Source of the DNA: an uncultured Gammaproteobacteria bacterium
GTDB taxonomy: Bacteria > Patescibacteriota > Microgenomatia > Levybacterales > UBA12049
Reading direction: 5' to 3'
Assembly (NCBI GenBank): GCA_964520695.1
Contig: CAZFNO010000001.1
Coordinates: 8,211 to 72,210 of the forward strand
Length of the DNA stretch: 64,000 nt
Shown: positions 1 to 64,000 of the stretch, in pieces
How positions within the stretch are numbered: the stretch's first letter is position 1
Layout of the letters: each line of letters starts with the position of its first letter
The notes under the pieces: model-generated
Told to the model about the DNA's origin: nothing
Databases searched by the model: none
Seen by the model: the letters and a program-made list of their open reading frames with translations, nothing else
Program-made: the position numbers and the translations under genes

Positions 1-210
1 TTTTATTGTTCTTATTCCAAAAGGAACGCTGCACGGATTTATGGTAGTTTCAAATGAGCCGGCAGTTCTTCTTAATTTCCCAACAGCACTTTATAACCCG
101 CAGGACGAACTAAGAGTTCCATACAAAGAGGCGAATATTAAGGACTCGCAAGGAGTGCTTTTTAGTTGGGATACAATTAGGGCTCAATTCTCTCATCTTA
201 AAAGATAGTT

Positions 211-954
211 ATGGCAGTAAAGTCTTTATCTCTTATTATTCCTGCCTATAAGCAAGAAAAAACAATTACAAAAGATCTTAGGCAGCTTGATAAAGTACTA
301 TCAGCCCAAAGAATAGATTATGAATTAATTGTTGTAGTTGACGGATTTTTGGATAAAACTTTTGAGAATGCAAAGAAATTAAAGTTTAGCAGTTTAATTG
401 TTGAGGGATACAGGGAAAATAAAGGAAAGGGGTTTGCGATAAAACACGGAGTAAAAATAGCAAAAGGAGATATTATTGGATTTATTGATTCAGGAATGGA
501 CTTAGATCCCCAAGTGATCTCTATAATGCTTGATACTATGGAATGGAAAAAGGCAGATATTGTTATTGGTTCAAAGCTCCATCCTGATTCAAAAGTTAAT
601 TATCCCCCAATAAGAAAAGTTCTTTCCTGGGGATACAGGACAATTGTTAGAATTCTTTTTGATTTCAACATAAAAGATACACAGGTAGGCCTTAAGATAT
701 TCAGAAAAAAAGTTGCAAAAGACGTATTTCCAAGAATTATTATTAAGAATTTTGCATTTGATGTTGAGGTTTTGGCAGTTGCTAGGCTCTTGGGATACAA
801 AAAAATATATGAGTCACCGGTAAAATTAAGATTCAGAGCAGGGAGCATTACAAGTACGACTTTTCTTAAAACATCTTTCTGGATGCTTTGGGAAACTTTG
901 GCAGTTTTTTATAGAATGAATATTCTTAATTACTATAATAAAAAAAAGAAATAA
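211..954 (+). CDS. Family-2 glycosyltransferase (DPM1/GtrB-like catalytic domain, soluble)
   Basis: N-terminal 'LSLIIPAYKQE' strand, 'VVDGFLD' and 'DSGMDLDP' acidic motifs typical of the GT-A fold / GT2. Confidence 0.75.
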   Translation: MAVKSLSLIIPAYKQEKTITKDLRQLDKVLSAQRIDYELIVVVDGFLDKTFENAKKLKFSSLIVEGYRENKGKGFAIKHGVKIAKGDIIGFIDSGMDLDPQVISIMLDTMEWKKADIVIGSKLHPDSKVNYPPIRKVLSWGYRTIVRILFDFNIKDTQVGLKIFRKKVAKDVFPRIIIKNFAFDVEVLAVARLLGYKKIYESPVKLRFRAGSITSTTFLKTSFWMLWETLAVFYRMNILNYYNKKKK

Positions 955-992
955 GATGTAAGAGATAAGATATAAGAAAAAATACGTTAAAA

Positions 993-1019
993 AATTCATA
1001 TGTCATAAATCTTAAATCT
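993..1019 (+). promoter_or_regulatory. Conserved 27-nt upstream element, copy 1 (AATTCATATGTCATAAATCTTAAATCT)
   Basis: 25/27 identical to 24450..24476; ends 13 nt before the ATG of the ArnT-like gene. Confidence 0.5.
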
Positions 1020-1032
1020 AGTAAAATAAACA

Positions 1033-2352
1033 ATGAACAGAAAAAATGTAGTTATTATTTTTATTTCAATTCTCCTGCTTGGTTTTGTTTTGAGATTTCA
1101 TAATTTTACTGTTTGGCCCAGGCTTGGAGCAACTTTTGATGAATATGCCTGGACATGGCTAGGATTAAGTCTTATAAACAATCAGGTTCCGACTTCATGG
1201 TCGCCTCATATCGCATACGAAAATAATAGGAAATATAAAAAATATCAAGGAGCTGATTTTTGGATTGTTACGCCATATCTTGAGCATCCGCCTTTTTTTG
1301 GATTGGTTGCAGGAGGATTTGCAAAATTAAACGGGGCCGGTGATCTTTTTGACATATCAATTGACAAAATAAGGCCTCTTGCAATAATTCTTGGTGTATT
1401 GTCGATTGGCGCCCTTTTTTTATTAGTGAAAGAACTTTATGATAAAAAAACTGCGCTTTTAGCAAGTTTGATTTATGCTACAGTCCCAACAGTTGCAGTA
1501 GGGTCAAGAATAGTTCAAAACGAAAATTTTTTTATACCATTTTTCCTTTTATCACTCTTTCTCATTGTTAAGTTTATTCATACCAAAAAATCTCTTTTTA
1601 GAAATCTTGCCGCGATTATTTGCGGTTTACTGATTATTTCTAAAATCCCCTGGGTTGCAGCACCAATTGCAATTGTTGCAATTTTGTTTTTTGTTAAAAA
1701 ATATAAAGACGCAGGAAAGTTCTTAGCAATTGTTGGCCTCTTTTTCCTTTTTTATCTTTTTTATGGTTTTTACTTCAACTCGGAAATATTCATAGATTTA
1801 TGGAGACTTCAGCTAGCCCGGTATGATCTGACTTTTAATAGTATCTTTGCTCTTTTTACCGAGCCTTATCTTATTGACAGATATATGATTGACGGGTGGA
1901 TATATTTTGGCTGGTTTGCATTTGTCTTGCTTCTAACAAAAAATATCAAGGAAAATTTCGTTATTGTTTTTGGACTTCTGGCATATTTTGGAGTTTTTAT
2001 ATTTGCAATTCCAAATGAGCCGGGTCACGGCTGGTACAGATACCCATTTTATCCCTTTCTTGTTGTTTCATTGGCCTTATTCATCAAAGAGTATTTTAAT
2101 AAGAATCTATTGTTAACATTTCTCTTTGTTGTTTTAATAGGCTCCTCTCTTTTGGAACTGTCTTTCGGCAGACAATTTGGATTTTCCTTTGGTATATTTC
2201 GTTTATTTTTATTATCCACAGCGATAGTTTTACTTCCTCTATTCTTTAAAAACAAAAAAATCCAAAGATCATCATTTGTCTACAGCAATTTAATGCTTCT
2301 ATTTTTGTTTGTTCTTAATGTCTGGGCAGTATTTGAATACAACGAACAATGA
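1033..2352 (+). CDS. Polytopic membrane glycosyltransferase, GT-C fold (ArnT/PMT/GT39-like)
   Basis: ~11-12 hydrophobic helices; first external loop carries the 'FDEY' acidic motif characteristic of ArnT/PMT enzymes; stop overlaps next start (ATGA). Confidence 0.55.
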   Translation: MNRKNVVIIFISILLLGFVLRFHNFTVWPRLGATFDEYAWTWLGLSLINNQVPTSWSPHIAYENNRKYKKYQGADFWIVTPYLEHPPFFGLVAGGFAKLNGAGDLFDISIDKIRPLAIILGVLSIGALFLLVKELYDKKTALLASLIYATVPTVAVGSRIVQNENFFIPFFLLSLFLIVKFIHTKKSLFRNLAAIICGLLIISKIPWVAAPIAIVAILFFVKKYKDAGKFLAIVGLFFLFYLFYGFYFNSEIFIDLWRLQLARYDLTFNSIFALFTEPYLIDRYMIDGWIYFGWFAFVLLLTKNIKENFVIVFGLLAYFGVFIFAIPNEPGHGWYRYPFYPFLVVSLALFIKEYFNKNLLLTFLFVVLIGSSLLELSFGRQFGFSFGIFRLFLLSTAIVLLPLFFKNKKIQRSSFVYSNLMLLFLFVLNVWAVFEYNEQ

Positions 2353-3437
2353 GGATACTTATTTTAAACTGGAGAGATATAAAAAACCCAAAATCAGGCG
2401 GGGCGGAAATTGTAACTTTGGAGCACGCCAAAGCCTGGGTAAAAAAAGGTCACAGCGTTACCTGGTTTACTTCATCATTTAAAAAAGCAAAAAGAAAAGA
2501 GTTTTTAAACGGAGTAAAAATTGTAAGATTTGGAAATTTTATATCCGTTTATTTATTTGCTCCTTTTTATTATTTTTTTTCTGGGAATAAATTTGATGTT
2601 GTAATAGACCAAATCCACGGCCTCCCCTTTTTTACTCCTCTTTATGTTAGGGTGAAAAAAATTGTACTTATCCATGAAGTGGCTGGCCCAATTTGGGATT
2701 ATATGTATCCGTTTCCGATTAATTATATTGGAAGATTAATTGAACCAATTTATTTTAAGATTTATAAGAATGTGAAATTCTGGACTCCCAGCAACTCAAC
2801 CATAAATGATCTAGTAAGATACGGAATTAATCGCAAAAACTGCATAAAAATACACTGCGGAATAAATAATAAGGTTTTGGAAAAGTTACCAGTGAAAGAA
2901 AAAGACCCAACTTTTATATTTGTTAGCAGGATCGTGAGGATGAAAGGAATTGAAGACGTTATTAAATCTTTTTTTATAATTAATGACTCTATTAAAACTT
3001 CCTCGCTTTGGATCGTGGGAGAAGGAGAAAAAAAATATATTGATTATTTAAAAAAACGATTTAATCTTGATTCTCGAAAAAATGTGAAATTTTTTGGATT
3101 TGTTTCTGATCAAGAAAAGCTAAACCTAATGAGAAAAGCGCATTTACTTTTGCATGCATCTATTAAGGAAGGATGGGGGCTCGTTATAATTGAGGCAGCA
3201 AGCCAGGCAACACCCTCAGTCGTATATAATGTTTCCGGATTAAATGAATCAGTTGTGAGTAATAAAACTGGAATAGTTCTAAAAAAAGATACACCTGAAG
3301 AAATGGCCCTGTCCTCGATGCAGTTACTTAAAAATCCCAAGATTTATCAAAAATATCAAAAATACTCCCTAGATTTAGCAAAAAGTTTGACCTGGAATAA
3401 AGCTACTAAACAAAGTCTTAAATTAATAGAAACATAA
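2349..3437 (+). CDS. Family-4 (GT-B) glycosyltransferase
   Basis: C-terminal 'EGWGLVIIEAASQATP' E-x7-E motif region; N-terminal 'ILILNWRD..GGAE' typical of GT4. Confidence 0.75.
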   Translation: MRILILNWRDIKNPKSGGAEIVTLEHAKAWVKKGHSVTWFTSSFKKAKRKEFLNGVKIVRFGNFISVYLFAPFYYFFSGNKFDVVIDQIHGLPFFTPLYVRVKKIVLIHEVAGPIWDYMYPFPINYIGRLIEPIYFKIYKNVKFWTPSNSTINDLVRYGINRKNCIKIHCGINNKVLEKLPVKEKDPTFIFVSRIVRMKGIEDVIKSFFIINDSIKTSSLWIVGEGEKKYIDYLKKRFNLDSRKNVKFFGFVSDQEKLNLMRKAHLLLHASIKEGWGLVIIEAASQATPSVVYNVSGLNESVVSNKTGIVLKKDTPEEMALSSMQLLKNPKIYQKYQKYSLDLAKSLTWNKATKQSLKLIET

Positions 3438-3438
3438 G

Positions 3439-4278
3439 ATGAAAATATTTATAACTGGTGCGAATGGTCAATTAGGAAAAACTTTCTCTGAAATATATCC
3501 TAAAAAAAATTTATATCTTGGGACTAAAGAAAAATTGGATGTGACACGCAAAAGTCAGGTTTTAACGCAAATAAAAAAAAATAAACCTGAAATAATCTTG
3601 CATTTTGCTTCAATGACCAGGGGAGACGAATGTGCCAGAAATCCCCAAAAAGCATATGAGATAAACGTTAATGGCACAAAAAATATAGTTGAAGCCGCAA
3701 AAAAAAACAATTCAGTTTTATTATTTATAAGCACTAATGAGGTGTTTGATGGTAAGAAAAAAACCCCGTATACAGAAAGAGACAAACCTAATCCTATGAC
3801 GGTTATAGGTATGACAAAATACAATGCGGAAAAAATTATCCAGGAAAAACTAAGCGAGTACTTTATTATAAGAACGTCCTGGCTATATAGTAAATGGAGT
3901 CAGAACTTTCTTCAAACAGTTATTGCTAGGGCTAGGAAAAATAAAAAAATAAAGCTGGTCACGGATGAAATTAGTTCACCCACATATTCTTTGGATCTTT
4001 CATTAGCAATTAAAAAAATAATTTTAACGAAAAAATACGGAGTTTATCATCTTGTTAATACAGGGAAGGCTTCTAGGCTGGAGTTTGCACAAAAAGCATT
4101 CGAATTATCGGGCATTAATGGTACAGAAATAATTCCGATTAAACTCAGGAATTTTAATAGGCGATCAAAACCACCACTTTATACCCCTTTGGATAACAAG
4201 AAAGCAGGACAGTTGGGTATATCATTTCCTAGGTGGGAAAATGCATTAGAAGGATTTATTTCATCAGTTAGTATTTAA
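3439..4278 (+). CDS. dTDP-4-dehydrorhamnose reductase-like SDR (RmlD family)
   Basis: 'MKIFITGANGQLG' Rossmann motif, 'YxxxK' at 'TKYNAEK', length and layout match RmlD/RfbD. Confidence 0.6.
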   Translation: MKIFITGANGQLGKTFSEIYPKKNLYLGTKEKLDVTRKSQVLTQIKKNKPEIILHFASMTRGDECARNPQKAYEINVNGTKNIVEAAKKNNSVLLFISTNEVFDGKKKTPYTERDKPNPMTVIGMTKYNAEKIIQEKLSEYFIIRTSWLYSKWSQNFLQTVIARARKNKKIKLVTDEISSPTYSLDLSLAIKKIILTKKYGVYHLVNTGKASRLEFAQKAFELSGINGTEIIPIKLRNFNRRSKPPLYTPLDNKKAGQLGISFPRWENALEGFISSVSI

Positions 4279-4281
4279 CCT

Positions 4282-5124
4282 ATGAAAAAAACAAAACTCG
4301 TATCAATAGTTATTCCAACCAGAAATTCGGCAGATGTTTTAGAAAAGTGCTTAAAAAGTATTAAATCTCAGGTATATTCTAATGTTGAGATAATTATTGC
4401 GGATGGAAGGTCCAAGGACAATGTTGCTGATCTAGCAAAAAAATACAATTGCCGCTTTTATTTGTTTAATCCTAAAATAAAAGAGGTTTTTTTTGACGCG
4501 CCGCATAAAATAAACTTTGGTGTTTCAAAGGCAAAAGGAAAATATATTTATTGGTTAGATGCCGATATGGAAGTAACAAAAAACTTAATAAAAGAGGCGG
4601 TAGAAGTTTGTGAAAGGAAGGGTGCTGGATCAATAATTATTCCGGAAGAGTCATTTGGTGAGGGTATTTGGGCCAAAGCTAAGCAACTTGAGCGGCGATG
4701 TTACTGGGGAGATAATACGATTGAATCTCCGCGCTTCTTTATTAAAGAGGTTTGGGATGAGGTGGGAGGATTTGATTTAAGTCTTGGTGCTGGAGCAAAT
4801 GATTGGGATCTTCATTTGAAAGTGAAAGAGCATGGATATAAAGTTATGCGGACTAAGGGTTTGGTACTCCATAATGAAGGCAAACTGACATTAACCAAAC
4901 TATTTAAAAAAAGATATATGTATGGAAGGGAGGTCGTTAAGTATATTGAAAAAAGGCCAAAAGCAAGTTTTACCAGTTTTTTTCCAATAAGACGAGCGTA
5001 TATTAAAAACTGGAGAATGTTTGTTAAGTCTCCGATTGTTTCGATTGCATTTATTATCATGAGAACAGCAGAATACACTGGAGGTTTTTTAGGAATTGTT
5101 GCAAGTTATTTTCAAAAAAAGTAG
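4282..5124 (+). CDS. Family-2 glycosyltransferase
   Basis: 'VSIVIPTRNSADVLEKCLKSIKSQ' GT2 N-terminal signature, 'LDADM' DxD-like motif. Confidence 0.8.
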   Translation: MKKTKLVSIVIPTRNSADVLEKCLKSIKSQVYSNVEIIIADGRSKDNVADLAKKYNCRFYLFNPKIKEVFFDAPHKINFGVSKAKGKYIYWLDADMEVTKNLIKEAVEVCERKGAGSIIIPEESFGEGIWAKAKQLERRCYWGDNTIESPRFFIKEVWDEVGGFDLSLGAGANDWDLHLKVKEHGYKVMRTKGLVLHNEGKLTLTKLFKKRYMYGREVVKYIEKRPKASFTSFFPIRRAYIKNWRMFVKSPIVSIAFIIMRTAEYTGGFLGIVASYFQKK

Positions 5125-5134
5125 TTATTTAAAA

Positions 5135-6151
5135 ATGAAATCCAAAAATAAAAAACAATCGTCAATTTCTGTAATTATTCCAACTTATAATTCATCCCGC
5201 ACGATTGGTAAATGTCTTAAAAGTATAATAAATCAGGACTATCCAAAAAGTCTGATTGAAATAATTGTGGTTGATGGTGGATCGTCTGATAGCACTATTG
5301 ATATTGTAAAGAAGTTTGGAGCCAAAATAATAAAAGTTTCAAGTAGTCTTCAGAATGCCGAATATAACAAAGGAATAGGGATAAATTCGGCAAGAAATGA
5401 ACTATTACTGATGCTTGATCATGATAATATTCTGCCTCATAAAATGTGGTTACAAAAAATGGTTGAGCCATTGCAGGAAAACAAAAATGTTGTAGGTGTT
5501 GAGCCACTTCGTTTTCATTACGACAAAAACATGAAATTTATGGATAGATATTTTGCACTTCTTGGAGGTACTGATCCTGTTGCTTATTATCTTGGAAAAA
5601 ACTCTCACCTTTCATATATCTTTGACAAATATAATTTGTTGGGAAATGCAATTGATAAAGGAGAATATTATCTTGTTAGATTTTTTCCGAATAAGCTTCC
5701 TGCGATTGGTGGTAATGGAGCTTTAGTTAAAAGAAACATGATACTGCAATTCGCCAAATCGGATCCTGATAATTTTTTTCATATCGATGTTCACATGGAC
5801 CTTGTAAATAGGGGATTTAATACATACGCAATTGTTAAAGACACTATTATACATATGACGCATAGTCAATTTTTCTCTTTTTTGCGAAGAAGGATGTATT
5901 TTGTTGAGAAATATTATTATGAGGAATCCAAAAAGCGTCGTTATAGTATATATAATCCCAAAGAGGATAATTTAAAACTTCTGTATTATATTTTAATTTC
6001 TCTTACCATAATTAAGCCTCTTTTTGATTCTTTGAGAGGGTATCTTAAGTTAAGAGATAGTGCGTGGTTTGTACATCCTTTTATGTGTTTTTGTATGGTT
6101 TTTGCTTATGGAATACCTGTTATAAAATCAAGCATTTTTAAAAAAAGATGA
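5135..6151 (+). CDS. Family-2 glycosyltransferase
   Basis: 'ISVIIPTYNSSRTIGKCLKSIINQ', 'VVDGGSSD', 'MLDHDN'; start moved to the ATG at 5135 (ORF-track start 5096 overlaps the upstream gene). Confidence 0.8.
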   Translation: MKSKNKKQSSISVIIPTYNSSRTIGKCLKSIINQDYPKSLIEIIVVDGGSSDSTIDIVKKFGAKIIKVSSSLQNAEYNKGIGINSARNELLLMLDHDNILPHKMWLQKMVEPLQENKNVVGVEPLRFHYDKNMKFMDRYFALLGGTDPVAYYLGKNSHLSYIFDKYNLLGNAIDKGEYYLVRFFPNKLPAIGGNGALVKRNMILQFAKSDPDNFFHIDVHMDLVNRGFNTYAIVKDTIIHMTHSQFFSFLRRRMYFVEKYYYEESKKRRYSIYNPKEDNLKLLYYILISLTIIKPLFDSLRGYLKLRDSAWFVHPFMCFCMVFAYGIPVIKSSIFKKR

Positions 6152-7077
6152 ATATAAAAAATAAAAAAGTTTTAGTTACGGGCATAGATGGATTTGTAGG
6201 CAGTCATTTAAGCAATGCGTTAAATAGATTGGGGGCAGATGTTATTGGAATTTCAAAAATCAGAAAAGGAAAAGGCATATATAATATAGATATTGTTAAT
6301 TTTAAAAAGCTCAGTTATGTTTTTAAAAAAGAGAAAATAGAAATATGTTTTCATCTTGCCGGAGTCTCTCTTGTAGAGGAAGGACAAAAAAATCCTTACG
6401 ACACATTTAAAATTAATATTCTTGGAGCCCTTAATATTTTAGAGCTAACAAAAATCTATAATTTAGATCGAGTTATAGTAGCTTCTACAGCTCACGTATA
6501 TGGCGATAATATCCCTCCTTTTAAGGAAACTTACTATCCCCGTCCCTCAAGGCCATATGAAACATCAAAGGCAACAGTAGATTTAATCTCGCAAAGCTAT
6601 GCAGACACCTTCGATCTACCGGTACTGATTCCAAGATTTGTAAATATTTATGGACCAGGAGACGTTCATCAAACGCGACTTATACCAAAAACAATAAAAT
6701 CCGTACTTAAAGGAGAAAATCCTAAAATATGGGGAGGAGAAATAGTTAGGGACTATCTTTTTGTTGATGACGCAATTGATGGATATATAAAACTAGCAAC
6801 TGTTGATTTGAATAAAATTGGCAGGAACAGAATATTTAATTTTGGAAGCGGAAATAAGATATCAGTAATATCAATAGTGGAAAAAACAATTAAATTAAGC
6901 GGTAAACGATTAAAAATACGAAAGGAAAAGAATCAGCGGGAGCTTGAGATTGACCAACAATATGTATCTTTTGAGAAAGCAGATAAATTATTAGGATGGA
7001 GGCCTAAAGTAGGAATTGGTGAGGGTTTAAAGAAGACATTTAAATGGGCAAAAGAAATAGATACGGAAATAATTTAA
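6148..7077 (+). CDS. NAD-dependent sugar epimerase/dehydratase (extended SDR)
   Basis: 'VLVTGIDGFVGSHL' glycine-rich NAD motif, catalytic 'YETSK' (YxxxK). Confidence 0.7.
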   Translation: MNIKNKKVLVTGIDGFVGSHLSNALNRLGADVIGISKIRKGKGIYNIDIVNFKKLSYVFKKEKIEICFHLAGVSLVEEGQKNPYDTFKINILGALNILELTKIYNLDRVIVASTAHVYGDNIPPFKETYYPRPSRPYETSKATVDLISQSYADTFDLPVLIPRFVNIYGPGDVHQTRLIPKTIKSVLKGENPKIWGGEIVRDYLFVDDAIDGYIKLATVDLNKIGRNRIFNFGSGNKISVISIVEKTIKLSGKRLKIRKEKNQRELEIDQQYVSFEKADKLLGWRPKVGIGEGLKKTFKWAKEIDTEII

Positions 7078-7129
7078 AATCTAATTCTTCTTGTCAATAA
7101 TATTTCAATTTGCTATTCTCTTTAAGCAA

Positions 7130-8107
7130 ATGAGAAGAAATAAGACAGCCTTGGTTTTCGGCGCGGGTGGATTTATAGGTGGCCACTTAGTTAAAAAATT
7201 AAAAAAAGATGGATATTATGTTTTCGGAGTTGATCTTAAAAAACCTGAATACAGTGAAACTTTGGCAGACAAATTTATCCTTGGAGATCTGACAGAACAG
7301 AAATTTGTTAAAAAAGTTTTTAATAAAAAATATGACGAAGTTTACCAATTAGCAGCAGACATGGGAGGGGCAGGGTATATATTTACAGGCGACAATGATG
7401 CAAAAATTATGTATAGCTCCGCACTCATTAACTTAAATGTGCTTAATGAAATGGTAAATTCAAAATCAAAGAAAATTTTTTACTCCTCCTCTGCGTGTAT
7501 TTATCCTGAATACAATCAGCTAAATCCTGAAAATCCTAAGACGTCTGAGGACTCGGCCTATCCTGCCGAGCCTGATAGCGAATACGGCTGGGAAAAACTG
7601 TTTTCTGAGCGAATGTTTCTTGCTTATCACAGAAACTTTGGTTTAGAGGTAAGAATAGCCAGATTCCATAACATATTTGGACCTGAAGGAGTATGGAAAG
7701 GTGGACGGGAAAAATCGCCCGCAGCAATTTGCAGAAAAATTGCAGAAGCAAAAGAAGGAGGACAAATTGAGATATGGGGTGACGGTAAACAGACAAGATC
7801 ATATCTTTATATAGATGAGTGTCTTGAGGGAGTTAGAAGGTTTATGGACAGTAACTTTGCAGGCCCTGTGAATATAGGATCTGAAGAAATGGTAGCAATA
7901 AATGATTTAGCAAAAATGGTAATGAAAATAGCAAATAAGAAAGTGAAGCTAAAGCATGTAAAAGGTCCCCTTGGAGTACGAGGGCGTAAATCCGATAACG
8001 CTTTGATAAGAAAAAAGTTGGGTTGGGAGCCTAAAATTCCTCTTATTGACGGAATGACCAAGACCTATATTTGGATTGAGGCTCAAGTTAATAAGTCAGC
8101 AAGATAA
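7130..8107 (+). CDS. NAD-dependent sugar epimerase/dehydratase (extended SDR)
   Basis: 'ALVFGAGGFIGGHLV', catalytic 'YGWEK'; ATG at 7130 preferred over the ORF-track TTG at 7091. Confidence 0.7.
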   Translation: MRRNKTALVFGAGGFIGGHLVKKLKKDGYYVFGVDLKKPEYSETLADKFILGDLTEQKFVKKVFNKKYDEVYQLAADMGGAGYIFTGDNDAKIMYSSALINLNVLNEMVNSKSKKIFYSSSACIYPEYNQLNPENPKTSEDSAYPAEPDSEYGWEKLFSERMFLAYHRNFGLEVRIARFHNIFGPEGVWKGGREKSPAAICRKIAEAKEGGQIEIWGDGKQTRSYLYIDECLEGVRRFMDSNFAGPVNIGSEEMVAINDLAKMVMKIANKKVKLKHVKGPLGVRGRKSDNALIRKKLGWEPKIPLIDGMTKTYIWIEAQVNKSAR

Positions 8108-8116
8108 TTTAAACAG

Positions 8117-8932
8117 ATGATAAAAAATTTAGTTATAGGATCAGAGGGGTTTATTGGCAAACCGTTCTGTAACTTTTTGGAACAAAAAGGAGAAGAAGTA
8201 ATCCGATTTGATATTAAGAAAAATAAAAAAGAAGACGCTAGATTCTTTGAATTTAATTTTAAGAATATTGACAGAATTTATTTTCTTGCTTGGGACGTTG
8301 GCGGATCAAAGTATTTGTACGATTCGAAGCTCCAGATGAGGCAACTAAAATGGAACTTGGAGCTTATGACTAATGTTTTTGCGCATATTGAACGCCAAAA
8401 AAAACCATTTCTTTTTGTTTCAAGTCAGCTGGTTGAAGAATCCGATACTGTTTATGGAGTAACAAAAGCGTTGGGTGAGGTTTGGACAAAAGAATTAGGA
8501 GGGATCTCAGTGAGGGTCTGGAACGCATATGGAGTTATGGAGGAAAAAAATATAAAAAGTCATGTTATTTCCGATTTTATATATCAAGCGCTTGAGAAAA
8601 GAGTGATTAAAACGATGACCGATGGGACTGAATGGCGTCAGTTCACCCACATTAATGATTTATCACGAGCCTTTTATATGGCGCTAAATTCTAAGGAACT
8701 AAGAAGAAGCGTTTATGATGCAAGCAGTTATGAATGGGTAAGAATAATTGATATTGCAGAAATAATTTGCGAGCTAACAGGTGCAAAACTGATTCTAGGC
8801 AAAGTAAAAGGACATGATCCGTCTCCAGCGGTTAATGTTGGGAGAATTCCCGGATGGCTTCCCCAAGTCTCTTTGCATGAGGGAATAAAAGCAATGGTTG
8901 AGAAGGCACGCAAAAAACTTATTAATGACTAA
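8117..8932 (+). CDS. SDR-family sugar epimerase/reductase-like protein
   Basis: 'LVIGSEGFIGKPF' nucleotide-binding motif, 'YGVTKALGE' YxxxK. Confidence 0.6.
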   Translation: MIKNLVIGSEGFIGKPFCNFLEQKGEEVIRFDIKKNKKEDARFFEFNFKNIDRIYFLAWDVGGSKYLYDSKLQMRQLKWNLELMTNVFAHIERQKKPFLFVSSQLVEESDTVYGVTKALGEVWTKELGGISVRVWNAYGVMEEKNIKSHVISDFIYQALEKRVIKTMTDGTEWRQFTHINDLSRAFYMALNSKELRRSVYDASSYEWVRIIDIAEIICELTGAKLILGKVKGHDPSPAVNVGRIPGWLPQVSLHEGIKAMVEKARKKLIND

Positions 8933-10163
8933 AAACATACTCCCAAAGGAGACCTCAGTACTGTTTGTAAGTTTTTCAAAATGGAGCAATGGGAGAAGAC
9001 TGCCGACCAATGGAAGTATTGAACCTCTGAGAGATTTTTTGGTACCTAAGATAAAAAAATTAGTAATTATTGATCAGCTCCATCCAGGAAGTGAAGGTGT
9101 AATGCCAAAAATAGAAGAATACAAAAACCACAGCAAAAAGTTTAAGTCGTATAGATCTTCATGGTATTTACATTTTTTAAAACCCCTTCTTAACTTTTTT
9201 AATCAAAGCAAAACTCAACCAATTTTCAAAGTAAGAGATTTTTTATCGGTTATCGACTGGTCTTTAAGAGATAAAACAAAATTTGACTACTGTATCTGCC
9301 TTGAAAGTATAAATACAATTGCCGCAATAATTCTTAGAAAAATGGGCCGTGTTAAAAAAGTAGTATATTACGTTTCTGATTATTCACCAAATAGGTATAA
9401 AAGCAATTTGTTTAATAAAATCTACCTTTGGCTTGACAGATTTAGCGCAACAAATGCGGATTTTATTTGGGATGTTTCCCCTGCAATGCAAAAGGCAAGA
9501 ATTAGCGCAGGACTGGATTCTAAAAAGTCAGCCCCTGTAATTCATGTTCCTAATGGTTTATACCCCGATCAGATAAAAGCAAATCCTGCGGATAAAATTG
9601 AGCCTTATTCCCTTGTTTACATGGGAACTTTAACGGTAGACAACGGGCCGGATATTGCTATAAAAGCACTGGGAATAGTTCTTAGGAAATTTAAGGATGC
9701 AAAATTGCATATAATAGGAGGTACAAAGAAGGATATTATTTGGCTTGACAAAATTGCTAAAAAAATGAAGATTTCCAATTCAGTCATTTTTTACGGCTTT
9801 ATAGAAGATGGTGTAAAAATGTCAGAGATTCTAAGGAAATGTTCAGTCGGACTGGCGCCATATAGAGATATACCGGGATCGATAAGGCATTACGCCGATG
9901 CAGGCAAAATACGGGCTTACTGTGCTTCTGGACTTGCTGTTGTCAGTTCTTCGGTCCCACCTTTAGGCTTGGAAGTTGAAAAAAAAGGAGGAGCTGTAAT
10001 AACAGGTGACAACTCAAGGAGTTTTGCTAAGGCAATTGATAAAATATTCTCAGACCCAAAACTTTTTTCTTCACTTCGCAAAAATGCAGCAAATTATGCA
10101 AAAGACAGTACCTGGGAAAACACATTCATAAAAGCATTTAGTAAGATGAAAGAAGTTGAATGA
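8925..10163 (+). CDS. GT-B type glycosyltransferase (GT4-like)
   Basis: Two-Rossmann-domain layout, 'LVYMGTL..GPD' start of the C-terminal domain, 'HIIGG'; ATG at 8925 overlaps the upstream stop (ATGACTAA). Confidence 0.5.
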   Translation: MTKNILPKETSVLFVSFSKWSNGRRLPTNGSIEPLRDFLVPKIKKLVIIDQLHPGSEGVMPKIEEYKNHSKKFKSYRSSWYLHFLKPLLNFFNQSKTQPIFKVRDFLSVIDWSLRDKTKFDYCICLESINTIAAIILRKMGRVKKVVYYVSDYSPNRYKSNLFNKIYLWLDRFSATNADFIWDVSPAMQKARISAGLDSKKSAPVIHVPNGLYPDQIKANPADKIEPYSLVYMGTLTVDNGPDIAIKALGIVLRKFKDAKLHIIGGTKKDIIWLDKIAKKMKISNSVIFYGFIEDGVKMSEILRKCSVGLAPYRDIPGSIRHYADAGKIRAYCASGLAVVSSSVPPLGLEVEKKGGAVITGDNSRSFAKAIDKIFSDPKLFSSLRKNAANYAKDSTWENTFIKAFSKMKEVE

Positions 10164-10792
10164 GAGATTTTTTCCTAAAATTTCAAAACCTATTTTTTTA
10201 TTGGGTTTTACAAAGAGATTTGTCAAATTGCAATTCAGTTCTGGACGTTGGCTGCGGTTATCTTTCTCCTATTGCTAAAATTCCCAAAAATTTTAAAAGT
10301 GAGGGGATTGATATCCATAAAAAAACACTTAGTGAAAGCAAAAGGCATAATAATTATGACAAGTATACTTTGGGAGACATTAAAAAATTATCTAAAATTT
10401 ATAAAAAGAGAAGTTTTGATGTTTGCGTTTCAATTGATGTTATAGAGCATCTTTCGAAAAAAGATGCACGTAAACTTATTAAAGCTATGGAAAGTATATC
10501 TAAAAAGAAAGTTGTTTTGTTGACGCCCAATGGCTACTTAGAGCAGCATGATTACGATGGTAATCCATATCAAGTTCACAAATCTGGCTGGGCAAAATCG
10601 GATTTAGAAAAATTAGGATATTCAGTATATGGTTTAAGAGGATTAAAATATCTAAGAGGTGAAAATGCTTCAATAAAATTTAAACCCTGGATTTTTTGGG
10701 GAATCTTATCTTTTATATCAGAAATTTTGTTATTTATGAGTCCCTCATTATCCTTTGATCTTTACGCAACAAAAACACTAAAAGAAAAGTAG
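10160..10792 (+). CDS. Class I SAM-dependent methyltransferase
   Basis: 'VLDVGCGYLSP' motif I, 'FDVCVSIDVIEHL' motif II/III. Confidence 0.7.
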   Translation: MRDFFLKFQNLFFYWVLQRDLSNCNSVLDVGCGYLSPIAKIPKNFKSEGIDIHKKTLSESKRHNNYDKYTLGDIKKLSKIYKKRSFDVCVSIDVIEHLSKKDARKLIKAMESISKKKVVLLTPNGYLEQHDYDGNPYQVHKSGWAKSDLEKLGYSVYGLRGLKYLRGENASIKFKPWIFWGILSFISEILLFMSPSLSFDLYATKTLKEK

Positions 10793-10806
10793 AAAAAAAT
10801 AATCCA

Positions 10807-11514
10807 ATGAATGTGATATATAAATTAAAGTATTTTTATCAGAGAAAAATATTCCCTGGCTTTAAAACAGATAGTGACTCTCTAGTCATAGATATTGGGT
10901 CGGGGGATAGGCCGTTTTGGCGCGCAGATGTTTATTTAGATAAGCTAACACTTGGAAATAATCAGCGCACATCACAAACTTCCACAATTCATAGTATTGG
11001 AAAATTTATTAATAGCGATGCAGAAAAAATGCCATTTAAAAACAAAGTTTTCGATTTCTCATTCTGTAGTCATCTATTGGAACACGTTGAAGATCCTGGG
11101 AAAGTTATTAATGAGATTATAAGGGTTTCAAAGGCAGGTTACCTTGAAGTACCGAATGGGATTTTGGAAGCAATAGAGCCTTTTGATACTCATTTATGGT
11201 TTGTTTTTTATGACGGCAAAAAGCTAATTTTTTACAGAAAAAGTAAAAAATTTCATGATAACCTTTATAAAAACGGGGTAAACTATATTGGACTTATTAA
11301 TAAGATAGATGAACCGTTCATCAGATTTTATTGGAAAAAATATATTAGGTACGAAATAATTAATGATCATCCCAAAAAGGAAAGATATATGAGTCCAATG
11401 CAAAAAGATGAAAATAAAAGTAAGCAATCTTTCAATTACTATATTATACTGGTTAAACTTCTAAGATTTATTTTTTATAAAAATAAGTCAACTGAAGGTA
11501 TTGAAAAAATATAG
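10807..11514 (+). CDS. Class I SAM-dependent methyltransferase
   Basis: '[10 protein letters not shown]', '[16 protein letters not shown]'. Confidence 0.65.
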
Positions 11515-11515
11515 A

Positions 11516-12121
11516 ATGAAGACTTCAATAAAAAATATTTTCTCTGTATTGAAAAGAAAGGGGATAGTAGAATCCTTTGTTTATTCCCTTGAACTAATTT
11601 TAATCAAGCTTTTCTCGATTACTAAAATATTTTTTCTAAAAATTAGAGGCTACAATATCGACTACACGGTTATCTTAAAAGGAAATAATTTTTTCTTTCA
11701 ATCTGTAAGAGCCGCAATTAATATTTCTAAAAATTCAATAATCGGAAAAAGCACTAGAATTAGTGCAGGCGATAATGGAAAAATATCTATTGGGAGAGAT
11801 GTTTTGATAGATGATTTCACCTATATCATGTCTCATGGAAAAATTGAAATCGGTGACAATTCAAAAATTGCGTCATTTTGTTTTATTATAGATTTTAACC
11901 ATAAATATAAAGATAAGATTAAAAATCTAGTAGAACAAGGATATGAAACAAACCCAATTAAAATCGGTAAAAATGTCTGGATAGGCACTCACGTAATAAT
12001 TCTCCCGGGAGTGACAATAGGCGACAGGGCGATCATTGGAGCAGGATCTGTTGTCACTAAAGATATTTCTTCTGCTTCTATTGCGGTTGGTAATCCTGCC
12101 AAAGTAATAAAGAAATATTAA
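11516..12121 (+). CDS. Hexapeptide-repeat (LbH) sugar O-acyltransferase
   Basis: Tandem [LIV]-G-x4 hexapeptides '[34 protein letters not shown]'; ATG at 11516 preferred to the TTG at 11501. Confidence 0.75.
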
Positions 12122-12127
12122 TTTATT

Positions 12128-14353
12128 ATGAGCATAATTCAATCCCGATGGTTAAAAATTAGTCTTAATATTGTAATCATTGGATTTTTGTTCTTACTCC
12201 CATATTACCTATTTGATGGGAGACTCTTTTTGGGGGGAGATGATACTCGACTTCATTACATTTATCCAGCAGAGTTTTTAAAAAACCTGTCATTTTATTC
12301 ATGGGTAAATATCTCCTCACTACCGTCCTATCTTCCCAACCATCACTCAATACCATTTCTTTTTGTTTTTTCAATTTTAGATAGCATTTTAAACAATAAG
12401 ACTCAGCTTTTTTATTTCGCGTTTTCATTACCATTTGTTCTTGGATTCATTTACTCCCAAAAATTTATTAGAGAACTTGTGGATGAGGATTTTGGGATAT
12501 CTTTTACCGCTTCCTTGATATACATTTTTTCTCCAATAACAGTAGTAAGCCAGATGTATAATTTTTTATTTTCAATGTATCTTGTAGCCGCAGTTCCTAT
12601 TGTTGCATATTACTATATTTGTTATTTAAAAAAAGGGAAAAAAACCGAAGTCTATAAAGTAGTCTTTTGGTCAATTTTCTTTTCAATTGCATTTCTGGCT
12701 ATTCAGTGGATATTAGGGATTTTGCTTCCATTAGTATTAGGGCTTATCTTAATGGTATTTATAGACAATCCGATTAGAAAAATAGCAAGAAGAACAGTTA
12801 TTTTCTTTTACTTTGTTATATCTAGTCAGTTATTTTGGCTTACTCCTTTTATAGTTTCCATTTTATATAAAGGTGACAGTAACCTAGGTGAGAAAATATC
12901 ATCACAGAATTTTCTTGATAGTTTTTCTCAGACAGTAACAGGAACAGCTACTAGCAACATTATCTACCCATTATTAACTTTTTATCACAGACAGATAGCT
13001 TTTGATTATGAATGGCATCTTAAAAATGTCTTTAGTAATTACTTCGATTATGTTATGCCACTTAGCATTATTTTTATTTTAGTTCTATTTTTAGGACTTG
13101 TTAAGTATAATCAGGTGTTAAATAATGATAAAAAACAAATATTTATTTTTTTCTTTGCCTCATTTATTTTTATACTATATTTTTCTACAGTTAATATAAG
13201 CTTTCTCAAAGATATTTTTTTGCTTTTGGGTCACGTTCCTGGATTTGCCATATTCAGAAATTTTACAGATAAGTTTGCCCTTTCTTATATTTTTATTTAT
13301 TCTTCTTTATTTGCTTTATGTATCTACGTCATTAAAAAAAGGTACGGGAAATTTCATAAACTGATTATCTTTGCAACAATAATTGTAGTTGTTATTAACT
13401 TTTTCCCAGTAAGACAAATATTAAATAGTCCATTATGGAAAACAAGAAATGTTTATACAACTGTAAATTTTCCCAAGGAATATGTACATTTTGCGGAAAA
13501 CACAAAACGCACTATCCCAGATACAACCAATATTATCGTATTTCCTCAAAACATAACCTCCTATTCAATAATAACTGAGGATAATGGTAAAAATGCTTAC
13601 ATAGGAACTTCTCCTTTTAAATATTTAACTGGAGTAAATGATCTAACCGGATTGACTTCTTATCCGTTATATATATCAATTGAGGTAAAAAAATTAATTA
13701 TAGGGAGAAACTATGAGGGCCTACTCAAGCTCCTTTCACAAATAAATACAGGTTATGCTATGGTGATCAATAATATTCCGGAAGAGGTTTATGACTCCTA
13801 TTTGTTTGAGGAGAAGTATCTTGAGTTTCAAGATCAAAAATTAATTGACGCTATCTCTGAAAAAGAAATAGTAAAAAGCAATAATGGAAATTATGTGGTT
13901 TTTAAACTGAGAAATTCTCCATCCGTTATTTCTTCAACTGCTGACTTTTCATTCAAGAAACATAACCAAATAAAATACGAAATAACACTTAAGGGTTTAA
14001 AAGGTGAACATGAGCTTATTTTCCGAGAAACTTATCATCCCGGCTGGAAACTTTTTGTTACAAAAAAAGATCAACAAAAATGGTTTTACCTTTTTAGAAA
14101 TCCAGTATTTGAAACTTCTCATAAACAAGCAAAGGTATATGGCAATAAATGGACAATTAGCGAAAAAGAGATAAAAATTAATTTAGATAAGGATGATTAT
14201 AAACTGAACTCCGACGGCTCAATTGAAGTGGAATTTGATTTGTATTTTTTCCCTCAAAGCTATTTTTATATAGGGATAATTATGAGTGCCTTTTTTCTTT
14301 TTACCGGTGGTTTTTATTTTTTCAGAAAAACTAAGAATAAAAAAAATAACTAA
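12128..14353 (+). CDS. Large polytopic membrane glycosyltransferase, GT-C fold with YfhO-like C-terminal domain (paralog A)
   Basis: 'GGDDTRLHY' acidic loop after TM1, >12 TM helices, soluble C-terminal domain with 'YHPGWKLFV'; paralogous to 16386..18803. Confidence 0.5.
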   Translation: MSIIQSRWLKISLNIVIIGFLFLLPYYLFDGRLFLGGDDTRLHYIYPAEFLKNLSFYSWVNISSLPSYLPNHHSIPFLFVFSILDSILNNKTQLFYFAFSLPFVLGFIYSQKFIRELVDEDFGISFTASLIYIFSPITVVSQMYNFLFSMYLVAAVPIVAYYYICYLKKGKKTEVYKVVFWSIFFSIAFLAIQWILGILLPLVLGLILMVFIDNPIRKIARRTVIFFYFVISSQLFWLTPFIVSILYKGDSNLGEKISSQNFLDSFSQTVTGTATSNIIYPLLTFYHRQIAFDYEWHLKNVFSNYFDYVMPLSIIFILVLFLGLVKYNQVLNNDKKQIFIFFFASFIFILYFSTVNISFLKDIFLLLGHVPGFAIFRNFTDKFALSYIFIYSSLFALCIYVIKKRYGKFHKLIIFATIIVVVINFFPVRQILNSPLWKTRNVYTTVNFPKEYVHFAENTKRTIPDTTNIIVFPQNITSYSIITEDNGKNAYIGTSPFKYLTGVNDLTGLTSYPLYISIEVKKLIIGRNYEGLLKLLSQINTGYAMVINNIPEEVYDSYLFEEKYLEFQDQKLIDAISEKEIVKSNNGNYVVFKLRNSPSVISSTADFSFKKHNQIKYEITLKGLKGEHELIFRETYHPGWKLFVTKKDQQKWFYLFRNPVFETSHKQAKVYGNKWTISEKEIKINLDKDDYKLNSDGSIEVEFDLYFFPQSYFYIGIIMSAFFLFTGGFYFFRKTKNKKNN

Positions 14354-14366
14354 TTTAGCATTAAGT

Positions 14367-15392
14367 ATGTATTCTAATAAATTTGTAAAATGGATACTGA
14401 TTCCTGGTTTGCTACTGCTTTTATGGATCTCGCTATCTCTGTTTTATAGTTCATATAGAAGTTTTACAGTTTTACAATACGGCCACAAGACAGATGTTTC
14501 TAACAACTTTGGTGAAAGACAATTACTAAAGAATCAGAAGATTCAGGGAAAATTTGTGGCAAAGGAGAATTATTTAGGCATAATCTCTATAAGATTCGGA
14601 GATATTCCGAAGGTAGATTATGATGAAGAAGATTTAATATTGTTTAGAATTAGAGAAAAAGGCCAACAAGATTGGATATATGAAAATAAATATAGGTCTG
14701 GCTCTTTTTTACAAAATCAATATTTCCCATTCGGATTTAAGCAAATAGAAAACTCCAAAGGAAAAGTATATGAATTTGAATTAATTTCCTTAAATGGAGA
14801 AGAATTCAATTCTGTTGAAATAAAAAACACAAATCCTATCTATTTTTCAAAGTATAAATTTCCAAAAAATGAGATTTTTAAAGACAGTAATTCTATTATA
14901 AAATTTATGACTAAAAAATTAATAACTTTTGCAAATAGTTATGATGCATTGCTTTCTTCTTTTGCATTCTTAATTCCTTTTATTTTCTACATGTTGTGGA
15001 TAATATTTTTTGAAATATGGGTCAAAAGTAAAGGAATAATAAACAGAAGAAATTTATTCATAACCTTTGTTTCAGCATTGATAATATCAGAAATTATTTT
15101 CTATGAATTTATAATTGCCGGATTTATGTTAGGCCTTCTTGCCTTATGGGTTTTTACAGTTTATGTCTGTAAACTTAAAAGTACAACAACATTTACATTA
15201 GCTTTTATTCTATTAGCAATTTCCATCATAAGTCTCTATTTTGATTTGGGGGTATCAGCTGACAAGGCTTCAACTTATGCTTATTTTTTGATTATAGTTG
15301 GATTTGCGCAAAGTATAGGGGAGCATAAGAATTACAAACTAAATGATTTGAAAAAGAAATTTCATTTTAAGATTGAGGATAAAACGTCTTGA
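14367..15392 (+). CDS. Membrane protein, partner of the GT-C paralog (TM - ~150 aa soluble domain - 4 TM)
   Basis: N-terminal TM, central hydrophilic domain ('FRIREKGQQDWIYENKYRSG'), C-terminal helices; paralog of 18800..19798; ATG at 14367. Confidence 0.45.
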   Translation: MYSNKFVKWILIPGLLLLLWISLSLFYSSYRSFTVLQYGHKTDVSNNFGERQLLKNQKIQGKFVAKENYLGIISIRFGDIPKVDYDEEDLILFRIREKGQQDWIYENKYRSGSFLQNQYFPFGFKQIENSKGKVYEFELISLNGEEFNSVEIKNTNPIYFSKYKFPKNEIFKDSNSIIKFMTKKLITFANSYDALLSSFAFLIPFIFYMLWIIFFEIWVKSKGIINRRNLFITFVSALIISEIIFYEFIIAGFMLGLLALWVFTVYVCKLKSTTTFTLAFILLAISIISLYFDLGVSADKASTYAYFLIIVGFAQSIGEHKNYKLNDLKKKFHFKIEDKTS

Positions 15393-16348
15393 AAATGCTG
15401 AGCTAATTTTTTTTGACTCTCTAAAGAGGGATGAACGTCATCAGAAAAATCATTTTCTTCAAGCCAGGAGAATGGATCAATAAAATATAAGTTGTTTTTT
15501 TCTGCTAAAATCTTAATTACATTATTATAATTTTGCAATACGTTCTTATTAATATCATTCCTTTGCAATATCCCCACAAGAAATATTTTCCCATCAGGAT
15601 TAAATTTTTTTACATCAGAAACTATTTTAGAATAGTCTTTTTCAAAAGTATCAAGCTCTACATTTCTTGTCGTATCATTAGTGCCCAGAAAAATAATTAT
15701 TACATTCGATTTAAAGCTCATTAAGTCTTTTTTATAACGTTTGATTGCGTTATCGGCACCTGATACTTCCGAAACGGTTGATTCGATAATGCTCGCATTG
15801 TGAAGTTCATAACCTAAATCTTCAGCCAAGAGATGAGTGTAGTTATTTTTTCCATATATCGTAGAAATTGAATCCCCAAGGATTGAGAGAGTTTTGTCGT
15901 GTTTTCTGTAGGAAGTTATGTCTGCACTCCTTTCAACGTAGATTCCTTTTATAGTTATCTGGCATGGATTATAGAAAAAACTGCAGAAGTGGCGAACTGT
16001 AACGGTGTGCGGCTTTTTTTTATCAACAGCAATCGATAGCCTTTGAGTTTCTAAGTTCGGGGAAGAGATTGAATAAACCTTTTCGTCCACAAGTATTTCC
16101 GCTCCCTGATCTGCTTTTGAGTTAGTATCGAATTCAAAGGCTATTTCCTGACTATTATTTATTATAAAACTAAACTCACTTCCTGAATAATTGCTTTGAT
16201 TATTTATCCATCCAACGCCCCTATTTATAGATCCACTGTTTGCAACATTTTTACTTTTGTCGTTGAATAATAAAATATAGGACAAGATTAGTGCTAAAAT
16301 AGATAAAAATATAATTCCTCGTCTAAAATATAAATGTTTTAATTTCAT
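15362..16348 (-). CDS. SGNH/GDSL-family hydrolase with N-terminal membrane anchor
   Basis: Block I 'LGDSIS', block III 'GTNDT', block V 'DDVHPS'; N-terminal hydrophobic helix. Confidence 0.7.
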   Translation of the reverse strand: MKLKHLYFRRGIIFLSILALILSYILLFNDKSKNVANSGSINRGVGWINNQSNYSGSEFSFIINNSQEIAFEFDTNSKADQGAEILVDEKVYSISSPNLETQRLSIAVDKKKPHTVTVRHFCSFFYNPCQITIKGIYVERSADITSYRKHDKTLSILGDSISTIYGKNNYTHLLAEDLGYELHNASIIESTVSEVSGADNAIKRYKKDLMSFKSNVIIIFLGTNDTTRNVELDTFEKDYSKIVSDVKKFNPDGKIFLVGILQRNDINKNVLQNYNNVIKILAEKNNLYFIDPFSWLEENDFSDDVHPSLESQKKLAQHFQDVLSSILK

Positions 16349-16385
16349 TTAGTTTATTCCATGATTATATATTTTTCATAAAAAC

Positions 16386-18803
16386 ATGACAAATAATAAT
16401 ATTTATCTATTGCAGTTTACAAAAAAATATCTTGCTGTTATATTTATAAAATTAATGCACAGGATTTATCCTTCTTCATCAAAAGTTATTAAGTTTTTTA
16501 CAAAAAACTATTTCACCATATTAAACTTTCTGATAATTATTTTCTTACTTCTTCTTCCATACTTTTTATTTGAAGGAAAGTTATTTATCGGCGGTGATGA
16601 TACGAGGCTCTTTTATGCATATCCGAAAGATTATTTAATAAATACTCAATTTTTTGCATGGACTAATTTATCCTCTGTCGGCTGGAATTTTTCTTATCAC
16701 TCTTTTCTTCCTTTTGTATCTTTATGGACAATATTGAGCGAGATTATTGAATCAAAATTAATCTTGAGCTATTTAGCGTTTTCATTTTCTTTTATATTAG
16801 GGTTGGTTTTCTTTCAATTACTTGCAAAAGAATTGATTGTAGAAAAAAAGGAAAGATACAAAGCTGAGATTTTATTAGGATCTCTTTTTTATATTTTCTC
16901 ACCAATAATTATAAATAATCATTTCCTAAACCCTTTAATACCTATATGGCTAATCGGATTAATACCTGCAGTTTGCTACCTTTTTTTGAGGTATTTAAAA
17001 ACAGCAAATCTCATGAATGTTCTTATTGCCTCGATACTCACAACCATTTTTTCTTTTGGATCTCATAATACTCCCTGGGCAGGAGGTTTTTTAATTCCTA
17101 TTTTTCTTTCTATTACGATAGGTTCATTCTTGTTTAAAAAAGGTCAAATATGGTTCTTTATAAGAAGGTTTATAATTTTTTTTGGGATTTTAATCCTAAC
17201 TCAATCGTTCTGGCTTTTCGGCTTCTTGATGGCATTTCTGGATTCTTACTCAAGTAGTTTTACCGCAAAAATAGTATCTGATACCCTGACTAATGAATTT
17301 GCTCGATCAGTCTTGGCGACTTCCAGAGGAACTATTATTTATCCACTTTTAAATTTATTTCCAAGACAAATCGCTTTTGACTATAACTGGACTTTAAAAG
17401 AAGTTTACCTGATGTTTTATGACAGAATTTTTTTTATAAATATAATCTTTATACTGATACTTTTTCTCGGTATTTTAAACTTCAAAACTGTAAAAAATTT
17501 ATGGGAGAGAAAGATATTTGTAATTCTTTTATTGGCTTTTTTACTTTCTCTTTACTTTTTTACGGTAAACATAGGACCCCTTCTTGATTTATACATTTTA
17601 CTTGGTAATATTCCCGGATTTATTCTATTTAGAAATCCTTTTGACAAGTTTGCTATGGGTTTTGCACTAATATATTCTCTTCTAATAACGTATTGCCTTG
17701 TTATACTTAGGCGAAAATTTAAACCCGGCAGTAAAAAATATTTAGTGCTCCTATTTTTATTTTCTTTAGCTATTTTTGCCAACTCAATTATTCCCTTAAG
17801 AAGCATAATAGTTTCTCCTCTTTGGACAACAAGTAAAATTTATAAGAATATCAAAATTCCAGATGAGTACTTAGATTTTATGGATAAGATTAAGAACACG
17901 GTTTCTTCTACTAATAACATTTTTAGCGTACCGTATGGAATTTCACTGTATACAGTTATAAAAGATATAGATTCAAATAACGTTTACGTAGGAGTTTCTC
18001 CGGTAATAATTTTTAGCGGTGTAAACGATATCTCAGGCAACCTCTCATTTAATTATGCCTCGGAAGCTAACACTGCTGAGAAAGCAATTGTAAACAGAAA
18101 TTATGAAGTTTTAAATAATATTTTATTTACACATAATATAAACTATGTATTTGTAACAAAAAATATTCCTGAAGAAGTAAAAAAATCTTTTATATTTAAT
18201 CAGGACGTTTTAAAAGCTCAGGATGAAGAATTTATATCCAACATCACAAAAGAAAGAATTGTCAAAAGTTCGGAAGGAAATTACGAGTTATATTCAGCAA
18301 AGAAGAGAAACTTTCTAATCTCATCTGATAATTTGTCATTTAAAAAAATCAGCAGAGTTAAGTATAAAATTTTGATAAAAAACATAAAAGGAAGACAGGA
18401 ACTTCTTTTTAATGACTCATTTCATCCGGGATGGAAATTATATCCAATGCCTGCAGGGACAAGTTTTGAATGCAAAAATCCAAAAGAAATAACTGAAACT
18501 AAAACCTTTGAATGCGATCATGAAATTAATTTTTTTGAGATAAGTGATCTTGAATACATCTGGAAGGATCCTGTTTTTGAAAATACACACGGAATTAAAA
18601 ACGAATTTTCCAATAAATGGGTGATAGATCCTGTTTTTATTAAAAACAATTTTAACAAAGATAATTACAAAATAAATGAAGATGGTTCCGTGGATTTAAA
18701 TCTTGTTTTATATTTCAAACCACAAGTGTATTTTTATATAGGTATGGCGATAAGTATTTTAAGTTTTGTAATTCTCTCAATTATTGTTTTGAAGCGTAAA
18801 TGA
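16386..18803 (+). CDS. Large polytopic membrane glycosyltransferase, GT-C fold with YfhO-like C-terminal domain (paralog B)
   Basis: 'LFIGGDDTRLFYAYP', many TM helices, C-terminal 'FHPGWKLYP'; colinear with 12128..14353. Confidence 0.5.
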   Translation: MTNNNIYLLQFTKKYLAVIFIKLMHRIYPSSSKVIKFFTKNYFTILNFLIIIFLLLLPYFLFEGKLFIGGDDTRLFYAYPKDYLINTQFFAWTNLSSVGWNFSYHSFLPFVSLWTILSEIIESKLILSYLAFSFSFILGLVFFQLLAKELIVEKKERYKAEILLGSLFYIFSPIIINNHFLNPLIPIWLIGLIPAVCYLFLRYLKTANLMNVLIASILTTIFSFGSHNTPWAGGFLIPIFLSITIGSFLFKKGQIWFFIRRFIIFFGILILTQSFWLFGFLMAFLDSYSSSFTAKIVSDTLTNEFARSVLATSRGTIIYPLLNLFPRQIAFDYNWTLKEVYLMFYDRIFFINIIFILILFLGILNFKTVKNLWERKIFVILLLAFLLSLYFFTVNIGPLLDLYILLGNIPGFILFRNPFDKFAMGFALIYSLLITYCLVILRRKFKPGSKKYLVLLFLFSLAIFANSIIPLRSIIVSPLWTTSKIYKNIKIPDEYLDFMDKIKNTVSSTNNIFSVPYGISLYTVIKDIDSNNVYVGVSPVIIFSGVNDISGNLSFNYASEANTAEKAIVNRNYEVLNNILFTHNINYVFVTKNIPEEVKKSFIFNQDVLKAQDEEFISNITKERIVKSSEGNYELYSAKKRNFLISSDNLSFKKISRVKYKILIKNIKGRQELLFNDSFHPGWKLYPMPAGTSFECKNPKEITETKTFECDHEINFFEISDLEYIWKDPVFENTHGIKNEFSNKWVIDPVFIKNNFNKDNYKINEDGSVDLNLVLYFKPQVYFYIGMAISILSFVILSIIVLKRK

Positions 18804-19798
18804 AGATTTATTTTAATAAAAATTATCTAAAAATAGCCTCTTTTATAATTATCCCTACTTTAATTTTATTTTGGGTGGTTACTTCCCTTCTTTTTATAAA
18901 TCGTATAAGTTTTTCTGTAGTAACCTACCAAACGAGAAATTTAGTTGATTCTGATAATTATTCTGAAATCTATAGAGAAAGATCCTATAAGGGGGAATTT
19001 GAAGCAATTGATAATAATTTAGGATTGGTAATTGTTGATTTAGGCAATTACAGAAGACCGGAATCGGCAAATGAGTACGTAATAGTTTTTAGATTTAAGG
19101 AAAAGGGAGATAGTGGGTGGGCAATTCAAAGAGAATATGACTCAGGACTTTTTGATAGTCAAAGTCAATTTTCTTTTGGAATACCTGTGTTGGTGGATTC
19201 TAAAAATAAATATTTTCAATTTGAGATTGCATCAGAAAAAGGAAGCTTGGAAAATCACATTAAAATCAAGAAAAAATCATCATTTATAACAGGATATCAA
19301 TATTCAAAGTCAGAAATTTTAGGAGTAGATTTGAAAGCTTTTAACTTTTTCTATAGTAAATTTTTAGGATTTATTACGGATTTAGAACTATTGACGAAAT
19401 CTTTAATTTATTTAATCCCATTAGCAATATATATATTGGTTTTATTCTTCTTGAATCGCATTTTTCTAAGAGTAAAATACGTTAATATTCCATTTACTGG
19501 TAAATATCTTAAGGTTCTGTTATTGCTAGTGCTTATAAAATTATTGCTGCCACAAGATTTTAAGGTTAGTATGTTTTTTATCTTAGTGGGAGTTTGGACG
19601 GCCATCGTGTATTTTCTAAAACTAAAAAGCAGTGTGTCGTTTTTGTTAAGCTTCACTCTTTTAATTTTATGGATTCTAATTATTCCATTTGATCTTTCAA
19701 ATATTCAAAAGTTGTTGAATGTATCGGTTTACATATTTTTAGCATTCGGAGTCTTTCAGCTGTTATATGAAGAGGTAGGAAGGGTGAGTAAAAAATGA
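18800..19798 (+). CDS. Membrane protein, partner of GT-C paralog B
   Basis: Same architecture as 14367..15392 ('FRFKEKGDSGWAIQREYDSG'); ATGA overlap with the upstream gene. Confidence 0.45.
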   Translation: MKIYFNKNYLKIASFIIIPTLILFWVVTSLLFINRISFSVVTYQTRNLVDSDNYSEIYRERSYKGEFEAIDNNLGLVIVDLGNYRRPESANEYVIVFRFKEKGDSGWAIQREYDSGLFDSQSQFSFGIPVLVDSKNKYFQFEIASEKGSLENHIKIKKKSSFITGYQYSKSEILGVDLKAFNFFYSKFLGFITDLELLTKSLIYLIPLAIYILVLFFLNRIFLRVKYVNIPFTGKYLKVLLLLVLIKLLLPQDFKVSMFFILVGVWTAIVYFLKLKSSVSFLLSFTLLILWILIIPFDLSNIQKLLNVSVYIFLAFGVFQLLYEEVGRVSKK

Positions 19799-20460
19799 GA
19801 GAAAGAGTATTTGTTAAAAAATATAAATATGGATATATTCTTGAGGAAGAAAGTCAGGTGTTTTTTAGAGATTTGTATGAAAGGCTTGGCTTGAGTCGTC
19901 TTTTTTTGAATAAAAAAATTTTGGATGTAGGATGCGGTTTTGGTACAGGAACAATAATTTTTTCAGAATTCGCTAAACTGGTAATAGGAGTCGATATAAT
20001 TGAATACAATGAATGGGAACTTTTTAAAAGTAATAAGATAAAATTTCGGAAAGCAAGCTCTACAATGCTTCCTTTTGATGATAATTCCTTTGACGGAGTT
20101 TATCTAAAGGATTTACTGCATCACATTAAAGGAGCGGATAAGACTCTTAGAGAAATAAAGAGAGTTACTAAGAATAACGGAATTATAGTAATAGTTGAAG
20201 CAAATAGGTATAACCCTGTTTTTTACCCATATGTAACTAAAATAAAAGGACATGATCATTTTACTCAAAAAGAATTCAAGAATTTGATTGAGGAGAATTT
20301 CTCGGATCGAAAATTTATTTATTTGGAAGCTTATCCGCCATTTAGATTTCCCCTAAAATTTTATAAATACATTTTAAAGATTGAAAAATTAGTAAATAAG
20401 ATAGAGTTTCTTAAGCCAATATTTTGCTACAATGTGGCCATTATAAAAAATTCTAAATAG
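19795..20460 (+). CDS. Class I SAM-dependent methyltransferase
   Basis: 'ILDVGCGFGTGT' motif I, 'FDGVYLKDLLHHI'. Confidence 0.7.
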   Translation: MRERVFVKKYKYGYILEEESQVFFRDLYERLGLSRLFLNKKILDVGCGFGTGTIIFSEFAKLVIGVDIIEYNEWELFKSNKIKFRKASSTMLPFDDNSFDGVYLKDLLHHIKGADKTLREIKRVTKNNGIIVIVEANRYNPVFYPYVTKIKGHDHFTQKEFKNLIEENFSDRKFIYLEAYPPFRFPLKFYKYILKIEKLVNKIEFLKPIFCYNVAIIKNSK

Positions 20461-20462
20461 AA

Positions 20463-22322
20463 TCATTTTTTATGAAAGAGTTTCCTTTTTTTAAATATGA
20501 TAATAATCCAACTTCCAAGAGAAACACCGGACATTAATAATCCATAATGGAAAGGCGCTGAAGAGTAAATAAACTCGTATTTATGCTCTCCCGGCAATGA
20601 TTCAACTTCCAAAAATCTTCCCTTTAAAATTTCAATTCTTTCATCATCAACAAACGCCTTCCAGCCTGGATAATTAGTTTCCAATAAAATTAGATGACTC
20701 TTTTTGTTTGAATTTGCAATAACTGTTATTTTATTTGGCGTGAAATTAACTTTCTGCGAGTTTTTGTTTATTCTTGCAAACGGAAGCGCTCTTAAATCTC
20801 TATAAAGAAAAATATCATCTCTGAATTTTCTTAGCATTATAAGATTAGAACTTTTAGTACTAATATTTGAAATCAAAAAACCAGGTTTTATATCGTTATA
20901 TGGATTAAGTCCTTTGAAGTTGTATTTTTCTCCCAAACTTTCTTTAAGAAAAAGTCCATAGTTTGATTGAAGCAGAAGAATTTTGTTCGAATAAGCTTTA
21001 TCTTGAGGAATTTCGCCTTGGGACTGTTTATGAACAGTATAATAATTATCTTCATTATTATCTCGTATCCAATCTAAGACAGCACGGTATTCTTTATTAA
21101 TTTCTTCAAATTTTCTTGTAGAAAGAACATTTTGCGAAAATGTATAAACAATAAGGAGGTTTATCAACAGAAGTCCTATTGCAAATTTTTTATTTTTCCA
21201 TTTATCAATAAATACTCCCAAGGATACTAAAATAATTATTCCCCAATACATTAATATTCTACTTGGAACATGAAAGTATTGTAGGGGTTCAATAATTGAG
21301 ATTAGGTAATGGATTGGATTTAGAGGAGAGTCTGGAGTAGAGAGCAATATAAATAACACTGTAAGTATAATAAGAATTGAGGTTTTTTTGTTGTGTTTGT
21401 CAAAAAATGCTACTTTAAAAATAAAGAATAATCCAAGAATTGACAAAGGGCCGATGAAAGCCAAACTTTCCCACCATCCAAAACTTTCTTTAATTAAAGT
21501 ATCGGGAAACAAAAACTCAAATGGTAAGAATAAATTGAAAATTATGCTATAAATATCGAGTCCCCCTACAAACGGTTCCTTTATCTTTGAAATATGATCT
21601 TGGAGCTGTATCATGGGTAGAATTTTGATTGAGGAAAACGCAAGAAATAAGACAACCGCAAGTGCTAAATGAAAAGAAACTTTTCTATCTTTAAATAAAT
21701 AATATAGAAAAACTGCTCCTGCTAAATATAAAGAAAATAAAGCATTATAAATATCTCCTGAAAAAAAGATTAGAGATAGAGTTATTGCTGTTACTCCAGA
21801 CCATAAAATATTTTTAGTCTGTGCTGTTTTTACTAAGCAAAAAATAAATAATGGAAGAAATGCAAAAGATACCACCTTTTCTAAATGACCCGCAATAATT
21901 CTTGAAGCTAAATAAGCTCCACTTGCATAAGTTATTGAGATTATTACAGAGACCGTATTTGAAATTTTATAAAGCCTTGCAAGTAAAAACATAGAAATGC
22001 AGGCTATAAATACTGAAATAAAATACATTGCTTTTATTGCCAATTGATAAGGAAGAAGTAGTATAGGGATACTGATAATCGGGTTATATATGCCGTAAAG
22101 CGGATCTGCAACGCTTGGAATTCCTTGATTTATAAAAGGATTCCACTGCGGAAAAATACCATACTTGAGTATGGATTCTTTAAAGTGCAGAAGTGGTACA
22201 ATATTTCCATTGAGATCATTGTTAACAATAATATTGGGATCAAGAATAAATTGGATTAAAATAATAACACTTGAAATAAAAAAAAGGATATAAATGCTCG
22301 GCTTCATGAGTGAAACTACCAT
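20463..22322 (-). CDS. YfhO-like GT-C membrane glycosyltransferase
   Basis: ~13 TM helices, C-terminal 'LETNYPGWKAFVDDERIE' resembling the YfhO-family tail. Confidence 0.5.
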   Translation of the reverse strand: MVVSLMKPSIYILFFISSVIILIQFILDPNIIVNNDLNGNIVPLLHFKESILKYGIFPQWNPFINQGIPSVADPLYGIYNPIISIPILLLPYQLAIKAMYFISVFIACISMFLLARLYKISNTVSVIISITYASGAYLASRIIAGHLEKVVSFAFLPLFIFCLVKTAQTKNILWSGVTAITLSLIFFSGDIYNALFSLYLAGAVFLYYLFKDRKVSFHLALAVVLFLAFSSIKILPMIQLQDHISKIKEPFVGGLDIYSIIFNLFLPFEFLFPDTLIKESFGWWESLAFIGPLSILGLFFIFKVAFFDKHNKKTSILIILTVLFILLSTPDSPLNPIHYLISIIEPLQYFHVPSRILMYWGIIILVSLGVFIDKWKNKKFAIGLLLINLLIVYTFSQNVLSTRKFEEINKEYRAVLDWIRDNNEDNYYTVHKQSQGEIPQDKAYSNKILLLQSNYGLFLKESLGEKYNFKGLNPYNDIKPGFLISNISTKSSNLIMLRKFRDDIFLYRDLRALPFARINKNSQKVNFTPNKITVIANSNKKSHLILLETNYPGWKAFVDDERIEILKGRFLEVESLPGEHKYEFIYSSAPFHYGLLMSGVSLGSWIIIIFKKRKLFHKK

Positions 22323-22344
22323 TGTATTATAGCATTCGATAATT

Positions 22345-24405
22345 ATGAAATTATTTATTCGAAATCTCCCCTTGATAATGTTCTTACTTCTTGTGCTTTG
22401 GGTTTTTAAATCCTGGTTTTTGTCTCCAACTATTTCAGCAGGGGATTTTTGGTATTACTTTAGGTCAATGTTTGATAACTATCACCTTTATCCTTATGCA
22501 TGGTATACAGCTGGTATTTCAAATGGCATGGGATGGCAAGGTTTTGCCTATCAGAATGGCATGATTATATCTGCTGCCGCTGTTGGTTTTGCAAAACTTT
22601 TTAATTTAAGCTGGGAAAATTCATCAAGATTTATTTTTTATATACCATTTATATTTTTATCCTTCACATCATCTGCGTTTTTTATTAAAAAAGTCTTTCC
22701 CAAGAATAAGTTTTGGATTCTTTCTCCAATTATTTTTTCACTAAACACCTATGTTCTTATGACTATAGGAGGAGGCCAATTGCCAACCGCACTTTCCTAC
22801 GCCTTTATGCCGTTTACAATATTCTCTTTTATGAAACTTGCTGAAAAGGTAAGCTCAAAAAAAGCGGAAATTATTCAATATATAATTCTTTGCTCATTAC
22901 TCCTTGCTGTGCAAACGTTACTCGACTTGCGAATTGCATTTATAACTTCTATTGCAGTTTTAATTTATTTAGTATTTGAATTTTGGGATAAAGGTTTGAA
23001 AATCGGATTGAAAACTTTAATTTTCTACTCATTCTCTTTTATAATTCTGGCTCTCATTAATTCCTATTGGATTATTCCGGTTATCTTTTTTGGAATAAAT
23101 CCTATCGAACAGCTTGGAATCGCGTATAGCTCTTCAGGAATTGTTGAGTTCTTAGGTTTTGCAAGGTTTGAGAATTCTATCTCACTTCTTCATCCATACT
23201 GGCCTGAAAATATTTTTGGAAAAGTTGGGTTTATGAGGTGGGAGTTTTTGTTACTTCCAATAATAGCTTTCTCATCACTTTTATTTATCGGAAAAGACAG
23301 AAAAGAAACCAAATATATTTTATTTTTTGCGGTAATTGGGCTTTTAGGCATTTTTCTTGGAAAAGGAGCTAGTGAGCCTTTGGGAAATCTATATATTTGG
23401 GTGTTTGATAATATCCCCGGTTTTCAGCTTTTTCGCGATTCATTCAAATGGTACACGCTGATTATTATTTCTTACAGCATCCTAATTCCTTTTACTGCTT
23501 GGAATGTTTATAAATGGATAGAAAAATATAAACAATTTTCAATTCTTAATTTTAAATTTTCAATCAAATCTAAATATTTTAATTTTCAAAACGTATTTGC
23601 GGTTTTAGTTTTTGTTTACTTATTGTTTTTGATTCGGCCGGCAATACTGGGACAGATTGGGGGGACTTTTCAAGTTAGAGATGTACCCAAGTCATACATT
23701 CAATTAGACAATTTTTTATCTCAGGATGAAAGTTTTTTTAGGACTTTATGGATACCCAATACTATGCTTTTTGGGCACTACACAAATAATCATCCTCAAA
23801 TTTCCGCAAGAGATTATTTTAAGGATTATAATTTAGACTCTCTTTCGGCAACTGTTGCATCAGCCTCATCGCAGGACATACTCGATCTAGCCTCGGTAAA
23901 GTACGTAATTATTCCGGAAGACACTGAGTCTCAAATTTATTTAACGGACAGAAAATATGATGAGAGTAAATATCAATTTATTGTTGGTTCACTAGAGAAA
24001 GCTCAGTGGCTAGAGAAGATTGACCAGTTCGGGAAAGTTGTTGTTTACAAAGCTCCAAACTACAAAGATCATTTCTGGTGTGAATGTGATGCAAAAATAA
24101 GTTATGAATTTATAAATCCAACAAAATATATCGTAAAAATTAATAATGCAGAAAAAGGAGACAGATTGATTTTTTCAGAGAGCTTTGATGAAAAATGGGT
24201 TGCAAAAAAAGAAAATTTTGAGGTAAATTCTGAAGTATACGAAGGCAAATTTAACAGTTTCAGGTTGCCTGAGGGTGATTATGGGCTGGAAATTTATTAT
24301 TCTCCTCAAGATTTGGTTGATTTAGGAGTAAAAATAAGCGTTTTAACCCTGTTTACTACAATCATAATTCTTGCTTCCAGTTTGTTAATGAGGCGTAAAA
24401 AATGA
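22345..24405 (+). CDS. YfhO-like GT-C membrane glycosyltransferase
   Basis: Polytopic; 'GDFWYY' loop after TM1; C-terminal 'DEKWVAKKENFEV..GDYGLEIYY' plus a final TM as in YfhO proteins. Confidence 0.5.
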   Translation: MKLFIRNLPLIMFLLLVLWVFKSWFLSPTISAGDFWYYFRSMFDNYHLYPYAWYTAGISNGMGWQGFAYQNGMIISAAAVGFAKLFNLSWENSSRFIFYIPFIFLSFTSSAFFIKKVFPKNKFWILSPIIFSLNTYVLMTIGGGQLPTALSYAFMPFTIFSFMKLAEKVSSKKAEIIQYIILCSLLLAVQTLLDLRIAFITSIAVLIYLVFEFWDKGLKIGLKTLIFYSFSFIILALINSYWIIPVIFFGINPIEQLGIAYSSSGIVEFLGFARFENSISLLHPYWPENIFGKVGFMRWEFLLLPIIAFSSLLFIGKDRKETKYILFFAVIGLLGIFLGKGASEPLGNLYIWVFDNIPGFQLFRDSFKWYTLIIISYSILIPFTAWNVYKWIEKYKQFSILNFKFSIKSKYFNFQNVFAVLVFVYLLFLIRPAILGQIGGTFQVRDVPKSYIQLDNFLSQDESFFRTLWIPNTMLFGHYTNNHPQISARDYFKDYNLDSLSATVASASSQDILDLASVKYVIIPEDTESQIYLTDRKYDESKYQFIVGSLEKAQWLEKIDQFGKVVVYKAPNYKDHFWCECDAKISYEFINPTKYIVKINNAEKGDRLIFSESFDEKWVAKKENFEVNSEVYEGKFNSFRLPEGDYGLEIYYSPQDLVDLGVKISVLTLFTTIIILASSLLMRRKK

Positions 24406-24449
24406 TAAAATCACGTTGGATTTAAGTATTAAGACATAAGAGTTATCTT

Positions 24450-24476
24450 AATTCATAAATCATAAATCTTAAATCT
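24450..24476 (+). promoter_or_regulatory. Conserved 27-nt upstream element, copy 2 (AATTCATAAATCATAAATCTTAAATCT)
   Basis: Ends 7 nt before the ATG of the GtrB-like gene. Confidence 0.5.
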
Positions 24477-24483
24477 CTTAGCT

Positions 24484-25410
24484 ATGCTGAGTTTTGTTGT
24501 TCCGGTATTTGATGAAGAAGAGAGCCTTGGAGCTTTTTACAAAGAGCTAAAGAAACATGCAGAGGAGCTGGACTCTTCTCATGAAATAATTTTCATTGAT
24601 GATGGTTCCAGAGACAAAACTCTCGATTTGCTTAAAAATTTAGAAAAAAAAGACCCAAAAGTTAGAGTTTACTCTTTTAGAAGAAATCATGGTAAAGCAG
24701 AAGCGCTCACTTTTGGATTTCAAAAAACAAAAGGCGATTTGATAGTGACTTTGGATGCAGATCTTCAGGATAAGCCGTCGGAGATTAAAAAACTAATTGA
24801 AAAGCAAAAAGAGTATTTTGATGTGGTTTCCGGATGGAGAAAAAAACGAAAAGATTCTTTTGCTAAGGTTATTTTCTCTAAATCTTTTAATTTTGTAGCC
24901 CGAATTCTTTGGGGAATAAAGCTTCATGATTATAACTGCGGGCTAAAGATTTATACAAAAGATGTTGCAAAGGAGCTTAATCTTTATGGCGGAATGCATA
25001 GATTTATACCCCTTTTGGCATCAGATGCAGGGTTTAGGGTAACAGAAGTCGCCGTAGAGCACGATGTAAGACGCTATGGTGTGTCAAAGTACAGTGCATG
25101 GAAAGTTTTGACTCAAATGCCTGATATGATGTCTATGTTTTTTCTTTCCAAATTCGGGAAAAGACCACTTCATCTATTTGGTTTTGTAGGATTATTTTTA
25201 TTTCTCGTTGGAGTTCTAATTTCTTTATATCTCTCAATTGACTGGTTTTTGGGAGCGCCTATAGGGGGAAGGCCCTTATTTTTCCTGGGAATACTTTTAA
25301 TACTTGTTGGCGTTCAGATCTCACTAACAGGACTTATCGCAGATCTTATTCTTAATGTTGCTAATAGAAATCAATCGAATTCTATAAGCCTTAGATATTC
25401 ATCGAATTAG
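24484..25410 (+). CDS. Polyprenol-phosphate sugar synthase (GtrB/CsbB/DPM1-like GT2 with C-terminal TM pair)
   Basis: 'SFVVPVFDEEESL', 'IFIDDGSRD', 'LDADLQD'; two C-terminal TM helices. Confidence 0.8.
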   Translation: MLSFVVPVFDEEESLGAFYKELKKHAEELDSSHEIIFIDDGSRDKTLDLLKNLEKKDPKVRVYSFRRNHGKAEALTFGFQKTKGDLIVTLDADLQDKPSEIKKLIEKQKEYFDVVSGWRKKRKDSFAKVIFSKSFNFVARILWGIKLHDYNCGLKIYTKDVAKELNLYGGMHRFIPLLASDAGFRVTEVAVEHDVRRYGVSKYSAWKVLTQMPDMMSMFFLSKFGKRPLHLFGFVGLFLFLVGVLISLYLSIDWFLGAPIGGRPLFFLGILLILVGVQISLTGLIADLILNVANRNQSNSISLRYSSN

Positions 25411-25453
25411 TTATAAAGTATATTGCTATGTAGCACTGTACTTTAAGTCGAAA

Positions 25454-25672
25454 ATGAAGTTTCAAGATATTTTATTTATTATAGTTTTAATTCCTCTTTT
25501 GTACAAAAGAAATCCAAAACTTTTTGTCTGGGCAGGTTTAATTTCTCTTATTCTTTCAATGCCACTGTTTTACTTTTGGATATTCTTTACCGCCCAGCGT
25601 TTAGTTATTTATGCCTTTATATTATTCGCCACGGCAGTGGTTTTAAATTTAATAGTGCTCAGAAGGGGATAG
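25454..25672 (+). CDS. Small hydrophobic membrane protein (2-3 TM)
   Basis: 72-aa ORF, almost entirely hydrophobic; sits downstream of the GtrB-like gene. Confidence 0.3.
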   Translation: MKFQDILFIIVLIPLLYKRNPKLFVWAGLISLILSMPLFYFWIFFTAQRLVIYAFILFATAVVLNLIVLRRG

Positions 25673-25796
25673 GCTATCAAATAGATTTCCCTTATCACAC
25701 CTTGACCAATTTTTATTTTAAAACTATAACACTACGTCGTATCAAAGTTTTTTGAAAATACCGTGAGGGTTATACTTTTAGTTAAATTAGTAGAAG

Positions 25797-26396
25797 TTGA
25801 ATGCTGGAGGTCAAAAATTATACAATTGTAGGGTGAGGATTGGGATTGATATTAGTCAGCTTGCATTTGGGAGTGAAGGTGTGGCAAATTACCTTAGAAA
25901 TCTGGTTGAAAGCCTGGCGCTTGCTGATAAAAAAAACGATTACATCCTGTTTTACTCATCGCTTAGAAGACCTGTGCCTAGTCTTAAAATTAATAATCCA
26001 AAATTTAAAATCAAAGCTTATAAATTTCCTCCTACTTTTCTTGAAAGGCTTTGGAATAAATTCCACATTTTTCCTATTGAGAACTTTGTGGGTAGCGTTG
26101 ACTGGTTTATTACGTCTGACTGGACAGAACCTCCGGTCAAAAAGGCAAAGAAGGCAACAATTATTTACGATCTAATTGTCTATAAATATCCCGAAGAGAC
26201 CCATAATCTAGTGGAAATCAATTATTCTGGACTAAAAATTTCTCCAAATATTGTCGCGTCCCAGCAGGGAAAACTTAAATGGGTAAAAAAAGAGTCCGAT
26301 ATGATTTTTACAATATCCGAAGCTAGCAAGAAAGATATTGTTGATATTCTAGGTATAGATAGCTCAAAAATTAGGGTGATATATCCGGGAGTTTGA
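25797..26396 (+). pseudogene. Truncated GT4 glycosyltransferase (N-terminal Rossmann domain only)
   Basis: 'RIGIDISQLAFGSEG..KKNDYILF' matches N-termini of 26435 and 35825. Stops at 'KIRVIYPGV', exactly where the C-terminal domain begins in the paralogs. No ATG start, only TTG 25797 or GTG 25833. Confidence 0.5.
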
Positions 26397-26434
26397 AACT
26401 AAAACTATTATCTATTTATTAATTACTTTTTAAA

Positions 26435-27634
26435 ATGAATATTGGAATTAATGGGTTTGAGGCGGTGGTGCCACGTTTTGGATTTGATAAAAAAACTAAT
26501 CTTCCAATTCGAGTAGGAAGCGCAGAGTATGCATATCAGCTTTTGGCAGCTTTAAATAAAATTGATAAAAAAAATAATTATTTTGTTTATTTACCTGTAG
26601 ATCCAACTCCCGATATGCCTAAAGAGACAGAAAGCTGGGGATATATTGTTTTTTCCTCAAAAAAACTATGGACGCTTGCAGGCCTTTCAAAAAAGCTTGC
26701 AGAGGATAAAAATCGTCTTGATGTTTTTTTCTCTCCAACCCATTATCTTCCTATAACTAACAAAAAATCTGTAATCTCAATTCTGGACGTTTCTTACCTT
26801 AAGTTTCCGAAACTATTCAAAACAAAAGACCTTTATAAGCTCAAGATTTGGGGAAAGTTGTCGATTAAGAAAGCAAAAAAGATATTAACAATAAGCGAGG
26901 CTTCCAAGAGTGATATAATTAAATATTACGGATTAAAATCGGATAAGATAGAAGTTGTATATCCGGGAATTAAAAAAGCGTCAAGCGTTAAGGGGAAAGG
27001 GTTAAGTATGGAAGAATTAAAAAAGAAATTTGGAATAAAAGGAGACTATATACTTTTCGTCGGGACGCTTCAGCCGAGAAAAAATATTGTTCGTCTGATC
27101 GAGGCGTTTAGCATGGTCGTTCAGAAGTATTCTCCGAGCGATCCGCCAGCTGGCGGAGAATCGGGAAATCAGTTCTCGACAAGCTCGAACAATAATGAAT
27201 TACAGCTGGTTATAGTAGGGAAAAAAGGGTGGCAATATGAGCAGATTTTAGACGCTCCTTCAAAATTTAATGTTTCAGACCGCGTTTTGTTTCTTGAAAG
27301 TGTTTCGGACGGGGATCTGCCTGTGCTTTACAAACATGCAAAAATGTTTATCTTACCAAGTCTTTATGAAGGATTCGGTCTCCCGGTACTTGAGGCAATG
27401 CAATACGGATGTCCTGTTATAACAAGCAATGTTTCATCACTTCCTGAGGCAGGCGGAGATGCGGCTTTGTATGTAGATCCTGAAAATGTGAATGACATAA
27501 AAGAAAAAATGGGAAGACTTTTAAATGATGAAAAATTGAGAAAAGACTTGATTGAGAAAGGAAAACATCAAATTAAGAAGTTTTCTTGGGAAAAGTCAGC
27601 AAGACAAACTTTGAGAAATCTTGAAGAAATTTAG
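26435..27634 (+). CDS. Family-4 glycosyltransferase carrying an ~25-aa low-complexity insertion
   Basis: '[18 protein letters not shown]' EX7E motif; insertion '[25 protein letters not shown]' encoded by a GC-rich patch. Confidence 0.8.
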
Positions 27635-27661
27635 CTTTCCACCCTTGGGGTGGACTAGTGT

Positions 27662-28216
27662 ATGATAAAAAAAATAATAAGACGAATAAACACAATTATA
27701 ATTGAACTTGAAAACTGGATAATGCACGTGTCAGGATATGTTCCATCACACCACTTCAGACGGTTAATTTATAGACTGGGTGGCATGAAGATTGGAAGAG
27801 GTTCAACTATTCATACAGGATTAAGACTTTACAATGCAAAGAATATAAAAATCGGTCAGGACACAATTGTTGGTGAAGGAGCGGTTTTGGACGGGAGGGA
27901 TAGTTTGGTAATCGGTGATCATGTGGATATTGCAACGGATGTTATGATTTATAACTCAGAACATGATGTTTATGATTCGAGTTTCAAAGCAATATCAGCA
28001 CCAGTTGAGATTTCTGATTATGTTTTTATTGGGCCTAGGGCGATAATTCTTCCCGGAGTCAAGATAGGACGCGGCGCTGTTATCGGGGCAGGCGCAGTTG
28101 TAACAAAAGATGTTGAGGCATTCAAAATTGTCGGAGGAGTTCCTGCTAAAGAAATAGGGGAGCGACAAAACAAAAATCCCAACTATAAATTAGGACGTGC
28201 CGCTTGGTTTAGGTAA
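27662..28216 (+). CDS. Hexapeptide-repeat (LbH) acetyltransferase
   Basis: 'IGPRAIILPGVKIGRGAVIGAGAVVTKDV' hexapeptide repeats. Confidence 0.75.
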   Translation: MIKKIIRRINTIIIELENWIMHVSGYVPSHHFRRLIYRLGGMKIGRGSTIHTGLRLYNAKNIKIGQDTIVGEGAVLDGRDSLVIGDHVDIATDVMIYNSEHDVYDSSFKAISAPVEISDYVFIGPRAIILPGVKIGRGAVIGAGAVVTKDVEAFKIVGGVPAKEIGERQNKNPNYKLGRAAWFR

Positions 28217-28221
28217 ATTTT

Positions 28222-29088
28222 ATGCCAAAGGTTACAATTATTATTCTCACCTATAATTCAGCAGGTTTTATAAAAAAATTATTAGAAAGTATAAAAAGAC
28301 AGCATAAAGACCTTTCTGGTTTGGAGATAATTATCGTCGACAACGATTCTAACGACAAAACAATTGAAGAAGTCTTAAATGCAAAACTTCAAACTTCAGA
28401 CTTTAAATTAATAAGGAATAAAGAAAATGTTGGGTTTGCGAAGGGGATAAATATTGGAGCGGAAAAAGCAACAGGTGATTTTTTACTTTTTATAAATCCT
28501 GACACAGAATTTGAGAAAGGAGATATATGGAAAATGACTGAAGTTTTTGCAATTCATAAGGAGGTGGGAATAGTCGGCGGAAAACTTTTAAAGAATAACG
28601 GAAAAGTAGAGAAATCAGCCGGGAATTTTTTTGGTTTTTTTGAGACCATTATTATGGCATTTGGATTGGACGAGGTATTTGGTGTTCGAACAAGTCCTGA
28701 GAAACTAACAAAAGTAGGTTTTGTCAGCGGCGGTTTTCTGATGATTAAAAAAGACTTATTCGAAAAGCTTGGGGGTTTTGATGAAAACTTTTTTATGTAT
28801 ATTGAGGACATGGATCTTTGCAAAAGAGCAAAAGAGGAAGGTTTTAGCACTTACTTTACGCCTGATGTAGTTTTGGTACACGCATCACATGGTTCATCGA
28901 ATAGATCGTTTGCTATTGAAAATATTTATAAAAGCATAATTTATTATCACGAAAAACATTCAAACTCTATTGTTTATTTTTTGGTAAAAATGATTCTTAA
29001 GCTTAAAGCGTTTGTTCTTGTAATAATTGGCAGAATTATCAATAATAAATATCTAGTCAATTCGTATAGTAAGGCACTTAGTGTATGA
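28222..29088 (+). CDS. Family-2 glycosyltransferase
   Basis: 'KVTIIILTYNSAGFIKKLLESIKRQ', 'IIVDNDSND', 'NPDTE', 'EDMDLC'. Confidence 0.8.
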   Translation: MPKVTIIILTYNSAGFIKKLLESIKRQHKDLSGLEIIIVDNDSNDKTIEEVLNAKLQTSDFKLIRNKENVGFAKGINIGAEKATGDFLLFINPDTEFEKGDIWKMTEVFAIHKEVGIVGGKLLKNNGKVEKSAGNFFGFFETIIMAFGLDEVFGVRTSPEKLTKVGFVSGGFLMIKKDLFEKLGGFDENFFMYIEDMDLCKRAKEEGFSTYFTPDVVLVHASHGSSNRSFAIENIYKSIIYYHEKHSNSIVYFLVKMILKLKAFVLVIIGRIINNKYLVNSYSKALSV

Positions 29089-32000
29089 AAAAAATTTTCT
29101 CATGGGTTTGGGACAATATATTATTTCTTGAGTCACTTTTTCTTTTGGCTTTCATACCCCTTTATCCAAAAATCCCGGTTTTAGATATTCAGAACACCTG
29201 GGTTTATGTGAGAATAGAGGATTTTATTGTTTCTTTTATTCTTCTTTCATGGCTTACTCTTTTGGTAAAAAAGAAAATTACTCTAAAAACTCCTCTAACT
29301 TTTCCGGTTCTCATTTTTTGGATTGTTGGATCAGTTGCTACTCTTCATGGAGTACTTATTGTCTTTCCAAACTTACCCAATGTTTTTCCAAATGTAGCAT
29401 TTTTAAGTCTTCTTCGTCATATTGAATATGTAAGCCTCTTTTTTATCGGCTACCACGGACTGCGCAATAAGAAACTCCTTCCATACGTGGTGGGGGCGCT
29501 TACAGTAATTCTTCTTGCTGTAATAGCATACGGATTTGGACAAAAATATTTAGGCTTTCCGGCATTCCTGACTGGAAATGAAGAATTTGCAAAAGGAATT
29601 CCCATAAGACTTTCCGAGTTATCAAGAGTCCCTTCAACATTTGCAGGTCATTATGATTTGGCTGCTTATCTTGTTTTGATAGTTCCCATAATGCTAAGCC
29701 TTTTTTTTGGTCTAAAAAACATTTTGTTTAGATTATTTTTTCTTGGTGTAACTCTTCTTGGAACTGCCCTTATGTTTATGACAGTATCGCGCGTTTCTTT
29801 TGTTGCCCTATTTGTCTCGTTTTTTGCAGTTTTATTTTTTATGAGACGAAAAATATTTTTTGTGGCGCTTCCTCTCGCTTTTATTTTTGGAACAATTCTT
29901 CTTTCCTATCAGCCCTCGCTTCTTGATAGATTTAAAAGCACAGTTTCTGAAGTGGATGTAATAGTTGATTCGAGAACAGGGGAATCAGTGGGTCATGTCA
30001 AATTTGTTGAGAAGGAGTATCTTTCGGATAAGCTTATTCTTCAAAGGAGAGTAAAGGACAGCGTTGAACTTGCAAATGTCATGGCCACAATTGATCAGGA
30101 TGAGCAGTATTCGCTTAATTCCCCTGTATTTCCTTTTAGACTGGTTCCTGAGGAAGTGCCTTTGGTTACGGCTGTTAATATCTCAACAGGGGAGAGTTTG
30201 CCTTCGGGAACAGGATATATTAACCTGTCACTCTCTCCAGTCACGAAAAGACTTAACAATTTCTTTTATGAACTTCCCAAAGAAGAAGGATCAACCCTGT
30301 CAGCGCAAGTCATTGTGTTTCATGGACCGTTTATTGTTAAGCGGGCAGCAGCGTATGATCTATCTTTTACCACCAGATTTCAGGGAGAATGGCCCAATGC
30401 TATAAATGCTTTCAAAAAAAATATCTTTCTTGGAAGCGGATACGGGGGAGTTGGCCTTGCAATAGATAATAATTATTTGCGAATTTTAGGTGAAACAGGA
30501 ATCCTGGGGTTTAGTGCATTTTTCTCGCTATTCTTAATTCTTGCAATATATATTAGAAAAATTTATCCAAGTGTTGATTCGTCTCTTGCCAAAAGCTTCA
30601 TTATTGGGTTTACCGCGGGTCTTTTTGGTCTTTTTCTTAATGCGACTTTGATTGATATATTTGAAGCATCCAAAATCGCATTTGTTTTGTGGCTTCTTGT
30701 GGGAATTGTCTTTGCGCTTCTGATCCAGTATCAGAAAAAGACAATAGATATTCTTTCAGAACTGAGAAGTTCAATCTCGTCTCCATTTGTAATAATCGCA
30801 ATTTTGGCAGTCTTAACAGGTGTTATATTTTCTCCGGCTATAAATAACTTTTTTGTAGGAGACGATTTCACCTGGTTTCGCTGGGCGGCTGAATGTGGTG
30901 CAAATTGTCAGCCGGCAAGAGAGATTCTTAATTATTTTACAAGTTCAGACGGCTTTTTCTACAGGCCCGGAGCAAAAACCTATTTCCTCCTTATGTATAA
31001 AACTTTCTGGCTTAATCAAAGCGTTTATCACATGGTTTCTATCCTTCTCCATTTTGTTGTGGCAAGTCTTATGTTCTTACTTTCCTGGAAGATTTTTAAA
31101 AATGTTTTCTTAGCGGCTGCTGCTTCTTTTGTTTTCCTAATCTTAAGCGGTGCAACAGAGGCTGTGTTTTGGATATCAACAACAGGATATTTATTTAATA
31201 CTGTCTTTGGTCTTTTGGGAATATTGCTGTTTATACTTTGGGATGATAGAAGAAAGCTCTATTTTCTTGGGGGGTCAATATTTTCAATATCTTTGTCTTT
31301 TCTTTTCCACGAGCTTGGGATTGTTTATCCTTTTCTTGTGCTTGTTTACGCCCTATTATACGGAAAAGATACAAATACTGGGAATTTTTTCAGAAGATGG
31401 GATCTTGCAATCGTTTTTTCTACAATTCCTATTTATCTTGTAATCAGATTTTTGTCCGGGAGCCATTGGTTCTCAGGAGACTATTCCTATAATCTATTAA
31501 AGCTTCCGCTTAATGTTATTGGAAACAGTTTGGGATATTTGGTTTTGACTCTTTTGGGACCTATTACTCTTCCCGTTTACACACTACTCCGAGAAACACT
31601 TAGAGAAAATTTGATAGTTGCAGTAACAATTATTCCTGTTGCCGCGTTTGTTTTGTTTATTGTTTACAAATACAGTATTAAAATATTTGATCTTAGAGAG
31701 AAAAAAATAGTTTTATTTGGAATTTTATTTTTTGCAGTTTCTCTTATTCCTTTTCTTGGTCTTGGGAACATTTCATCAAGATATAGTTATTTGGCATCGT
31801 TTGGAATTGTTATTATTTTAATAGTTTTTGCCAAAAAGTTTTTTGCGTATCTTGCGCAGATGGATAGAAAAATTGCTTCACTGGTTATAAGTCTTTTTGT
31901 AATAATTTTTGTGCTTTTTCATGTCATATCGCTCCAGCAGTCCTATTTTAATTGGAATGAGGCGGGAACCAAAACTAAAAAATTCTTTTTATCAATAGAT

Positions 32001-32291
32001 GCTCAATATTCAAACCTTTGGGTTTCACCCAATACTCAATTTCATTTTGTCAATGTTCCCATAAAAGTCGGAGAAGCTTGGGTATTTCCAGTAGGACTCA
32101 CTGACGCCCTTTGGTTTGCGATACAAAATGAAAATGCCAAAATCTTTGTCCACTCAGATGTCGGTGAAGCAATAAGTGCCTCAGAAGGACGGCTGGACCT
32201 GGATAGACCTGTTTTAATATTCCAGCCTGACGGAAGCCTTATTACCCCCTACGCCGCAACAGTTTCTTCTGATTTGATAAACCAGCCCTGA
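29085..32291 (+). CDS. 1068-aa fusion membrane protein: O-antigen ligase/polymerase-like (Wzy_C) domain + GT-C-like domain
   Basis: N half: ~12 TM plus large external loop ending 'GSGYGGVGLAIDNNYLRILGETGILG' (ligase-like signature, His position is Asp). C half: second polytopic domain starting 'FFVGDDFTWFRW'. Confidence 0.5.
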   Translation: MKKIFSWVWDNILFLESLFLLAFIPLYPKIPVLDIQNTWVYVRIEDFIVSFILLSWLTLLVKKKITLKTPLTFPVLIFWIVGSVATLHGVLIVFPNLPNVFPNVAFLSLLRHIEYVSLFFIGYHGLRNKKLLPYVVGALTVILLAVIAYGFGQKYLGFPAFLTGNEEFAKGIPIRLSELSRVPSTFAGHYDLAAYLVLIVPIMLSLFFGLKNILFRLFFLGVTLLGTALMFMTVSRVSFVALFVSFFAVLFFMRRKIFFVALPLAFIFGTILLSYQPSLLDRFKSTVSEVDVIVDSRTGESVGHVKFVEKEYLSDKLILQRRVKDSVELANVMATIDQDEQYSLNSPVFPFRLVPEEVPLVTAVNISTGESLPSGTGYINLSLSPVTKRLNNFFYELPKEEGSTLSAQVIVFHGPFIVKRAAAYDLSFTTRFQGEWPNAINAFKKNIFLGSGYGGVGLAIDNNYLRILGETGILGFSAFFSLFLILAIYIRKIYPSVDSSLAKSFIIGFTAGLFGLFLNATLIDIFEASKIAFVLWLLVGIVFALLIQYQKKTIDILSELRSSISSPFVIIAILAVLTGVIFSPAINNFFVGDDFTWFRWAAECGANCQPAREILNYFTSSDGFFYRPGAKTYFLLMYKTFWLNQSVYHMVSILLHFVVASLMFLLSWKIFKNVFLAAAASFVFLILSGATEAVFWISTTGYLFNTVFGLLGILLFILWDDRRKLYFLGGSIFSISLSFLFHELGIVYPFLVLVYALLYGKDTNTGNFFRRWDLAIVFSTIPIYLVIRFLSGSHWFSGDYSYNLLKLPLNVIGNSLGYLVLTLLGPITLPVYTLLRETLRENLIVAVTIIPVAAFVLFIVYKYSIKIFDLREKKIVLFGILFFAVSLIPFLGLGNISSRYSYLASFGIVIILIVFAKKFFAYLAQMDRKIASLVISLFVIIFVLFHVISLQQSYFNWNEAGTKTKKFFLSIDAQYSNLWVSPNTQFHFVNVPIKVGEAWVFPVGLTDALWFAIQNENAKIFVHSDVGEAISASEGRLDLDRPVLIFQPDGSLITPYAATVSSDLINQP

Positions 32292-32309
32292 CTAGACTAA
32301 AATAAAATA

Positions 32310-33782
32310 GTGAAAAAAACTACTCTCCTCCTTCTTTTGGGAATTCTTGTTCTCGGATTTGCGCTTCGTTTGTATAAGTTTGATGCTCCCGTTGCCGACT
32401 GGCATTCATGGCGTCAAGCAGACACTTCGGCTGTTTCAAGAAACTTTGTGGAGCAAGGTTTTGATCTTTTGCATCCAAAATTTGATGATCTTTCAAACGT
32501 CGCATCAGGACAGAATAATCCCAAGGGTTATCGATTTGTAGAATTTCCTATATATAACGGCCTTCAGGCTGGTTTGTTTAAGACCTTAGGAGTATTTACT
32601 CTTGAAGGATGGGGAAGGATGATATCTATTTTTTCATCTCTTTTTGTTTCGGTTTTTGTTTTTCTCATTCTCAAAAAGCATCACTCAGAAACAGCGGGTT
32701 TAATAGGAGCATTTTTTGCGGCAGGCCTTCCTTTTAGTGTTTATTTCGGAAGAACAATTCTTCCCGACATGTCCATGGCAGCAGCAATGCTCGGAGGAAT
32801 TTATTTCTTCGATCTGTGGACTTCGGAAAACTTAAAACTTAAAACTAAAAGCGCAAAACTACAGCTAAAAAATAAAAGTTTAATATATTTTGTTTTGAGT
32901 TTAATACTTACAACAGTGGCACTACTTTTAAAACCATTTGCCTTATTTTTTACACTTCCCATGGTTTATCTAGCGTTTAAAACGTTTGGGAAAAAGGCAT
33001 TTGTAAACCCTTATCTTTGGGTATTTGCAGTTATGTCTATCCTGCCATTGGGTTTATGGAGGATTTGGATGATGCAGTTTCCGGAAGGAATTCCCGCTAA
33101 CTCTTGGTTATTTAATGAAGGAAACATTAGATTTAAAGGTGCTTATTTTTATTGGATATTTGGAGAAAGATTGGGAAAACTAATTCTGGGCTACTGGGGA
33201 ATATCACTTCTGGTTTTGGGTATTATTTCAAAAATAAAAAAAGACGGGTGGTTTTTATATTCATTTATTTTTTCATCGCTTTTATATCTGGTGATTATAG
33301 CGCGTGGTAATGTTCAGCATGACTATTACCAAGTACTAATTATTCCAACGCTCGCTATCTTTTTAGGACTAGGCGGGGAATTCCTCCTTAATTTTGTAAA
33401 AACCTACACAAATAAATATGTGGGACCCGCAGTGTTTATTGTTATAACTTTTTTTACGCTGAGTCTTAGCTGGTATTATGTTCGTGATCTCTACAATATA
33501 AATAATCCCTCAATAATAACCGCAGGCGAAGCGGCGGACAGACTCCTGCCTAAAGATGCAAAAGTTATAGCAATACAGGGTGGTGATACATCTTTTCTTT
33601 ACCAGACCAAAAGACGCGGCTGGGCCAGTTTCGCCTACGATATAGAAGAGTTGGTAGGCCTTGGCGCGGATTATCTTATCTTCGCAAACCCAACCCCGTC
33701 CGATCTTACTTTTTCAAAAAAGTATGAGGTATTTGATCAAGCACCTGAATATATAATATATGATCTCAACAAACCGTTATGA
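32310..33782 (+). CDS. GT-C fold membrane glycosyltransferase (ArnT/PMT/GT39-like)
   Basis: GTG start; 'WHSWRQADTSAVSRNF' first loop, ~11 TM helices, soluble C-terminal tail. Confidence 0.55.
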   Translation: MKKTTLLLLLGILVLGFALRLYKFDAPVADWHSWRQADTSAVSRNFVEQGFDLLHPKFDDLSNVASGQNNPKGYRFVEFPIYNGLQAGLFKTLGVFTLEGWGRMISIFSSLFVSVFVFLILKKHHSETAGLIGAFFAAGLPFSVYFGRTILPDMSMAAAMLGGIYFFDLWTSENLKLKTKSAKLQLKNKSLIYFVLSLILTTVALLLKPFALFFTLPMVYLAFKTFGKKAFVNPYLWVFAVMSILPLGLWRIWMMQFPEGIPANSWLFNEGNIRFKGAYFYWIFGERLGKLILGYWGISLLVLGIISKIKKDGWFLYSFIFSSLLYLVIIARGNVQHDYYQVLIIPTLAIFLGLGGEFLLNFVKTYTNKYVGPAVFIVITFFTLSLSWYYVRDLYNINNPSIITAGEAADRLLPKDAKVIAIQGGDTSFLYQTKRRGWASFAYDIEELVGLGADYLIFANPTPSDLTFSKKYEVFDQAPEYIIYDLNKPL

Positions 33783-34954
33783 AAATTTTAATGCTCTCAT
33801 CTTATCTTCCTTATCCTCTTTGGGATGGAGGGAGAATAAGACTTTTTAATATTTTAAAGTTTCTCTCAAAAAGTCATGACGTTACCTTAATCTGCGAAAA
33901 AAGACCGAGTCAATCAAAAAACGATGAAGAGGAAGTTAGGAAAATATGCAAAAAGCTAATTGTTGTAGATAGGCCTCCTGTTTGGTCAATTCAAAATATT
34001 TCTAAATCTTTTTTTTCGCTGGATTCTCTTCTTGTAACTTCCCATACAAATAAAATAATAAAAGAAGCGATACGAAAAGAACTTTCGGAAAGCGATTTTG
34101 ATCTAATACACGTTGAGACATTTTATGTTATGCAAAACCTGCCAAAGGTCAACATTCCAATAGTTTTGATTGAACATAATATAGAGTATGAAATATACGG
34201 CCGTTATTTAAAAAAATCAAAAGCATTTATTAAACCTTTTCTTCTTCCGGATATTTTAAAGCTTAAAAGAAGAGAGAGGCAGTCCTGGAAAAGGGCAGAT
34301 AAAGTAGTGGCAGTTTCTCTCCATGATCGGAAAGTAATAGGCGATTCAGAACTTGTACCAAACGGAGTTGACGTAGATAAATTTAGTTTTACAAAACCGC
34401 AGATTAGAAAAAATAAAAAAGTTCTATTCATCGGCGATTTTAAGTGGGTGCAAAATAGAGACAGTACAGTTTTTATAATAAAAAATATCTGGCCCAGAAT
34501 TATCTATGAAAATAAAAATAAGTTGGATTTAAAACTTTGGGTGGTGGGAAAAAATATTCCCGAAAAAATCAAAAAACTCTTGGATTCTTCAATAATCTTT
34601 GATGAGGATGCACCTAACGCTACGGAGAAAATATTTGAGGCATCTGATGTACTTCTTGCACCGATCAGAATTGGAGGAGGGAGCAGTTTTAAGATTTTGG
34701 AAGCGATGTCAGCGGGCGTTCCGGTTGTAACTTCAAAGCTTGGAAATGAGGGAATAGGAGCTTTGGATAATGCCCAAATTATGGTTTGTGACCTACCGGA
34801 AGAATATGTGGGAGCTGTAACTAAGCTTCTTAACGATAATTATCTTTATGAGAAAATAGCAAGAAATGCAAGGGAATTTGTAGAGAAAAACTTTGATTGG
34901 AGGATAATTGTTAAAAAGCTGGATGAAGTATATAAATCGGCTGTATCAAGATGA
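33779..34954 (+). CDS. Family-4 glycosyltransferase
   Basis: 'GGGSSFKILEAMSAGVPVV' EX7E motif. Confidence 0.75.
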   Translation: MKILMLSSYLPYPLWDGGRIRLFNILKFLSKSHDVTLICEKRPSQSKNDEEEVRKICKKLIVVDRPPVWSIQNISKSFFSLDSLLVTSHTNKIIKEAIRKELSESDFDLIHVETFYVMQNLPKVNIPIVLIEHNIEYEIYGRYLKKSKAFIKPFLLPDILKLKRRERQSWKRADKVVAVSLHDRKVIGDSELVPNGVDVDKFSFTKPQIRKNKKVLFIGDFKWVQNRDSTVFIIKNIWPRIIYENKNKLDLKLWVVGKNIPEKIKKLLDSSIIFDEDAPNATEKIFEASDVLLAPIRIGGGSSFKILEAMSAGVPVVTSKLGNEGIGALDNAQIMVCDLPEEYVGAVTKLLNDNYLYEKIARNAREFVEKNFDWRIIVKKLDEVYKSAVSR

Positions 34955-35823
34955 AAAAACTTACAATTTCAATAGTTAATTTTAACAGCGGAGATCATCT
35001 TTTGAAATGCTTAGAGTCTTTGGATAATGCTAAAAAAGAACTTGATTTTGACGTTTATGTTGTTGATAACGCATCAACGGACGGGAGTTTAGAAGACGCC
35101 CAAAAAAAATATCCAGAGTTTAACTTTATTAAAAATACAAAAAATTTGGGCTTTGGCTCGGCGCATAATCTTGTATTGAAAAAAGCAAAAACCCCCTATC
35201 TCCTAACACTCAACCCTGATACCAGCATAAAGGAAGGAACGTTATCTTATATGGTAGATTTTATGGATAATAATTTAGATGTTGGGGCTGCGACTTGTAG
35301 AATAGAAAAAGAAGACGGAACGCTTGACTTGGCTTCTCATAGAGGATTTCCTACCCTTAAATCATCCTTCTATTATTTCTTTTTAAAAAATAACAAATAT
35401 TACCACATGACTGATAAAAATATGAAAGAGATACACGGTGTGGATTCAATAGTGGGTGCTTTTATGATGCTTCGACGTTCTGTCCTTGAGAAGGTTGGTT
35501 ATTTTGATGAAGACTACTTTTTGTATGGGGAGGACATAGATTTATGTTTCAGAATAAAAGAGGAAGGATATAAGGTGATGTATACACCCGAAGTTAAAAT
35601 TATTCATATCAAAGGAGCATCATCCGGCATAAAAAGTCACAGCAGGGGAAAATCTGTAGCTGATTCAATTACAAAAAAATTGGCTATGGACAGTTTTTAC
35701 GATTCAATGAAGATTTTTTACAAAAAACACTACGCCCAAAAATATCCATCACTTGTTAATTTATTGGTTTTTTTGGCAATTGATCTAAAAAAAATAATGT
35801 CAAAAGGGAAAAAAATAGTTTAA
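34951..35823 (+). CDS. Family-2 glycosyltransferase
   Basis: 'LTISIVNFNSGDHLLKCLESL', 'VVDNASTD', 'LNPDT', 'EDIDLC'. Confidence 0.8.
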   Translation: MKKLTISIVNFNSGDHLLKCLESLDNAKKELDFDVYVVDNASTDGSLEDAQKKYPEFNFIKNTKNLGFGSAHNLVLKKAKTPYLLTLNPDTSIKEGTLSYMVDFMDNNLDVGAATCRIEKEDGTLDLASHRGFPTLKSSFYYFFLKNNKYYHMTDKNMKEIHGVDSIVGAFMMLRRSVLEKVGYFDEDYFLYGEDIDLCFRIKEEGYKVMYTPEVKIIHIKGASSGIKSHSRGKSVADSITKKLAMDSFYDSMKIFYKKHYAQKYPSLVNLLVFLAIDLKKIMSKGKKIV

Positions 35824-35824
35824 T

Positions 35825-36967
35825 ATGATTATTGGAATTGACGCTCGGCTTTGGAGGGAGACCGGGGTTGGAAGATACATAAGAAATTTGGTTATTAATC
35901 TTGAAAAAATCGATAAGAAAAACGACTACGTTTTATTTGTTTTGGATTCTGATAAAGAACAAATCTCAGAAAAAATTAAAAATGAAAAGTGGAGGATTGT
36001 TCCAACAAAAATTAAATGGCACTCGATTTCAGAACAGTTAAGATTTCCAAAAATAATTAAAAAAGAAAATGTTGATCTAATGCATTTTCCTTATCAAATA
36101 AACGTTCCGATTCTTTACAATAAACCATACATAATAACAATCCACGATTTAGTAAGACACTATTTTATAACAGGAAAAGCTTCAACTAACGCTTTATGGC
36201 TATATGGATTTAAAATGATTGGCTACAAAACCATGATAAATTTAGCTGCAAAAAGAGCTAATAAGATAATTGCAGTTTCCAATTCTACAAAAAGAGACGT
36301 TATGAGCAGGTTGGGAATTAATGATAAAAAAATAGAAATAATATATGAAGCGGCCGATGATTTTTTCGCCAAAAACGGATCGACTGGCCGAAACTCAGAT
36401 AAAGAATTAGATATTAAAAACTATTTTTTATACATAGGAAATATTTATCCTCATAAAAATACAGAAAGACTTGTTGAAGCGTTTAAAATATTTTCCAAAG
36501 AAAACGATACAAAGCTGATTTTTGTAGGGAAAAAAGACTATTTTTATAAAAATCTTGAAAAAAAATTAGAGAAATTAATTCGTGAAGGGAGAATTATTAT
36601 TTATTATGATATATCAGATGATAAGCTTTACTCACTTTACAAAAATGCAATTTGCCTTGTTCGGCCGTCTCTCATGGAGGGATTTAGCCTTCCGCCTCTT
36701 GAAGCGCTGTCTTGCAAGTGTTTAGTTTTGGCATCAAATATCAGCACTCACAAAGAAATTTTTGGTGATTCAATCATTTATTTTGATCCTTACAATACCC
36801 GTGACATTATTGATAAAATGGGCTACGTTTATTCTCTTGATAAAAAAACAAGAGAGAGATATATAGAAAAAGGTTTAAAACTTGCTCAAAGTTTCTCTTG
36901 GGAGCAAACTGCAAGGCAAACATTAAAAGTTTATGAAGACTGCATTGGTATACGACAGAATAAATAA
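35825..36967 (+). CDS. Family-4 glycosyltransferase
   Basis: 'MIIGIDARLWRETGVGRY', 'MEGFSLPPLEALSCKCLVL'. Confidence 0.8.
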   Translation: MIIGIDARLWRETGVGRYIRNLVINLEKIDKKNDYVLFVLDSDKEQISEKIKNEKWRIVPTKIKWHSISEQLRFPKIIKKENVDLMHFPYQINVPILYNKPYIITIHDLVRHYFITGKASTNALWLYGFKMIGYKTMINLAAKRANKIIAVSNSTKRDVMSRLGINDKKIEIIYEAADDFFAKNGSTGRNSDKELDIKNYFLYIGNIYPHKNTERLVEAFKIFSKENDTKLIFVGKKDYFYKNLEKKLEKLIREGRIIIYYDISDDKLYSLYKNAICLVRPSLMEGFSLPPLEALSCKCLVLASNISTHKEIFGDSIIYFDPYNTRDIIDKMGYVYSLDKKTRERYIEKGLKLAQSFSWEQTARQTLKVYEDCIGIRQNK

Positions 36968-38021
36968 ATGGGGAGGAGCAGAAAGAGTTCTTCTAGCGCT
37001 ACATAAAATTTTTCCCGAAGCACCAGTATTCACATCTGTGCACAGCAGGCAAAATACACCCTGGTCAAAAGTCTTTAATGTAAGAACTTCAAGTCTTCAA
37101 AAAATCAAATTTTTCCAAGACAACAATCATTTTATCCCGCTTCTTATGCCCAGTGCTTTTGAAACATTTTCTTTTGATAAGTATGATTTGGTTATTTCAA
37201 TAAGCAGCGAGGCGGCAAAAGGAATAATTACCAAGCCCGGCACTCTTCACATTTGTTATTGTCTTACCCCAACTCGTTATTTGTGGAGCGGGCACAAAGA
37301 TTATTTTTCAAATAAATACCTAAGAACGATTGCTCATCCGGCAATAAATTATTTGAGGCATTGGGACAAAATTTCATCCAGAAGGCCAGATCATTTTATT
37401 TCAATTTCAAAAGAAGTTCAGAAAAGAGTAAAAAAATATTATGGAATTGACTCAGATGTAATTTTTCCTCCGGTTATGTTGGAGAAAAAGTCAAAAAGGA
37501 GAGAAAACTTAGGCAATCACTTTCTTATGGTTTCTAGGATGTCCCGGTTTTCATATTATAAAAAAGTAGACTTAGTTATTGACGCGTTTAATAAAAGTAA
37601 ATTACCTTTAAAAATTGTAGGTCATGGCCCTATGATACGAAGGTTTAAAAATAAAGCAAGCGGAAACATTGATTTTTTGGGAGAATTGAGAGATAAAGAA
37701 TTAATTACTCAATATGAAAAATGCAGGGCGCTGGTTTTTCCTGGAGTTGAAGATTTTGGACTGGTGATGGCCGAAGCCCAGACTTTTGGGAAACCCGTTA
37801 TAGCATATAGAGCGGGTGGCGCTTTAGAAATTATAGTTGAGGGTAAAACCGGAGAGTTTTTTGACAGGCAGAGTGCTGATTCACTAGCATCAGCATTGAA
37901 AAGGTTTGATGAAAAAAGATATAATATGACTGAAATAGAAAGAAATGCGAAGAGATTTACTTTTGAGAATTTCAAAACAAATTTTGAGAAATTCTTGAAA
38001 GATAAAATAAATCAAATATGA
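36933..38021 (+). CDS. Family-4 glycosyltransferase
   Basis: 'KWGGAERV', 'EDFGLVMAEAQTFGKPVIA'. Confidence 0.75.
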   Translation: MKTALVYDRINKWGGAERVLLALHKIFPEAPVFTSVHSRQNTPWSKVFNVRTSSLQKIKFFQDNNHFIPLLMPSAFETFSFDKYDLVISISSEAAKGIITKPGTLHICYCLTPTRYLWSGHKDYFSNKYLRTIAHPAINYLRHWDKISSRRPDHFISISKEVQKRVKKYYGIDSDVIFPPVMLEKKSKRRENLGNHFLMVSRMSRFSYYKKVDLVIDAFNKSKLPLKIVGHGPMIRRFKNKASGNIDFLGELRDKELITQYEKCRALVFPGVEDFGLVMAEAQTFGKPVIAYRAGGALEIIVEGKTGEFFDRQSADSLASALKRFDEKRYNMTEIERNAKRFTFENFKTNFEKFLKDKINQI

Positions 38022-39100
38022 AGGTTGTAATTTTTGCAGGAGGTGTTGGAACAAGGCTCTGGCCGCTGTCAAGAAAACACACTCCAAAGCAGTTTGAAAA
38101 AATAGTAGGAGATCGGTCAACTCTTCAGCTAGCAGTAGAAAGACTTTACCCTGCATTTAAACCGTCGGATATCTACGTTTCAACAGGAGAAAATTATAAA
38201 AAAATAATTCAAAAACAACTTCCCGAGATACCTAGGGAAAATTTTATTTTCGAACCGGAACAAAGAGATGTTGGTCCAGCAGTTGCAACAGCTTTGGCAA
38301 TTGTTGGAAAAAATTCACCCCAGGAGCCGGTTGCAATTGTTTGGAGCGATCATTTTGTAAAAAAAGAAAGAAGATTTAGGGAAGTACTTTCCTTTTCTGA
38401 AAAACTTGTTTCCAAAAATCCAGACCGCTTAGTATTCATAGGCCAGCGGGCTCGATTTGCGAATCAAAATCTAGGTTGGCTTGAATTCGGTGATCAAGTA
38501 GACTCAATCAGGGGAACAAAGGTCTTTTCCTTTAAGCGTTTGATTTATAGACCAACTTTAGGGGAGGCACAAAAATATTTAGAGAGCGATAGATATGCCT
38601 GGAATCCCGGATATTTCGTAACAACTCCGAAATTTATCCTTGACTCCTATAAAAAACTTGCTCCTTCCATATGGAGGGGAGTGATTAAAATACAGGCTTC
38701 CTTTGGAAAAGACAATTTCAACAGTGTTATGAGGCAAGAGTATCCAAAGCTTGAAAAAATAAGCTTTGACAACGCAATTCTTGAGAAACTTCCAACAGAT
38801 AATGTTTTAGTAATTGCGGCAGATCTTGGATGGAGTGATGTGGGGGCCTGGGAAGCTCTTAAGGAGGCGCTTCAGATTAAAAGCACTGAGAATGTTGAAA
38901 GAGGAAAAGTTCTTCTAACTGATTCAAAAGACAATCTTGTGTTTAACTTTACGGACCAGCTTGCGGTGGGAATTGATCTTGAAGGGATGATTGTAATTAA
39001 CACAGACGACGTGGTTCTTATCTGTCATAAGAATTCAATACCAAAGGTTAAAAAGTTGGTAGAAAGTCTGGCTGGCACTCCCCACGAACATCTTACCTAA
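38018..39100 (+). CDS. Mannose-1-phosphate guanylyltransferase-like sugar nucleotidyltransferase
   Basis: 'VIFAGGVGTRLWPLSRKHTPKQF' signature of GMP/ManC-type NTP-transferases. Confidence 0.75.
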   Translation: MKVVIFAGGVGTRLWPLSRKHTPKQFEKIVGDRSTLQLAVERLYPAFKPSDIYVSTGENYKKIIQKQLPEIPRENFIFEPEQRDVGPAVATALAIVGKNSPQEPVAIVWSDHFVKKERRFREVLSFSEKLVSKNPDRLVFIGQRARFANQNLGWLEFGDQVDSIRGTKVFSFKRLIYRPTLGEAQKYLESDRYAWNPGYFVTTPKFILDSYKKLAPSIWRGVIKIQASFGKDNFNSVMRQEYPKLEKISFDNAILEKLPTDNVLVIAADLGWSDVGAWEALKEALQIKSTENVERGKVLLTDSKDNLVFNFTDQLAVGIDLEGMIVINTDDVVLICHKNSIPKVKKLVESLAGTPHEHLT

Positions 39101-39151
39101 ATGATTTTATTTTAAAAATACTTTAGGATTCGTGGGGTTAATTTTAAAATT

Positions 39152-39817
39152 ATGCCGTATAAAGAAGTTAAAAAGGAAATATATTACGAGATCATGAAAA
39201 GAGTGTTTGATATTATCTGCTCCTCTATTCTTTTGATACTTTTCATGCCGGTAATAATTTTGGTTTCGATTGCAATAAAGTTTGACTCTAAAGGACCGAT
39301 TTTGGCGGATACTCCAGAGCGTGTTGGGAAAAACGGTAAGCTTTTTAAGATGTATAAATTCCGCTCAATGATTGAAAATGCCCATGAGCTCCTCCGGGAA
39401 AATCCAAAGTTTGCCAAACTTTATCAGGACTATAAAAAGGGAAGCTATAAGTTAAGGGATGATCCAAGAATAACTAAAGTGGGACGTTTTATAAGGAAGC
39501 ACTCTTTGGATGAAGTACCTCAGTTTTTTAACGTACTAAAGGGAGAGATGAGCCTTGTAGGACCTAGGGCTTACTACCCTGATGAACTTAGAGAACAGCA
39601 GAAAAGATACCCTAGGACTAAAGACGATGTAGAGATTGTATTATCGGTAAAACCGGGTGTTACGGGATACTGGCAGGTTTCCGGAAGATCAGAAATAAAT
39701 TTTGATAAGAGGATAAAAATGGATGCAGAATATGTGAGAAAAAGATCACTAATTTATGATTTGATTATTGTTCTAAAAAGTCCCTGGGCAATGATCTCCG
39801 GAAAAGGCGCTTTGTAA
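39152..39817 (+). CDS. Polyprenyl-phosphate sugar phosphotransferase (bacterial sugar transferase, WbaP/PglC-like)
   Basis: N-terminal TM 'ICSSILLILFMPVIILVSIAI', 'KFRSM', 'DEVPQFFNVLKGEMSLVGPR'. Confidence 0.85.
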   Translation: MPYKEVKKEIYYEIMKRVFDIICSSILLILFMPVIILVSIAIKFDSKGPILADTPERVGKNGKLFKMYKFRSMIENAHELLRENPKFAKLYQDYKKGSYKLRDDPRITKVGRFIRKHSLDEVPQFFNVLKGEMSLVGPRAYYPDELREQQKRYPRTKDDVEIVLSVKPGVTGYWQVSGRSEINFDKRIKMDAEYVRKRSLIYDLIIVLKSPWAMISGKGAL

Positions 39818-39853
39818 TTGACACGCCCATTAGCTTACTTGTATCATATAGCA

Positions 39854-41866
39854 ATGGAAGGATTTAAGAAGATTGAGCTTGGCTCATCTTCTCCCGCAAC
39901 CAACACTACTTCTGATACTTCGCAGCCAGTAATCCAAACAGTCCTCCCGCAAAGATCAAGGCGAGGAAGTGAGATGGGTGGAGTTTCAAGGTTTGACAAA
40001 CTCGCTTCATTAGTCAGACTCCGAAACAAAAAAGTCGGAGTCGGACTTTTGATATTTGCCATTATTTTCTTGGTATTAATTTTAATTCCCTCATTTCTTG
40101 TTTTCTCCTCAGCAAAAAAAACATATGCACAAGTTAATTTAACTCTTGCTGCCCTTAAAAATCAGGATATAGAGCGGGCAGGCAAAGAGCTTAAAAATAC
40201 AAGAGAATCTCTTGAAGATACCAAAAATAAGCTGAATTTGCTGTTTATACTAAGATTCATCCCAGGTCCAAACATTTATTACAATGATGCAAGACACCTT
40301 GTCAATGCCGGATTCCACGGTCTTGACGCAGCTGATATCTTTGTGGAGTCTGTTGAGCCCTATGCAGATGTTTTAGGCCTTAAAGGTCAGGGAAGTTTTA
40401 CCGGAGGAACAGCCGAGCAAAGGATTCAAACAGCCGTTGCTACCATGGGCAAAGTTACGCCTAAGATAGATGAAATAGCAAAATCGCTTACTTTTGCCAA
40501 AGAAGAAATAGAAGAACTAAATTCAAATCACTATCCCGGATTTATCATGGGGGGTAAAATAAAAAATACGGTAATTAGGACAAGAACCCTGGCAAATGAC
40601 GGAGTTACATTTATTGAAGAAGCAAAACCTCTTATTAAGGTCCTTCCGGAACTTTTGGGGGAGAAAGAACCTAAAAAATATCTGGTAATTTTTCAAAATG
40701 ATAAAGAACTTAGGCCAACTGGAGGATTTATTACAGCGTATGCAATATTTAACGTTGACAAGGGAGTAATAACAGCTGAGAAGTCTGAAGATATATATTC
40801 ACTTGATGACACGATTTCAGGAAAGGAAAAAGCCCCTGAGCCAATAAGAAAATATCTTGCCAATGTCCCGCTTTATAATCTAAGAGACAGCAATCTATCG
40901 CCGGATTTCCAAAAATCTATGGAAGACTTTCGGGAGATTTATGATAAGGCAAGAGGGGGAGAGGATGTTGACGGAATTGTAGCTCTAGACACCCACGCTT
41001 TAGTTTCGGTCATGAATGTATTAGGAGATATTGAAGTTAACGGCCAGACGTTTAGCAGTACTAAAACAGATGAGCGGTGCGACTGTCCTCAAGTTATATA
41101 TGAGCTTTTAGAGTTTGCCGGAATTAGGGTGCAGTATATAAGGCCTGACAGGAAAAGCATTATTGGGGATCTCATGCTCTCGATTATGAAAAAGGCGCTT
41201 TCTTCCTCTCCTGGAAAGTATTGGGGTCCGCTGATCCAGACTGGATTTTCGGAAATTTCAAAAAAACACGTACTTTTTAGCCTTGAAAATAAAGATGCCC
41301 AAAAAGGACTTTCCGCAGTTAACGCGGCAGGAGAAATAAGAGATTTTAAGGGAGATTATTTTCACCTTAATGAAGCAAATTTTGGAGGAAGTAAATCGAA
41401 TTTATTTGTAGACCAGAACGTTACTCATGAGTACAGTATGTCAAAAGACGGAATTATAACCAAAACTGTTACAGTTAATTATAAAAATACTCATAAACCC
41501 TCAAATTGTAATTTAGAAGCTGAGAATGCCCTGTGTCTTAACGCACCATGGAGGAATTGGTTCCGAGTTTATGTTCCAAAGGGAAGTAAGTTAATAGACT
41601 CATCAGGATCTGAGGTTAAGATGTCAACATATGAAGAGTTTGGTAAAACAGTATATGAAGGGTTTTTAACAGTAAGGCCTCTGGGAATAGCAAGGCTCAC
41701 CATCAGTTATTCTCTTCCTTTCAAGCTCGAAAAAGGTTCTGACCTGCCGCTGATGATTCAAAAACAGCCGGGAACAGAAGGAGATGAATATACCATTAGA
41801 GTAGGTGACGTGGAGGTAGAAAAGTTTGTACTTGACAGGGATGTGACTTTATACTTAGACTTATAA
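39854..41866 (+). CDS. DUF4012-like extracytoplasmic protein with N-terminal TM anchor
   Basis: 'IFQNDKELRPTGGFITAYA' matches the DUF4012 core; ATG at 39854 preferred over the TTG at 39818. Confidence 0.55.
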   Translation: MEGFKKIELGSSSPATNTTSDTSQPVIQTVLPQRSRRGSEMGGVSRFDKLASLVRLRNKKVGVGLLIFAIIFLVLILIPSFLVFSSAKKTYAQVNLTLAALKNQDIERAGKELKNTRESLEDTKNKLNLLFILRFIPGPNIYYNDARHLVNAGFHGLDAADIFVESVEPYADVLGLKGQGSFTGGTAEQRIQTAVATMGKVTPKIDEIAKSLTFAKEEIEELNSNHYPGFIMGGKIKNTVIRTRTLANDGVTFIEEAKPLIKVLPELLGEKEPKKYLVIFQNDKELRPTGGFITAYAIFNVDKGVITAEKSEDIYSLDDTISGKEKAPEPIRKYLANVPLYNLRDSNLSPDFQKSMEDFREIYDKARGGEDVDGIVALDTHALVSVMNVLGDIEVNGQTFSSTKTDERCDCPQVIYELLEFAGIRVQYIRPDRKSIIGDLMLSIMKKALSSSPGKYWGPLIQTGFSEISKKHVLFSLENKDAQKGLSAVNAAGEIRDFKGDYFHLNEANFGGSKSNLFVDQNVTHEYSMSKDGIITKTVTVNYKNTHKPSNCNLEAENALCLNAPWRNWFRVYVPKGSKLIDSSGSEVKMSTYEEFGKTVYEGFLTVRPLGIARLTISYSLPFKLEKGSDLPLMIQKQPGTEGDEYTIRVGDVEVEKFVLDRDVTLYLDL

Positions 41867-41867
41867 T

Positions 41868-42404
41868 ATGAGGTCGTATAGGCTAGAGGGAATTGTTATA
41901 AAGAGAAAAGATTTTGGAGAGGCAGACCGGATTCTAACAGTTTTTACAAAGCAAAAAGGGAAAATCCAGATTGTTGCTAAGGGTGTACGCAGGATCACGA
42001 GCAGGAGGTCTTCCCACGTTGAGCTTCTTAATCAATCGATAATAGGCGTGTACGATGGAAAACTCCCGATTCTCACGGAAGCACAGTGTCTAAGCCACTT
42101 TTCAGGCCTTAAAAATGACCTTAAAAAAGCAGGATGGGCATTTTATGTTTGTGAGCTGGTAGACGGTTTGCTTGCCGAGAATCAAGAGCACAGGCAGGTT
42201 TATAGCCTGATTCAGCGAACCTTGTTTGAACTTGAAATAACTTACGATCCTCGACCTCTAATAAAGCGGTTTGAGCAGGAAATACTTATTCTTCTTGGAT
42301 TCTGGCCAAAGGAGAGATTGTTTCTTGAGGAGCCGGAGGTTTATATTGAAGATATAATGGAAAAAAAGATCAAAACAAAAAAAATCTTCTCCAAAATCTC
42401 CTAG
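41868..42404 (+). CDS. recO: DNA repair protein RecO (short form)
   Basis: 'LEGIVIKRKDFGEADRILTVFTKQKGKIQIVAKGVRR' OB-fold N-terminus typical of RecO. Confidence 0.65.
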   Translation: MRSYRLEGIVIKRKDFGEADRILTVFTKQKGKIQIVAKGVRRITSRRSSHVELLNQSIIGVYDGKLPILTEAQCLSHFSGLKNDLKKAGWAFYVCELVDGLLAENQEHRQVYSLIQRTLFELEITYDPRPLIKRFEQEILILLGFWPKERLFLEEPEVYIEDIMEKKIKTKKIFSKIS

Positions 42405-42563
42405 AGTCGCTTTGTCATTCTGAACGGATTCAATTCTCTCACCGTAAACTCCGTGAAGAATCTTTTATTTGTCTGTTATGCTGAATTTATTTCAGCATCT
42501 AGATCCTGAAACAAGTTCAGGATGACATTGGTATAGAGATTCTATTTTTGTTATCATTGCAGT

Positions 42564-43871
42564 ATGGAAGAAAACCTGATGGAAAAGATTGTCGCGCTAG
42601 CAAAACGGCGGGGTTTTATTTATCCCGGATCGGAAATCTACGGAGGGCTCGCAGGCACGTGGGATTATGGCCCGCTGGGAGTTGAGTTGAAGAATAATAT
42701 TAAAAAAGAGTGGTGGAAGTCCATGGTCCAGCTTCGAGACGACGTTGTAGGACTGGACGCAGCCATAATGATGAATCCTACTGTTTGGGAAGCCTCAGGC
42801 CACGTTAGCGCCTTCACAGACCCATTGGTTGAATGTAAGGTTTGTCACGTTCGTTTGCGAGCAGACAAAAAAGAAGAAATCGAACAGCACGAAAAAACTC
42901 ACAAAGAAGCTTCCTGGACACAGCCACGTAAGTTTAATTTATTGGTAAAAACATATTTGGGGGTTTTGGAGGAAGACAAACAAGAACTCTTTCTCCGCGG
43001 AGAAATAACACAAGGCGCTTTTGTTAATTTTGAAAATGTAGTTAGTTCGACTCGTGTCAAAATACCCTTTGGAATTGCTCAGATTGGAAAAGCATTTAGA
43101 AATGAAATAACTCCCGGAAATTTTACTTACCGCTCGCGTGAATTTGAACAGATGGAGCTTGAGTTTTTTGTCGGCCCGACCGATGCGGAAGCCAATAAAT
43201 GGTTTGAGTATTGGAAAGGGGAGCGGATGGAGTGGTATAAAAGTTTAGGTTTAAACAAAGACAAACTTCGTTTCCGAAAGCATGAAGATACAGAGCGTGC
43301 ACATTACGCCAAATCCGCGGAAGATATAGAATATGAAGCGCCCTTTGGATGGAGTGAATTTGAAGGAATTCATCACAGGGGAGATTGGGACCTCTCGCGA
43401 CATAAATTAGGATATGTTGACGAAGACGGGAAGAAATTTACACCCTGGGTCATTGAAACATCAGGAGGGGTGGACAGGTCTGCTTTATTTTTCTTACTCG
43501 ATTCTTATAAAGAAGTTGACCCTTCGGCAGGCTCAGGGCAAGGAAAAAGAGTTTGGCTAAGTTTGAATCCTAAACTCGCGCCATACAAAGTTGCAGTTTT
43601 TCCACTGTTAGGAAACAAACCTAAACTTATAGATAAAGCAAAAGGCATTTATGACAGTTTGAGGCCTCATTTTATGACCGCTTGGGATGACCGTGGTAAC
43701 ATCGGCAAGCGCTATCTTTCCCAGGATGAAGCAGGAACGCCGTGGTGTGTAACAGTTGATTTTCAAACTATTGAAGATGACACTGTCACTATCCGCGACC
43801 GCGATACAACAAAACAGGAAAGAGTAAAAATCTCAGATCTTGAATCTTACTTTAAAACTAAGTTGGAGTAA
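42564..43871 (+). CDS. glyQS: Glycine--tRNA ligase (dimeric class II)
   Basis: 'RRGFIYPGSEIYGGLAGTWDYGPLG' motif 1 region, class II motifs downstream. Confidence 0.85.
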   Translation: MEENLMEKIVALAKRRGFIYPGSEIYGGLAGTWDYGPLGVELKNNIKKEWWKSMVQLRDDVVGLDAAIMMNPTVWEASGHVSAFTDPLVECKVCHVRLRADKKEEIEQHEKTHKEASWTQPRKFNLLVKTYLGVLEEDKQELFLRGEITQGAFVNFENVVSSTRVKIPFGIAQIGKAFRNEITPGNFTYRSREFEQMELEFFVGPTDAEANKWFEYWKGERMEWYKSLGLNKDKLRFRKHEDTERAHYAKSAEDIEYEAPFGWSEFEGIHHRGDWDLSRHKLGYVDEDGKKFTPWVIETSGGVDRSALFFLLDSYKEVDPSAGSGQGKRVWLSLNPKLAPYKVAVFPLLGNKPKLIDKAKGIYDSLRPHFMTAWDDRGNIGKRYLSQDEAGTPWCVTVDFQTIEDDTVTIRDRDTTKQERVKISDLESYFKTKLE

Positions 43872-43872
43872 T

Positions 43873-43920
43873 ACTTCAATGATTTAAATCATTGAAGTAA
43901 CCATAACGGTTATTATTTTA
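43873..43920 (+). terminator. Rho-independent terminator after glyQS
   Basis: Perfect 28-nt palindrome TACTTCAATGATTT|AAATCATTGAAGTA, then a second short hairpin ATAACGGTTAT and a TATTTT run. Confidence 0.6.
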
Positions 43921-43967
43921 AATCGGAATCTTGACAATTGGTAATTTTTTAATCTATTCTAATTTAA

Positions 43968-44477
43968 GTGGAACAGCAAACAAATACAAACAAGCTTGAA
44001 AAACTAAAAGACAAAAAAATTTTAGCGGCAATTGCTGTTTTTTTAATTTTGACGGTACTTGGGGGCATATTTGTGTTTGCCAGAAATCAAAAAAATGATC
44101 AGTTCTCAAATAGTCCTTTGATTGGGGACACTTCAAATCTTCCCGAGCTTTCACCTTCGGACATAGGCATGGTTGTAACGGTTAGGAAAGATAAAAAAGC
44201 GCTGATGTTTGAGCTTACAAAAACAGACGATATAAAAACTGTTGAGTATACAATAGAATACGAAAAAGAAATTGACGGAGAAAGAGTGCCTGAGGGAATT
44301 TTTGGACTTATGAATATATCAGAAGACGGGATTACAAAGACAGATTTCAGGGAATTCGGCACTTGTTCGGCTGGTAGATGCCGCTATGATGAAGTAGTAT
44401 CTGATATAACTATTATTCTTAAGGTAACAAAGAACGACGGCAAAGAATATCAGGTTAAAGAAATTGTTAAGCTTTAA
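43968..44477 (+). CDS. Hypothetical membrane-anchored protein
   Basis: GTG start, N-terminal TM 'ILAAIAVFLILTVLGGIFVFA', no recognisable domain. Confidence 0.4.
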   Translation: MEQQTNTNKLEKLKDKKILAAIAVFLILTVLGGIFVFARNQKNDQFSNSPLIGDTSNLPELSPSDIGMVVTVRKDKKALMFELTKTDDIKTVEYTIEYEKEIDGERVPEGIFGLMNISEDGITKTDFREFGTCSAGRCRYDEVVSDITIILKVTKNDGKEYQVKEIVKL

Positions 44478-44612
44478 AAACTCCACTGGACAATTAGCCT
44501 CCAGTTAGATCGGAAGAAAACTTCTTATTTAGTGTTTCTTCGGCGTTTAAGACACTATTTTATCCATATTGGCACTTGACAGATTTTTCACAGGGATTCA
44601 AAATGATAATAA

Positions 44613-44642
44613 GTGGTACAAAGTAGGAAAAGGTAGGAAATT
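44613..44642 (+). promoter_or_regulatory. Putative MraZ operator: three 10-bp-phased direct repeats
   Basis: GTGGTACAAA / GTAGGAAAAG / GTAGGAAATT, ~45 nt upstream of mraZ and just downstream of a TTGACA -35 box (44576..44581). Confidence 0.45.
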
Positions 44643-44689
44643 TAAACTTTGTACAGACATAAGGCAGGCCGCGCCATAGGCGGGTAAAT

Positions 44690-45121
44690 ATGTTAATAGG
44701 CAGGCACGATAGTAAACTTGATGAAAAAAATAGGATTTCATTTCCCTTTAAGTTTAAAAAAGAACTTGGAGTAAATCTAATCATCACGCAAGGATTTGAA
44801 GGCTCTTTGATAGTAATTTCCAGGAAGCAGATGGGGTTTTTGACCAAGGGGTTAGAGGGTAAGCCTATAACCAACAAAGAAGCTCGTGATGTCGAAGCAT
44901 TCCTGCTTGGTTCAGCCGAAGAAGTAACCCTTGATAATAAGGGAAGATTTATTTTGCCTGACCATTTAAAAAGATATGCCGGTATAACGACAGAAGTTGC
45001 GTGTCTTGGAATTATGAATTACGTTCGGATTTGGGACAAAAAACGCTGGGAGGAGTACAACAGGGAGCACTTGATAAAAAACATTTCAGAAATTACCCAA
45101 AAACTGTCCGATGAAAAATGA
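44690..45121 (+). CDS. mraZ: Transcriptional regulator MraZ
   Basis: 'GRHDSKLDEKNRISFP' and duplicated domain 'LDNKGRFILP'. Confidence 0.85.
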   Translation: MLIGRHDSKLDEKNRISFPFKFKKELGVNLIITQGFEGSLIVISRKQMGFLTKGLEGKPITNKEARDVEAFLLGSAEEVTLDNKGRFILPDHLKRYAGITTEVACLGIMNYVRIWDKKRWEEYNREHLIKNISEITQKLSDEK

Positions 45122-46020
45122 CAAATTATCACAAGTCAGTACTTTTACAGGAAGCAATTGAAGGCCTGCGGATTCGGCCGGGAAGAAGATACATTGACGC
45201 AACGCTTGGTGGTGGAGGACACAGCCTGGCGATAATTAAGCGCGGAGGAATCGTTTTAGGTTTGGATGCAGATCAAGACGCCATAGATTTTGTTTCACAA
45301 AATCTAGAATCAAGAATTAAGAATCACGAATTAATAATTGTAAGGGGAAATTTTGCGGACATTGACAAAATTGCAAAAGATGAGGGATTTGAAAAAGTTT
45401 GGGGAATTTTGTTTGATCTGGGTGTTTCTTCCCACCAGCTCGAAACTCCGCAAAGAGGATTTTCATACCTTAAGTCAGGGCCTTTGGACATGAGAATGGA
45501 CCAAGGACTTGGAGTTAAGGCAGCCGATTTACTAAATGCGCTTGGAAAAGATGAACTTTATGAAATATTTAAAAAATTTGGTGAGGAGGGGCGTTCTCGC
45601 GCCATATCTTCGGCTATTGTGCTCGCCCGTAGAGTGAAGCCGTTTGATAAAACAGATGAATTAGTGGGTCTTTTGACAAAAGTATACGGATTTTTAGATA
45701 AAAGAGATTTTGCAAAAGCCAAAAGCAGCAGTAAAGTTTTTCAGGCGCTACGTATTGCTGTTAATGATGAATTAGGGAACTTGGAGACTGCTCTTCCTAA
45801 AGCGCTAAACCTTTTGGAAGAGGGGGGTAGAATCGCAGTGATTTCTTTTCATTCTTTGGAGGACAGAATTGTTAAAAACTTTTTTACAAAGTTTGAAAAA
45901 GAAAATAAGGGAGTTGCTGTTACAAGAAAACCTATTATTCCAAGCGAAGCTGAAATTGAGGCAAATAATAAGAGCAGGGGGTCAAAGCTCAGAATATTTG
46001 AAGCCCGTTTTCAGAGTTAG
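45118..46020 (+). CDS. rsmH: 16S rRNA (cytosine1402-N4)-methyltransferase RsmH
   Basis: 'HKSVLLQEAIEGL..YIDATLGGGGHS', 'FDLGVSSHQL'. Confidence 0.9.
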   Translation: MTNYHKSVLLQEAIEGLRIRPGRRYIDATLGGGGHSLAIIKRGGIVLGLDADQDAIDFVSQNLESRIKNHELIIVRGNFADIDKIAKDEGFEKVWGILFDLGVSSHQLETPQRGFSYLKSGPLDMRMDQGLGVKAADLLNALGKDELYEIFKKFGEEGRSRAISSAIVLARRVKPFDKTDELVGLLTKVYGFLDKRDFAKAKSSSKVFQALRIAVNDELGNLETALPKALNLLEEGGRIAVISFHSLEDRIVKNFFTKFEKENKGVAVTRKPIIPSEAEIEANNKSRGSKLRIFEARFQS

Positions 46021-46029
46021 GATTAGAAT

Positions 46030-46314
46030 ATGAAGAAACCAATTCTTATCGTATCAATGCTGATTATCACAATAGTAGCGTTATTCATAGTAAGATCTGT
46101 AGTTGCTAACGAAATTTCAACATCAGGAGTTGCTTTAGGGGTTATTGAGGATGAGACAAAAAGATATAAAACCGAAAACACACTTCTTAAAGAGCAAATA
46201 AATGATCTATCATCTCTTGCTCATATAGCTTCATCTGCAGGAAAGCTCGGATTCTCACAAAGCAAATCAAATATTGCTCTAAAGAGAGCACTTCCTATAG
46301 CTCTTGGACAATGA
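46030..46314 (+). CDS. FtsL-like small bitopic division protein
   Basis: 94 aa, single TM then coiled-coil region; sits at the ftsL position between rsmH and ftsI. Confidence 0.4.
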   Translation: MKKPILIVSMLIITIVALFIVRSVVANEISTSGVALGVIEDETKRYKTENTLLKEQINDLSSLAHIASSAGKLGFSQSKSNIALKRALPIALGQ

Positions 46315-47996
46315 TTACAAGGCTTCGAATAGTAATAGTTATATTTACAATAACATTTATCGTAATAATCTTAAGACTTTTTTATTGGCAGGTAATAAGA
46401 GCTGAGGAACTGTCAGCTCTTGGAAATGCCCAATATGGTAAATCGGTAAAAATAGAACCGGTAAGAGGAGAAATTAGAACGTCTGACGATTTTCCTATTG
46501 CTTCAAATAAAATTTCATACCTTCTTTATGCAAATCCTAAGCAAATTAGAGATAAAAACAGCGTATCAGCGTTTCTTTCAAATACGCTTTTCATTGATCA
46601 GGCATCGGTAAGCGCACAGCTTGATCAGGATTTATTTTGGGTTCCTATTCAGCGAGGGATAAATGAGAAAATAAAAAAAGAAATTGAGGAAAGAAAAATT
46701 ACAGGCCTTGGATTTGAACAGGAATTTCAGCGCCATTATCCCGAAGCATCTATGGCTGCACATCTTTTGGGCTTTGTGGGGAGGGATGAGCAGGGAAGCT
46801 CCAAGGGTTATTTTGGAATTGAGGGATTTTACGACAGAATTCTCAGGGGAAGAGAAGGCAAAGCGATTCAAATAAGAGATGCACTGGGTCGGCCGATTTT
46901 AGCACGTGTCAATAGCGAGAAGTCATTTGGTACAGACGGAGGCAGTCTTGTCCTAAACATAGACAGGTCAATTCAATATTTAGCGGAGAAAAAGCTGAAA
47001 GATGGTATAGAAAGGTACGGTGCATCAGGCGGAATGGTAGGAATTATTAACCCCAAAACCGGAGCTGTTATTGTAATGGCGGCTTTTCCCAGCTTTGAGC
47101 CCAAGAATTATGAGGTTTTTTCGGATGAAGAGTATAAGAATCCGTTTGTATCAAACCTATATGAGCCTGGATCTACATTTAAGCCGCTTGTGATGTCCGG
47201 TGCTTTTAATGAAAAACTTTTAAAACCTGCAAGCAAATGTCCAATTTGCTCGGGCCCAGTTAGTATTGGAGGGTATGAGATAAAAACATGGAATGATAAA
47301 TATTTTCCTAGCTCATCCATGCTTGAGGTTATACAGCATTCAGATAACATAGGAATGGTGTATACTGCAAAGACTTTAGGGCTTGATAAAATGATTTCTT
47401 ATCTTGATAAATTCGGCATTGGCAAGCTTACGGGAATTGACCTTGAAGGGGAAACTGCATCTTCGCTTAAGCCGAAGGATCAGTGGTACGAAGTGGATTT
47501 GGCGACAACAGGTTTTGGTCAGGGAATCTCCATAACTCCAATTCAGCTTTTAGTCGCATTCTCAGCTATTGCAAATGACGGAGTTATAATGGAGCCCCAA
47601 GTAGTTTCATCAATAATTGATAACAGCGGAAAAACTACAAAGATCAATCCAAAGAAAGTAGCCAGCCCTGTTTCTTCCTCAACCGCAAAAGTTATGAAGG
47701 AAGTGCTCGTAAATGCGGTAGAAAATGGAGAAGCAAAGTGGACAAAACTTGAAGGATATAGAATTGCCGGAAAAACCGGAACGGCGTCAATTCCTATTGA
47801 AGGAAAATATGACCCTGAGAAAACAATAGCCTCATTTATTGGTTTTGCGCCGGCCAACGATCCTAAATTTGTGATGATTGTTATTCTGGACAAACCAACC
47901 TCGGCAATATTTGGTTCAGAAACAGCAGCTCCAATTTTTTTCAGCATTGCCAAAGACCTGCTTTCTTATTTTGGTGTTGCACCAGATAATTTATGA
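46311..47996 (+). CDS. ftsI: Penicillin-binding protein (FtsI/PBP2-type transpeptidase)
   Basis: Active-site 'STFKP', 'HSDN', 'KTGTA' motifs; N-terminal TM. Confidence 0.85.
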   Translation: MITRLRIVIVIFTITFIVIILRLFYWQVIRAEELSALGNAQYGKSVKIEPVRGEIRTSDDFPIASNKISYLLYANPKQIRDKNSVSAFLSNTLFIDQASVSAQLDQDLFWVPIQRGINEKIKKEIEERKITGLGFEQEFQRHYPEASMAAHLLGFVGRDEQGSSKGYFGIEGFYDRILRGREGKAIQIRDALGRPILARVNSEKSFGTDGGSLVLNIDRSIQYLAEKKLKDGIERYGASGGMVGIINPKTGAVIVMAAFPSFEPKNYEVFSDEEYKNPFVSNLYEPGSTFKPLVMSGAFNEKLLKPASKCPICSGPVSIGGYEIKTWNDKYFPSSSMLEVIQHSDNIGMVYTAKTLGLDKMISYLDKFGIGKLTGIDLEGETASSLKPKDQWYEVDLATTGFGQGISITPIQLLVAFSAIANDGVIMEPQVVSSIIDNSGKTTKINPKKVASPVSSSTAKVMKEVLVNAVENGEAKWTKLEGYRIAGKTGTASIPIEGKYDPEKTIASFIGFAPANDPKFVMIVILDKPTSAIFGSETAAPIFFSIAKDLLSYFGVAPDNL

Positions 47997-49333
47997 AGAT
48001 ACTAATAAATTTATACCTTTCCTATATTAGATTTTTCGCAAAACTTAAAATTAAGAAAACAAAACCTACAGTTGTGGGAATTGGCGGATCAAACGGAAAA
48101 AGTTCTCTGGCATCATTTGTATATTTAGTTCTGAAAAACAAGTATAAAGTAAAGACAAGCAAGGGTAAGAACAGTGAAACGGGAATCCCTTTTAATATTT
48201 TGGATATTGATATAAAAGAATACACGCTTTTAAATTGGATCAAAGCCGCTTTTATAATACCTTTTAAGCTATTGACTGATTCACAAAAAATAGATGTTTA
48301 TGTCGCAGAGATGGGAATAGACAGTCCTGATCCCCCAAAAAATATGGAGTATCTTCTTAGAATTTTAAGGCCCAGTATTGCAGTTCTTACCAACATTTCT
48401 ATTGAGCACAGTCTTTATTTTGACTACCTTGTGAAAGAAGATGAGGATTCTCAAAGGAAAAAAAACATCTTAAAATTAATATCAAGAGAAGAAGGACTTC
48501 TTCTCAAATCTCTTGGGGGCAGCGACAGAGCTGTGGTAAATTTAGATGATGAAAATATAAAAAATCTTCTTCCCCTTAAATCAAAAATAGTAACCGTATC
48601 AAAGACGGATAAATCATCAGATTTTTATATAAAAAACGTAAAGAGCAGCTTAGAAAATTTTAATATTGAATTTATATTCCTTAATGAAATATATGAGATA
48701 AAAACTGCCCAACCCCTCCCGAATTACTATGCAACAACTCTTGTTCTTTGTATTGCGGTGTGTTTTTCCCTTGGGATAAGTATTAAAGAATCAATAATTC
48801 AACTTGAAAAAAATTTCATCCTTCCGCCCGGAAGGTTTTCAATTTTTTCCGGCGTTAAGGGAAGCATTGTAATTGATTCTTCTTATAATTCATCCCTGGA
48901 TTCGGCATCAGGAGCAATTGAAGGATTAAAGGGAATTAGTGGAAACAGAAGAAGAGTAGGGATACTGGGCGATATGAGGGAGCTAGGATCACTAAGCCGA
49001 ATTCAGCACGAACTTTTAGCGCAGATAATTTTGAAAAATTTAGATTTTGCAAGTATAATTGGACCTTTGATGGTGAAATATGTTGAACCAATTCTTAAAA
49101 AACACAATTTTAATTACACCGCATTCGGTAGCTATAAATCGGCAAAGGAAGAAATTTTAAAAAGCATAAAAGAGGATGACATAATTCTTGTTAAAGGATC
49201 ACAAAATACATTGTTTTTGGAGCGGGCAGTAGAGCTTTTGTTAAAAGATAAATCGGATATTAAGAAGCTTTGCAGAAGAGGCAGGTATTGGGATAAAGAA
49301 AGAAACAAAAGCGTAAACAAATTGTATAATTAA
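47993..49333 (+). CDS. murF: Mur ligase family protein, MurF-like (N-terminal domain absent)
   Basis: P-loop 'GIGGSNGKSS', 'KGKNSETGIP' resembling the MurF GN-NN-IGxP motif; begins directly at the P-loop. Confidence 0.5.
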   Translation: MKILINLYLSYIRFFAKLKIKKTKPTVVGIGGSNGKSSLASFVYLVLKNKYKVKTSKGKNSETGIPFNILDIDIKEYTLLNWIKAAFIIPFKLLTDSQKIDVYVAEMGIDSPDPPKNMEYLLRILRPSIAVLTNISIEHSLYFDYLVKEDEDSQRKKNILKLISREEGLLLKSLGGSDRAVVNLDDENIKNLLPLKSKIVTVSKTDKSSDFYIKNVKSSLENFNIEFIFLNEIYEIKTAQPLPNYYATTLVLCIAVCFSLGISIKESIIQLEKNFILPPGRFSIFSGVKGSIVIDSSYNSSLDSASGAIEGLKGISGNRRRVGILGDMRELGSLSRIQHELLAQIILKNLDFASIIGPLMVKYVEPILKKHNFNYTAFGSYKSAKEEILKSIKEDDIILVKGSQNTLFLERAVELLLKDKSDIKKLCRRGRYWDKERNKSVNKLYN

Positions 49334-49337
49334 ATTT

Positions 49338-50528
49338 ATGATTCAGAAAATTAAGAATATTTACCATTTAATTGTAGTAATACTGGCAAATGTGCTGTTC
49401 CTTTTCCCGGGAAGACGACTTACTGTAATAGGAATTACAGGAACTGACGGTAAGACTACGGCAGCCAATATTATTTATCATATACTGACAAGCTCGGGGG
49501 AGAAGGCCGCAATTATCTCAAGCCTGGGGGCAGTAATTGACAAAAAAAAATACGATATAGGATTTCACGTCACAACCCCGTCACCCTTTAGTCTTCAAAA
49601 ATATTTATGGCGTGCAAAAAGAAAAGGAGCAAGGTATTTTATAATTGAGGTTACTTCTCATGCGATTGATCAGAAAAGAATATTTGGAATACCGTTTAAA
49701 ATAGGCGTTTTGACAAATGTAACATATGAACACCTGGATTATCATAGGACTTTTGATGCGTACTTTAAAACCAAAACAAAATTATTAAGAGATGCCCAAG
49801 TTGCAGTAGTAAATAGAGATGACGGAACTTATACCTTTCTTGTTGATGCCCAAAGGTTAAAAGATCCAAAGAATTGGATTACATACGGGCTATCTGATAA
49901 TTCTGACATAAATCCTAATACTTTCAGTTTTAAAACAAAATTATTGGGAGATTTTAATAAGTACAATGTGCTGGCTGCAGTTTCCGTATGTAAATATCTT
50001 GGAGTTCAGGATGAAAAGATAAGACATGCGGTTTCGGAATATATCAATCCCATTGGACGTGCAGACATAGTTTATAACAAGGAATTTAGCGTAATAATTG
50101 ATTTTGCTCATACTCCTAATGCTTTTGATCAAATATTAAAAGCAGTAAGACCGCTTTTTAAGGGACGGCTAATTCATGTTTTTGGATCAGCGGGAAAAAG
50201 AGATACTCATAAAAGGCCAATGATGGGAGAAATTTCATCACAATATGCGGATATTATGATATTAACTGCGGAGGATCCAAGAGGAGAAGACGTAGGAAAA
50301 ATCAACGATGAGATTGCCTCGGGAGTAAAAGAGAGAAAAAGCCAGATAATAAAAATTCCTGATAGGGAAGAAGCAATTATAGCAGCAATAAAGATGTCGA
50401 AAAAAGGTGACGTAGTTCTAATTACCGGAAAAGCTCATGAAAAATCGATTAATTATTTCGGAAAGGAAGAACCGTGGGATGAATACCAAACCGTTGAAAA
50501 AGCACTGTCTACCAGGCCTAAAAAATGA
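49338..50528 (+). CDS. murE: Mur ligase family protein, MurE-like (short form)
   Basis: 'IGITGTDGKTT' P-loop, 'TAEDPRGE' resembling the MurE DNPR motif; only 396 aa. Confidence 0.5.
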   Translation: MIQKIKNIYHLIVVILANVLFLFPGRRLTVIGITGTDGKTTAANIIYHILTSSGEKAAIISSLGAVIDKKKYDIGFHVTTPSPFSLQKYLWRAKRKGARYFIIEVTSHAIDQKRIFGIPFKIGVLTNVTYEHLDYHRTFDAYFKTKTKLLRDAQVAVVNRDDGTYTFLVDAQRLKDPKNWITYGLSDNSDINPNTFSFKTKLLGDFNKYNVLAAVSVCKYLGVQDEKIRHAVSEYINPIGRADIVYNKEFSVIIDFAHTPNAFDQILKAVRPLFKGRLIHVFGSAGKRDTHKRPMMGEISSQYADIMILTAEDPRGEDVGKINDEIASGVKERKSQIIKIPDREEAIIAAIKMSKKGDVVLITGKAHEKSINYFGKEEPWDEYQTVEKALSTRPKK

Positions 50529-51961
50529 GCCGACAGGGTAAAAAAATCAAAAATATTCATTTTGTTGGAATAAAAGGAGTCGGCATGACCCCGCTTGCAA
50601 TTATTGCAAAAGAGGCGGGAATAAATGTGTCGGGCTCAGATGTTTCAGAAACCTTTATAACAGATAGTCAGCTTGAAATTGCCGGGATTAAAGCAGATAT
50701 AGGTTTTTCAAAAGAGAATGTTTGGCACTCAGATCTGGTTGTAGTTACGGCTGCTCATAACGGACTCGAAAATGAAGAAGCAAAGGAAGCAATCGAAAAA
50801 AATATTCCTGTTTTGACCCAAGCGGAGGCTTTAGGAGAATTTCAAAAAGGAAAAATTCTTGGGAAAGAATACTTTGGAATATCTGTTGCCGGTTCTCATG
50901 GAAAAACTACAACAACAGCAATTCTTGCAACTATCCTACTTGAAAACGGGATGGATCCTTCCTACGCAGTTGGGACGGGAAATATTCCGTCTCTTGGTCT
51001 TCCGGGACATTTTGGCAAAGGCAAATATTTCATAGCAGAGGCTGATGAATACTTTACGGACGTAGTGCACAAGAAATTCCCTAAGTTTGTCTACCAGAAT
51101 CCAAATCTTATTATTGTGACAAATATTGACTATGATCATCCCGACGTTTATCTATCAGTAGACGAAATAAGAGAAGAATTCATAAAGTTTGCCAACAAAC
51201 TTCCAGAGGATGGAATTTTAATAGCCAACGGAGATGGTGAAGAAAACAGAAAGTTTATTAGCGAGGTTTCGGATAAAAGAATAATAAAATACGGATTCTC
51301 TCCGGATAATGATTTTATAATCGAGAGAGTCAGTTTTTCAAAAGATTTGATGGTTTTTTGGATAAAAACTAAAGATACGGATCTGGGACAGTTCTTTGTA
51401 AAAATCTTCGGAGAGCACAATAGCCTTAACTGCCTTTCAGCTATTATAGCATCGCTTGAAATTGGTTTATCCCCAGATCAGATTAAGAGAGGACTTTTGG
51501 CCTTTTCGGGAACAAAAAGACGCCAGGAATATATAGGGAGAGTAGGAGAAAAAGTTATAATGTATGATGATTATGCACACCATCCTGAAGAAATTATAAA
51601 TACCTTATCTGCATTTAGAGCAAATTTTCCAAAACACCGGATAATATCTGTTTTTCAGCCTCACATGTACTCAAGAACAATTAAACTTTTTGATAGATTT
51701 GCCAAATCATTTGGAGACGCTGACGAAGTACTAATATTGGAGATTTTTGCATCATTCAGGGAAAAAAAACATCCTAATTTTTCATCAAAGCTTTTATCGG
51801 ATGAAATTATAAAGAATGGCATAAAGTCCAAGTATTTCCCAAATGCTGACGATGTGGTAAAATACCTTTCTTCTCAAAGCTTTACCCAAGACAGCCTAAT
51901 AATTACCATGGGTGCTGGGGATATATATAAAGCTGGAGAAAAATTAATAAATAATGGATAA
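50525..51961 (+). CDS. murC: UDP-N-acetylmuramate--L-alanine ligase
   Basis: 'IHFVGIKGVGMTPLAIIAKEAGINVSGSD' MurC N-terminal signature, 'GSHGKTTTTA'. Confidence 0.8.
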   Translation: MSRQGKKIKNIHFVGIKGVGMTPLAIIAKEAGINVSGSDVSETFITDSQLEIAGIKADIGFSKENVWHSDLVVVTAAHNGLENEEAKEAIEKNIPVLTQAEALGEFQKGKILGKEYFGISVAGSHGKTTTTAILATILLENGMDPSYAVGTGNIPSLGLPGHFGKGKYFIAEADEYFTDVVHKKFPKFVYQNPNLIIVTNIDYDHPDVYLSVDEIREEFIKFANKLPEDGILIANGDGEENRKFISEVSDKRIIKYGFSPDNDFIIERVSFSKDLMVFWIKTKDTDLGQFFVKIFGEHNSLNCLSAIIASLEIGLSPDQIKRGLLAFSGTKRRQEYIGRVGEKVIMYDDYAHHPEEIINTLSAFRANFPKHRIISVFQPHMYSRTIKLFDRFAKSFGDADEVLILEIFASFREKKHPNFSSKLLSDEIIKNGIKSKYFPNADDVVKYLSSQSFTQDSLIITMGAGDIYKAGEKLINNG

Positions 51962-53285
51962 GTTAATTATAAACGGAGGAAAAAAACTAAGCGGCGAAAC
52001 ATATGTATCCGGTTCCAAAAATGTGGCGTTAAAAGCTTTGGTTGCAGCCTGTCTAACCCGGGAGGAAGTTATAATTGAAAATGTTCCCCTGATATCAGAT
52101 GTGGTGGTTATGACAGATATAATTACCGAGCTTGGCGGGAAAATTAAAACTCAGGACCATACTATTAGTATAAAAGCGGAAAGTCTTCCCAAATCTAAAG
52201 TTGATCTTTCTAAAGCTGCTGAAATAAGAACTTCTGCAATGTTTATGGCACCGCTTCTTGCCAGAAATAAAGAGGCGATAATTCCAAATCCCGGCGGATG
52301 TAGAATAGGAGCGCGCCCAATTGACAGAACAATTGATGGATTTGAGAAAATGGGCGTTGAGGTTAAATATCAAAGCAGGGACGGATATTTTTATATGAAG
52401 GCCCCGGATGGGCTTTACGGCATTGATTATACATTTGCGAAAAGCACACATACGGGTACGGAAACACTAATTATCGCAGCCGTCCTCGCAAAAGGGAAGA
52501 CGACTCTTAAGAATGCTGCGGAAGAGCCGGAAATTGATGAACTTATAGGACTCCTGAATAGAATGGGTGCAAAAATAAAAAGAACAAAAAAAAGAGAAAT
52601 CGAGATTATTGGCGTTGGAAAGTTGAACGGTACCAGATTCAAAATTCATTCAGATAGAAATGAAGTAGTTACCCTTGCAATCGCAGCCGTCATTACAAAA
52701 GGAGACATTTTTATAAAAGGTCTAAAAGATCAGGATATTAAAGAATTTATAGAAAAAATGGTAGAGGTTGGGGCGGGAGTGGAAGTTGAGATCAGCGGAA
52801 TTAGATTTTTTTACAAAGGGGAACTAAAGCCTTGCAGGATAGAAACCTCACCCTATCCGGGTTTTATGACAGACTGGCAAGGTCCTTGGGCTGTTCTTAT
52901 GACGCAAGCGCAGGGAACATCTGAGCTTATAGAGCGTGTATATGAAGATAGATTCGGGTATGTAACTGAGCTTCAAAAAATGGGGGCAAAAATAAAATAT
53001 TTTAATCCCGATGTTAAAAATCCCGAAGAATATTATAACTTTAATACGGATGATGACTCCCCCGATAATAAGCACGCAATACGGATTAAAGGTCCTACAA
53101 AATTGCACAACGGTGTAGTAACAATCTCAGACCTAAGAGCCGGTGCAACTCTCGCATTGGCATCACTGGCAGCTGATGGCGAAAGTGTTATTCTTGAGGC
53201 ACACTATTTAGACAGAGGATATGAGAAATTCGAATATAGATTAAAAAGTCTGGGTGCTGATATAATTAGACAAAGCTATGAGTAA
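51954..53285 (+). CDS. murA: UDP-N-acetylglucosamine 1-carboxyvinyltransferase
   Basis: 'INGGKKLSGETYVSGSKNVALKAL', active-site 'CRIGARPIDR'. Confidence 0.9.
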   Translation: MDKLIINGGKKLSGETYVSGSKNVALKALVAACLTREEVIIENVPLISDVVVMTDIITELGGKIKTQDHTISIKAESLPKSKVDLSKAAEIRTSAMFMAPLLARNKEAIIPNPGGCRIGARPIDRTIDGFEKMGVEVKYQSRDGYFYMKAPDGLYGIDYTFAKSTHTGTETLIIAAVLAKGKTTLKNAAEEPEIDELIGLLNRMGAKIKRTKKREIEIIGVGKLNGTRFKIHSDRNEVVTLAIAAVITKGDIFIKGLKDQDIKEFIEKMVEVGAGVEVEISGIRFFYKGELKPCRIETSPYPGFMTDWQGPWAVLMTQAQGTSELIERVYEDRFGYVTELQKMGAKIKYFNPDVKNPEEYYNFNTDDDSPDNKHAIRIKGPTKLHNGVVTISDLRAGATLALASLAADGESVILEAHYLDRGYEKFEYRLKSLGADIIRQSYE

Positions 53286-54027
53286 AACAGGAGCCGTGAT
53301 TCTTGCGGCCGGAAAAGGAAAGCGGATTAATGCAAAGAAGTCAAATAAGGTGACTTTTCTTCTTGGGGATAAGCCCATGATTCTTCACTCCGCACAGCTC
53401 CTTAAAAAATTAAAAATCAATCCCATCATTATAGTTATAGGATTTGCTAAGAAATCTGTTAAAAATTTATTCAATGGGGATGTAATTTTTGCAGAACAGA
53501 AAAAAAGACTAGGAACAGCTCATGCTGCAAGTACTGCGATTAAAAAATTACCAAAGAACATAAAAGATGTGCTTATTATTAACGGTGATGATTCTGCATT
53601 TTATACAAAAGATATAATTAAAAAACTACTATCAAATCATAATAAAAACAGAAATTCAATAACCCTTTTAACGATTGAGGTTTCTAACCCAACAGGTCTT
53701 GGGCGAATAATAAGAGGTAAAAGGGGCGAGGTTTTATATATTGCAGAGGAAAAAGACGCATCCGAAAAACAAAAGCAAATTAAAGAAATTAATCCAGGAT
53801 GTTATGTATTTAGTGTTTCTTTTTTAAAGGAATATCTGCCAAAAGTTAAAAAAAGCCACGTCACAGGAGAATATTACCTGGTAGGTCTTATTGATTTGGC
53901 GGTTCGAGGAGGAGAAAAAATTCAGGCAATTGCCGGAGGAAAACTTCCTTGGCGAGGTGTAAATACAGAAGATGAACTTAAAGAGGCTGAAAAGCTTTTT
54001 CAAAAAAGAAAACAAAATTTTTTATAA
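53278..54027 (+). CDS. Sugar-1-phosphate nucleotidyltransferase (GlmU N-terminal uridyltransferase domain only)
   Basis: 'AVILAAGKGKR' nucleotidyltransferase motif; no LbH acetyltransferase domain. Confidence 0.6.
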   Translation: MSKTGAVILAAGKGKRINAKKSNKVTFLLGDKPMILHSAQLLKKLKINPIIIVIGFAKKSVKNLFNGDVIFAEQKKRLGTAHAASTAIKKLPKNIKDVLIINGDDSAFYTKDIIKKLLSNHNKNRNSITLLTIEVSNPTGLGRIIRGKRGEVLYIAEEKDASEKQKQIKEINPGCYVFSVSFLKEYLPKVKKSHVTGEYYLVGLIDLAVRGGEKIQAIAGGKLPWRGVNTEDELKEAEKLFQKRKQNFL

Positions 54028-54052
54028 ACTTTTCATAATTTCAATTACTTAA

Positions 54053-55066
54053 ATGGATCAATTATTAGGACTTACGCTTCTTTCACTTTTTATAACAGGA
54101 ATTCTTATTGTTCCTTTTATTGACTTTCTTTACAAGCTCAAATTCAGAAGACAAAAACAGCGCACAAAAGATATTTTTAATAAACCGACACCGGTTTTCG
54201 ATAGATTCAGCCAAGGGAAAATAGGGACTCCTTTTGGAGGAGGAATATTGATAATTGGTGTTGTTACAATTCTTTCTTTGTGGAGTTACGGAGTATTTAG
54301 CATAACCGTGTCATTATGGGAAATATTTGTTCTTCTTTTTTCATTTCTAGGATTTGGACTTTTGGGGTTTTATGATGATTTTAAAAAGCTGGTTGATAAA
54401 AATCACCATAGCGAAATTTTTGGACTAAGATTTAGATATAAATTTTTACTACAGTGGATACTTGCTCTTATCATATCTCTGATTTTATATTTTAAACTGG
54501 GATACTCCTTTATTTTTATTACAGGACTTGGTCTTATAGATCTGGGATATTTATATATAATTATTTCAACAGTTGCAATTGTTTCGTTTGTTAATGCGTT
54601 TAATATTGCAGACGGTCTTGACGGACTTGCCCCGGGACTTCTTATAATTTGCCTGGGTGCATTTTTGGCAATTTCTTCAAGTCAGCTGGATGAAACACTT
54701 GCTATATTTATTTCAATCGTGATCGGTTCAGTCGCGGCATTTTTATATTTCAATATTTACAAAGCAAGGATTTGGCTTGGAGATACAGGGTCTATGTCTT
54801 TGGGCGCAATTCTTGCCGTAACAGGACTTCTCACAGGCAAAATACTTGCTTTAGCAGTAATCGGAGGAGTTTTTGTAATTGAAGTAGGGTCATCTCTTAT
54901 TCAGCTTTTGGCAAAAAAATATTTGAAAAGAAAAATATTTCCCGTTGCTCCGTTTCACTTGCTTTTGCAAAGAAGGGGATGGGAAGAGCCCAAGATTGTA
55001 ATGCGGGCATGGCTTTTCGGCTTTTTCTTTGCAGTTCTTGGTCTATATATAGCTCTTATTAATTGA
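54053..55066 (+). CDS. mraY: Phospho-N-acetylmuramoyl-pentapeptide transferase
   Basis: 'NAFNIADGLDGLA', 10 TM. Confidence 0.9.
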   Translation: MDQLLGLTLLSLFITGILIVPFIDFLYKLKFRRQKQRTKDIFNKPTPVFDRFSQGKIGTPFGGGILIIGVVTILSLWSYGVFSITVSLWEIFVLLFSFLGFGLLGFYDDFKKLVDKNHHSEIFGLRFRYKFLLQWILALIISLILYFKLGYSFIFITGLGLIDLGYLYIIISTVAIVSFVNAFNIADGLDGLAPGLLIICLGAFLAISSSQLDETLAIFISIVIGSVAAFLYFNIYKARIWLGDTGSMSLGAILAVTGLLTGKILALAVIGGVFVIEVGSSLIQLLAKKYLKRKIFPVAPFHLLLQRRGWEEPKIVMRAWLFGFFFAVLGLYIALIN

Positions 55067-55178
55067 TAATAAAAACCCAAATTGCTTCCAATAATACAAG
55101 TTAATATCTATACTATAATTATATAGAGTGAAATTAATAAGTCTTAACAAATCTATAATTTTTATAAGAAAATCAGAC

Positions 55179-56237
55179 ATGGTTTTTCTCCTAAGCGTTT
55201 CAGCCCTAACGCTTTTTGGGCTTATTATGATCTATGATGCCTCAAGTTATATTGCATTTAGAGATTTTGGAGACAAATACAGCTATATAAAAGACCAGAT
55301 TTTTTGGGTAATATTGGGCTTTGGCGTTCTTTTTCTAGCGTCGGTTTTTGATTATCATAAATTTTATAATCTTGCCCTCCCCATTCTTATTGTTTCAATT
55401 ATTCTTCTTAGTGTTCTTTTTATCCCTGGGATTGGGATTACCGCTCTTGGGGCAACGCGCTGGATTGATTTTGGTTTTTTTGTTCTTCAGCCATCAGAAT
55501 TTGCAAAAATTGCGCTTACCATATATTTATCTGCGTGGTTTTCTACCAAAGAAAAAGGAAGACTTTTGGCGTTCCTACTTTTAGTAGGGTTTGTTATCTT
55601 TTTAATTATGCTTCAGCCGGATATGGGTACTGCATCAATTGTTTTAGGCGTTGCAATGATGATTTATTTTTTGTCAGGTGCAAATTTATTTCATTTTTTG
55701 GCGCTTATTCCTGCTGTTGGAGTAGCCGGCGCAATTTTTATAATAATTGAGCCGTACAGACTGTCTCGCCTTATGACTTTTATAACCCCCCAGCAAGACC
55801 TTGGTGCATCTTCTTACCATATACGCCAGATTTTAATAGCGCTTGGATCGGGAGGAATTTTTGGCGTTGGTCTTGGTAATTCTTTGCAGAAATATGCTTA
55901 TCTTCCTGAAGCAACCACGGATTCAATATTTGCAATTATGGCCGAAGAAATAGGGTTTGTAGGCATTTTTGTTGTTCTTACCATAATGCTTTTTATTATA
56001 CTTAGGGGTTTTAAGATTTCAATGAACGCAAAAGATAATTTTGGAAAGCTTCTTGCCGGCGGTATAACATCTATGATTGCTATTCAGACAGTAGTTAATT
56101 TGGGAGCCCAAAGCGCACTCATCCCTTTGACCGGAGTTCCGCTGCCATTTCTGTCTTATGGAGGATCAGCTTTGATTGTTAGTCTTTTTTCAATAGGGAT
56201 ACTTCTTAACATTTCTAAGCAGAGCGTAAAAACTTAA
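55179..56237 (+). CDS. ftsW: FtsW/RodA/SpoVE-family peptidoglycan polymerase
   Basis: SEDS topology; ATG at 55179 preferred to the GTG at 55128. Confidence 0.8.
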   Translation: MVFLLSVSALTLFGLIMIYDASSYIAFRDFGDKYSYIKDQIFWVILGFGVLFLASVFDYHKFYNLALPILIVSIILLSVLFIPGIGITALGATRWIDFGFFVLQPSEFAKIALTIYLSAWFSTKEKGRLLAFLLLVGFVIFLIMLQPDMGTASIVLGVAMMIYFLSGANLFHFLALIPAVGVAGAIFIIIEPYRLSRLMTFITPQQDLGASSYHIRQILIALGSGGIFGVGLGNSLQKYAYLPEATTDSIFAIMAEEIGFVGIFVVLTIMLFIILRGFKISMNAKDNFGKLLAGGITSMIAIQTVVNLGAQSALIPLTGVPLPFLSYGGSALIVSLFSIGILLNISKQSVKT

Positions 56238-56244
56238 CAAAAAA

Positions 56245-57351
56245 ATGAAAGCATTAATAATAGGGGGACATCCTTCCCCAGCCTTGGGCGTAATTGAGGA
56301 ACTGTCAAAAAATATGGAAGTAATATACGTTGGCAGAAAATTTGCAATGGAAGGGGATAGCGCTGTATCCTTTGAATACCGGGAAGTATCAAAGCTTAAA
56401 ATTCCGTTTGAAAACTTAAGCACCGGAAGACTTCAGCGGTCTTTTACACGGCATACGCTGCCGTCTCTTGCAAAAATTCCCGCAGGACTTTTTAAATCAA
56501 TTATTATTCTTAAAAAATTCAAACCTGATGTTGTGGTGGGGTTTGGCGGCTACGTTAGTGTTCCCATAATTATTGCCTCGAATTTACTTAAAATACCAAT
56601 AGTTATACATGAGCAAACTTTAGATGCAGGAGCCGCGAATAAATTTAGCGCCAGATTTGCCGAAAAAATATGCATTTCCACCTCCTCCTCGGAGAAATAT
56701 TTTCCTAAAGAAAAAATAGTTTTAACGGGAAATCCTATAAGAAAATCAATTCTAAATCCCAAGAAAAAGACTATCTTTAATCTGGAAAAACCCACTCTTT
56801 ATATTACCGGCGGAAGTCAGGGATCGCATTTTATTAATTCTCTTGTCATGGATTGTCTTCCAAAACTTTTAGAGAAATACAGCATAATTCATCAGACAGG
56901 AGACGCCAGAAAATTTTCAGATTTTCAGAAGCTATCAATTCTTAAAGAAGGGCTTAACAAAGACAAAAAAGGAAAGTATTTTATTTCAAAGTTTTTTTCA
57001 GATGATGAAGTGGCGGGAGTATATTCAATATCAAGCCTTGTAATTGGAAGGGCAGGAATAAACACTGTTACAGAACTGATTGCTTTAAACAAGCCGGGAC
57101 TTCTCATCCCTTTTGCGTACACTCAGAAAAATGAGCAGGAAAAGAATGCGGCTTTTTTAGAAGAAGCGGGACTAGCGGAGGTTTTAAGTCAGAAAAATCT
57201 GGAAACCGAAGAATTTATTAAAAAGACGGATTTAATGATGAAAAATATTGATAAATACAAAGCCTCAGATATTAAAAATTTTTATTTTAAAAATGCAGCA
57301 AAAAAAGTTGCTCAGGTTGTCTATGAAACTGCTCAAAACCACGGTAACTAA
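56245..57351 (+). CDS. murG: UDP-GlcNAc:lipid I GlcNAc transferase
   Basis: 'ALIIGGHPSPALGV', 'TGGSQGS'. Confidence 0.85.
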   Translation: MKALIIGGHPSPALGVIEELSKNMEVIYVGRKFAMEGDSAVSFEYREVSKLKIPFENLSTGRLQRSFTRHTLPSLAKIPAGLFKSIIILKKFKPDVVVGFGGYVSVPIIIASNLLKIPIVIHEQTLDAGAANKFSARFAEKICISTSSSEKYFPKEKIVLTGNPIRKSILNPKKKTIFNLEKPTLYITGGSQGSHFINSLVMDCLPKLLEKYSIIHQTGDARKFSDFQKLSILKEGLNKDKKGKYFISKFFSDDEVAGVYSISSLVIGRAGINTVTELIALNKPGLLIPFAYTQKNEQEKNAAFLEEAGLAEVLSQKNLETEEFIKKTDLMMKNIDKYKASDIKNFYFKNAAKKVAQVVYETAQNHGN

Positions 57352-57742
57352 AAAACAAAGAAAGAAATTAAAACAAAAAAATTTTTCGGTTTTTCTAATT
57401 CTACTGGGACTTTTACTGATTACCGCCTCGCTTTTTTATTTTGCTTTTCTTGAAGAAAAACAGCTTTATATTAATCCTCTGTCCTATGATCAAACGTCAA
57501 AAAACTCTGAAATTGAAAAAAATTTGAAAGAAAAAAATATTTCCTTCAAAACAATTGTAACAACAAAAGACCTTAATTATATTATAAGACTTGATGATCA
57601 AAGAGAGGTTATTTTAGATTCAAAAAAAGATATTGTAGGGCAACTGTCCTCTTTACAACTAATTATCTCTCAGCTTACAATAGAAGGAAAGATGTTTAAG
57701 AGTCTTGACTTTAGATATCAAAAACCTATTATTAAATTTTAG
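57323..57742 (+). CDS. FtsQ/DivIB-like short bitopic protein
   Basis: Basic N-terminus, one TM 'FSVFLILLGLLLITASLFYFAF', ~90-aa periplasmic part; at the ftsQ position; overlaps murG by 29 nt. Confidence 0.4.
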   Translation: MKLLKTTVTKKQRKKLKQKNFSVFLILLGLLLITASLFYFAFLEEKQLYINPLSYDQTSKNSEIEKNLKEKNISFKTIVTTKDLNYIIRLDDQREVILDSKKDIVGQLSSLQLIISQLTIEGKMFKSLDFRYQKPIIKF

Positions 57743-57744
57743 CC

Positions 57745-59043
57745 ATGAGTGAAGGTAGAATAATTACAGGAGTAGACATTGGAACTTCAAAAATCGTTAC
57801 AATAATTGCAAAGGTAGATGAGACGGTAAATGTTTTGGGCGTGTCAGAAGCCCCCTCAACGGGAATTAAAAAAGGACAGATTGTAAATATAGAAGAGGCA
57901 GTAGTTTCTGTTAACAATTCGATTGAAGCAGCAGAGAGAATGGCCGGGGTCTCGGTTTCCAGGATTGTCGCATCAATTGGAGGAGCAAGTATAGAATCAC
58001 AAAATTCAAGAGGAGTTGTTGCGGTAGCTCAGCCGGAAGGGGACGTTAATACGTCGGACGTTAATAGGGTAATTGATGCTGCTAAAGCGGTTTCACTTCC
58101 CTCAACCAGGGAAATAATCCACGTACTGCCTCGAAGCTTCACAGTTGACGGACAGGAAGGAATCAAAGACCCGGTAGGAATGACCGGGACAAGACTTGAG
58201 GTAGAAACCCATATTGTAACAGCAGGAAGTCCTGCCGTCAGAAATCTTGAAAAAGCATTTTCTCAAGTGGGAGTTGATGTTGAGGCACTAGTTTTTTCGG
58301 GGTATGCAAGCTCACTTTCTGCATTATCAGACACTGAAAAAGAATTAGGAGTTGTTCTTGTAGACATTGGGGCTGGAACTACCGATATTTCAATCTATAT
58401 TGACGGATCTGTAGCCTTCTCATCAGTACTTCCAATTGGAGCCCGCCATATTACAAATGATTTGGCAATTGGACTTCGAATTTCTCTTGAGTCATCTGAG
58501 AAAGTTAAGCTTTTTCTCTCCCGTCCAAAAAAGACGATCTTAAAACCCCAAGACAGGGAAGATGAGCCAAAAGAAAGAAGACTCTCAGATGAGCTGGATT
58601 TATCAAGTCTTGTACTTCCCGAGCAACTTTCTAAAGTTTCACAAAAAACATTAATTGACGGGATTATTAGACCCCGCTTAAACGAAATATTTACAATGGT
58701 AGGGCTTGAAATTAAAAAATCAGGATTCGGCGGACAAACTCCATCAGGCCTTGTAATAACAGGGGGAGGTGCCAAAACGGTTGGTGCTGTTGATTGCGCA
58801 AAAAGAATGCTTGCTATGCCCGTAAGAATTGGTGAGCCGCAAAATCTAAAAGGAATAATCGATGAAATTCAGGGAGCTTCATATTCAACTGTTGTAGGAC
58901 TCGCAATTTACGGAGCGTTAACCGGGGTCCAGTCAAGCTCTACATTTAAGTTTAACGTGAACCTTGGCGGACTTTCCGGTATTAAAATTCCCTCAAAACT
59001 TCCTAAAAAAATCATCGAATTTATAAAATCATTTATCCCTTAG
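57745..59043 (+). CDS. ftsA: Cell division protein FtsA
   Basis: 'ITGVDIGTSKI', 'VLVDIGAGTTD' actin-fold phosphate motifs. Confidence 0.9.
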   Translation: MSEGRIITGVDIGTSKIVTIIAKVDETVNVLGVSEAPSTGIKKGQIVNIEEAVVSVNNSIEAAERMAGVSVSRIVASIGGASIESQNSRGVVAVAQPEGDVNTSDVNRVIDAAKAVSLPSTREIIHVLPRSFTVDGQEGIKDPVGMTGTRLEVETHIVTAGSPAVRNLEKAFSQVGVDVEALVFSGYASSLSALSDTEKELGVVLVDIGAGTTDISIYIDGSVAFSSVLPIGARHITNDLAIGLRISLESSEKVKLFLSRPKKTILKPQDREDEPKERRLSDELDLSSLVLPEQLSKVSQKTLIDGIIRPRLNEIFTMVGLEIKKSGFGGQTPSGLVITGGGAKTVGAVDCAKRMLAMPVRIGEPQNLKGIIDEIQGASYSTVVGLAIYGALTGVQSSSTFKFNVNLGGLSGIKIPSKLPKKIIEFIKSFIP

Positions 59044-59105
59044 TTTTAGTAACTAGTAATTAGAAAATAGTTTTTAGTTTAAAATGTTATCGAAATGATC
59101 GGGGC

Positions 59106-59134
59106 TTGCAAAAACGTTTTTCATTTGCTACGAT
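59106..59134 (+). promoter_or_regulatory. Candidate ftsZ promoter (TTGCAA-17-TACGAT)
   Basis: -10 ends 9 nt before the ATG at 59144, implying a very short or no leader. Confidence 0.4.
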
Positions 59135-59143
59135 TTGTCAACT

Positions 59144-60286
59144 ATGCTCATAAAACCTCAGACGACTAATTTTGCAAAAATAAGAGTAATGGGTATAGGG
59201 GGCGGAGGAACAAATGCCCTAAACTCTATGATTGCGCAGTCATCCATTCAGGGCGTGGATTTCATAGCAGTTAATACAGATGCACAATCTCTTCTTCTTA
59301 ATCAGGCGGCAACAAAAGTTCAGATTGGAGAAGAACTGACAAAAGGACTGGGCTCTGGCGGAAATCCGGAAATTGGAGTACAAGCTGCTGAAGAGTCATA
59401 TGAAAAATTAAAAGATATTTTAGGAGGTACAGACATGGTTTTTCTGGCAGCCGGAATGGGAGGAGGGACAGGATCGGGTTCAACCCCTGTTATAGCAAGG
59501 GCAGCAAAAGAAGTTGGAGCATTAACAGTTGCTGTTGCAACAAAACCATTTACATTTGAGGGAACAAGAAGAATGGTAGTTGCCGAGGAAGCAATTGAAA
59601 ATTTAAAAGACAAAGTAGATACGCTGATTGTAATTCCAAATCAGAGAATTTTAGATGTAGTTGATAAAAAACTTTCACTTCTTGAAGCATTTAAAGTTGC
59701 GGATTCGGTGCTCACCCAGGGAGTTCAGGGAATCTCCGATCTTATAACAATGCCCGGACTTATCAATGTAGACTTTGCGGATGTCAGAACAATTATGCAA
59801 AACGCAGGCACCTCTCTTATGGGAATTGGAACAGGAGTGGGTGAGAATAGAGCCCAAGCAGCAGCGCGGGCTGCAATTGCCTCTCCTCTTCTTGAAATTA
59901 CAATAGAAGGGGCAAGGGGAGTTCTATTTAATGTAATAGGAGGACCGGATCTTACAATGAGCGAGGTGGATGATGCGGCAAAAATTATTGCACAAGCCGC
60001 AGACTCTGATGCAAATATAATTTTTGGTGCAACGATTGATGAGAGTATGAAAGATCAAATGAAAATAACGGTTATTGCAACAGGATTTGACAGCACCCGC
60101 CAGACATTACGCGAGTTTGTTGCTCCTCAGAGGTTTGATTCATCGCAGGCTTTTGGTGCTCAGCAGGAACAAAATACGGATTCACAGCAGGGTCAGGAAG
60201 AACCTCCTCCGCCCTCATCTCCACCTAGTGCTGAAGATGAGGAAGACGTCTGGGACATCCCCGCATTCCTAAGACAGAAGAATTAA
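59144..60286 (+). CDS. ftsZ: Cell division GTPase FtsZ
   Basis: 'GIGGGGTNA', 'GGTGSG' tubulin signature, conserved C-terminal peptide 'DIPAFLRQKN'; ATG at 59144. Confidence 0.95.
   Translation: MLIKPQTTNFAKIRVMGIGGGGTNALNSMIAQSSIQGVDFIAVNTDAQSLLLNQAATKVQIGEELTKGLGSGGNPEIGVQAAEESYEKLKDILGGTDMVFLAAGMGGGTGSGSTPVIARAAKEVGALTVAVATKPFTFEGTRRMVVAEEAIENLKDKVDTLIVIPNQRILDVVDKKLSLLEAFKVADSVLTQGVQGISDLITMPGLINVDFADVRTIMQNAGTSLMGIGTGVGENRAQAAARAAIASPLLEITIEGARGVLFNVIGGPDLTMSEVDDAAKIIAQAADSDANIIFGATIDESMKDQMKITVIATGFDSTRQTLREFVAPQRFDSSQAFGAQQEQNTDSQQGQEEPPPPSSPPSAEDEEDVWDIPAFLRQKN
60259..60286 (+). repeat. Copy A of ftsZ 3'-end repeat (native gene end, PAFLRQKN + TAA)
   Basis: CCCCGCATTCCTAAGACAGAAGAATTAA. 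Confidence 0.7.
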
Positions 60287-60293
60287 CCCCAGG

Positions 60294-60321
60294 TTGACAA
60301 TTCAGGACAAAGTGATATTAT
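60294..60321 (+). promoter_or_regulatory. Sigma70-like promoter TTGACA-16-TATTAT
   Basis: -10 ends 7 nt before the ATG at 60329, so a leaderless transcript is predicted. Confidence 0.55.
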
Positions 60322-60328
60322 TTGAGAT

Positions 60329-60886
60329 ATGGCAATAAGAGTTGAGAACATTGTCGCAAGACCTCCGTATCCAGAAAAACATCCACTTGCCCCAGTTGAA
60401 ATCAGCCCAGAATCAGCAAAGTTAGTTATGAGAGAAAGGGTTAAGAGGTATGCAGAGGGAATTCCTCAAGGATTTGTATCCAGAGCAAGAGGTCCAAGGA
60501 GATCATTGACCCTGATTAGTATAGATAGGGAGGGAGGATGGATGAATTCTACTGAAGCGGGTCATCCTGGATATGTTTTAGACGGAGTCCAGCTTCAAGA
60601 TTTGACAATTGAAGCCATGCAAGAGTTCGGATTAAACACAAATATTACTTATGAATCAGAACACAGTCTCAATCCGCATCCCAACGGAACAATAAGGGAG
60701 CGTACGGTATATCCAAGTCAGACAGTAAAAGGACTATCTTTTGAAAGATGGTTTGATTCTGTAGAGGCTACCGGAGAACCAGTATCCGTGGACTGGAGAT
60801 TGTTAGACACTCATGTAAATCCTGGTGAAGTGCTTATAGGAATGACACCTCCTAAGGAGGTTGTCGCAGTTCAACCTTCTAACTAA
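60329..60886 (+). CDS. Hypothetical protein (185 aa, no TM, unrecognised)
   Basis: Clean ORF with dedicated promoter; no known motif. Confidence 0.5.
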   Translation: MAIRVENIVARPPYPEKHPLAPVEISPESAKLVMRERVKRYAEGIPQGFVSRARGPRRSLTLISIDREGGWMNSTEAGHPGYVLDGVQLQDLTIEAMQEFGLNTNITYESEHSLNPHPNGTIRERTVYPSQTVKGLSFERWFDSVEATGEPVSVDWRLLDTHVNPGEVLIGMTPPKEVVAVQPSN

Positions 60887-60942
60887 AATAATTCCCTCTT
60901 GATATCAATTCTCAAAAAGTTTATATTTTGCCTAGGTGTTTT

Positions 60943-60992
60943 TAGTCCTTCGGCCTTACTCCCTCCAGAGGCGGGCAAGCAGGATAAAACAG
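60943..60992 (+). repeat. GC-rich conserved element, copy 1 (TAGTCCTTCGGCCTTACTCCCTCCAGAGGCGGGCAAGCAGGATAAAACAGG)
   Basis: Shares ~40 nt with 63276..63320, differing mainly by small indels. Confidence 0.6.
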
Positions 60993-60993
60993 G

Positions 60994-61019
60994 CCGCATT
61001 TCTCAGGCAGAAGAATTAG
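60994..61019 (+). repeat. Copy B of ftsZ 3'-end repeat (AAFLRQKN + TAG)
   Basis: CCGCATTTCTCAGGCAGAAGAATTAG; keeps reading frame and stop. Confidence 0.65.
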
Positions 61020-61020
61020 A

Positions 61021-61048
61021 TTGACAATTCAGGAACTACTTGTATAAT
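61021..61048 (+). promoter_or_regulatory. Sigma70-like promoter TTGACA-16-TATAAT
   Basis: TTGACAATTCAGGA is identical over 14 nt to the promoter at 60294; -10 ends 7 nt before the ATG at 61056. Confidence 0.55.
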
Positions 61049-61055
61049 TCTTACC

Positions 61056-61727
61056 ATGACTTTGGAACATGAACTAAGAACTGATTTTGGTGATCCACTC
61101 TCGGAACAACTAAGTCCTTTAGCCGCAGCAGAAGAATTTACGAGAATTTGTGAGATGCTTGATGAAAGACATATCTCATCGTTTCAGGCAGAGGAGGATT
61201 ATTGGGAATCCGGTAAAAGAATATTTGCAGGAGATCCTACAAAAAGACTTGGTGAATTATTATCTCAGTATTATGCCGGTACTCCAACCGCAAGAAAACG
61301 TTTATTGACGGAAGGATTCATAAAACACGGATATAATATGGGGGACGTGGTAAGTGATATTCCCTTTGGAAATTGGCCCGGAGACCTTGGAATGGATATT
61401 GAAAACGGAAGTGCGGGAGTATTTGAGAGGGAGGGAGCGCGGAAAATAGAAAGAACAGAGCTTCTGTTCTGGCTTCCTATTGAGATTGATTTTGATCTAG
61501 CAGGTATGATGGGAAGTTTGTCCGGTGATCCCAAAAAATCAATAGAGGCGTTTTTACAACAAATAGAAGAGTATGAAAAGGTATTCGGAGAGCCTTATGA
61601 CAGCCCCAGAGAAGAAGATACCGAGCATGAAAGGGTAGAAGCTGAGAAAGCAAAAGCAACAATACAGAGGCTTAAAAAAATTTTAGAAAGATTGGGACCT
61701 TCGAGTAATACAAGACTTGATAATTAA
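61056..61727 (+). CDS. Hypothetical acidic protein (223 aa)
   Basis: Clean ORF, own promoter, no recognisable domain. Confidence 0.5.
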   Translation: MTLEHELRTDFGDPLSEQLSPLAAAEEFTRICEMLDERHISSFQAEEDYWESGKRIFAGDPTKRLGELLSQYYAGTPTARKRLLTEGFIKHGYNMGDVVSDIPFGNWPGDLGMDIENGSAGVFEREGARKIERTELLFWLPIEIDFDLAGMMGSLSGDPKKSIEAFLQQIEEYEKVFGEPYDSPREEDTEHERVEAEKAKATIQRLKKILERLGPSSNTRLDN

Positions 61728-61760
61728 TTCCCCTGGCTCTATTCAAAGAGTGATCAATAG

Positions 61761-61787
61761 CCCGCATTCCTAAGGCAGAAGAATTAA
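61761..61787 (+). repeat. Copy C of ftsZ 3'-end repeat (stop-PAFLRQKN-TAA)
   Basis: CCCGCATTCCTAAGGCAGAAGAATTAA, 26/27 identical to copy A; its TTAA also provides the stop of the antisense gene 61784..62014. Confidence 0.65.
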
Positions 61788-62014
61788 ATTGTACTATAAC
61801 CCCTAACGTGGAGAATGTCGTTCTTGCTGACCCTGCGGACATCAGAAAATTTAAGAGTTATTAATGCAACAGTTTTACCTGTTGCTGTAACAAATTCTAC
61901 CTCAATTGTCTTACCATCTTCATATGCATTTACAACTGCTCCCATATCTCCAGCTCTGAGGCCGTGTTCAGGAATGTCGCGCTTAAGTATGACTGTTTCT
62001 AATTCTTCAAACAT
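61784..62014 (-). CDS. DUF4926-like small protein (antitoxin-like partner)
   Basis: 'VILKRDIPEHGLRAGDMGAVVNAYEDGKTIEVEF' resembles the DUF4926 core; start taken at the internal ATG (62014). Confidence 0.45.
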   Translation of the reverse strand: MFEELETVILKRDIPEHGLRAGDMGAVVNAYEDGKTIEVEFVTATGKTVALITLKFSDVRRVSKNDILHVRGYSTI

Positions 62015-62021
62015 ACGCTTA

Positions 62022-62297
62022 TTATAGAGGATAAGCCGTGATAAATCTAGGGCTACCCTCATCTTTCTTTACAAACCAAACAGTGTTTATTTTAACTTTC
62101 TTACCGCTTGGTGATTTTATTATTCCGTCTAACACGTAATTTGTACCATAAGGCAATTTTCTAGATTCTTTTATTTCATTTGATTGGGCGATTGTTATGA
62201 ATGATTTAATCAAAATATCTATGTTGTTATTATTAAAACCAAGTTTTCGAAAAAACTTCGCTTTAGATCTACCGACTATGTGTGTTTCTGAAAGCAA
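62022..62297 (-). CDS. DUF6883-like small protein (toxin-like partner)
   Basis: 'GRSKAKFFRKLGF' and C-terminal 'VWFVKKDEGSPRFITAYPL' resemble the DUF6883 family; TTG start, possibly N-terminally truncated. Confidence 0.45.
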   Translation of the reverse strand: MLSETHIVGRSKAKFFRKLGFNNNNIDILIKSFITIAQSNEIKESRKLPYGTNYVLDGIIKSPSGKKVKINTVWFVKKDEGSPRFITAYPL

Positions 62298-62356
62298 ATA
62301 ATTAGTTTAGCCCGCCAAATCAATCTAAATTATCCTTTTATTTTAATCCTTTAAGG

Positions 62357-62384
62357 TTGACAATATTTAATCCTGTAGTATAAT
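62357..62384 (+). promoter_or_regulatory. Sigma70-like promoter TTGACA-16-TATAAT
   Basis: -10 ends 6 nt before the ATG at 62391 (leaderless). Confidence 0.55.
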
Positions 62385-62390
62385 TCGTGC

Positions 62391-63194
62391 ATGGCTGGCT
62401 GGCTTGAAAGAAATATTAATAGAATAAAAGATCGAGAGAGGGAACTCGAAGAAGAAAGAATCAGAAAACAAAAAGAAGAATTAAGACTACATCAGGAGCA
62501 AGAACAAATTAGGATCGATGAAACATCGAAGGGAAATAGAAGACTTTTAGAGACGTTAGAGAGACTAAATGCAAGGGGATGTTTGGAAGATATAAATACT
62601 TTAACATGGGATGGTGTTGGTACTATTACCATCGATGATCTATTGGCGAATAGAGGGCGAATGGGCATTGAACTTTCTTTTGAATATCCGAGGTATTCTA
62701 CTTATTATTCTCCTGCCTCTGGAATCTTTGATAGCTATAGATCAGCGTCAACTTCTCATTCCGTTAAGTGGGTTTCAACCATGATTAGAGTAGGCCTTGT
62801 TTTAACATTATTAGAAGTACCAGCATTAGAATTGGAAGCCACTTACGGATTTGATACCGACTCTTATGGACAAGCAAAACCGCAATTTAGAGAGCATGTA
62901 TCTGATGTTTTAGTTGATTCGCCAGAATCAGCAAAAGTTGTTATAGAAGATTTCTTAGGAAAAGATATATTAAGACGACAAAGATCCGAATCGTTTCCAC
63001 TTCAACTTGCCAAAAAGGGTTTTGTAGGAATTAATAAAGGTTTACTAACTGGTAGTCCTGGGTGGGAGGAGCGCGTACAACGCGTACAAAGCTTTATAGA
63101 TTCTTCCCCAATTGGGACTTACACTGCGCCTGAGCCAGAATGGATGAGAACACACACTGCAGCACCATATCGTGAGTCTCCTGACAATTGGTAA
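62391..63194 (+). CDS. Hypothetical protein with N-terminal coiled coil (267 aa)
   Basis: 'RIKDRERELEEERIRKQKEELRLHQEQEQIR' heptad-like charged segment, then a globular domain; unrecognised. Confidence 0.5.
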   Translation: MAGWLERNINRIKDRERELEEERIRKQKEELRLHQEQEQIRIDETSKGNRRLLETLERLNARGCLEDINTLTWDGVGTITIDDLLANRGRMGIELSFEYPRYSTYYSPASGIFDSYRSASTSHSVKWVSTMIRVGLVLTLLEVPALELEATYGFDTDSYGQAKPQFREHVSDVLVDSPESAKVVIEDFLGKDILRRQRSESFPLQLAKKGFVGINKGLLTGSPGWEERVQRVQSFIDSSPIGTYTAPEPEWMRTHTAAPYRESPDNW

Positions 63195-63275
63195 TCCAGT
63201 ATTTCTAGTCATAAATATGATATATTCTAATCAGATGTTTTTAGTATGAATTGAAGCTAGAAATAATCTCTGACT

Positions 63276-63320
63276 TAGTCCGTTCGGCAAGCTCTCTCCA
63301 GAGGCGGGCAGGATAAAACA
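63276..63320 (+). repeat. GC-rich conserved element, copy 2 (TAGTCCGTTCGGCAAGCTCTCTCCAGAGGCGGGCAGGATAAAACA)
   Basis: Matches 60943..60992; here fused directly to a promoter with no ftsZ-tail copy. Confidence 0.6.
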
Positions 63321-63329
63321 TTCCCCATA

Positions 63330-63357
63330 TTGACAAATTGATATAGTTTGATATAAT
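63330..63357 (+). promoter_or_regulatory. Sigma70-like promoter TTGACA-16-TATAAT
   Basis: 20-nt leader containing AGGAA before the ATG at 63378. Confidence 0.5.
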
Positions 63358-63377
63358 CCACGCTTAGGAATAAACAT

Positions 63378-64000
63378 ATGAATGAAATACCAGGTCAGCC
63401 ACCAAAAGACGAACCAAAGGCAGTTCAAATGCCTACTGGAGACGAAATGCTACGAAGGCTTCAAGCTACTGGTCTTTATGGATTAACTCCACAGACAGAT
63501 GCTTTTTATGATCAGTTTATGAAATATTCTGCAGGCCATCAACTTAATGGAATGGGTCTCACTAATACTTGGGAACTTGCAAGTTATGATACTTTAAGAC
63601 AGTATCCCCCAGCTCTGAGAGCAGTAATCGGTGCTGGATTTGACAGAGTAATTGATGCAATAACTCCTGATGAAAAGGTGGCAGATGATGCAAAACAATT
63701 TAGAAAAAAAGTACTTGAGGAATTAGCAAGAAAAGCTAAAGAAAGTGAACCCACACCAGAGGAGCTTGGTCCAGCAGATTCGCTAACTGATTTAGCAAGA
63801 TATTCACAAGCCCGTAGAATAGCAGATATCGTGTTTGAGTATGCCAGTGGCGACGTTGGTGTTTCATTTGATTATATATGGATGCAGGATAGAAGAGGAG
63901 AAAGTCCAAATCCATACTACAAACAAACCCATAGAGGTTTTTTCTTAGAAGGATATTATGGACAAATAAGTACACTATGGACTCCATGGGGAGAATATGG
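63378..64000 (+). CDS. Hypothetical protein, 5' part only (runs off the window; not in the ORF track)
   Basis: Manual translation from the ATG at 63378 ('MNEIPGQPPKDEPKAVQMPTGDEML...') gives 207 sense codons with no stop to position 64000. Confidence 0.45.
   Translation, partial: MNEIPGQPPKDEPKAVQMPTGDEMLRRLQATGLYGLTPQTDAFYDQFMKYSAGHQLNGMGLTNTWELASYDTLRQYPPALRAVIGAGFDRVIDAITPDEKVADDAKQFRKKVLEELARKAKESEPTPEELGPADSLTDLARYSQARRIADIVFEYASGDVGVSFDYIWMQDRRGESPNPYYKQTHRGFFLEGYYGQISTLWTPWGEY

What the first reader, a model, noticed from the sequence alone, without database searches (positions are those of the whole stretch)
60259..64000. Accessory gene array directly downstream of ftsZ: four unrecognisable genes, each with its own consensus promoter at leaderless spacing
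The dcw cluster normally ends at ftsZ. Here it is followed by at least four + strand genes with no recognisable domains (60329, 61056, 62391, and 63378 running off the window). Each is preceded by its own near-perfect TTGACA-16-TA(T/T)AAT promoter. In three of them the -10 ends 6-7 nt before the ATG, so leaderless mRNAs are predicted. One gene per strong promoter, interspersed repeats and an antisense toxin-antitoxin-like cassette suggest an individually expressed accessory island rather than an operon.
Basis: partly seen in the sequence, partly recalled or inferred. Interest (0 to 1): 0.75.

Follow-up and report, generated by a model that had tools for sequence, protein, structure and literature searches.

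The report
Gene-cassette array inserted at ftsZ's end
The unknown genes after ftsZ in this Levybacteria (CPR) genome are small mobile gene cassettes, each with its own promoter, stacked at a recombination site formed by the last 27 bases of ftsZ, and the same hotspot is used across the phylum.

Summary
Four + strand ORFs follow ftsZ and have no Pfam, PHROG, NCBIfam or PADLOC match. Each has a TTGACA-16-TATAAT promoter (three 12/12, one 11/12); the 64 kb window holds only 8 sites with at most one mismatch, against 1.0 expected. For g1-g3 the -10 ends 6-7 nt before the ATG.

The "interspersed repeats" are direct copies of ftsZ's last ~27 nt (CCCGCATT...TAA), often preceded by a conserved ~80-nt arm. 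Among 80 related ftsZ loci, all 40 strong extra copies lie downstream of ftsZ on the same strand. They bound empty 46-60-nt units, 0.4-4-kb cassettes, and 6-7.5-kb elements carrying a Xer-like tyrosine integrase. The ftsZ-ileS gap ranges from 53 nt to more than 6 kb. Relatives of g1, g2, g4 and the DUF4926/DUF6883 pair occur in other genomes in other orders, with the same arm or core boundaries.

I read this as site-specific, integron-like accretion of self-promoted cassettes at ftsZ's 3' end. No integrase is visible here. Leaderless spacing is lineage-wide, not specific to the island. Cargo function is unknown: the AlphaFold models gave no significant fold match. I call it a new variant of a known kind.

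The parts
59135..60286 (+). ftsZ. The real start is probably ATG 59144, 9 nt after a TTGCAA-17-TACGAT promoter. It ends with the conserved FtsA-binding peptide ...WDIPAFLRQKN*.
   Evidence: Pfam Tubulin/FtsZ_C; sequence; the tail is conserved in 75 relatives.
60260..60286 (+). Core copy 1: the last 8 codons plus stop of ftsZ (CCCGCATTCCTAAGACAGAAGAATTAA). Inferred attachment site, attL-type.
   Evidence: nhmmer profile of 65 ftsZ tails, E 2.9e-16 for the 48-nt match 60239-60286 that contains this 27-nt core; extra copies in relatives start at this same position.
60294..60321 (+). Promoter of g1 (TTGACA-16-TATTAT), with the -10 ending 7 nt before the ATG. The same promoter sequence precedes g1 homologues in L089 and L094.
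60329..60886 (+). g1, 185 aa, cargo gene of unknown function. It is a real gene under purifying selection.
60899..60946 (+). Arm repeat, copy 1 (5' two-thirds). It includes the promoter-like TTGATA-17-TATATT, followed by a 47-nt insertion (60947-60993) that carries the TCCTTCG...CAGGA sub-repeat.
   Evidence: arm HMM E 4e-5; alignment A1
60994..61019 (+). Core copy 2 (CCGCATTTCTCAGGCAGAAGAATTAG), out of frame with any ftsZ-like reading.
   Evidence: tail HMM E 6.7e-6; repeat family D1
61021..61048 (+). Promoter of g2 (12/12), starting 1 nt after core copy 2, with the -10 ending 7 nt before the ATG.
61056..61727 (+). g2, 223 aa, cargo gene of unknown function. Its homologue in L090 also lies between two core copies, directly after ftsZ.
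   Evidence: dN/dS 0.16
61761..61787 (+). Core copy 3 (CCCGCATTCCTAAGGCAGAAGAATTAA). It keeps the frame *PAFLRQKN*, so it is a displaced ftsZ end. It is a right-half-only junction, with no arm in front.
   Evidence: tail HMM E 9.6e-7; sequence; the same core-plus-TA junction is found in L006/L105 and L089.
61784..62062 (-). DUF4926 gene, downstream member of a TA-like pair.
   Evidence: Pfam 5.1e-19; 91% aa identity in L006/L105; also next to the g1 homologue in L089.
62022..62297 (-). DUF6883 gene, upstream member of the TA-like pair. It overlaps the DUF4926 gene by 41 nt.
   Evidence: Pfam 5.7e-23
62357..62384 (+). Promoter of g3 (12/12), with the -10 ending 6 nt before the ATG.
62391..63194 (+). 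g3, 267 aa, with an N-terminal coiled-coil-like stretch. It has no homologue other than itself.
   Evidence: identical sequence in four SRA runs
63207..63275 (+). Arm repeat, copy 2.
   Evidence: arm HMM E 2.9e-12
63317..63326 (+). Truncated left half of the tail (AACATTCCCC), fused directly to the g4 promoter. The identical junction ACATTCCCC|ATATTGACAA precedes the g4 homologue in L104.
63330..63357 (+). Promoter of g4 (12/12, with TG extension). It gives a 20-nt leader containing AGGA.
63378..64000 (+). g4, 290 aa in full. It runs to 64250 on the extension and is followed by g5 (64267-64962) and the start of a third arm at about 64976. g4 has two domains, and its family has about 200 cluster representatives of unknown function.

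Best explanation
The region from 60287 to at least 65000 is a tandem array of at least five small mobile gene cassettes: g1 | g2 | DUF4926-DUF6883 | g3 | g4-g5. They accumulated by site-specific recombination at the 3' end of ftsZ.

The target is the sequence encoding FtsZ's conserved C-terminal peptide plus the stop codon. The inferred overlap region is about CCCGCAT. A Xer-like tyrosine recombinase would recombine this site with a cassette-borne site made of an ~80-nt arm, an ftsZ-like core and an outward promoter. That recombinase is encoded at this very position in related genomes but is not visible in the 65 kb available here.

The incoming DNA supplies a replacement ftsZ end, so FtsZ stays intact, and the previous end is pushed downstream as a scar. 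Repeated rounds, and recombination between cassette sites, produce and shuffle the array.

Because cassettes land behind a stop codon, each carries its own consensus sigma-70 promoter. For g1-g3 the spacing (-10 ending 6-7 nt before the ATG) predicts leaderless mRNAs, the usual arrangement in this lineage.

Shown: the repeats, their strict position and orientation, integrase elements bounded by them, cassette sharing in different orders, and the variability of the locus. Inferred: the recombination chemistry, the crossover point, action of the integrase in trans, and current mobility. Cargo function is unknown; association with TA modules suggests conflict or addiction-type genes.
For: (1) Tail copies. 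An nhmmer profile of 65 ftsZ tails found extra copies in the window at 60994-61019 and 61761-61787, and none elsewhere in 65 kb with E below 0.8.

(2) Position and orientation. Across 81 loci there were 73 extra hits downstream against 6 upstream, all 6 with E above 1, over similar amounts of DNA (601 kb and 669 kb). All 40 hits with E below 1e-3 are on the ftsZ strand.

(3) Integrase elements. In six genomes a PF00589 integrase (E 2.8e-38) lies directly after ftsZ, and a second tail copy lies 5.96-7.55 kb further on. L107 carries a 4.5-kb version. The integrase is Xer-like.

(4) Segment sizes between copies fall into three groups: 46-60 nt, 0.4-4 kb and 6-7.5 kb.

(5) The arm. The arm HMM gave 23 hits, all downstream of ftsZ and all on the + strand. 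A metagenome scan for the arm found 12 contigs; most of them, including every one of 4.7 kb or more, also carry ftsZ or ftsZ-tail copies.

(6) Half-site junctions. At least 20 right-half copies start at CCCGCATT. Left halves end at CCCC, CCCCG or CGCAT and are fused to promoters. The same g4 junction occurs in two genomes.

(7) Shared cassettes in different orders or contexts. g1 occurs in L089, L094 and L092; g2 in L090 and L091; g4 in L104; the TA pair in L105 and L089.

(8) The ftsZ-ileS gap is 53-6265 nt in 29 loci.

(9) The cargo genes are real: dN/dS is 0.09-0.32.

(10) Assemblies break at this spot.
Against: No integrase is present in the 65 kb available, so any present-day mobility here would need an enzyme acting in trans, or is extinct.

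The att copies are not identical to the resident ftsZ tail; they differ at 2-6 positions. The insertions are therefore old, or the sites tolerate variation.

Some g1 homologues sit at places with an arm but no ftsZ tail upstream (L094, L092), so ftsZ is not the only location.

No circular intermediate or empty site from the same population was observed.

The arm shows no conserved fold, and its role as a recombinase-binding arm is only inferred.
Confidence: 0.7

Rival explanations
1. The array is the decayed remnant of one or two larger integrated elements, such as a prophage or an integrase-bearing island that lost its integrase. On this view the small units were never individually mobile, and the internal tail copies come from old tandem integrations followed by deletions (CIME-type decay).
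For: Integrase-bearing 4.5-7.5-kb elements exist at this site in relatives. The tail copies have diverged from the ftsZ copy. No integrase is present here. The decay-then-accretion route is documented for other elements (PMC5704250).
Against: The same single-gene units, with the same boundaries, recur in different orders and neighbourhoods in different genomes. There are up to 9 core copies spaced 0.4-3 kb apart in one genome (L105). None of g1-g5 is found inside the integrase-bearing elements.
Confidence: 0.17
2. This is a flexible island maintained only by homologous recombination, with the conserved flanks (ftsZ, ileS) as anchors. The short ftsZ-tail copies would be by-products of imprecise recombination or duplication.
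For: The flanks are conserved while the content is variable. The GC3 of the cargo equals that of the host genes.
Against: The copies have sharp, recurrent boundaries at CCCGCAT. Half-site junctions are present. The orientation is strictly direct. A tyrosine integrase lies exactly between two copies in at least 7 genomes.
Confidence: 0.06
3. The arm-plus-tail unit is an RNA-level element, either a small RNA driven by the arm's TTGAC-17-TATATT promoter or a shared 3'-UTR signal, and not a recombination site.
For: The arm contains a positionally conserved promoter-like motif. A 9-bp AU-rich hairpin, GUUUUUAGU/GCUAGAAAC, can be drawn by eye.
Against: RNAalifold predicts no consensus structure in 13 units. 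Rfam finds nothing. The unit keeps the orientation of ftsZ even when the neighbouring cassette gene is on the other strand (window copy 3; L014). An RNA role would not explain the integrase-bounded elements. An outward promoter and a recombination arm can also coexist.
Confidence: 0.05
4. g1-g4 are lineage-specific cell-division accessory genes that belong to the dcw cluster, as SepF/YlmG/DivIVA follow ftsZ in other phyla.
For: Their position directly after ftsZ. g3 has a coiled-coil-like N-terminus.
Against: There are no Pfam hits to such families. The genes are absent from 80 related ftsZ loci. Their homologues occur at unrelated places.
Confidence: 0.02

Closest known systems
Genomic islands and integrative elements that insert into the 3' end of a gene and regenerate it. 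Examples are tDNA islands (Islander, PMC4383910) and dusA-specific integrases (PMC4482086). From my own knowledge, e14 in icd and ICESt1/ICESt3 in fda are further examples.
   Same: A tyrosine integrase sits next to the target. The target gene is restored by element DNA. A displaced fragment of the target marks the far end. The locus becomes a hotspot.
   Different: The target is ftsZ, the stop-codon-proximal 27 nt that encode the FtsA-binding peptide. I found no report of this target. The host is a CPR phylum. The elements are very small (4.5-7.5 kb), with no recognisable transfer or virion genes.
Tandem accretion of integrative elements with cis-mobilizable elements, CIMEs (PMC5704250, section 2.3, citing Pavlovic 2004 and Bellanger 2011).
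   Same: The arrays consist of att-flanked units without an integrase, placed next to or instead of an integrase-bearing element at the end of a housekeeping gene.
   Different: The units here are mostly single genes with their own promoter. One genome has up to 9 att copies. The same units are reshuffled between genomes. CIMEs are few and are large decay products.
Integrons (IntI, attI, attC cassettes).
   Same: There is an ordered array of mostly single-gene cassettes separated by a conserved recombination element. The recombinase is Xer/IntI-like. TA modules are among the cassettes. The cargo is largely ORFan. The newest cassette would sit next to a fixed primary site.
   Different: There is no IntI: the integron-integrase model scores 90 bits against a cut-off of 265. 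When the recombinase is present it lies inside the array and not upstream of attI. The boundary element is not a hairpin-forming attC. The cassettes carry their own promoters instead of depending on Pc. The primary site is inside a coding gene.
Leaderless mRNA organisation, as in Actinobacteria (e.g. M. tuberculosis, PMC3898074).
   Same: The -10 hexamer ends 6-8 nt before the ATG, so transcription would start at the start codon.
   Different: It is inferred here from sequence only, for a CPR lineage. It is a genome-wide habit and not specific to the island.

Membership tests
Site-specific integrative island at a gene 3' end (Islander-type / ICE-CIME accretion) | Direct repeats of the target gene's 3' end flank the inserted DNA | tested here: met
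   Window copies at 60260-60286, 60994-61019 and 61761-61787. The same holds in 23 of 80 relatives, always downstream and in direct orientation.
Site-specific integrative island at a gene 3' end (Islander-type / ICE-CIME accretion) | The target gene is regenerated intact | tested here: met
   ftsZ ends with the canonical WDIPAFLRQKN*, as in 65 relatives.
Site-specific integrative island at a gene 3' end (Islander-type / ICE-CIME accretion) | An integrase gene lies next to one att site | tested here: not met
   tblastn finds no tyrosine recombinase in the window plus its 1-kb extension. The feature is met in relatives L005, L015, L029, L038, L051, L069 and L107. The window array therefore qualifies only as integrase-less (CIME-like) units.
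Site-specific integrative island at a gene 3' end (Islander-type / ICE-CIME accretion) | Variable presence among related genomes | tested here: met
Site-specific integrative island at a gene 3' end (Islander-type / ICE-CIME accretion) | Excision or circular intermediate, with recombination catalysed by the integrase | not testable with these tools
   Needs read-level metagenome data or a recombination assay.
Integron | IntI-type integrase (with the IntI-specific insertion) adjacent to attI | tested here: not met
   There is none in the window. The integrase of relatives scores 90.6 bits against a cut-off of 265 for TIGR02249.
Integron | attC sites: imperfect inverted repeats that fold as hairpins | tested here: not met
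   RNAalifold predicts no consensus pairing on 13 arm-plus-tail units. Only one strand was folded, and with RNA energy parameters.
Integron | Promoterless cassettes expressed from a common Pc | tested here: not met
   Each unit has its own consensus promoter.
Integron | An array of mostly single-gene cassettes separated by a conserved recombination element, reshuffled between genomes | tested here: met
Leaderless mRNA genes | The -10 element is positioned so that transcription starts at the A of the ATG, with no SD | tested here: met
   g1-g3 have spacings of 7, 7 and 6 nt. The lineage-wide peak is at 6-8 nt (110 of 304 sites). g4 is not leaderless (20 nt, with AGGA).
Leaderless mRNA genes | Mapped 5' end at the start codon | not testable with these tools
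   Needs TSS mapping.
Type II toxin-antitoxin pair | Two small, overlapping, co-oriented genes from families that co-occur | tested here: met
   DUF6883 and DUF4926 overlap by 41 nt. The pair is conserved in L105 and L089.
Type II toxin-antitoxin pair | Toxicity neutralised by the partner | not testable with these tools
dcw-associated division genes (SepF/YlmG/DivIVA type) | Homology to these families, or conserved linkage to ftsZ | tested here: not met

The most novel reading that the evidence does not exclude
Levybacteria (CPR) carry an integron-like gene-capture system that evolved independently of integrons. A Xer-like tyrosine recombinase inserts, excises and reshuffles single-gene cassettes that express themselves, mostly as leaderless mRNAs. 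The insertion site is a 7-bp overlap region (about CCCGCAT) inside the last codons of ftsZ. An ~80-nt arm plus an ftsZ-mimicking core acts as the cassette recombination site. The array is a phylum-wide reservoir of ORFan and TA-type genes anchored to the cell-division gene.
Probability: 0.4. Interest if true: 0.8.

Novelty: new variant of a known kind. Interest (0 to 1): 0.66.

Why it matters
CPR/Patescibacteria have tiny genomes, and very little is known about how they acquire and exchange genes. This locus points to a defined and predictable site, the stop-codon end of ftsZ, where many Levybacteria store variable genes.

The boundary sequences are recognisable and a candidate recombinase is identified. 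That makes the mechanism directly testable with an att x att assay and with read-level polymorphism analysis.

The locus also gives a simple rule for finding accessory and ORFan gene pools in CPR metagenomes. It could supply a site-specific integration tool for organisms that currently lack genetics.

Finally, the sharp 6-8-nt peak between the -10 and the ATG is comparative evidence that leaderless expression is the normal mode for strong promoters in this lineage.

Tried and rejected
Family searches. Pfam, PHROGs, NCBIfam and PADLOC on g1-g5 gave nothing significant. Pfam on ten long members of the g4 family gave only one unrelated GNAT fusion.

Relatedness among the four proteins. They are not paralogues (all-vs-all BLASTP).

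RNA. Rfam at gathering threshold and at E up to 1 found nothing. RNAalifold on the arm units predicted no structure, so I dropped the idea of a guide or bridge-like RNA as the main reading.

Viral origin of the integrase. It has no close relative in IMG/VR. The g4 alignment was too diverse for a viral scan.

Contig extension. The source contig is 73,336 nt by the cluster record, but only Logan contigs reaching 65,001 could be retrieved. The far end of the island, and whether ileS follows, remain unknown.

Composition. The GC3 of the cargo equals that of the dcw genes, so there is no compositional sign of recent foreign origin.

Literature. I found no report of ftsZ as an integration target, or of this array, in the held library.

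Full report
**Observation.** ftsZ occupies 59135-60286 (Pfam Tubulin 1e-46 and FtsZ_C 1e-34). Four + strand ORFs follow: g1 60329-60886, g2 61056-61727, g3 62391-63194, and g4 from 63378. Short-read contigs from four independent SRA runs reproduce the same order. They extend it by 1 kb: g4 is 290 aa, a promoterless g5 (231 aa) follows 16 nt later, and then another repeat unit starts.

The consensus scan finds TTGACA-16-TATTAT at 60294 and perfect TTGACA-16-TATAAT at 61021, 62357 and 63330. The entire 64 kb window has only 8 sites with at most one mismatch, against 1.03 expected. The three perfect sites are all in this region. The -10 ends 7, 7 and 6 nt before the ATG of g1-g3. g4 has a 20-nt leader with AGGA.

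None of g1-g5 matches Pfam, PHROGs, NCBIfam or PADLOC. The proteins are unrelated to one another. The minus-strand pair is DUF6883/DUF4926.

**Organism and comparative frame.** The ftsZ protein places the window in Candidatus Levyibacteriota (Microgenomates, Patescibacteria/CPR), with best matches at 85-91% identity. I fetched 80 ftsZ loci from species-representative genomes, each with 10 kb on either side.

g1, g2, g3 and g5 have no homologue in any of these loci. g4 has one partial hit. Only the TA-like pair recurs, in the closest relative.

A conserved block lies downstream of ftsZ in 29 loci, at anything from 53 nt to 6265 nt. The block is ileS, a rodA/ftsW-type gene, rplU, rpmA, parB and lepB (Pfam). 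The gap is filled with 98 ORFs, of which 58 are singletons. Five contigs end exactly at the ftsZ 3' end, and one scaffold has an N-gap there. The ftsZ 3' flank is therefore a lineage-wide variable hotspot.

**What the repeats are.** The repeat family seen in the window (D1) is a set of copies of the last bases of ftsZ. A profile of 65 ftsZ tails (48 nt, encoding ...WDIPAFLRQKN*) finds two extra copies in the window, at 60994-61019 and 61761-61787. Nothing else in 65 kb scores better than E = 0.8. Copy 3 even keeps the reading frame (*PAFLRQKN*), so it is a displaced ftsZ end.

Across the 81 loci there are 73 extra hits downstream of ftsZ against 6 upstream. All six upstream hits have E above 1, and the amounts of DNA searched were similar. 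All 40 strong hits are on the ftsZ strand.

Twenty-three of the 80 genomes carry at least one strong extra copy. The distances between successive copies fall into three classes:
- 46-60 nt: an empty duplicate with a GC hairpin spacer.
- 0.4-4 kb: one to a few genes, such as NYN, AbrB/Doc and unknowns.
- 5.96-7.55 kb: six cases.

The six long segments each contain, directly after ftsZ, a tyrosine recombinase (PF00589, 2.8e-38). It is Xer-like: it scores 146 bits on the XerA model, 134 on XerD and 90 on the integron-integrase model, all below their cut-offs. Next to it is a phage-repressor-type HTH gene, and there are no virion or conjugation genes. A metagenome contig (L107) shows a 4.5-kb version bounded in the same way. 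This is the classical signature of an element that integrates into the 3' end of a gene and regenerates it (PMC4383910).

**The arm.** Upstream of many tail copies lies a conserved unit of about 80 nt. Its consensus is TTGAC-17-TATATT-N6-TAGGTGTTTTTAGTAAGAATTGAAGCTAGAAACAA, and it continues into GTCTGGGACATCCCCGCATT.... An HMM of this unit gives 23 hits, all downstream of ftsZ and all on the + strand. In the window it occurs at 60899-60946 and 63207-63275, and it begins again after g5.

An exact-pattern scan of JGI/ENA metagenomes found 12 contigs with the arm. Most of them, including every contig of 4.7 kb or more, also carry ftsZ or ftsZ-tail copies. One (L105, the gap-free version of the closest relative) has ftsZ followed by nine further core copies over 7.8 kb, and ileS begins about 12.5 kb downstream of the ftsZ stop.

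RNAalifold finds no conserved structure in the arm and Rfam finds nothing. I therefore treat the arm as a DNA-level element: the element-side arm of the recombination site, which also carries an outward promoter-like motif.

**Junction anatomy.** Three kinds of junction recur.
- Arm plus a full tail, running to the stop codon.
- Right-half-only copies that begin at CCCGCATT. There are at least 20 such cases, including window copies 2 and 3.
- Arm plus a left half that ends at CCCC, CCCCG, CCGC or CGCAT and is fused to a promoter.

One example of the third kind is GGGACATCCCCG|ACCTATAGTTTGACA in L104. Another is ACATTCCCC|ATATTGACAA, which occurs before g4 both in the window and in L104. Left and right halves overlap in about CCCGCAT, which is the size of a tyrosine-recombinase overlap region. 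This placement of the crossover is an inference.

**Cassettes move as units.**
- g1 family: only 6 clusters among 5.8 billion. It is found with the same promoter (TTGACAATTC.GG...TATTAT) and the same arm right after its stop codon. Its contexts are behind a glycosyltransferase cluster and next to the same core-plus-TA unit (L089), behind an M23 peptidase gene (L094/L095), and next to a tRNA and lepB (L092).
- g2 family: 3 clusters. In L090 it lies between two core copies directly after ftsZ. In L091 it lies after a core copy about 6.5 kb upstream of ileS.
- g4 family: a 72.5% identical homologue sits between two arms in the ftsZ island of L104.
- g3: matches only itself.

An ORF-family map of eleven islands shows the same modules in different orders. 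The cargo genes are under purifying selection: dN/dS is 0.09-0.19 for g1, 0.16 for g2 and 0.32 for g4. Their GC3 equals that of the dcw genes.

**Leaderless spacing.** In the 80 relatives I measured the distance from the -10 of promoter-like sites (at least 10 of 12 matches) to the ATG of the next ORF of 60 aa or more. It shows a sharp peak at 6-8 nt: 110 of 304 sites, against a background of about 3 per position. Several other intergenic starts in the window, including ftsZ itself, have the same geometry. The leaderless prediction is therefore well supported, but it is the habit of the lineage and not a property of this island.

**Interpretation.** The best reading is a tandem array of integrase-less cassettes accreted by site-specific recombination at the ftsZ stop-codon region. 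In concept it combines gene-3'-end integrative islands, CIME accretion (PMC5704250) and integron-like cassette organisation. It is not an integron by the defining features: there is no IntI, no hairpin attC, and no shared Pc. In the window it also lacks the integrase that defines an autonomous island.

I found no report of ftsZ as an integration target or of this array. I rate it a new variant of a known kind, with a 0.4 chance that it is an active, independent integron-like capture system.

**Limits.** No integrase is visible in the available 65 kb. The att copies have diverged from the ftsZ tail. No circular or empty-site evidence was obtained. The far end of the island lies beyond the data.

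Noticed in passing
window 59100-59146: ftsZ has its own promoter-like site, TTGCAA-17-TACGAT, which ends 9 nt before ATG 59144. The TTG at 59135 listed as the start is probably not the real start. ftsZ may therefore also be nearly leaderless and be transcribed separately from ftsA.
   Followed up: partly
window 60407-60429 and 62922-62944: A 23-nt stretch that is 87% identical (CCAGAATCAGCAAA.GTT.GTTAT, encoding PESAKLVM / PESAKVVI) is shared by the otherwise unrelated genes g1 and g3. I have no explanation for it.
   Followed up: no
L023, L030, L031, L032, L035, L090 (9662-9721), L105 (792-839): These loci carry an 'empty' duplicate: the ftsZ stop codon, then a 20-35-nt GC-rich hairpin spacer (...GGCGAGGCTCGCC...), then a second 27-nt core copy. 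It could be a footprint of excision or a minimal cassette.
   Followed up: partly
window 60944-60993 and 63279-63320; L105 1606-1665 and 4473-4525; L089 10640-10700: A short sub-repeat, TCCTTCG-N6-7-CTCAGGA(C/T), is inserted once or twice between the arm and the core in some units. In the window copies it is further interrupted by CCTCCAGAGGCGGGCA.
   Followed up: no
L096 4430-4870: A 54% identical g4 homologue lies on a contig with about eight iteron-like direct repeats (GATTTTCCG/ACATTTTCCG). There is no arm or ftsZ tail. This suggests the g4 family also travels on a plasmid- or phage-like replicon.
   Followed up: no
L090 2056-2730 and L091 6673-7350: IS200-type Y1 transposase genes lie near the ftsZ/ileS variable regions of two relatives that carry g2 homologues.
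   Followed up: no
L090 9802-10693: In L090 the g2 homologue overlaps by 20 nt a preceding 72-aa DUF433 gene, which belongs to an antitoxin-like family. g2 might therefore be the partner of a two-gene module that is solitary in the window.
   Followed up: no
L005, L015, L029, L038, L051, L069, L107, directly after the ftsZ stop: The integrase-bearing elements place a canonical terminator hairpin (AGCACC-N4-6-GGTGCTTTTTT) 20-30 nt after the regenerated ftsZ stop codon. The window's cassette 1 instead starts with a promoter 8 nt after the stop.
   Followed up: partly
window, whole 64 kb: No tRNA genes and no Rfam family at gathering threshold occur in 64 kb. Nearly all genes are on the + strand in tightly packed operons, and GC is 0.27-0.43.
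   Followed up: no

What the first reader, a model, noticed from the sequence alone, without database searches (positions are those of the whole stretch)
60259..61787. Three copies of the ftsZ terminal codons plus stop (AFLRQKN*), like an att-site signature
The native ftsZ end CCCCGCATTCCTAAGACAGAAGAATTAA recurs at 60994 (with a TAG stop) and at 61761 (26/27 identical). Both downstream copies keep the reading frame and a stop codon. This is expected when an element integrates into the 3' end of a gene and regenerates it (attL/attR), or when a block (gene tail + promoter) is serially duplicated. Copies A and B are each followed by the same TTGACAATTCAGGA -35 region, which favours block duplication. 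No integrase is visible in the window. The encoded peptide is the conserved FtsZ C-terminal tail that binds FtsA.
Basis: seen in the sequence. Interest (0 to 1): 0.7.

Follow-up and report, generated by a model that had tools for sequence, protein, structure and literature searches.

The report
Mobile-element docking site at ftsZ's end
The last codons of the cell-division gene ftsZ are a docking site for integrating mobile elements in this group of tiny uncultured bacteria (Levybacteria), and the three copies in this window are the junctions left by two small, integrase-less inserted gene units; this is a new target gene for a well-known mechanism.

Summary
The ftsZ tail (..PAFLRQKN*) occurs three times on the + strand, ending at 60286, 61019 and 61787, against a chance expectation of 0. 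The att-site reading is supported and the block-duplication reading is not.

- In 71 related Levybacteria/Microgenomates loci, 18-24 carry extra tail copies. All lie downstream of ftsZ on the same strand; none lie upstream, on the other strand or in control sequences.
- A family of Xer-like tyrosine integrases (342 protein clusters) sits 100-250 bp after the ftsZ stop. It heads 5-8 kb islands that end in a second tail copy.
- Three of three integrase homologues chosen without knowing their context also abut ftsZ.
- attL and attR always share AT[TC]CCCGCATT, flanked by inverted half-sites. To the right of that block the copies differ almost only at synonymous positions (92 versus 25, p about 1e-42). 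The elements therefore carry a replacement ftsZ end.

The window has no integrase. Its two units (733 and 768 bp) each carry one orphan gene behind a near-consensus promoter. The first unit ends with the right-arm sequence of the integrase islands. They are best read as integrase-less (CIME-like) remnants stacked by repeated integration. Whether they still move is unknown. This is a new member of a known kind and of moderate interest.

The parts
59135..60286 (+). ftsZ, the last gene of the dcw cluster. The start codon is uncertain: TTG at 59135 or ATG at 59144.
   Evidence: Pfam Tubulin 1e-46 and FtsZ_C 1e-34. It is 59-91% identical to the ftsZ of 80 Levybacteria/Microgenomates genomes.
60251..60286 (+). 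Copy A: the native ftsZ tail, a complete attB/attL-type site. It reads TGGGACAT (left half-site), CCCCGC (central region), ATTCCTAAG (right half-site), then ..CAGAAGAATTAA.
   Evidence: The block AT[TC]CCCGCATT is the only stretch identical in all seven attL/attR pairs of integrase elements. In the reconstructed attP the half-sites are inverted: AGGAAT TCCCGC ATTCCT.
60294..60321 (+). Promoter of unit 1 (TTGACA-16-TATTAT, 11/12 matches).
   Evidence: The same promoter precedes the c185 homologue in L095 and an unrelated gene directly after the ftsZ stop in L028.
60329..60886 (+). c185: the cargo gene of unit 1, 185 aa, function unknown.
60910..60946 (+). Fragment of the conserved right arm (P arm) of the integrase islands: TCTCAAAAAGTTTATATTTTGCCTAGGTGTTTTTAGT.
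   Evidence: Alignment A2 against the right ends of the L052, L015 and L005 integrase elements.
60947..60992 (+). GC-rich 'TCCTTCGG...' stretch that takes the place of the left half-site of copy B.
   Evidence: The same kind of stretch precedes class-2 copies in many relatives. No significant fold (z = -0.5).
60993..61019 (+). Copy B: a class-2 tail copy with the central region, right half and TAG stop, but no left half-site. It forms the junction between units 1 and 2.
   Evidence: Versus copy A, the 8 codons after the Pro codon show 4 synonymous and 0 non-synonymous differences.
61021..61048 (+). Promoter of unit 2 (TTGACA-16-TATAAT, 12/12 matches).
61056..61727 (+). c223: the cargo gene of unit 2, 223 aa, function unknown.
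   Evidence: No family hit. Only 3 homologue clusters. In L093 the homologue lies just after ftsZ between tail copies. In L094 it lies 127 nt after a tail copy. The AF2 model is poor (pLDDT 51).
61761..61787 (+). Copy C: a class-2 tail copy forming the right junction of unit 2. A stop codon lies immediately upstream.
   Evidence: The same copy with the same downstream flank and toxin-antitoxin pair is present in L006, and a matching copy followed by the same toxin-antitoxin pair in L095.
61784..62297 (-). DUF4926 (61784-62062) and DUF6883 (62022-62297) gene pair. I read it as toxin-antitoxin-like from its overlapping two-gene layout and my own recollection of these domains. It belongs to an older module shared with L006 and L095.
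   Evidence: Pfam 5e-19 and 6e-23. In L095 the pair is flanked by two tail copies.
62357..63194 (+). A 12/12 promoter (62357-62384) followed by c267 (62391-63194), an orphan gene.
63205..63329 (+). Decayed junction. It has the full P arm (..GTTTTTAGTATGAATTGAAGCTAGAAATAATCTCTGACTTAG, to 63278), a GC-rich stretch (63279-63319), and a tail copy lacking its central 20 nt (63320-63329).
   Evidence: Repeat families D2/D11 and alignment A2.
63330..64000 (+). A 12/12 promoter (63330-63357) followed by c290 (63378 to beyond the window end; 290 aa in Logan contig L001). A 231-aa ORF follows c290.
   Evidence: A c290 homologue (55% identical) follows a tail copy in L044.

Best explanation
The 3' end of ftsZ is the chromosomal attachment site (attB) of a family of Xer-like tyrosine integrases. 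Small genomic islands in Levybacteria and other Microgenomates carry these integrases.

Proposed mechanism:
- Recombination takes place in or next to the central (T/C)CCCGC. This sits between a left half-site (TGGGACAT in ftsZ, TTAGGAAT in the elements) and a right half-site (ATTCCTAA).
- The element carries its own, synonymously coded, copy of the last 6-7 ftsZ codons plus a stop. ftsZ therefore stays intact after integration.
- The displaced old gene end is pushed to the far side of the insert as a direct repeat.
- Each new integration uses the intact site at the real gene end, so inserts stack up downstream of ftsZ. This is accretion.

In this window two such stacked units remain. Unit 1 is 60287-61019 and carries c185. 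Unit 2 is 61020-61787 and carries c223. Each now holds only a strong promoter and one orphan gene, and each ends in a tail copy. Unit 1 and the decayed junction after c267 also carry remnants of the element right arm. The units have no integrase, so they are CIME-like: integrase-less derivatives or passengers of the integrase islands. Older modules lie behind them: the DUF4926/DUF6883 pair, c267 with its decayed junction, and c290.

Copies B and C lack the left half-site. They are probably no longer full recombination sites.

Shown here: the repeats, their polarity, the integrase-ftsZ association, the shared identity block, the synonymous-only divergence, and the shared right arm. Inferred: the exact crossover point, the order of events, and the idea that the window's units are immobile relics rather than units moved in trans.
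For: 1. Three copies in the window; chance expectation 0.
2. In 71 related loci with an identifiable ftsZ end, 29 further copies (>=20/26 identical to the locus's own tail) lie downstream on the + strand in 18 loci. There are 0 in 725 kb upstream, 0 on the minus strand in 1.29 Mb, and 0 in reversed or complemented controls. Looser scans raise this to about 24 loci.
3. Tyrosine integrases (PF00589, E 1e-28 to 1e-38), 41-73% identical to each other, lie 100-250 bp after the ftsZ stop or after a first toxin-antitoxin cassette. This is seen in L005, L007, L015, L016, L025, L029, L037, L052, L056 and L069. Six of these 5-7.5 kb elements end in a second tail copy.
L113 and L115 show both attL and attR.
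5. AT[TC]CCCGCATT is the only block identical in all seven attL/attR pairs. The reconstructed attP has inverted hexamers around a 6-bp spacer. The P and P' arms are conserved over more than 100 nt among elements.
6. Secondary copies differ from the native tail at 92 synonymous versus 25 non-synonymous codons, in five codons not used to find them. The expected synonymous fraction is 0.20 and p is about 1e-42. Over 8 codons the counts are 150 versus 27. For window B they are 4 versus 0, and for window C 1 versus 0.
7. The integrase elements' right-arm sequence follows c185 (part of it) and c267 (all of it) in the window. It also follows the c185 homologue in L095 and a NYN gene in L006.
8. The units upstream of the shared 'copy + DUF4926/DUF6883' module differ between species: c185+c223 here, a NYN gene in L006, and the c185 homologue alone in L095.
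9. The c223 homologue in L093 and the c290 homologue in L044 again sit next to tail copies behind ftsZ.
10. A published model describes this same sequence of integration, decay to a CIME, and new integration at the att site that holds the gene end (PMC5704250, section 2.3).
Against: - There is no integrase in the 64-kb window or in the 1 kb beyond it, so nothing shows that these particular units ever moved.
- No contig among those on record from the source study's sequencing runs lacks a unit.
- Both units begin with a promoter 2-8 nt after the tail copy. They lack the left-arm sequence of the integrase islands (terminator hairpin, GAAGCTA motif). Random decay of a larger island would not be expected to produce this twice.
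- Copies B and C lack the left half-site. The origin of the GC-rich stretch that replaces it is unexplained.
- The crossover position is inferred from sequence comparison only. In some attL/attR pairs (L029, L089) the right halves differ at many synonymous positions. That fits a crossover to the left of them, but it also means those pairs could be old or non-cognate.
- In L095 and L094 homologous units lie in arrays with no ftsZ nearby.
Confidence: 0.75

Rival explanations
1. The array is an active, integron-like gene-capture platform. Promoter-led single-gene cassettes, each bounded by a tail copy, are excised as circles and re-inserted at the ftsZ end by an integrase encoded elsewhere in the genome or on a neighbouring island. 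The array is then not a graveyard of decayed islands.
For: - Both window units and the first L028 unit start precisely 1-8 nt after a tail copy with the same TTGACAATTCARGA promoter, yet carry unrelated genes.
- The L028 unit has complete sites at both ends.
- The displaced copies stay translatable, as expected if each periodically becomes the real gene end.
- Cassette contents in relatives are integron-like: toxin-antitoxin pairs, NYN, Fic/Doc, HicA, TIR, and orphans.
- All three perfect TTGACA-N16-TATAAT promoters of the window lie in the array, against 0.04 expected.
- One metagenome contig shows a right-arm/core/left-arm junction.
Against: - Copies B and C lack the left half-site that every integrase-element site has.
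- There is no integrase in the window.
- No variant lacking a unit, and no circle junction, appears in the contigs on record.
- The integrase is not an integron integrase (64-93 bits against a cut-off of 265).
- The sites do not fold like attC (z -1.9 to +0.5).
- The L097 junction could equally come from a tandem array.
Confidence: 0.15
2. Serial local duplication of a block made of the ftsZ tail plus the downstream promoter, followed by divergence. No mobile element is involved. This is the reading the first reader favoured.
For: Copies A and B are each followed by the identical 14-mer TTGACAATTCAGGA, which occurs nowhere else in the window.
Against: - Similarity ends after the tail and that 14-mer.
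- The two genes are unrelated.
- Copy C has no promoter after it.
- The same tails bound integrase islands in relatives.
- Right-arm sequence of those islands precedes the junctions.
- B differs from A at 4 synonymous sites and 0 non-synonymous sites, which is not the pattern of a decaying non-coding duplicate.
- The c185 promoter travels with c185 in L095, where no recognisable tail copy precedes it.
Confidence: 0.05
3. The copies are functional in their own right. They would act either as short peptides that mimic the FtsA-binding tail of FtsZ, or as RNA/DNA signals (terminator, regulator) reused in front of each downstream gene.
For: - The coding capacity of the copies is preserved.
- Copy B lies in a 28-codon stop-to-stop stretch beginning with GTG that would end in ..AAFLRQKN.
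- A promoter follows each of copies A and B.
Against: - Copy C, and many copies in relatives, have a stop codon directly upstream and no start codon.
- The GTG of B has no spaced ribosome-binding site.
- No terminator-like hairpin with a T-run overlaps the copies.
- There is no Rfam match and no significant fold.
- The strict association with integrases and element arms is not explained by this reading.
Confidence: 0.03
4. Assembly artefact: reads from different strains or loci were joined at a short shared sequence.
For: - Tail repeats do break assemblies elsewhere. L006 has a scaffold gap of Ns exactly at its ftsZ tail.
- One Logan contig starts 20 nt before copy C.
Against: Independent Logan assemblies reproduce the same order (four runs for c185/c223, five for the toxin-antitoxin side). 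One contig spans c185-B-c223-C-DUF4926-DUF6883.
Confidence: 0.01

Closest known systems
Tandem accretion of ICEs/IMEs with CIMEs (cis-mobilizable elements) at the 3' end of a protein-coding target gene. The ICESt1/ICESt3-related elements of Streptococcus thermophilus are an example (review PMC5704250, section 2.3, citing Pavlovic et al. 2004 and Bellanger et al. 2011). That their target is the fda gene and their repeat is about 27 bp is my recollection, not checked here.
   Same: - A tyrosine integrase targets the end of a conserved gene.
- The element restores the gene end.
- Direct repeats mark each junction.
- Integrase-less derivatives that keep their att sites stay in the array.
- New elements enter at the site that holds the real gene end.
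   Different: - The target is ftsZ, in CPR bacteria.
- The islands are very small (5-8 kb) and have no recognisable conjugation genes.
- The integrase-less units here are single genes with their own consensus promoters.
- Their downstream sites have lost the left half-site.
- Mobility is untested.
Genomic islands and prophages that integrate into the 3' end of tRNA/tmRNA genes and regenerate it (general knowledge; examples listed).
   Same: An identity block between attP and the gene's 3' end. Direct repeats flank the island. There are hot-spots with several islands in tandem, and defence and toxin-antitoxin cargo.
   Different: Here the regenerated end is protein-coding. The element-borne copy can therefore drift at synonymous sites while keeping the peptide, which gives a direct test (92 versus 25). 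No tRNA gene lies in the window.
Chromosomal integrons (cassette arrays).
   Same: An ordered array of short, mostly single-gene units in one orientation, separated by a repeated site. Many units are toxin-antitoxin or orphan genes. The newest unit is expected next to the fixed site.
   Different: - There is no IntI-type integrase (below the NCBIfam cut-offs; none in the window).
- The sites are not attC-like hairpins.
- Every unit has its own promoter rather than relying on one Pc.
- The fixed site is the end of an essential gene.
Defence islands and integration hot-spots carrying anti-phage systems.
   Same: Islands at this site in relatives carry an AbiP2-type reverse transcriptase (9e-173), a PDC-S45 candidate, a TIR effector, a KAP NTPase, a Zeta toxin, Fic/Doc, HicA and an Mrr-like nuclease.
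   Different: The window's own cargo genes match no known defence family.

Membership tests
Site-specific integrative elements (tyrosine recombinase, attL/attR) | Direct repeats in one orientation that contain the 3' end of the target gene and bound the inserted DNA. | tested here: met
   Three copies in the window. In relatives all 29 strict extra copies are downstream on the + strand and none lie elsewhere.
Site-specific integrative elements (tyrosine recombinase, attL/attR) | An integrase gene inside the element, next to one att site. | tested here: not met
   Not met for the window's units: an HMM of 8 integrases finds no hit at E<=10 in any ORF of 80 aa or more in the window or L001. Met in relatives: 10 ftsZ-centred loci, plus 3 of 3 independently chosen homologues.
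Site-specific integrative elements (tyrosine recombinase, attL/attR) | A core site made of inverted half-sites around a 6-8 bp overlap, shared by attL and attR. | tested here: met
   AT[TC]CCCGCATT is identical in all 7 attL/attR pairs. The reconstructed attP reads AGGAAT TCCCGC ATTCCT. This is sequence evidence only; the cleavage sites were not mapped.
Site-specific integrative elements (tyrosine recombinase, attL/attR) | Occupied versus empty site polymorphism. | tested here: inconclusive
   Between species: most loci have a single tail, and the units upstream of the shared copy-plus-toxin-antitoxin module differ among the window, L006 and L095. Within the source population: only the occupied form is seen in the contigs on record.
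Site-specific integrative elements (tyrosine recombinase, attL/attR) | Excision to a circle carrying attP. | not testable with these tools
   One right-arm/core/left-arm junction was found (L097). It may be a tandem junction. Raw reads are not available here.
CIME (cis-mobilizable element) | Flanked by att sites, lacks integrase and transfer genes, and is related to an integrase-bearing element. | tested here: met
   The units are bounded by tail copies and have no integrase. The integrase islands' right arm is present after c185 and c267. Caveat: sites B and C lack the left half-site.
CIME (cis-mobilizable element) | Can be excised or moved together with, or by, a neighbouring integrase-bearing element. 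| not testable with these tools
   This needs read-level or experimental data.
Integron | An IntI-type integrase next to attI and a common promoter Pc. | tested here: not met
   The integrases of relatives score 64-93 bits against TIGR02249, whose cut-off is 265. Their best matches are Xer-type models, also below cut-off. There is none in the window. Each unit has its own promoter.
Integron | attC sites that fold as imperfect hairpins. | tested here: not met
   Single-strand DNA folds of 10 copies and spacers give z from -1.9 to +0.5.
Tandem or segmental duplication | The repeated units are homologous along their length. | tested here: not met
   c185 and c223 are unrelated. Only the 27-nt tail and a 14-nt promoter stretch are shared.

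The most novel reading that the evidence does not exclude
The ftsZ end in these CPR bacteria may anchor a working gene-capture array. Promoter-led single-gene cassettes, bounded by ftsZ-tail sites, would be swapped in and out by a Xer-like integrase supplied in trans. Each tail copy would periodically become the real end of ftsZ, which would explain why displaced copies stay translatable. That would be an integron-like system built on a double-stranded site inside an essential gene, evolved independently of integrons.
Probability: 0.15. Interest if true: 0.75.

Novelty: new member of a known kind. Interest (0 to 1): 0.45.

Why it matters
- It identifies a previously unreported integration hot-spot, the coding end of ftsZ, together with its integrase family. 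The family comprises 342 protein clusters and is annotated only as 'XerD' or 'integrase'. It occurs across a whole lineage of uncultured, small-genome bacteria.
- The region right after the cell-division operon is a main place where these genomes collect defence, toxin-antitoxin and orphan genes.
- The site is protein-coding, so the element must carry a working copy of an essential peptide (the FtsZ tail). This leaves a clean evolutionary signature.
- A defined integrase with a roughly 22-30 bp site conserved in many CPR genomes is a candidate tool for inserting DNA into organisms that so far cannot be engineered.
- The repeats explain why assemblies of these genomes break or gap at ftsZ.

Tried and rejected
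- Folding the copies and spacers as single-stranded DNA, to test an attC-like or terminator hairpin, gave z from -1.9 to +0.5 and no support. A by-eye impression that the spacers pair with the preceding tail was dropped.
- Rfam on 59000-64000 at E<=1 found nothing. No tRNA or tmRNA gene lies in the window.
- Pfam, NCBIfam, PHROGs and PADLOC gave no hit for c185, c223, c267, c290 or c231.
- The cargo proteins show no paralogy with each other.
- GC content of the array is no different from the rest of the window.
- A search for population variants through exact-protein look-ups of c185, c267 and DUF4926 found only the same arrangement. The exact sequences of ftsZ and c223 are not on record.
- IMG/VR held no ftsZ relative by the peptide patterns used and one contig with tail copies.
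- My first idea for the core site (ATTCCT AAGACAG AGGAAT, with the crossover in AAGACAG) was replaced after the attL/attR comparison. That comparison places the shared block further left, at CCCGCATT.
- Literature searches for ftsZ as an att site, and for CPR or Levybacteria integrases, found nothing relevant.
- A first version of the synonymous/non-synonymous test used codons that were part of the search pattern. I repeated it on five unconstrained codons.


Full report
**Observation**

ftsZ (59135/59144-60286, +) closes a dcw cluster (murG, ftsQ-like, ftsA, ftsZ). Its last nine codons plus stop recur twice downstream on the same strand.

- Copy B ends at 61019. It has a TAG stop and five differences from the native tail.
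- Copy C ends at 61787 and has one difference.
- A degenerate pattern covering the three copies finds exactly these three places in 64 kb on both strands. Shuffles give a mean of 0.01 matches and never three.
- Copies A and B are each followed within 8 nt by TTGACAATTCAGGA, which occurs nowhere else in the window.
- Independent Logan assemblies reproduce the gene order ftsZ-c185-c223-DUF4926-DUF6883-c267-c290-c231 (four runs for c185/c223, five for the DUF4926 side).

**What lies between and after the copies**

- Unit 1 (60287-61019) holds an 11/12 promoter and a 185-aa ORF.
- Unit 2 (61020-61787) holds a 12/12 promoter and a 223-aa ORF.
- Then come a DUF4926/DUF6883 pair on the other strand, a 12/12 promoter with a 267-aa ORF, and a 12/12 promoter with a 290-aa ORF that runs off the window.
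- The three perfect TTGACA-N16-TATAAT promoters of the whole window all lie in this last 3 kb, against 0.04 expected.
- None of the + strand ORFs matches any Pfam, NCBIfam, PHROGs or PADLOC family, and they are unrelated to each other.
- They are real genes. c185 has five homologue clusters and c223 three among 5.8 billion proteins, with conserved alignments.

**Relatives**

ftsZ places the window in Candidatus Levybacteria (Microgenomates, CPR). I fetched ftsZ with 10 kb on each side from 80 species representatives.

- A translated-motif scan and two DNA scans showed further tail copies in about a quarter to a third of the species.
- With a strict criterion (>=20/26 identical to the locus's own tail), 71 loci have an identifiable ftsZ end.
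- These loci hold 29 extra copies in 18 loci, all downstream of ftsZ on the + strand.
- None lies in 725 kb upstream, none on the minus strand of 1.29 Mb, and none in reversed or complemented controls.
- Spacing between copies ranges from about 50 bp to 7.9 kb.

**Integrases**

The larger intervals begin with a 337-365-aa protein of the phage-integrase family (PF00589, E 1e-28 to 1e-38).

- Homologues, 41-73% identical to each other, lie 100-250 bp after the ftsZ stop in L007, L015, L016, L025, L029, L037, L052, L056 and L069. In L005 the integrase follows a first toxin-antitoxin cassette.
- In six of these loci the 5-7.5 kb element ends in a second tail copy.
- Because those loci were chosen through ftsZ, I made a less biased test. 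The integrase family has 342 clusters at E<=1e-30 in the protein database.
All lie 160-215 bp downstream of ftsZ wherever the upstream gene is visible (P0070 in 7 of 10 places; the other 3 are cut by the contig end). L113 and L115 show both attL and attR.
- The family is Xer-like. It falls below every curated NCBIfam cut-off, including that for integron integrases.
- Island cargo includes an XRE-type regulator, an SNase-like nuclease, an Mrr-like nuclease, an AbiP2-type defence reverse transcriptase (9e-173), a PDC-S45 candidate, a KAP NTPase, a Zeta toxin and, in one case, a capsid-domain protein.
- An IMG/VR contig shows tailed-phage genes with a second, distant integrase ending at a tail copy, followed by an island of the first type. 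At least two integrase lineages therefore use this site.

**The site**

I compared attL and attR of seven islands.

- The only block identical in every pair is AT[TC]CCCGCATT.
- To its right, the ftsZ-proximal copy (supplied by the element) and the distal copy (the displaced host end) differ only at synonymous positions. In L029, TTT CTA CGG CAG AGG AAT TAA and TTT TTA CGT CAA CGA AAT TAA both encode FLRQRN*.
- To its left, the distal copy resembles ftsZ but is not coding.
- Joining the element's two ends gives AGGAAT TCCCGC ATTCCT. This is inverted hexamers around a 6-bp spacer, the usual layout of a simple tyrosine-recombinase core.
- The arms on both sides are conserved among islands for more than 100 nt. 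They contain inverted GAAGCTA/TAGCTTC motifs and a terminator-like hairpin on the ftsZ side.
- I infer a crossover in or beside (T/C)CCCGC. It was not mapped.

**Test of 'the element regenerates the gene end'**

If the copies are, or descend from, working ftsZ ends, they should differ from the resident tail mainly at synonymous sites. Decaying non-coding duplicates should not.

- I found copies only by the anchor CCGCNTT and scored the five following codons. Across 37 copies, 92 differing codons are synonymous and 25 are not.
- The expected synonymous fraction is 0.20 and the binomial p is about 1e-42. Several of the non-synonymous cases are evident chance anchor hits.
- Over eight codons the counts are 150 versus 27.
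- Window copy B shows 4 versus 0 and copy C 1 versus 0.

**How the window's units relate to the islands**

An alignment (A2) shows a roughly 75-nt right arm in the integrase islands: TCTTAAAAAGTCTATATTCTTATCAGGTGTTTTTAGTAAGAATTGAAGCTAGAAACAAT..GACTTAG.

- It is present in full after c267 (63205-63278) and in part after c185 (60910-60946).
- It is also present after the c185 homologue in L095 and after a NYN gene in L006.
- The units therefore carry island right ends but no integrase. An HMM of eight integrases finds nothing in any ORF of 80 aa or more in the window or the 1-kb extension.

Units vary between species.

- The module 'class-2 copy + DUF4926/DUF6883' is shared by the window, L006 and L095; the window and L006 share the same downstream flank.
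- That module is preceded by c185+c223 here, by a NYN gene in L006, and by the c185 homologue alone in L095.
- The c223 homologue in L093 lies just behind ftsZ between tail copies. The one in L094 lies 127 nt after a tail copy.
- The c290 homologue in L044 follows a tail copy.
- Small units in relatives carry NYN (4), Fic/Doc (3), HicA, a TIR effector, a methyltransferase, a NUDIX protein and many orphans.

**Two kinds of copy**

- Class 1 copies have both half-sites (..TGGGACAT/TTAGGAAT + YCCCGC + ATTYYT..). They close the integrase islands.
- Class 2 copies, including window B and C, begin exactly at CCCGC. Their left half-site is displaced or replaced by a 5-60-nt GC-rich stretch that often starts TCCTTCG.
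- In about ten species a class 2 copy sits 46-60 nt after the native tail with no gene in between.
- I could not explain their origin. They do not fold significantly and match no RNA family.
- Because a simple recombinase needs both half-sites, I consider B and C probably inactive. That is inference.

**Interpretation**

The best-supported reading follows a published scheme of integration, decay to an integrase-less element that keeps its att sites (a CIME), and further integration at the att site that contains the gene end (PMC5704250, section 2.3). Here the target is the end of ftsZ. The window shows two such integrase-less units stacked in front of older modules.

The main uncertainty is whether these promoter-led single-gene units are relics or are still moved in trans.

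- For live cassettes: their left boundaries are precise, and the same promoter sits directly after a tail copy in front of three unrelated genes (window c185, c223; L028).
- Against live cassettes: half-sites are missing, there is no local integrase, and no variants are on record.

Serial block duplication, function as peptides or signals, and misassembly are each contradicted by specific results. These are listed with the rival explanations.

**Novelty and interest**

The mechanism is conventional. The target gene, the integrase family's tight link to it, its spread across Levybacteria and into Gottesmanbacteria, and the synonymous-replacement signature appear to be undescribed. Literature searches found nothing, although the library is not exhaustive. 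I rate it a new member of a known kind, with interest 0.45.

Noticed in passing
window 61021-63357: All three perfect TTGACA-N16-TATAAT promoters of the 64-kb window lie in the 3 kb after ftsZ, one in front of each orphan gene (0.04 expected). The 60 kb of core genes has none.
   Followed up: partly
window 60936-61019: A 28-codon stop-to-stop stretch beginning with GTG would encode ..RIKQAAFLRQKN, a peptide ending in a near-copy of the FtsZ tail. It has no spaced ribosome-binding site and is probably not translated.
   Followed up: partly
L006 11096-11126: The closest species representative (ftsZ 90% identical) has a scaffold gap of Ns exactly at the ftsZ tail. The repeated tails probably break assemblies of these genomes.
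   Followed up: no
L089 (IMGVR_UViG_3300027835_000014) 5986-15576: Tailed-phage genes (Dit, tail fibre) and a second, distant tyrosine integrase (6303-7385) end at a tail copy. An island of the main integrase family follows. A prophage therefore seems to use the same ftsZ site.
   Followed up: partly
L029 17072-18565; L037 16201-16959; L113 10204-12450 and 15717-16409; L115 10346-11035: Islands at the ftsZ site carry an AbiP2-type defence reverse transcriptase (PADLOC 9e-173), a PDC-S45 candidate, a KAP NTPase plus a Zeta toxin, and in one case a Phage_capsid-domain protein. The last hints at a satellite-like element.
   Followed up: partly
L030 11079-11150, L031, L035 6675-6756, L026 11088-11160, L024 11097-11182, L032 1316-1393, L093 9635-9721: The native ftsZ tail is followed after only 19-33 nt of GC-rich spacer by a second, synonymously diverged tail copy with no gene in between ('empty' units). 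Origin unexplained.
   Followed up: partly
L095 10559-11700: The c185 homologue and a DUF4926/DUF6883 pair lie in an array with tail copies, each preceded by a roughly 100-nt repeat. There is no ftsZ upstream (glycosyltransferase genes instead). Such arrays are therefore not always next to ftsZ.
   Followed up: partly
L096 770-1561: Another c185 homologue (60% identical) has a right-arm fragment fused directly to its promoter. It lies 47 nt from a tRNA-Val gene, another classical integration target.
   Followed up: no
L093 2056-2730; L094 6673-7350: IS200/IS605-type Y1 transposase genes (PF01797) lie inside the dcw region of one relative and next to the c223 homologue in another.
   Followed up: no
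L097 (Ga0213870_1013897), reverse strand 60-230: A right-arm/core/left-arm junction (attP-like) has no integrase after it and an IS30-like transposase fragment nearby. It is either a tandem junction or part of a circle.
   Followed up: partly

Follow-up and report, generated by a model that had tools for sequence, protein, structure and literature searches.

In Escherichia coli, prophage e14 and phage 21 are tyrosine-integrase elements that enter the 3′ end of icd and bring a surrogate gene end with them. The staphylococcal SCC elements, including psi-SCC and composite arrays, occupy the 3′ end of rlmH (orfX) and use serine recombinases (Ccr), and in CIME/ICE accretion and tRNA-gene island arrays tandem elements result from accretion at one att site. 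In integrons, the attC sites are conserved in structure, not in sequence, and the cassettes are promoterless. The locus described here lies 3′ of ftsZ in a 64,000-nt stretch of Woesebacteria (CPR) DNA (the window), where two GC-rich repeats of about 45 nt had been noted in a preliminary description. These repeats are probably short insertions in decayed junction scars from small gene cassettes spliced time and again into the end of the cell-division gene ftsZ, and most likely they are not promoter elements.

As at icd, it is the 3′ end of a housekeeping gene that would be hit, with a surrogate end that differs synonymously and a displaced pseudo-fragment at the far junction; unlike at icd, the target is ftsZ in a CPR host, no more than its last ~8-12 codons take part, and the events appear serial, with up to 5 tail copies and mostly integrase-less cassettes of 1-3 genes. 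The likeness to SCC lies in direct repeats that contain the terminal codons of a conserved gene and bound successive cassettes, and in recombinase-less cassettes standing in tandem beside recombinase-bearing ones, trans mobilisation of the former being thought likely; in contrast to the Ccr-dependent SCC elements, the recombinases here are Xer-like tyrosine recombinases, and the cassettes are much smaller and each have their own promoter. Att copies between elements and the retention of integrase-less elements recall CIME/ICE accretion, but the target, unlike in CIME/ICE and tRNA islands, is the end of a protein-coding gene, and no conjugation genes were seen. The array resembles an integron in that its cassettes are small, for the most part unrelated, frequently of the toxin-antitoxin kind and each closed by a recombination site, and in the tyrosine recombinase encoded beside the primary site in some genomes. 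However, this integrase scores far below the IntI cut-off (50-73 against 265 bits with TIGR02249, the integron integrase model), the orientation of its gene varies, and the sites, unlike attC, are ftsZ-derived, conserved in sequence and without covariation, with cassettes that carry promoters matching 11-12 of 12 consensus positions. The dif/IMEX/pdif systems share the 28-bp core of 11 + 6 + 11 bp, the Xer-like recombinases and the site copies flanking small modules; here, in contrast, the site is inside a gene and not at the replication terminus, since cumulative GC skew climbs monotonically across the window with no inflection, and the recombinases are not XerC/D/A equivalogs (56-107 bits against XerC/XerD cut-offs of 330-335).

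The features of ftsZ and of the array behind it in the window are as follows.

59135-60286, + strand: ftsZ, 383 aa (ORF and translation), last gene of the dcw cluster and putative integration target.
60248-60275, + strand: 28-bp core site in the ftsZ 3′ end, read from the sequence as GTCTGGGACAT / CCCCGC / ATTCCTAAGAC (11 + 6 + 11).
60294-60321, + strand: cassette 1 promoter, TTGACA-16-TATTAT (11/12), directly 3′ of the ftsZ stop.
60329-60886, + strand: cassette 1 cargo ORF185, no family match, absent from relatives.
60897-61019, + strand: boundary unit A, a putative decayed attR-type junction, 77-88% identical to units of the relative L130.
60943-60991, + strand: copy A, with the GC module at 60946-60989 and a nested 19-nt expansion, CCTCCAGAGGCGGGCAAGC.
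60994-61019, + strand: ftsZ-tail copy 2, GCC GCA TTT CTC AGG CAG AAG AAT TAG, encoding AAFLRQKN*.
61021-61048, + strand: cassette 2 promoter (12/12), sharing homology with the promoter region of cassette 1 (repeat family D3).
61056-61727, + strand: cassette 2 cargo ORF223, with homologues in like arrays of L002 and L003.
61762-61787, + strand: ftsZ-tail copy 3, PAFLRQKN*, left arm absent.
61784-62297, - strand: DUF4926/DUF6883 two-gene cassette, common to L130.
62357-62384, + strand: promoter (12/12).
62391-63194, + strand: cargo ORF267 (from the ORF list).
63221-63329, + strand: boundary unit B, with TATATT at 63221-63226, AGATGTTTTTAG at 63233-63244 and TTGAAGCTAGAAATAATCTCTGACTTAG at 63251-63278.
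63276-63320, + strand: copy B, with the GC module at 63279-63317 and a nested 15-nt expansion, at position 2.
63330-63357, + strand: promoter (12/12).
63378 to 64000, + strand: next cargo ORF, running past the window end.

Copies A (60943-60991, TAGTCCTTCGGCCTTACTCCCTCCAGAGGCGGGCAAGCAGGATAAAACA) and B (63276-63320, TAGTCCGTTCGGCAAGCTCTCTCCAGAGGCGGGCAGGATAAAACA) were located in the 64-kb window at the positions first reported, and in a global alignment of the two 41 of 51 columns match. Local alignment of their spacers scored 51, compared with 17.0 ± 2.4 (maximum 28) in 500 shuffles. An exact 15-mer, CTCCAGAGGCGGGCA, is common to both and occurs twice in the window; allowing up to 3 mismatches it has 3 matches against 0.32 expected, a count reached in 0 of 100 shuffles. 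The 3′ ends of the copies are identical (GCAGGATAAAACA). The similarity of the two GC-rich copies is thus real and far above chance, and the AT-rich context noted earlier was confirmed, with a G+C content of 0.55 (A) and 0.56 (B) against 0.27 and 0.26 in the remainder of the respective spacers. The distance of 30-60 nt to a downstream −35 box approximately describes copy A, which ends 29 nt before the promoter at 61021, and does not describe copy B, which ends 9 nt before that at 63330.

Both copies lie within a boundary unit of ~140 nt that consists of a promoter-like TTGAYN-17-TATATT, AGGTGTTTTTAG, a stretch beginning with TTGAAGCTAGAAAC and lastly a duplicate 3′ end of ftsZ. Such units part the gene cassettes of a hypervariable array that follows ftsZ in Woesebacteria and in other Microgenomates. 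In unit A the order is promoter-like site (60899-60927), AGGTGTTTTTAG (60934-60945), GC element and ftsZ-tail half-site; the promoter-like site, TTGATA-17-TATATT at 60899 (10/12), had been missed in the preliminary description. The 3′ part of unit B holds the GC element together with ACATTCCCCATA (63318-63329), a core that is truncated, and the insertion of copy B interrupts the core site within its left arm. L132 (14360-14485) has this junction of truncated core and promoter without the insert, with 95% identity over 63322-63361 of the window. The GC element is not an independent second repeat family, as had been proposed, but an optional insert inside the first, ftsZ-tail family; being part of the ftsZ-tail repeat unit, it bears out the view of a region made of recombined modules and, among the origins suggested for it, that of a recombination scar, the unit being the apparent junction left where a cassette or island entered the 3′ end of ftsZ.

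In its basic form the GC module has 24 nt, YCC(G)TTCGG-N5-6-CTCAGGRTAAA, to which the nested expansion of 15-19 nt is added in the window. It occupies two alternative insertion positions in the unit, both of them empty in some relatives, and the contrast between empty and filled sites is sharp, with no target-site duplication (alignment A2). Copy A combines a left junction of the position-1 type with a right junction of the position-2 type (alignment A2), and from these junctions it appears to be what a deletion between two modules in the same unit left behind. Outside the window the exact form of the element was found only in L001, a 99%-identical strain. Uniqueness to two sites, named beforehand as a ground for abandoning the idea, does not strictly hold, as homologous forms occur in relatives: the search for more copies recovered two long forms from Ca. 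Woesebacteria GW2011_GWB1_38_5b, and at least 6 further contigs carry short forms. Long forms homologous to copy A are at 14799 and 16863 of L130, and tandem or nested copies at 12012/12042, 14799 and 14881/14910 of L130 and at 15056-15110 of L132. Because the module recurs at two or three positions, in tandem or nested, plain neutral decay does not explain its recurrence, and a unit-specific duplicative or insertional process is needed. A search of 185,579 species genomes for CCAGAGGCGGGCN{0,4}AGGATAAA returned no more than 6 hits, all of them chance matches, from Planctomycetota, Enterobacteria and others.

The ftsZ tail past the core site extends to the stop codon at 60286, the core site having the form of an attL-like junction. 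The tail pattern is found three times in the window (60261-60286, 60994-61019 and 61762-61787), compared with 0.00 expected. The core site of copy 2 has its left arm destroyed. The differences between tails are silent (TTC CTA AGA CAG AAG AAT TAA against TTT CTC AGG CAG AAG AAT TAG), and in relatives the right halves of the attR-type sites likewise encode FLRQ(K/R)N* through different synonymous codons, for example TTT CTA CGT CAA AGA AAT TAA in L139. A metagenome scan for the ftsZ tail identified at least 120 loci; among the matches listed, 79 were of the CPR type, in which 35 different real ftsZ ends and 62 different copies were counted, and the tail copies with visible flanks all fell in the variable interval between ftsZ and ileS. 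Sequence logos of these 35 real and 62 copied sites gave the 28-bp consensus GTCTTARRAAT / CCCCGC / ATTYYTAAGAC, the arms of which form a conserved inverted-repeat consensus. RNA-type covariation of the 11-bp arms was absent (5.69 pairs per site, compared with 5.55 ± 0.11 with shuffled partners).

Direct repeats of the ftsZ end flank inserted DNA at five relative loci (L139, L144, L066, L124 and L147). In three of these the island carries a tyrosine integrase beside ftsZ, with attL/attR at 7810-7839/15696-15725 in L139, 7756-7785/14302-14331 in L144 and 1161-1187/6770-6796 in L066. An integrase was present beside the junction in L066, L099, L119, L134, L139 and L141-147, and all five sampled integrase homologues lay less than 1 kb 3′ of ftsZ. 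Xer-like integrases are of the type that binds simple core sites. Identical tail peptides written in different synonymous codons, together with the integrase-carrying islands, point to the ftsZ tails as attL/attR-type scars. In L147 the order is ftsZ, a toxin-antitoxin cassette ending in an insert-free unit, a tail and an integrase island. Relatives with 80% identical ftsZ share nothing with the window but the boundary units and a single two-gene cassette, the DUF4926/DUF6883 cassette, which is 88.7% identical between the window and L130 compared with 79.8% for ftsZ. No integrase was found from ftsZ to the window end (~3.7 kb of array) or in the sampled sequence of the other arrays that bear the GC module (L130, L132 and L087), which fits decay in these few genomes.

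Small islands and integrase-less cassettes would thus enter the 28-bp site over the last codons of ftsZ by site-specific recombination, probably catalysed by a family of Xer-like tyrosine integrases that is dedicated to the site. The incoming DNA would supply its own ftsZ end, so that the C-terminal peptide of FtsZ is kept, and each integration would displace the previous end downstream; serial events would then build an array in which cassettes and tail copies alternate behind ftsZ. A strong promoter of its own opens every cassette right behind the tail, and because each cassette begins in this way the GC element seems to lie upstream of promoters. Copies A and B would be paralogous copies of the GC-rich module, located in decayed attR-type junctions in the arm on the element side, and the window junctions may be regarded as fossils, with the left recombinase-binding arm split by copy B and the tail truncated. 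The anatomy and homology of the units, their empty and filled states, the linkage of the integrase to ftsZ in relatives and the absence of RNA-like or promoter-like properties in the GC element are observations. Recombination at the site is deduced from anatomy, since the array itself has no integrase; integrase-less cassettes are presumably mobilised in trans, and the module probably has no function of its own or serves at most to disable the site.

No description of an ftsZ-end attachment site with its integrase family was found in the searchable literature, nor of ftsZ as an integration site in CPR, nor of the peptide strings typical of such GC repeats. If confirmed, the last codons of ftsZ would be a dedicated attachment site in Microgenomates (CPR/Patescibacteria), used by a large conserved Xer-like integrase family (at least 325 members at E<1e-40), with serial integration leading to cassette arrays. 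This would define an accessory-gene hotspot in tiny genomes with few known mobile elements and make the ftsZ end a landmark for CPR islands and prophages in metagenomes, and the 28-bp site with one recombinase would be a candidate integration system for lineages without genetic tools. For annotators, 'PAFLRQKN' mini-ORFs and GC-rich spacer repeats 3′ of ftsZ would be recognisable as junction relics. The 45-nt repeat alone is of minor interest; it led to the attachment site and the integrase family.

Yeast mitochondrial GC clusters and bacterial REP sequences are short, GC-rich, partly palindromic inserts that occur nested and in tandem, and the GC module resembles them as a nested and tandem GC-rich insert in AT-rich spacers. 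It is unlikely, however, that the module is itself a self-propagating REP-, MITE- or GC-cluster-like element, the window copies being two insertions with a preference for AT-rich DNA after TTAG or TGGG and a tendency to nest within itself. This reading chiefly concerns the origin of the module and is compatible with the att-scar context. It would account for the sharp empty and filled sites at two positions, the tandem and nested copies in L130 and L132, the hairpin that long forms can fold (CUUGCuCCCU/AGGGCAAG, −10.8 kcal/mol) and the reverse-complementary centres at positions 1 and 2 (CCTTGC and GCAAG). Yet short forms hardly fold (−1 to −4 kcal/mol), neither target-site duplications nor terminal inverted repeats are present, and no copy exists outside the units in the 64-kb window and ~20 kb of dcw sequence from two relatives; compared with GC clusters and REP, the palindromy is weak and a single kind of unit is occupied. 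No transposase is consistently linked, and a link to a Y1 (IS200/RAYT-type) enzyme was rejected, as Y1_Tnp genes occur in L002 and L003 only and the insertion sites have no constant 5′ tetranucleotide.

A role of the GC element as a UP-like or operator site regulating the strong downstream promoters, one of the functions first suggested for it, is highly improbable: both copies do stand upstream of perfect 12/12 sigma-70-type promoters and share identical 3′ ends, but the copies differ in their gap to the −35 box (A, 29 nt; B, 9 nt), the element has 55% G+C whereas UP elements are A+T-rich, the equally strong promoters at 60294 and 62357 of the same array have no such element, and homologous units and promoters in relatives, among them the 95% identical counterpart of the promoter of B in L132, lack the insert. 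A small-RNA 3′ end, also suggested, was not borne out either, as the element sites have no terminator, stable or conserved fold or Rfam match. Fold z-scores of −0.95, +0.57, +0.50 and +1.37 were not significant on either strand, five homologous long forms gave no consensus structure (alifold −0.18 kcal/mol), and no tRNA, tmRNA or known RNA family was detected in the window (Rfam, none at E≤1 in 60200-63450). Expression of the whole unit from TTGACC-17-TATATT, as a small gene for a 19-aa mimic of the FtsZ C-terminal peptide or as the 5′ leader of the next cassette, with the GC element as a regulatory hairpin that, for example, bridges AGGTG and the TTG start or switches the ORF off, is quite improbable. 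The promoter-like sequence is kept across units, including the attR of intact islands, a TTG/ATG-start ORF of 19 codons, ..(W/L)DIPAFLRQ(K/R)N*, is intact in ~8-11 units with synonymous tail differences, and the insert-free units of L064 and L105 fold as a long hairpin (−25 and −20 kcal/mol); this conservation is a counterpoint to the scar interpretation and hints that the units may exceed mere scars. The synonymous differences, however, are equally expected of fossil real ftsZ ends, six units have a stop codon immediately before IPAFL, neither window unit has an intact ORF of this type, the inner stem shows no covariation, the AGGTG-TTG spacing grows from 12 nt without insert to at least 36 nt with it, and no terminator follows the unit. 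FtsA and other division proteins dock on the FtsZ C-terminal peptide, and the further idea that the units are FtsZ-tail decoy genes (promoter and the 19-codon ORF MKLETxSVWDIPAFLRQKN), with the GC inserts as an off-switch by host or element, is a little more doubtful still; if true, mobile cassettes behind ftsZ would dose the cell with FtsZ-tail decoys.

With regard to the individual parts of the array, the ATG of cassette 1 lies 7 nt downstream of its −10 box, Pfam gave no match for the four array cargo ORFs and PADLOC none for the cargo ORFs, and paralogy of ORF185 and ORF267, hinted at by a 23-nt repeat, was unconvincing (BLASTP E=0.046). A derivation of the GC module from the ftsZ tail core by duplication and degeneration was also considered and rejected, local alignment scores being mostly at or below those of shuffles (p>0.1 for 11 of 13). 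The one pattern match outside the units, at 43520, is ordinary GlyRS coding sequence, which aligns gap-free to solved GlyRS structures, and an in-frame insertion of the module in this gene was dismissed. The window FtsZ is 88% identical to that of Ca. Woesebacteria GW2011_GWB1_38_5b. No ftsZ was found in viral contigs, and the sole IMG/VR contig with the tail pattern has a tail copy between two integrases.

Two copies of a GC-rich element of about 45 nt had been reported in AT-rich spacers of the window, and both were confirmed. Copies A and B are identical at 41/51 aligned columns, and the spacer-to-spacer local alignment scored 51, compared with 17.0 ± 2.4 (maximum 28) for shuffled sequences. 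The 15-mer CTCCAGAGGCGGGCA occurs exactly twice in the 64 kb, a count that no shuffle reached, and the copies have a G+C content of 55-56% within spacers of 26-27%; the repeat is genuine and beyond chance. The copies lie downstream of ftsZ, past the dcw cluster (murG-ftsQ-ftsA-ftsZ) at the end of the window, and the 88% identity of the window's FtsZ to that of Candidatus Woesebacteria GW2011_GWB1_38_5b led the host to be read as Woesebacteria (Microgenomates, CPR). Past ftsZ are unrelated ORFs without assigned function (185, 223, 267 and >207 aa), with one predicted, near-perfect sigma-70-type promoter per plus-strand ORF, and a minus-strand DUF4926/DUF6883 pair.

Features at and downstream of the ftsZ 3' end in the window
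60248-60286, ftsZ 3' end (VWDIPAFLRQKN, then stop) containing an 11+6+11 inverted-repeat site
60294, plus strand, predicted promoter (11/12)
60897-61019, boundary unit holding copy A
60943-60991, plus strand, copy A, TAGTCCTTCGGCCTTACTCCCTCCAGAGGCGGGCAAGCAGGATAAAACA
60994-61019, ftsZ tail copy (tail 2), immediately 3' of copy A
61021, plus strand, predicted promoter (12/12)
61762-61787, ftsZ tail copy (tail 3)
62357, plus strand, predicted promoter (12/12)
63221-63329, boundary unit holding copy B
63276-63320, plus strand, copy B, TAGTCCGTTCGGCAAGCTCTCTCCAGAGGCGGGCAGGATAAAACA
63330, plus strand, predicted promoter (12/12)

At three of the cassette promoters (60294-60331, 61021-61058 and 62357-62393) an ATG lies just 6-7 nt past the -10 hexamer, which suggests that their mRNAs may be leaderless; the fourth (63330) has a 20-nt leader with AGGAA.

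The tail copies repeat the last 26 nt of ftsZ (..CCGCATTCCTAAGACAGAAGAATTAA, coding ..PAFLRQKN and stop; 0.00 expected) and differ from each other only silently at the codon level. A metagenome scan for the tail pattern found at least 120 loci; about 40 matches are to an unrelated human-gut gene. At least 79 CPR-type loci were present among the matches listed, with at least 35 distinct real ftsZ ends and at least 62 distinct intergenic copies. The inverted-repeat site of the ftsZ 3' end is a 28-bp sequence (GTCTTARRAAT / CCCCGC / ATTYYTAAGAC), which is copied to downstream spacers in many Microgenomates contigs (related loci L010-L147); its left arm in real ftsZ, GTCTGGGACAT, encodes V-W-D-I. 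The arms are conserved toward the inverted-repeat consensus and do not covary (5.69 Watson-Crick pairs per site, compared with 5.55 ± 0.11 for shuffled partners), so that a protein-binding core site fits better than an RNA helix. No GC-skew inflection was seen at the locus within the window, and the site is thus not dif. All three downstream sites of the window are crippled: tails 2 and 3 have no left arm, and unit B has a split arm and a truncated core.

Many tail copies are surrounded by a conserved unit with the layout cTTGACC-17 nt-TATATT, 7 nt, AGGTGTTTTTAG, TAAGAATTGAAGCTAGAAACAATGTCTGTCT(GGG/TAG)ACATCCCC-GCATTTCTAAGACAGAAGAATTAA. Both GC-rich copies lie within such boundary units, which supports the suggestion in the preliminary description of a recombination scar in a region of recombined modules that includes the ftsZ-tail repeats. 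In 26 mapped loci, ftsA-ftsZ is followed by one to five variable genes between successive tail copies, and by ileS-rodA where the contig extends there. The variable genes of the relatives, named from Pfam on a sample and from precomputed matches, include Doc/Fic-MazE pairs, NYN, DUF433, Fic and HATPase/STAS-like proteins. BLASTN of the window against L130 and L132, two relatives with ftsZ about 80% identical, showed that only the units, the tail copies and the DUF4926/DUF6883 cassette are common downstream of ftsZ, the other cargo being different. This cassette (window 61757-62307, L130 12063-12613) is 88.7% identical between the window and L130, against 79.8% for ftsZ, a difference that lateral movement of the cassette could explain.

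A tyrosine integrase (Pfam Phage_integrase with a SAM-like N-terminal domain) lies beside ftsZ or a tail copy in three loci among the scan matches listed (L066, L099 and L119). With a cut-off of E<1e-40, the L066-type family, Int-A, has at least 325 members; they share 64-77% identity with the query, carry the labels XerD or integrase and come from Gottesmanbacteria, Levybacteria and other Patescibacteria. All five members whose genomic context was examined lie <1 kb downstream of ftsZ; in four of them (L139, L141-143, L144/145 and L146) the distance from the ftsZ stop to the integrase start is 160-235 nt, and in L147 a two-gene toxin-antitoxin cassette separates the two genes. Three islands run from the real ftsZ end to a tail copy.

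Islands between the real ftsZ end and a tail copy
L139, 7810-7839 and 15696-15725, 7.9 kb, with ileS within about 1 kb after
L144, 7756-7785 and 14302-14331
L066, 1161-1187 and 6770-6796

The block common to both junctions is ATCCCCGCATT. The distal copies still encode IPAFLRQ(K/R)N and stop in other synonymous codons (L139, TTT CTA CGT CAA AGA AAT TAA), as would follow from an element that supplies a surrogate ftsZ end and displaces the host's original end to attR. The conserved unit is the element-side arm of attR in L066 and L139. The order in L147 (ftsZ, promoter and antitoxin/Doc cassette, insert-free unit and tail, terminator and ATTGTCTTC.., Int-A) indicates that an integrase-less cassette was inserted in front of an integrase island. 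The IMG/VR contig IMGVR_UViG_3300027835_000014 (34.8 kb; L133/L134/L136), which is classed as viral, has one tail copy with a different tyrosine integrase on each side (29% identity between the two); the arrangement resembles a tandem pair of elements at the site, one of them possibly a CPR prophage. Int-A and Int-B are Xer-like two-domain recombinases whose scores fall far short of the curated cut-offs for XerA, XerC, XerD and integron integrases.

Alignment of the window units with homologous units with and without inserts (alignment A2) revealed two insertion positions for the GC module.

Insertion positions in boundary units of related loci
Position 1, TTTTTAG / TAAG: empty in L064, L105, L130 (17807), L132 (14360) and L147
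Position 1, filled by the 24-nt TCCTTCGGCCTTGCTCAGGATAAA: L031, L033/L130 and L132
Position 1, filled by the 47-nt nested TCCTTCGGCCTTGCTC-CCTTCAGAATTTTCAGGGCAAGC-AGGATAAA: L130, twice
Position 2, (TTAG/TGGG) / ACATCCCC, lying in the core site's left arm: L011 carries TCCGTTCGGCAAGCTCAGGATAAA, L089 carries CCCGTTCGGTAAGCTCAGGGTAAA, and L130 and L132 carry related tandem copies

Copy B occupies position 2 and has an additional TCTCCAGAGGCGGGC. Downstream it joins the truncated core ACATTCCCC-ATA and then TTGACAAATTGATATAGTTTGATATAAT, a junction that matches a unit without insert at L132 14445-14485 with 95% identity; this provides direct empty-site evidence. Copy A has a left junction of position-1 type (TTTTTAG/TCCTTCGGCC) and a right junction of position-2 type (AGGATAAA/ACA..CCGCATTT), and does not have the intervening TAAGAATTGAAGCTAGAAAC..GTCT segment; such a structure would be expected if the stretch between two direct-repeat modules in a single unit had been deleted, and a unit with modules at both positions is known (L033, 6352). 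Copy A and L130 have homologous nested segments (CTCCCTYCAGA...GGGCAAGCAGGAT). A search for further copies, as the preliminary description had proposed, found homologous modules in the boundary units of relatives; the 15-mer common to A and B is absent from these, and L001, a strain with 99% identity, is the only other place where the exact form occurs, which suggests that the sequence was duplicated, or spread by gene conversion, within the genome.

We consider it probable that the two copies represent a GC-rich insertion module lodged in the fossil attR-type junctions of cassettes that had integrated at the ftsZ 3' end. At position 2 the module comes between GACTTAG and ACAT and thereby breaks up the core's left arm; inactivation of the recombination site would be the most likely effect of the module, if it has any. 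No integrase is present in the stretches sampled of the module-bearing arrays (the window's own, L130, L132, L087, L011, L031 and L089), and the attR arms of the integrase-bearing islands L066, L139, L144 and L147 are without the module. An origin of the module as a mini-mobile element is unlikely: modules were seen only inside boundary units, and neither target duplications nor dispersed copies were found, the match at 43520-43545 (CCCTTCGGCAGGCTCAGGGCAAGG) being normal in-frame glycyl-tRNA synthetase sequence (..EVDPSAGSGQGKRVW..) that aligns gap-free to solved GlyRS structures. The module also shows no significant similarity to the ftsZ tail.

The association with promoters appears to be a by-product of the cassette architecture (promoter, gene or genes, unit, tail). 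The element had been placed 30-60 nt upstream of a -35 box, which holds roughly for copy A, ending 29 nt before, and fails for copy B, ending 9 nt before. This variable spacing, together with two equally strong array promoters without the element, speaks against a UP or transcription-factor element, and the predicted promoter orthologous to that of B sits in a unit without it. A small RNA 3' end found no more support, as neither strand of the element folds significantly (z-scores -0.95, +0.57, +0.50 and +1.37), no terminator-like site coincides with it, and Rfam gave no match at E<=1. Nor was the structure conserved: the five long forms have a consensus energy of -0.18 kcal/mol, and their only invariant pairs, the terminal TCCT/AGGA, are uninformative because they are invariant; the short forms fold at -1 to -4 kcal/mol. 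There is a small chance that the boundary units themselves are expressed, since the promoter-like TTGACC-17-TATATT is conserved and precedes a 19-codon TTG/ATG-start ORF (MKLETxSVWDIPAFLRQKN) that ends in the FtsZ C-terminal peptide and is intact in about 8-11 units (for example L064 1861-1950; L130 13350-13440 and 17832-17920; L139 15640-15725; L147 4169-4260, minus strand). However, six other units have a stop codon directly before IPAFL, both window units are disrupted (63251-63317 in unit B), and tails that are fossils of real ftsZ ends would account for the silent substitutions equally well.

In e14 and phage 21 at icd, a surrogate gene end is brought in and the host's original end displaced; the ftsZ system resembles these in targeting a gene 3' end and in the surrogate end. 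It resembles SCC and psi-SCC at rlmH, and CIME/ICE accretion, as tandem cassette arrays bounded by gene-end copies. Like integrons it is a cassette array rich in toxin-antitoxin pairs, but it differs from them in all three features tested (integrase signature, structured attC sites and promoterless cassettes), and it departs from dif/IMEX in terminus location and XerC/D identity. In literature outside subscription journals, no description was found of ftsZ as an attachment site or of the Int-A family. The 45-nt repeat is a minor, lineage-specific detail of this system.

Y1_Tnp (IS200/RAYT-type) genes of about 225 aa occur near two ftsZ arrays (L002 2056-2730 and L003 6673-7350), and no link to the repeats could be shown at these two loci. 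A 16/17 inverted match (GCAGGGTCAGGAAGAAC / GTTCTTGCTGACCCTGC; about 0.05 expected by chance in 6 kb, a rough estimate) joins 60187-60203, in the ftsZ linker-coding region, and 61820-61836, at the 3' end of the DUF4926 gene. About 10 loci (L002 9630-9721; L033/L130 11190-11242; L041 7830-7907; L030, L094, L111, L112, L122, L129 and L132 16922) have a recoded ftsZ tail (for example GCC TTC CTT CGC CAA AAG AAC TAG) with a canonical tail half-site 17-36 nt later and a GC-rich spacer that can pair with it (CCTTCGCC/GGCGAGG, on the recoded side). In L002, reading through the TAG stop would keep the second tail in the ftsZ frame. Such recoding could mean that ftsZ has escaped the attachment site it carries, or that readthrough extends the protein.
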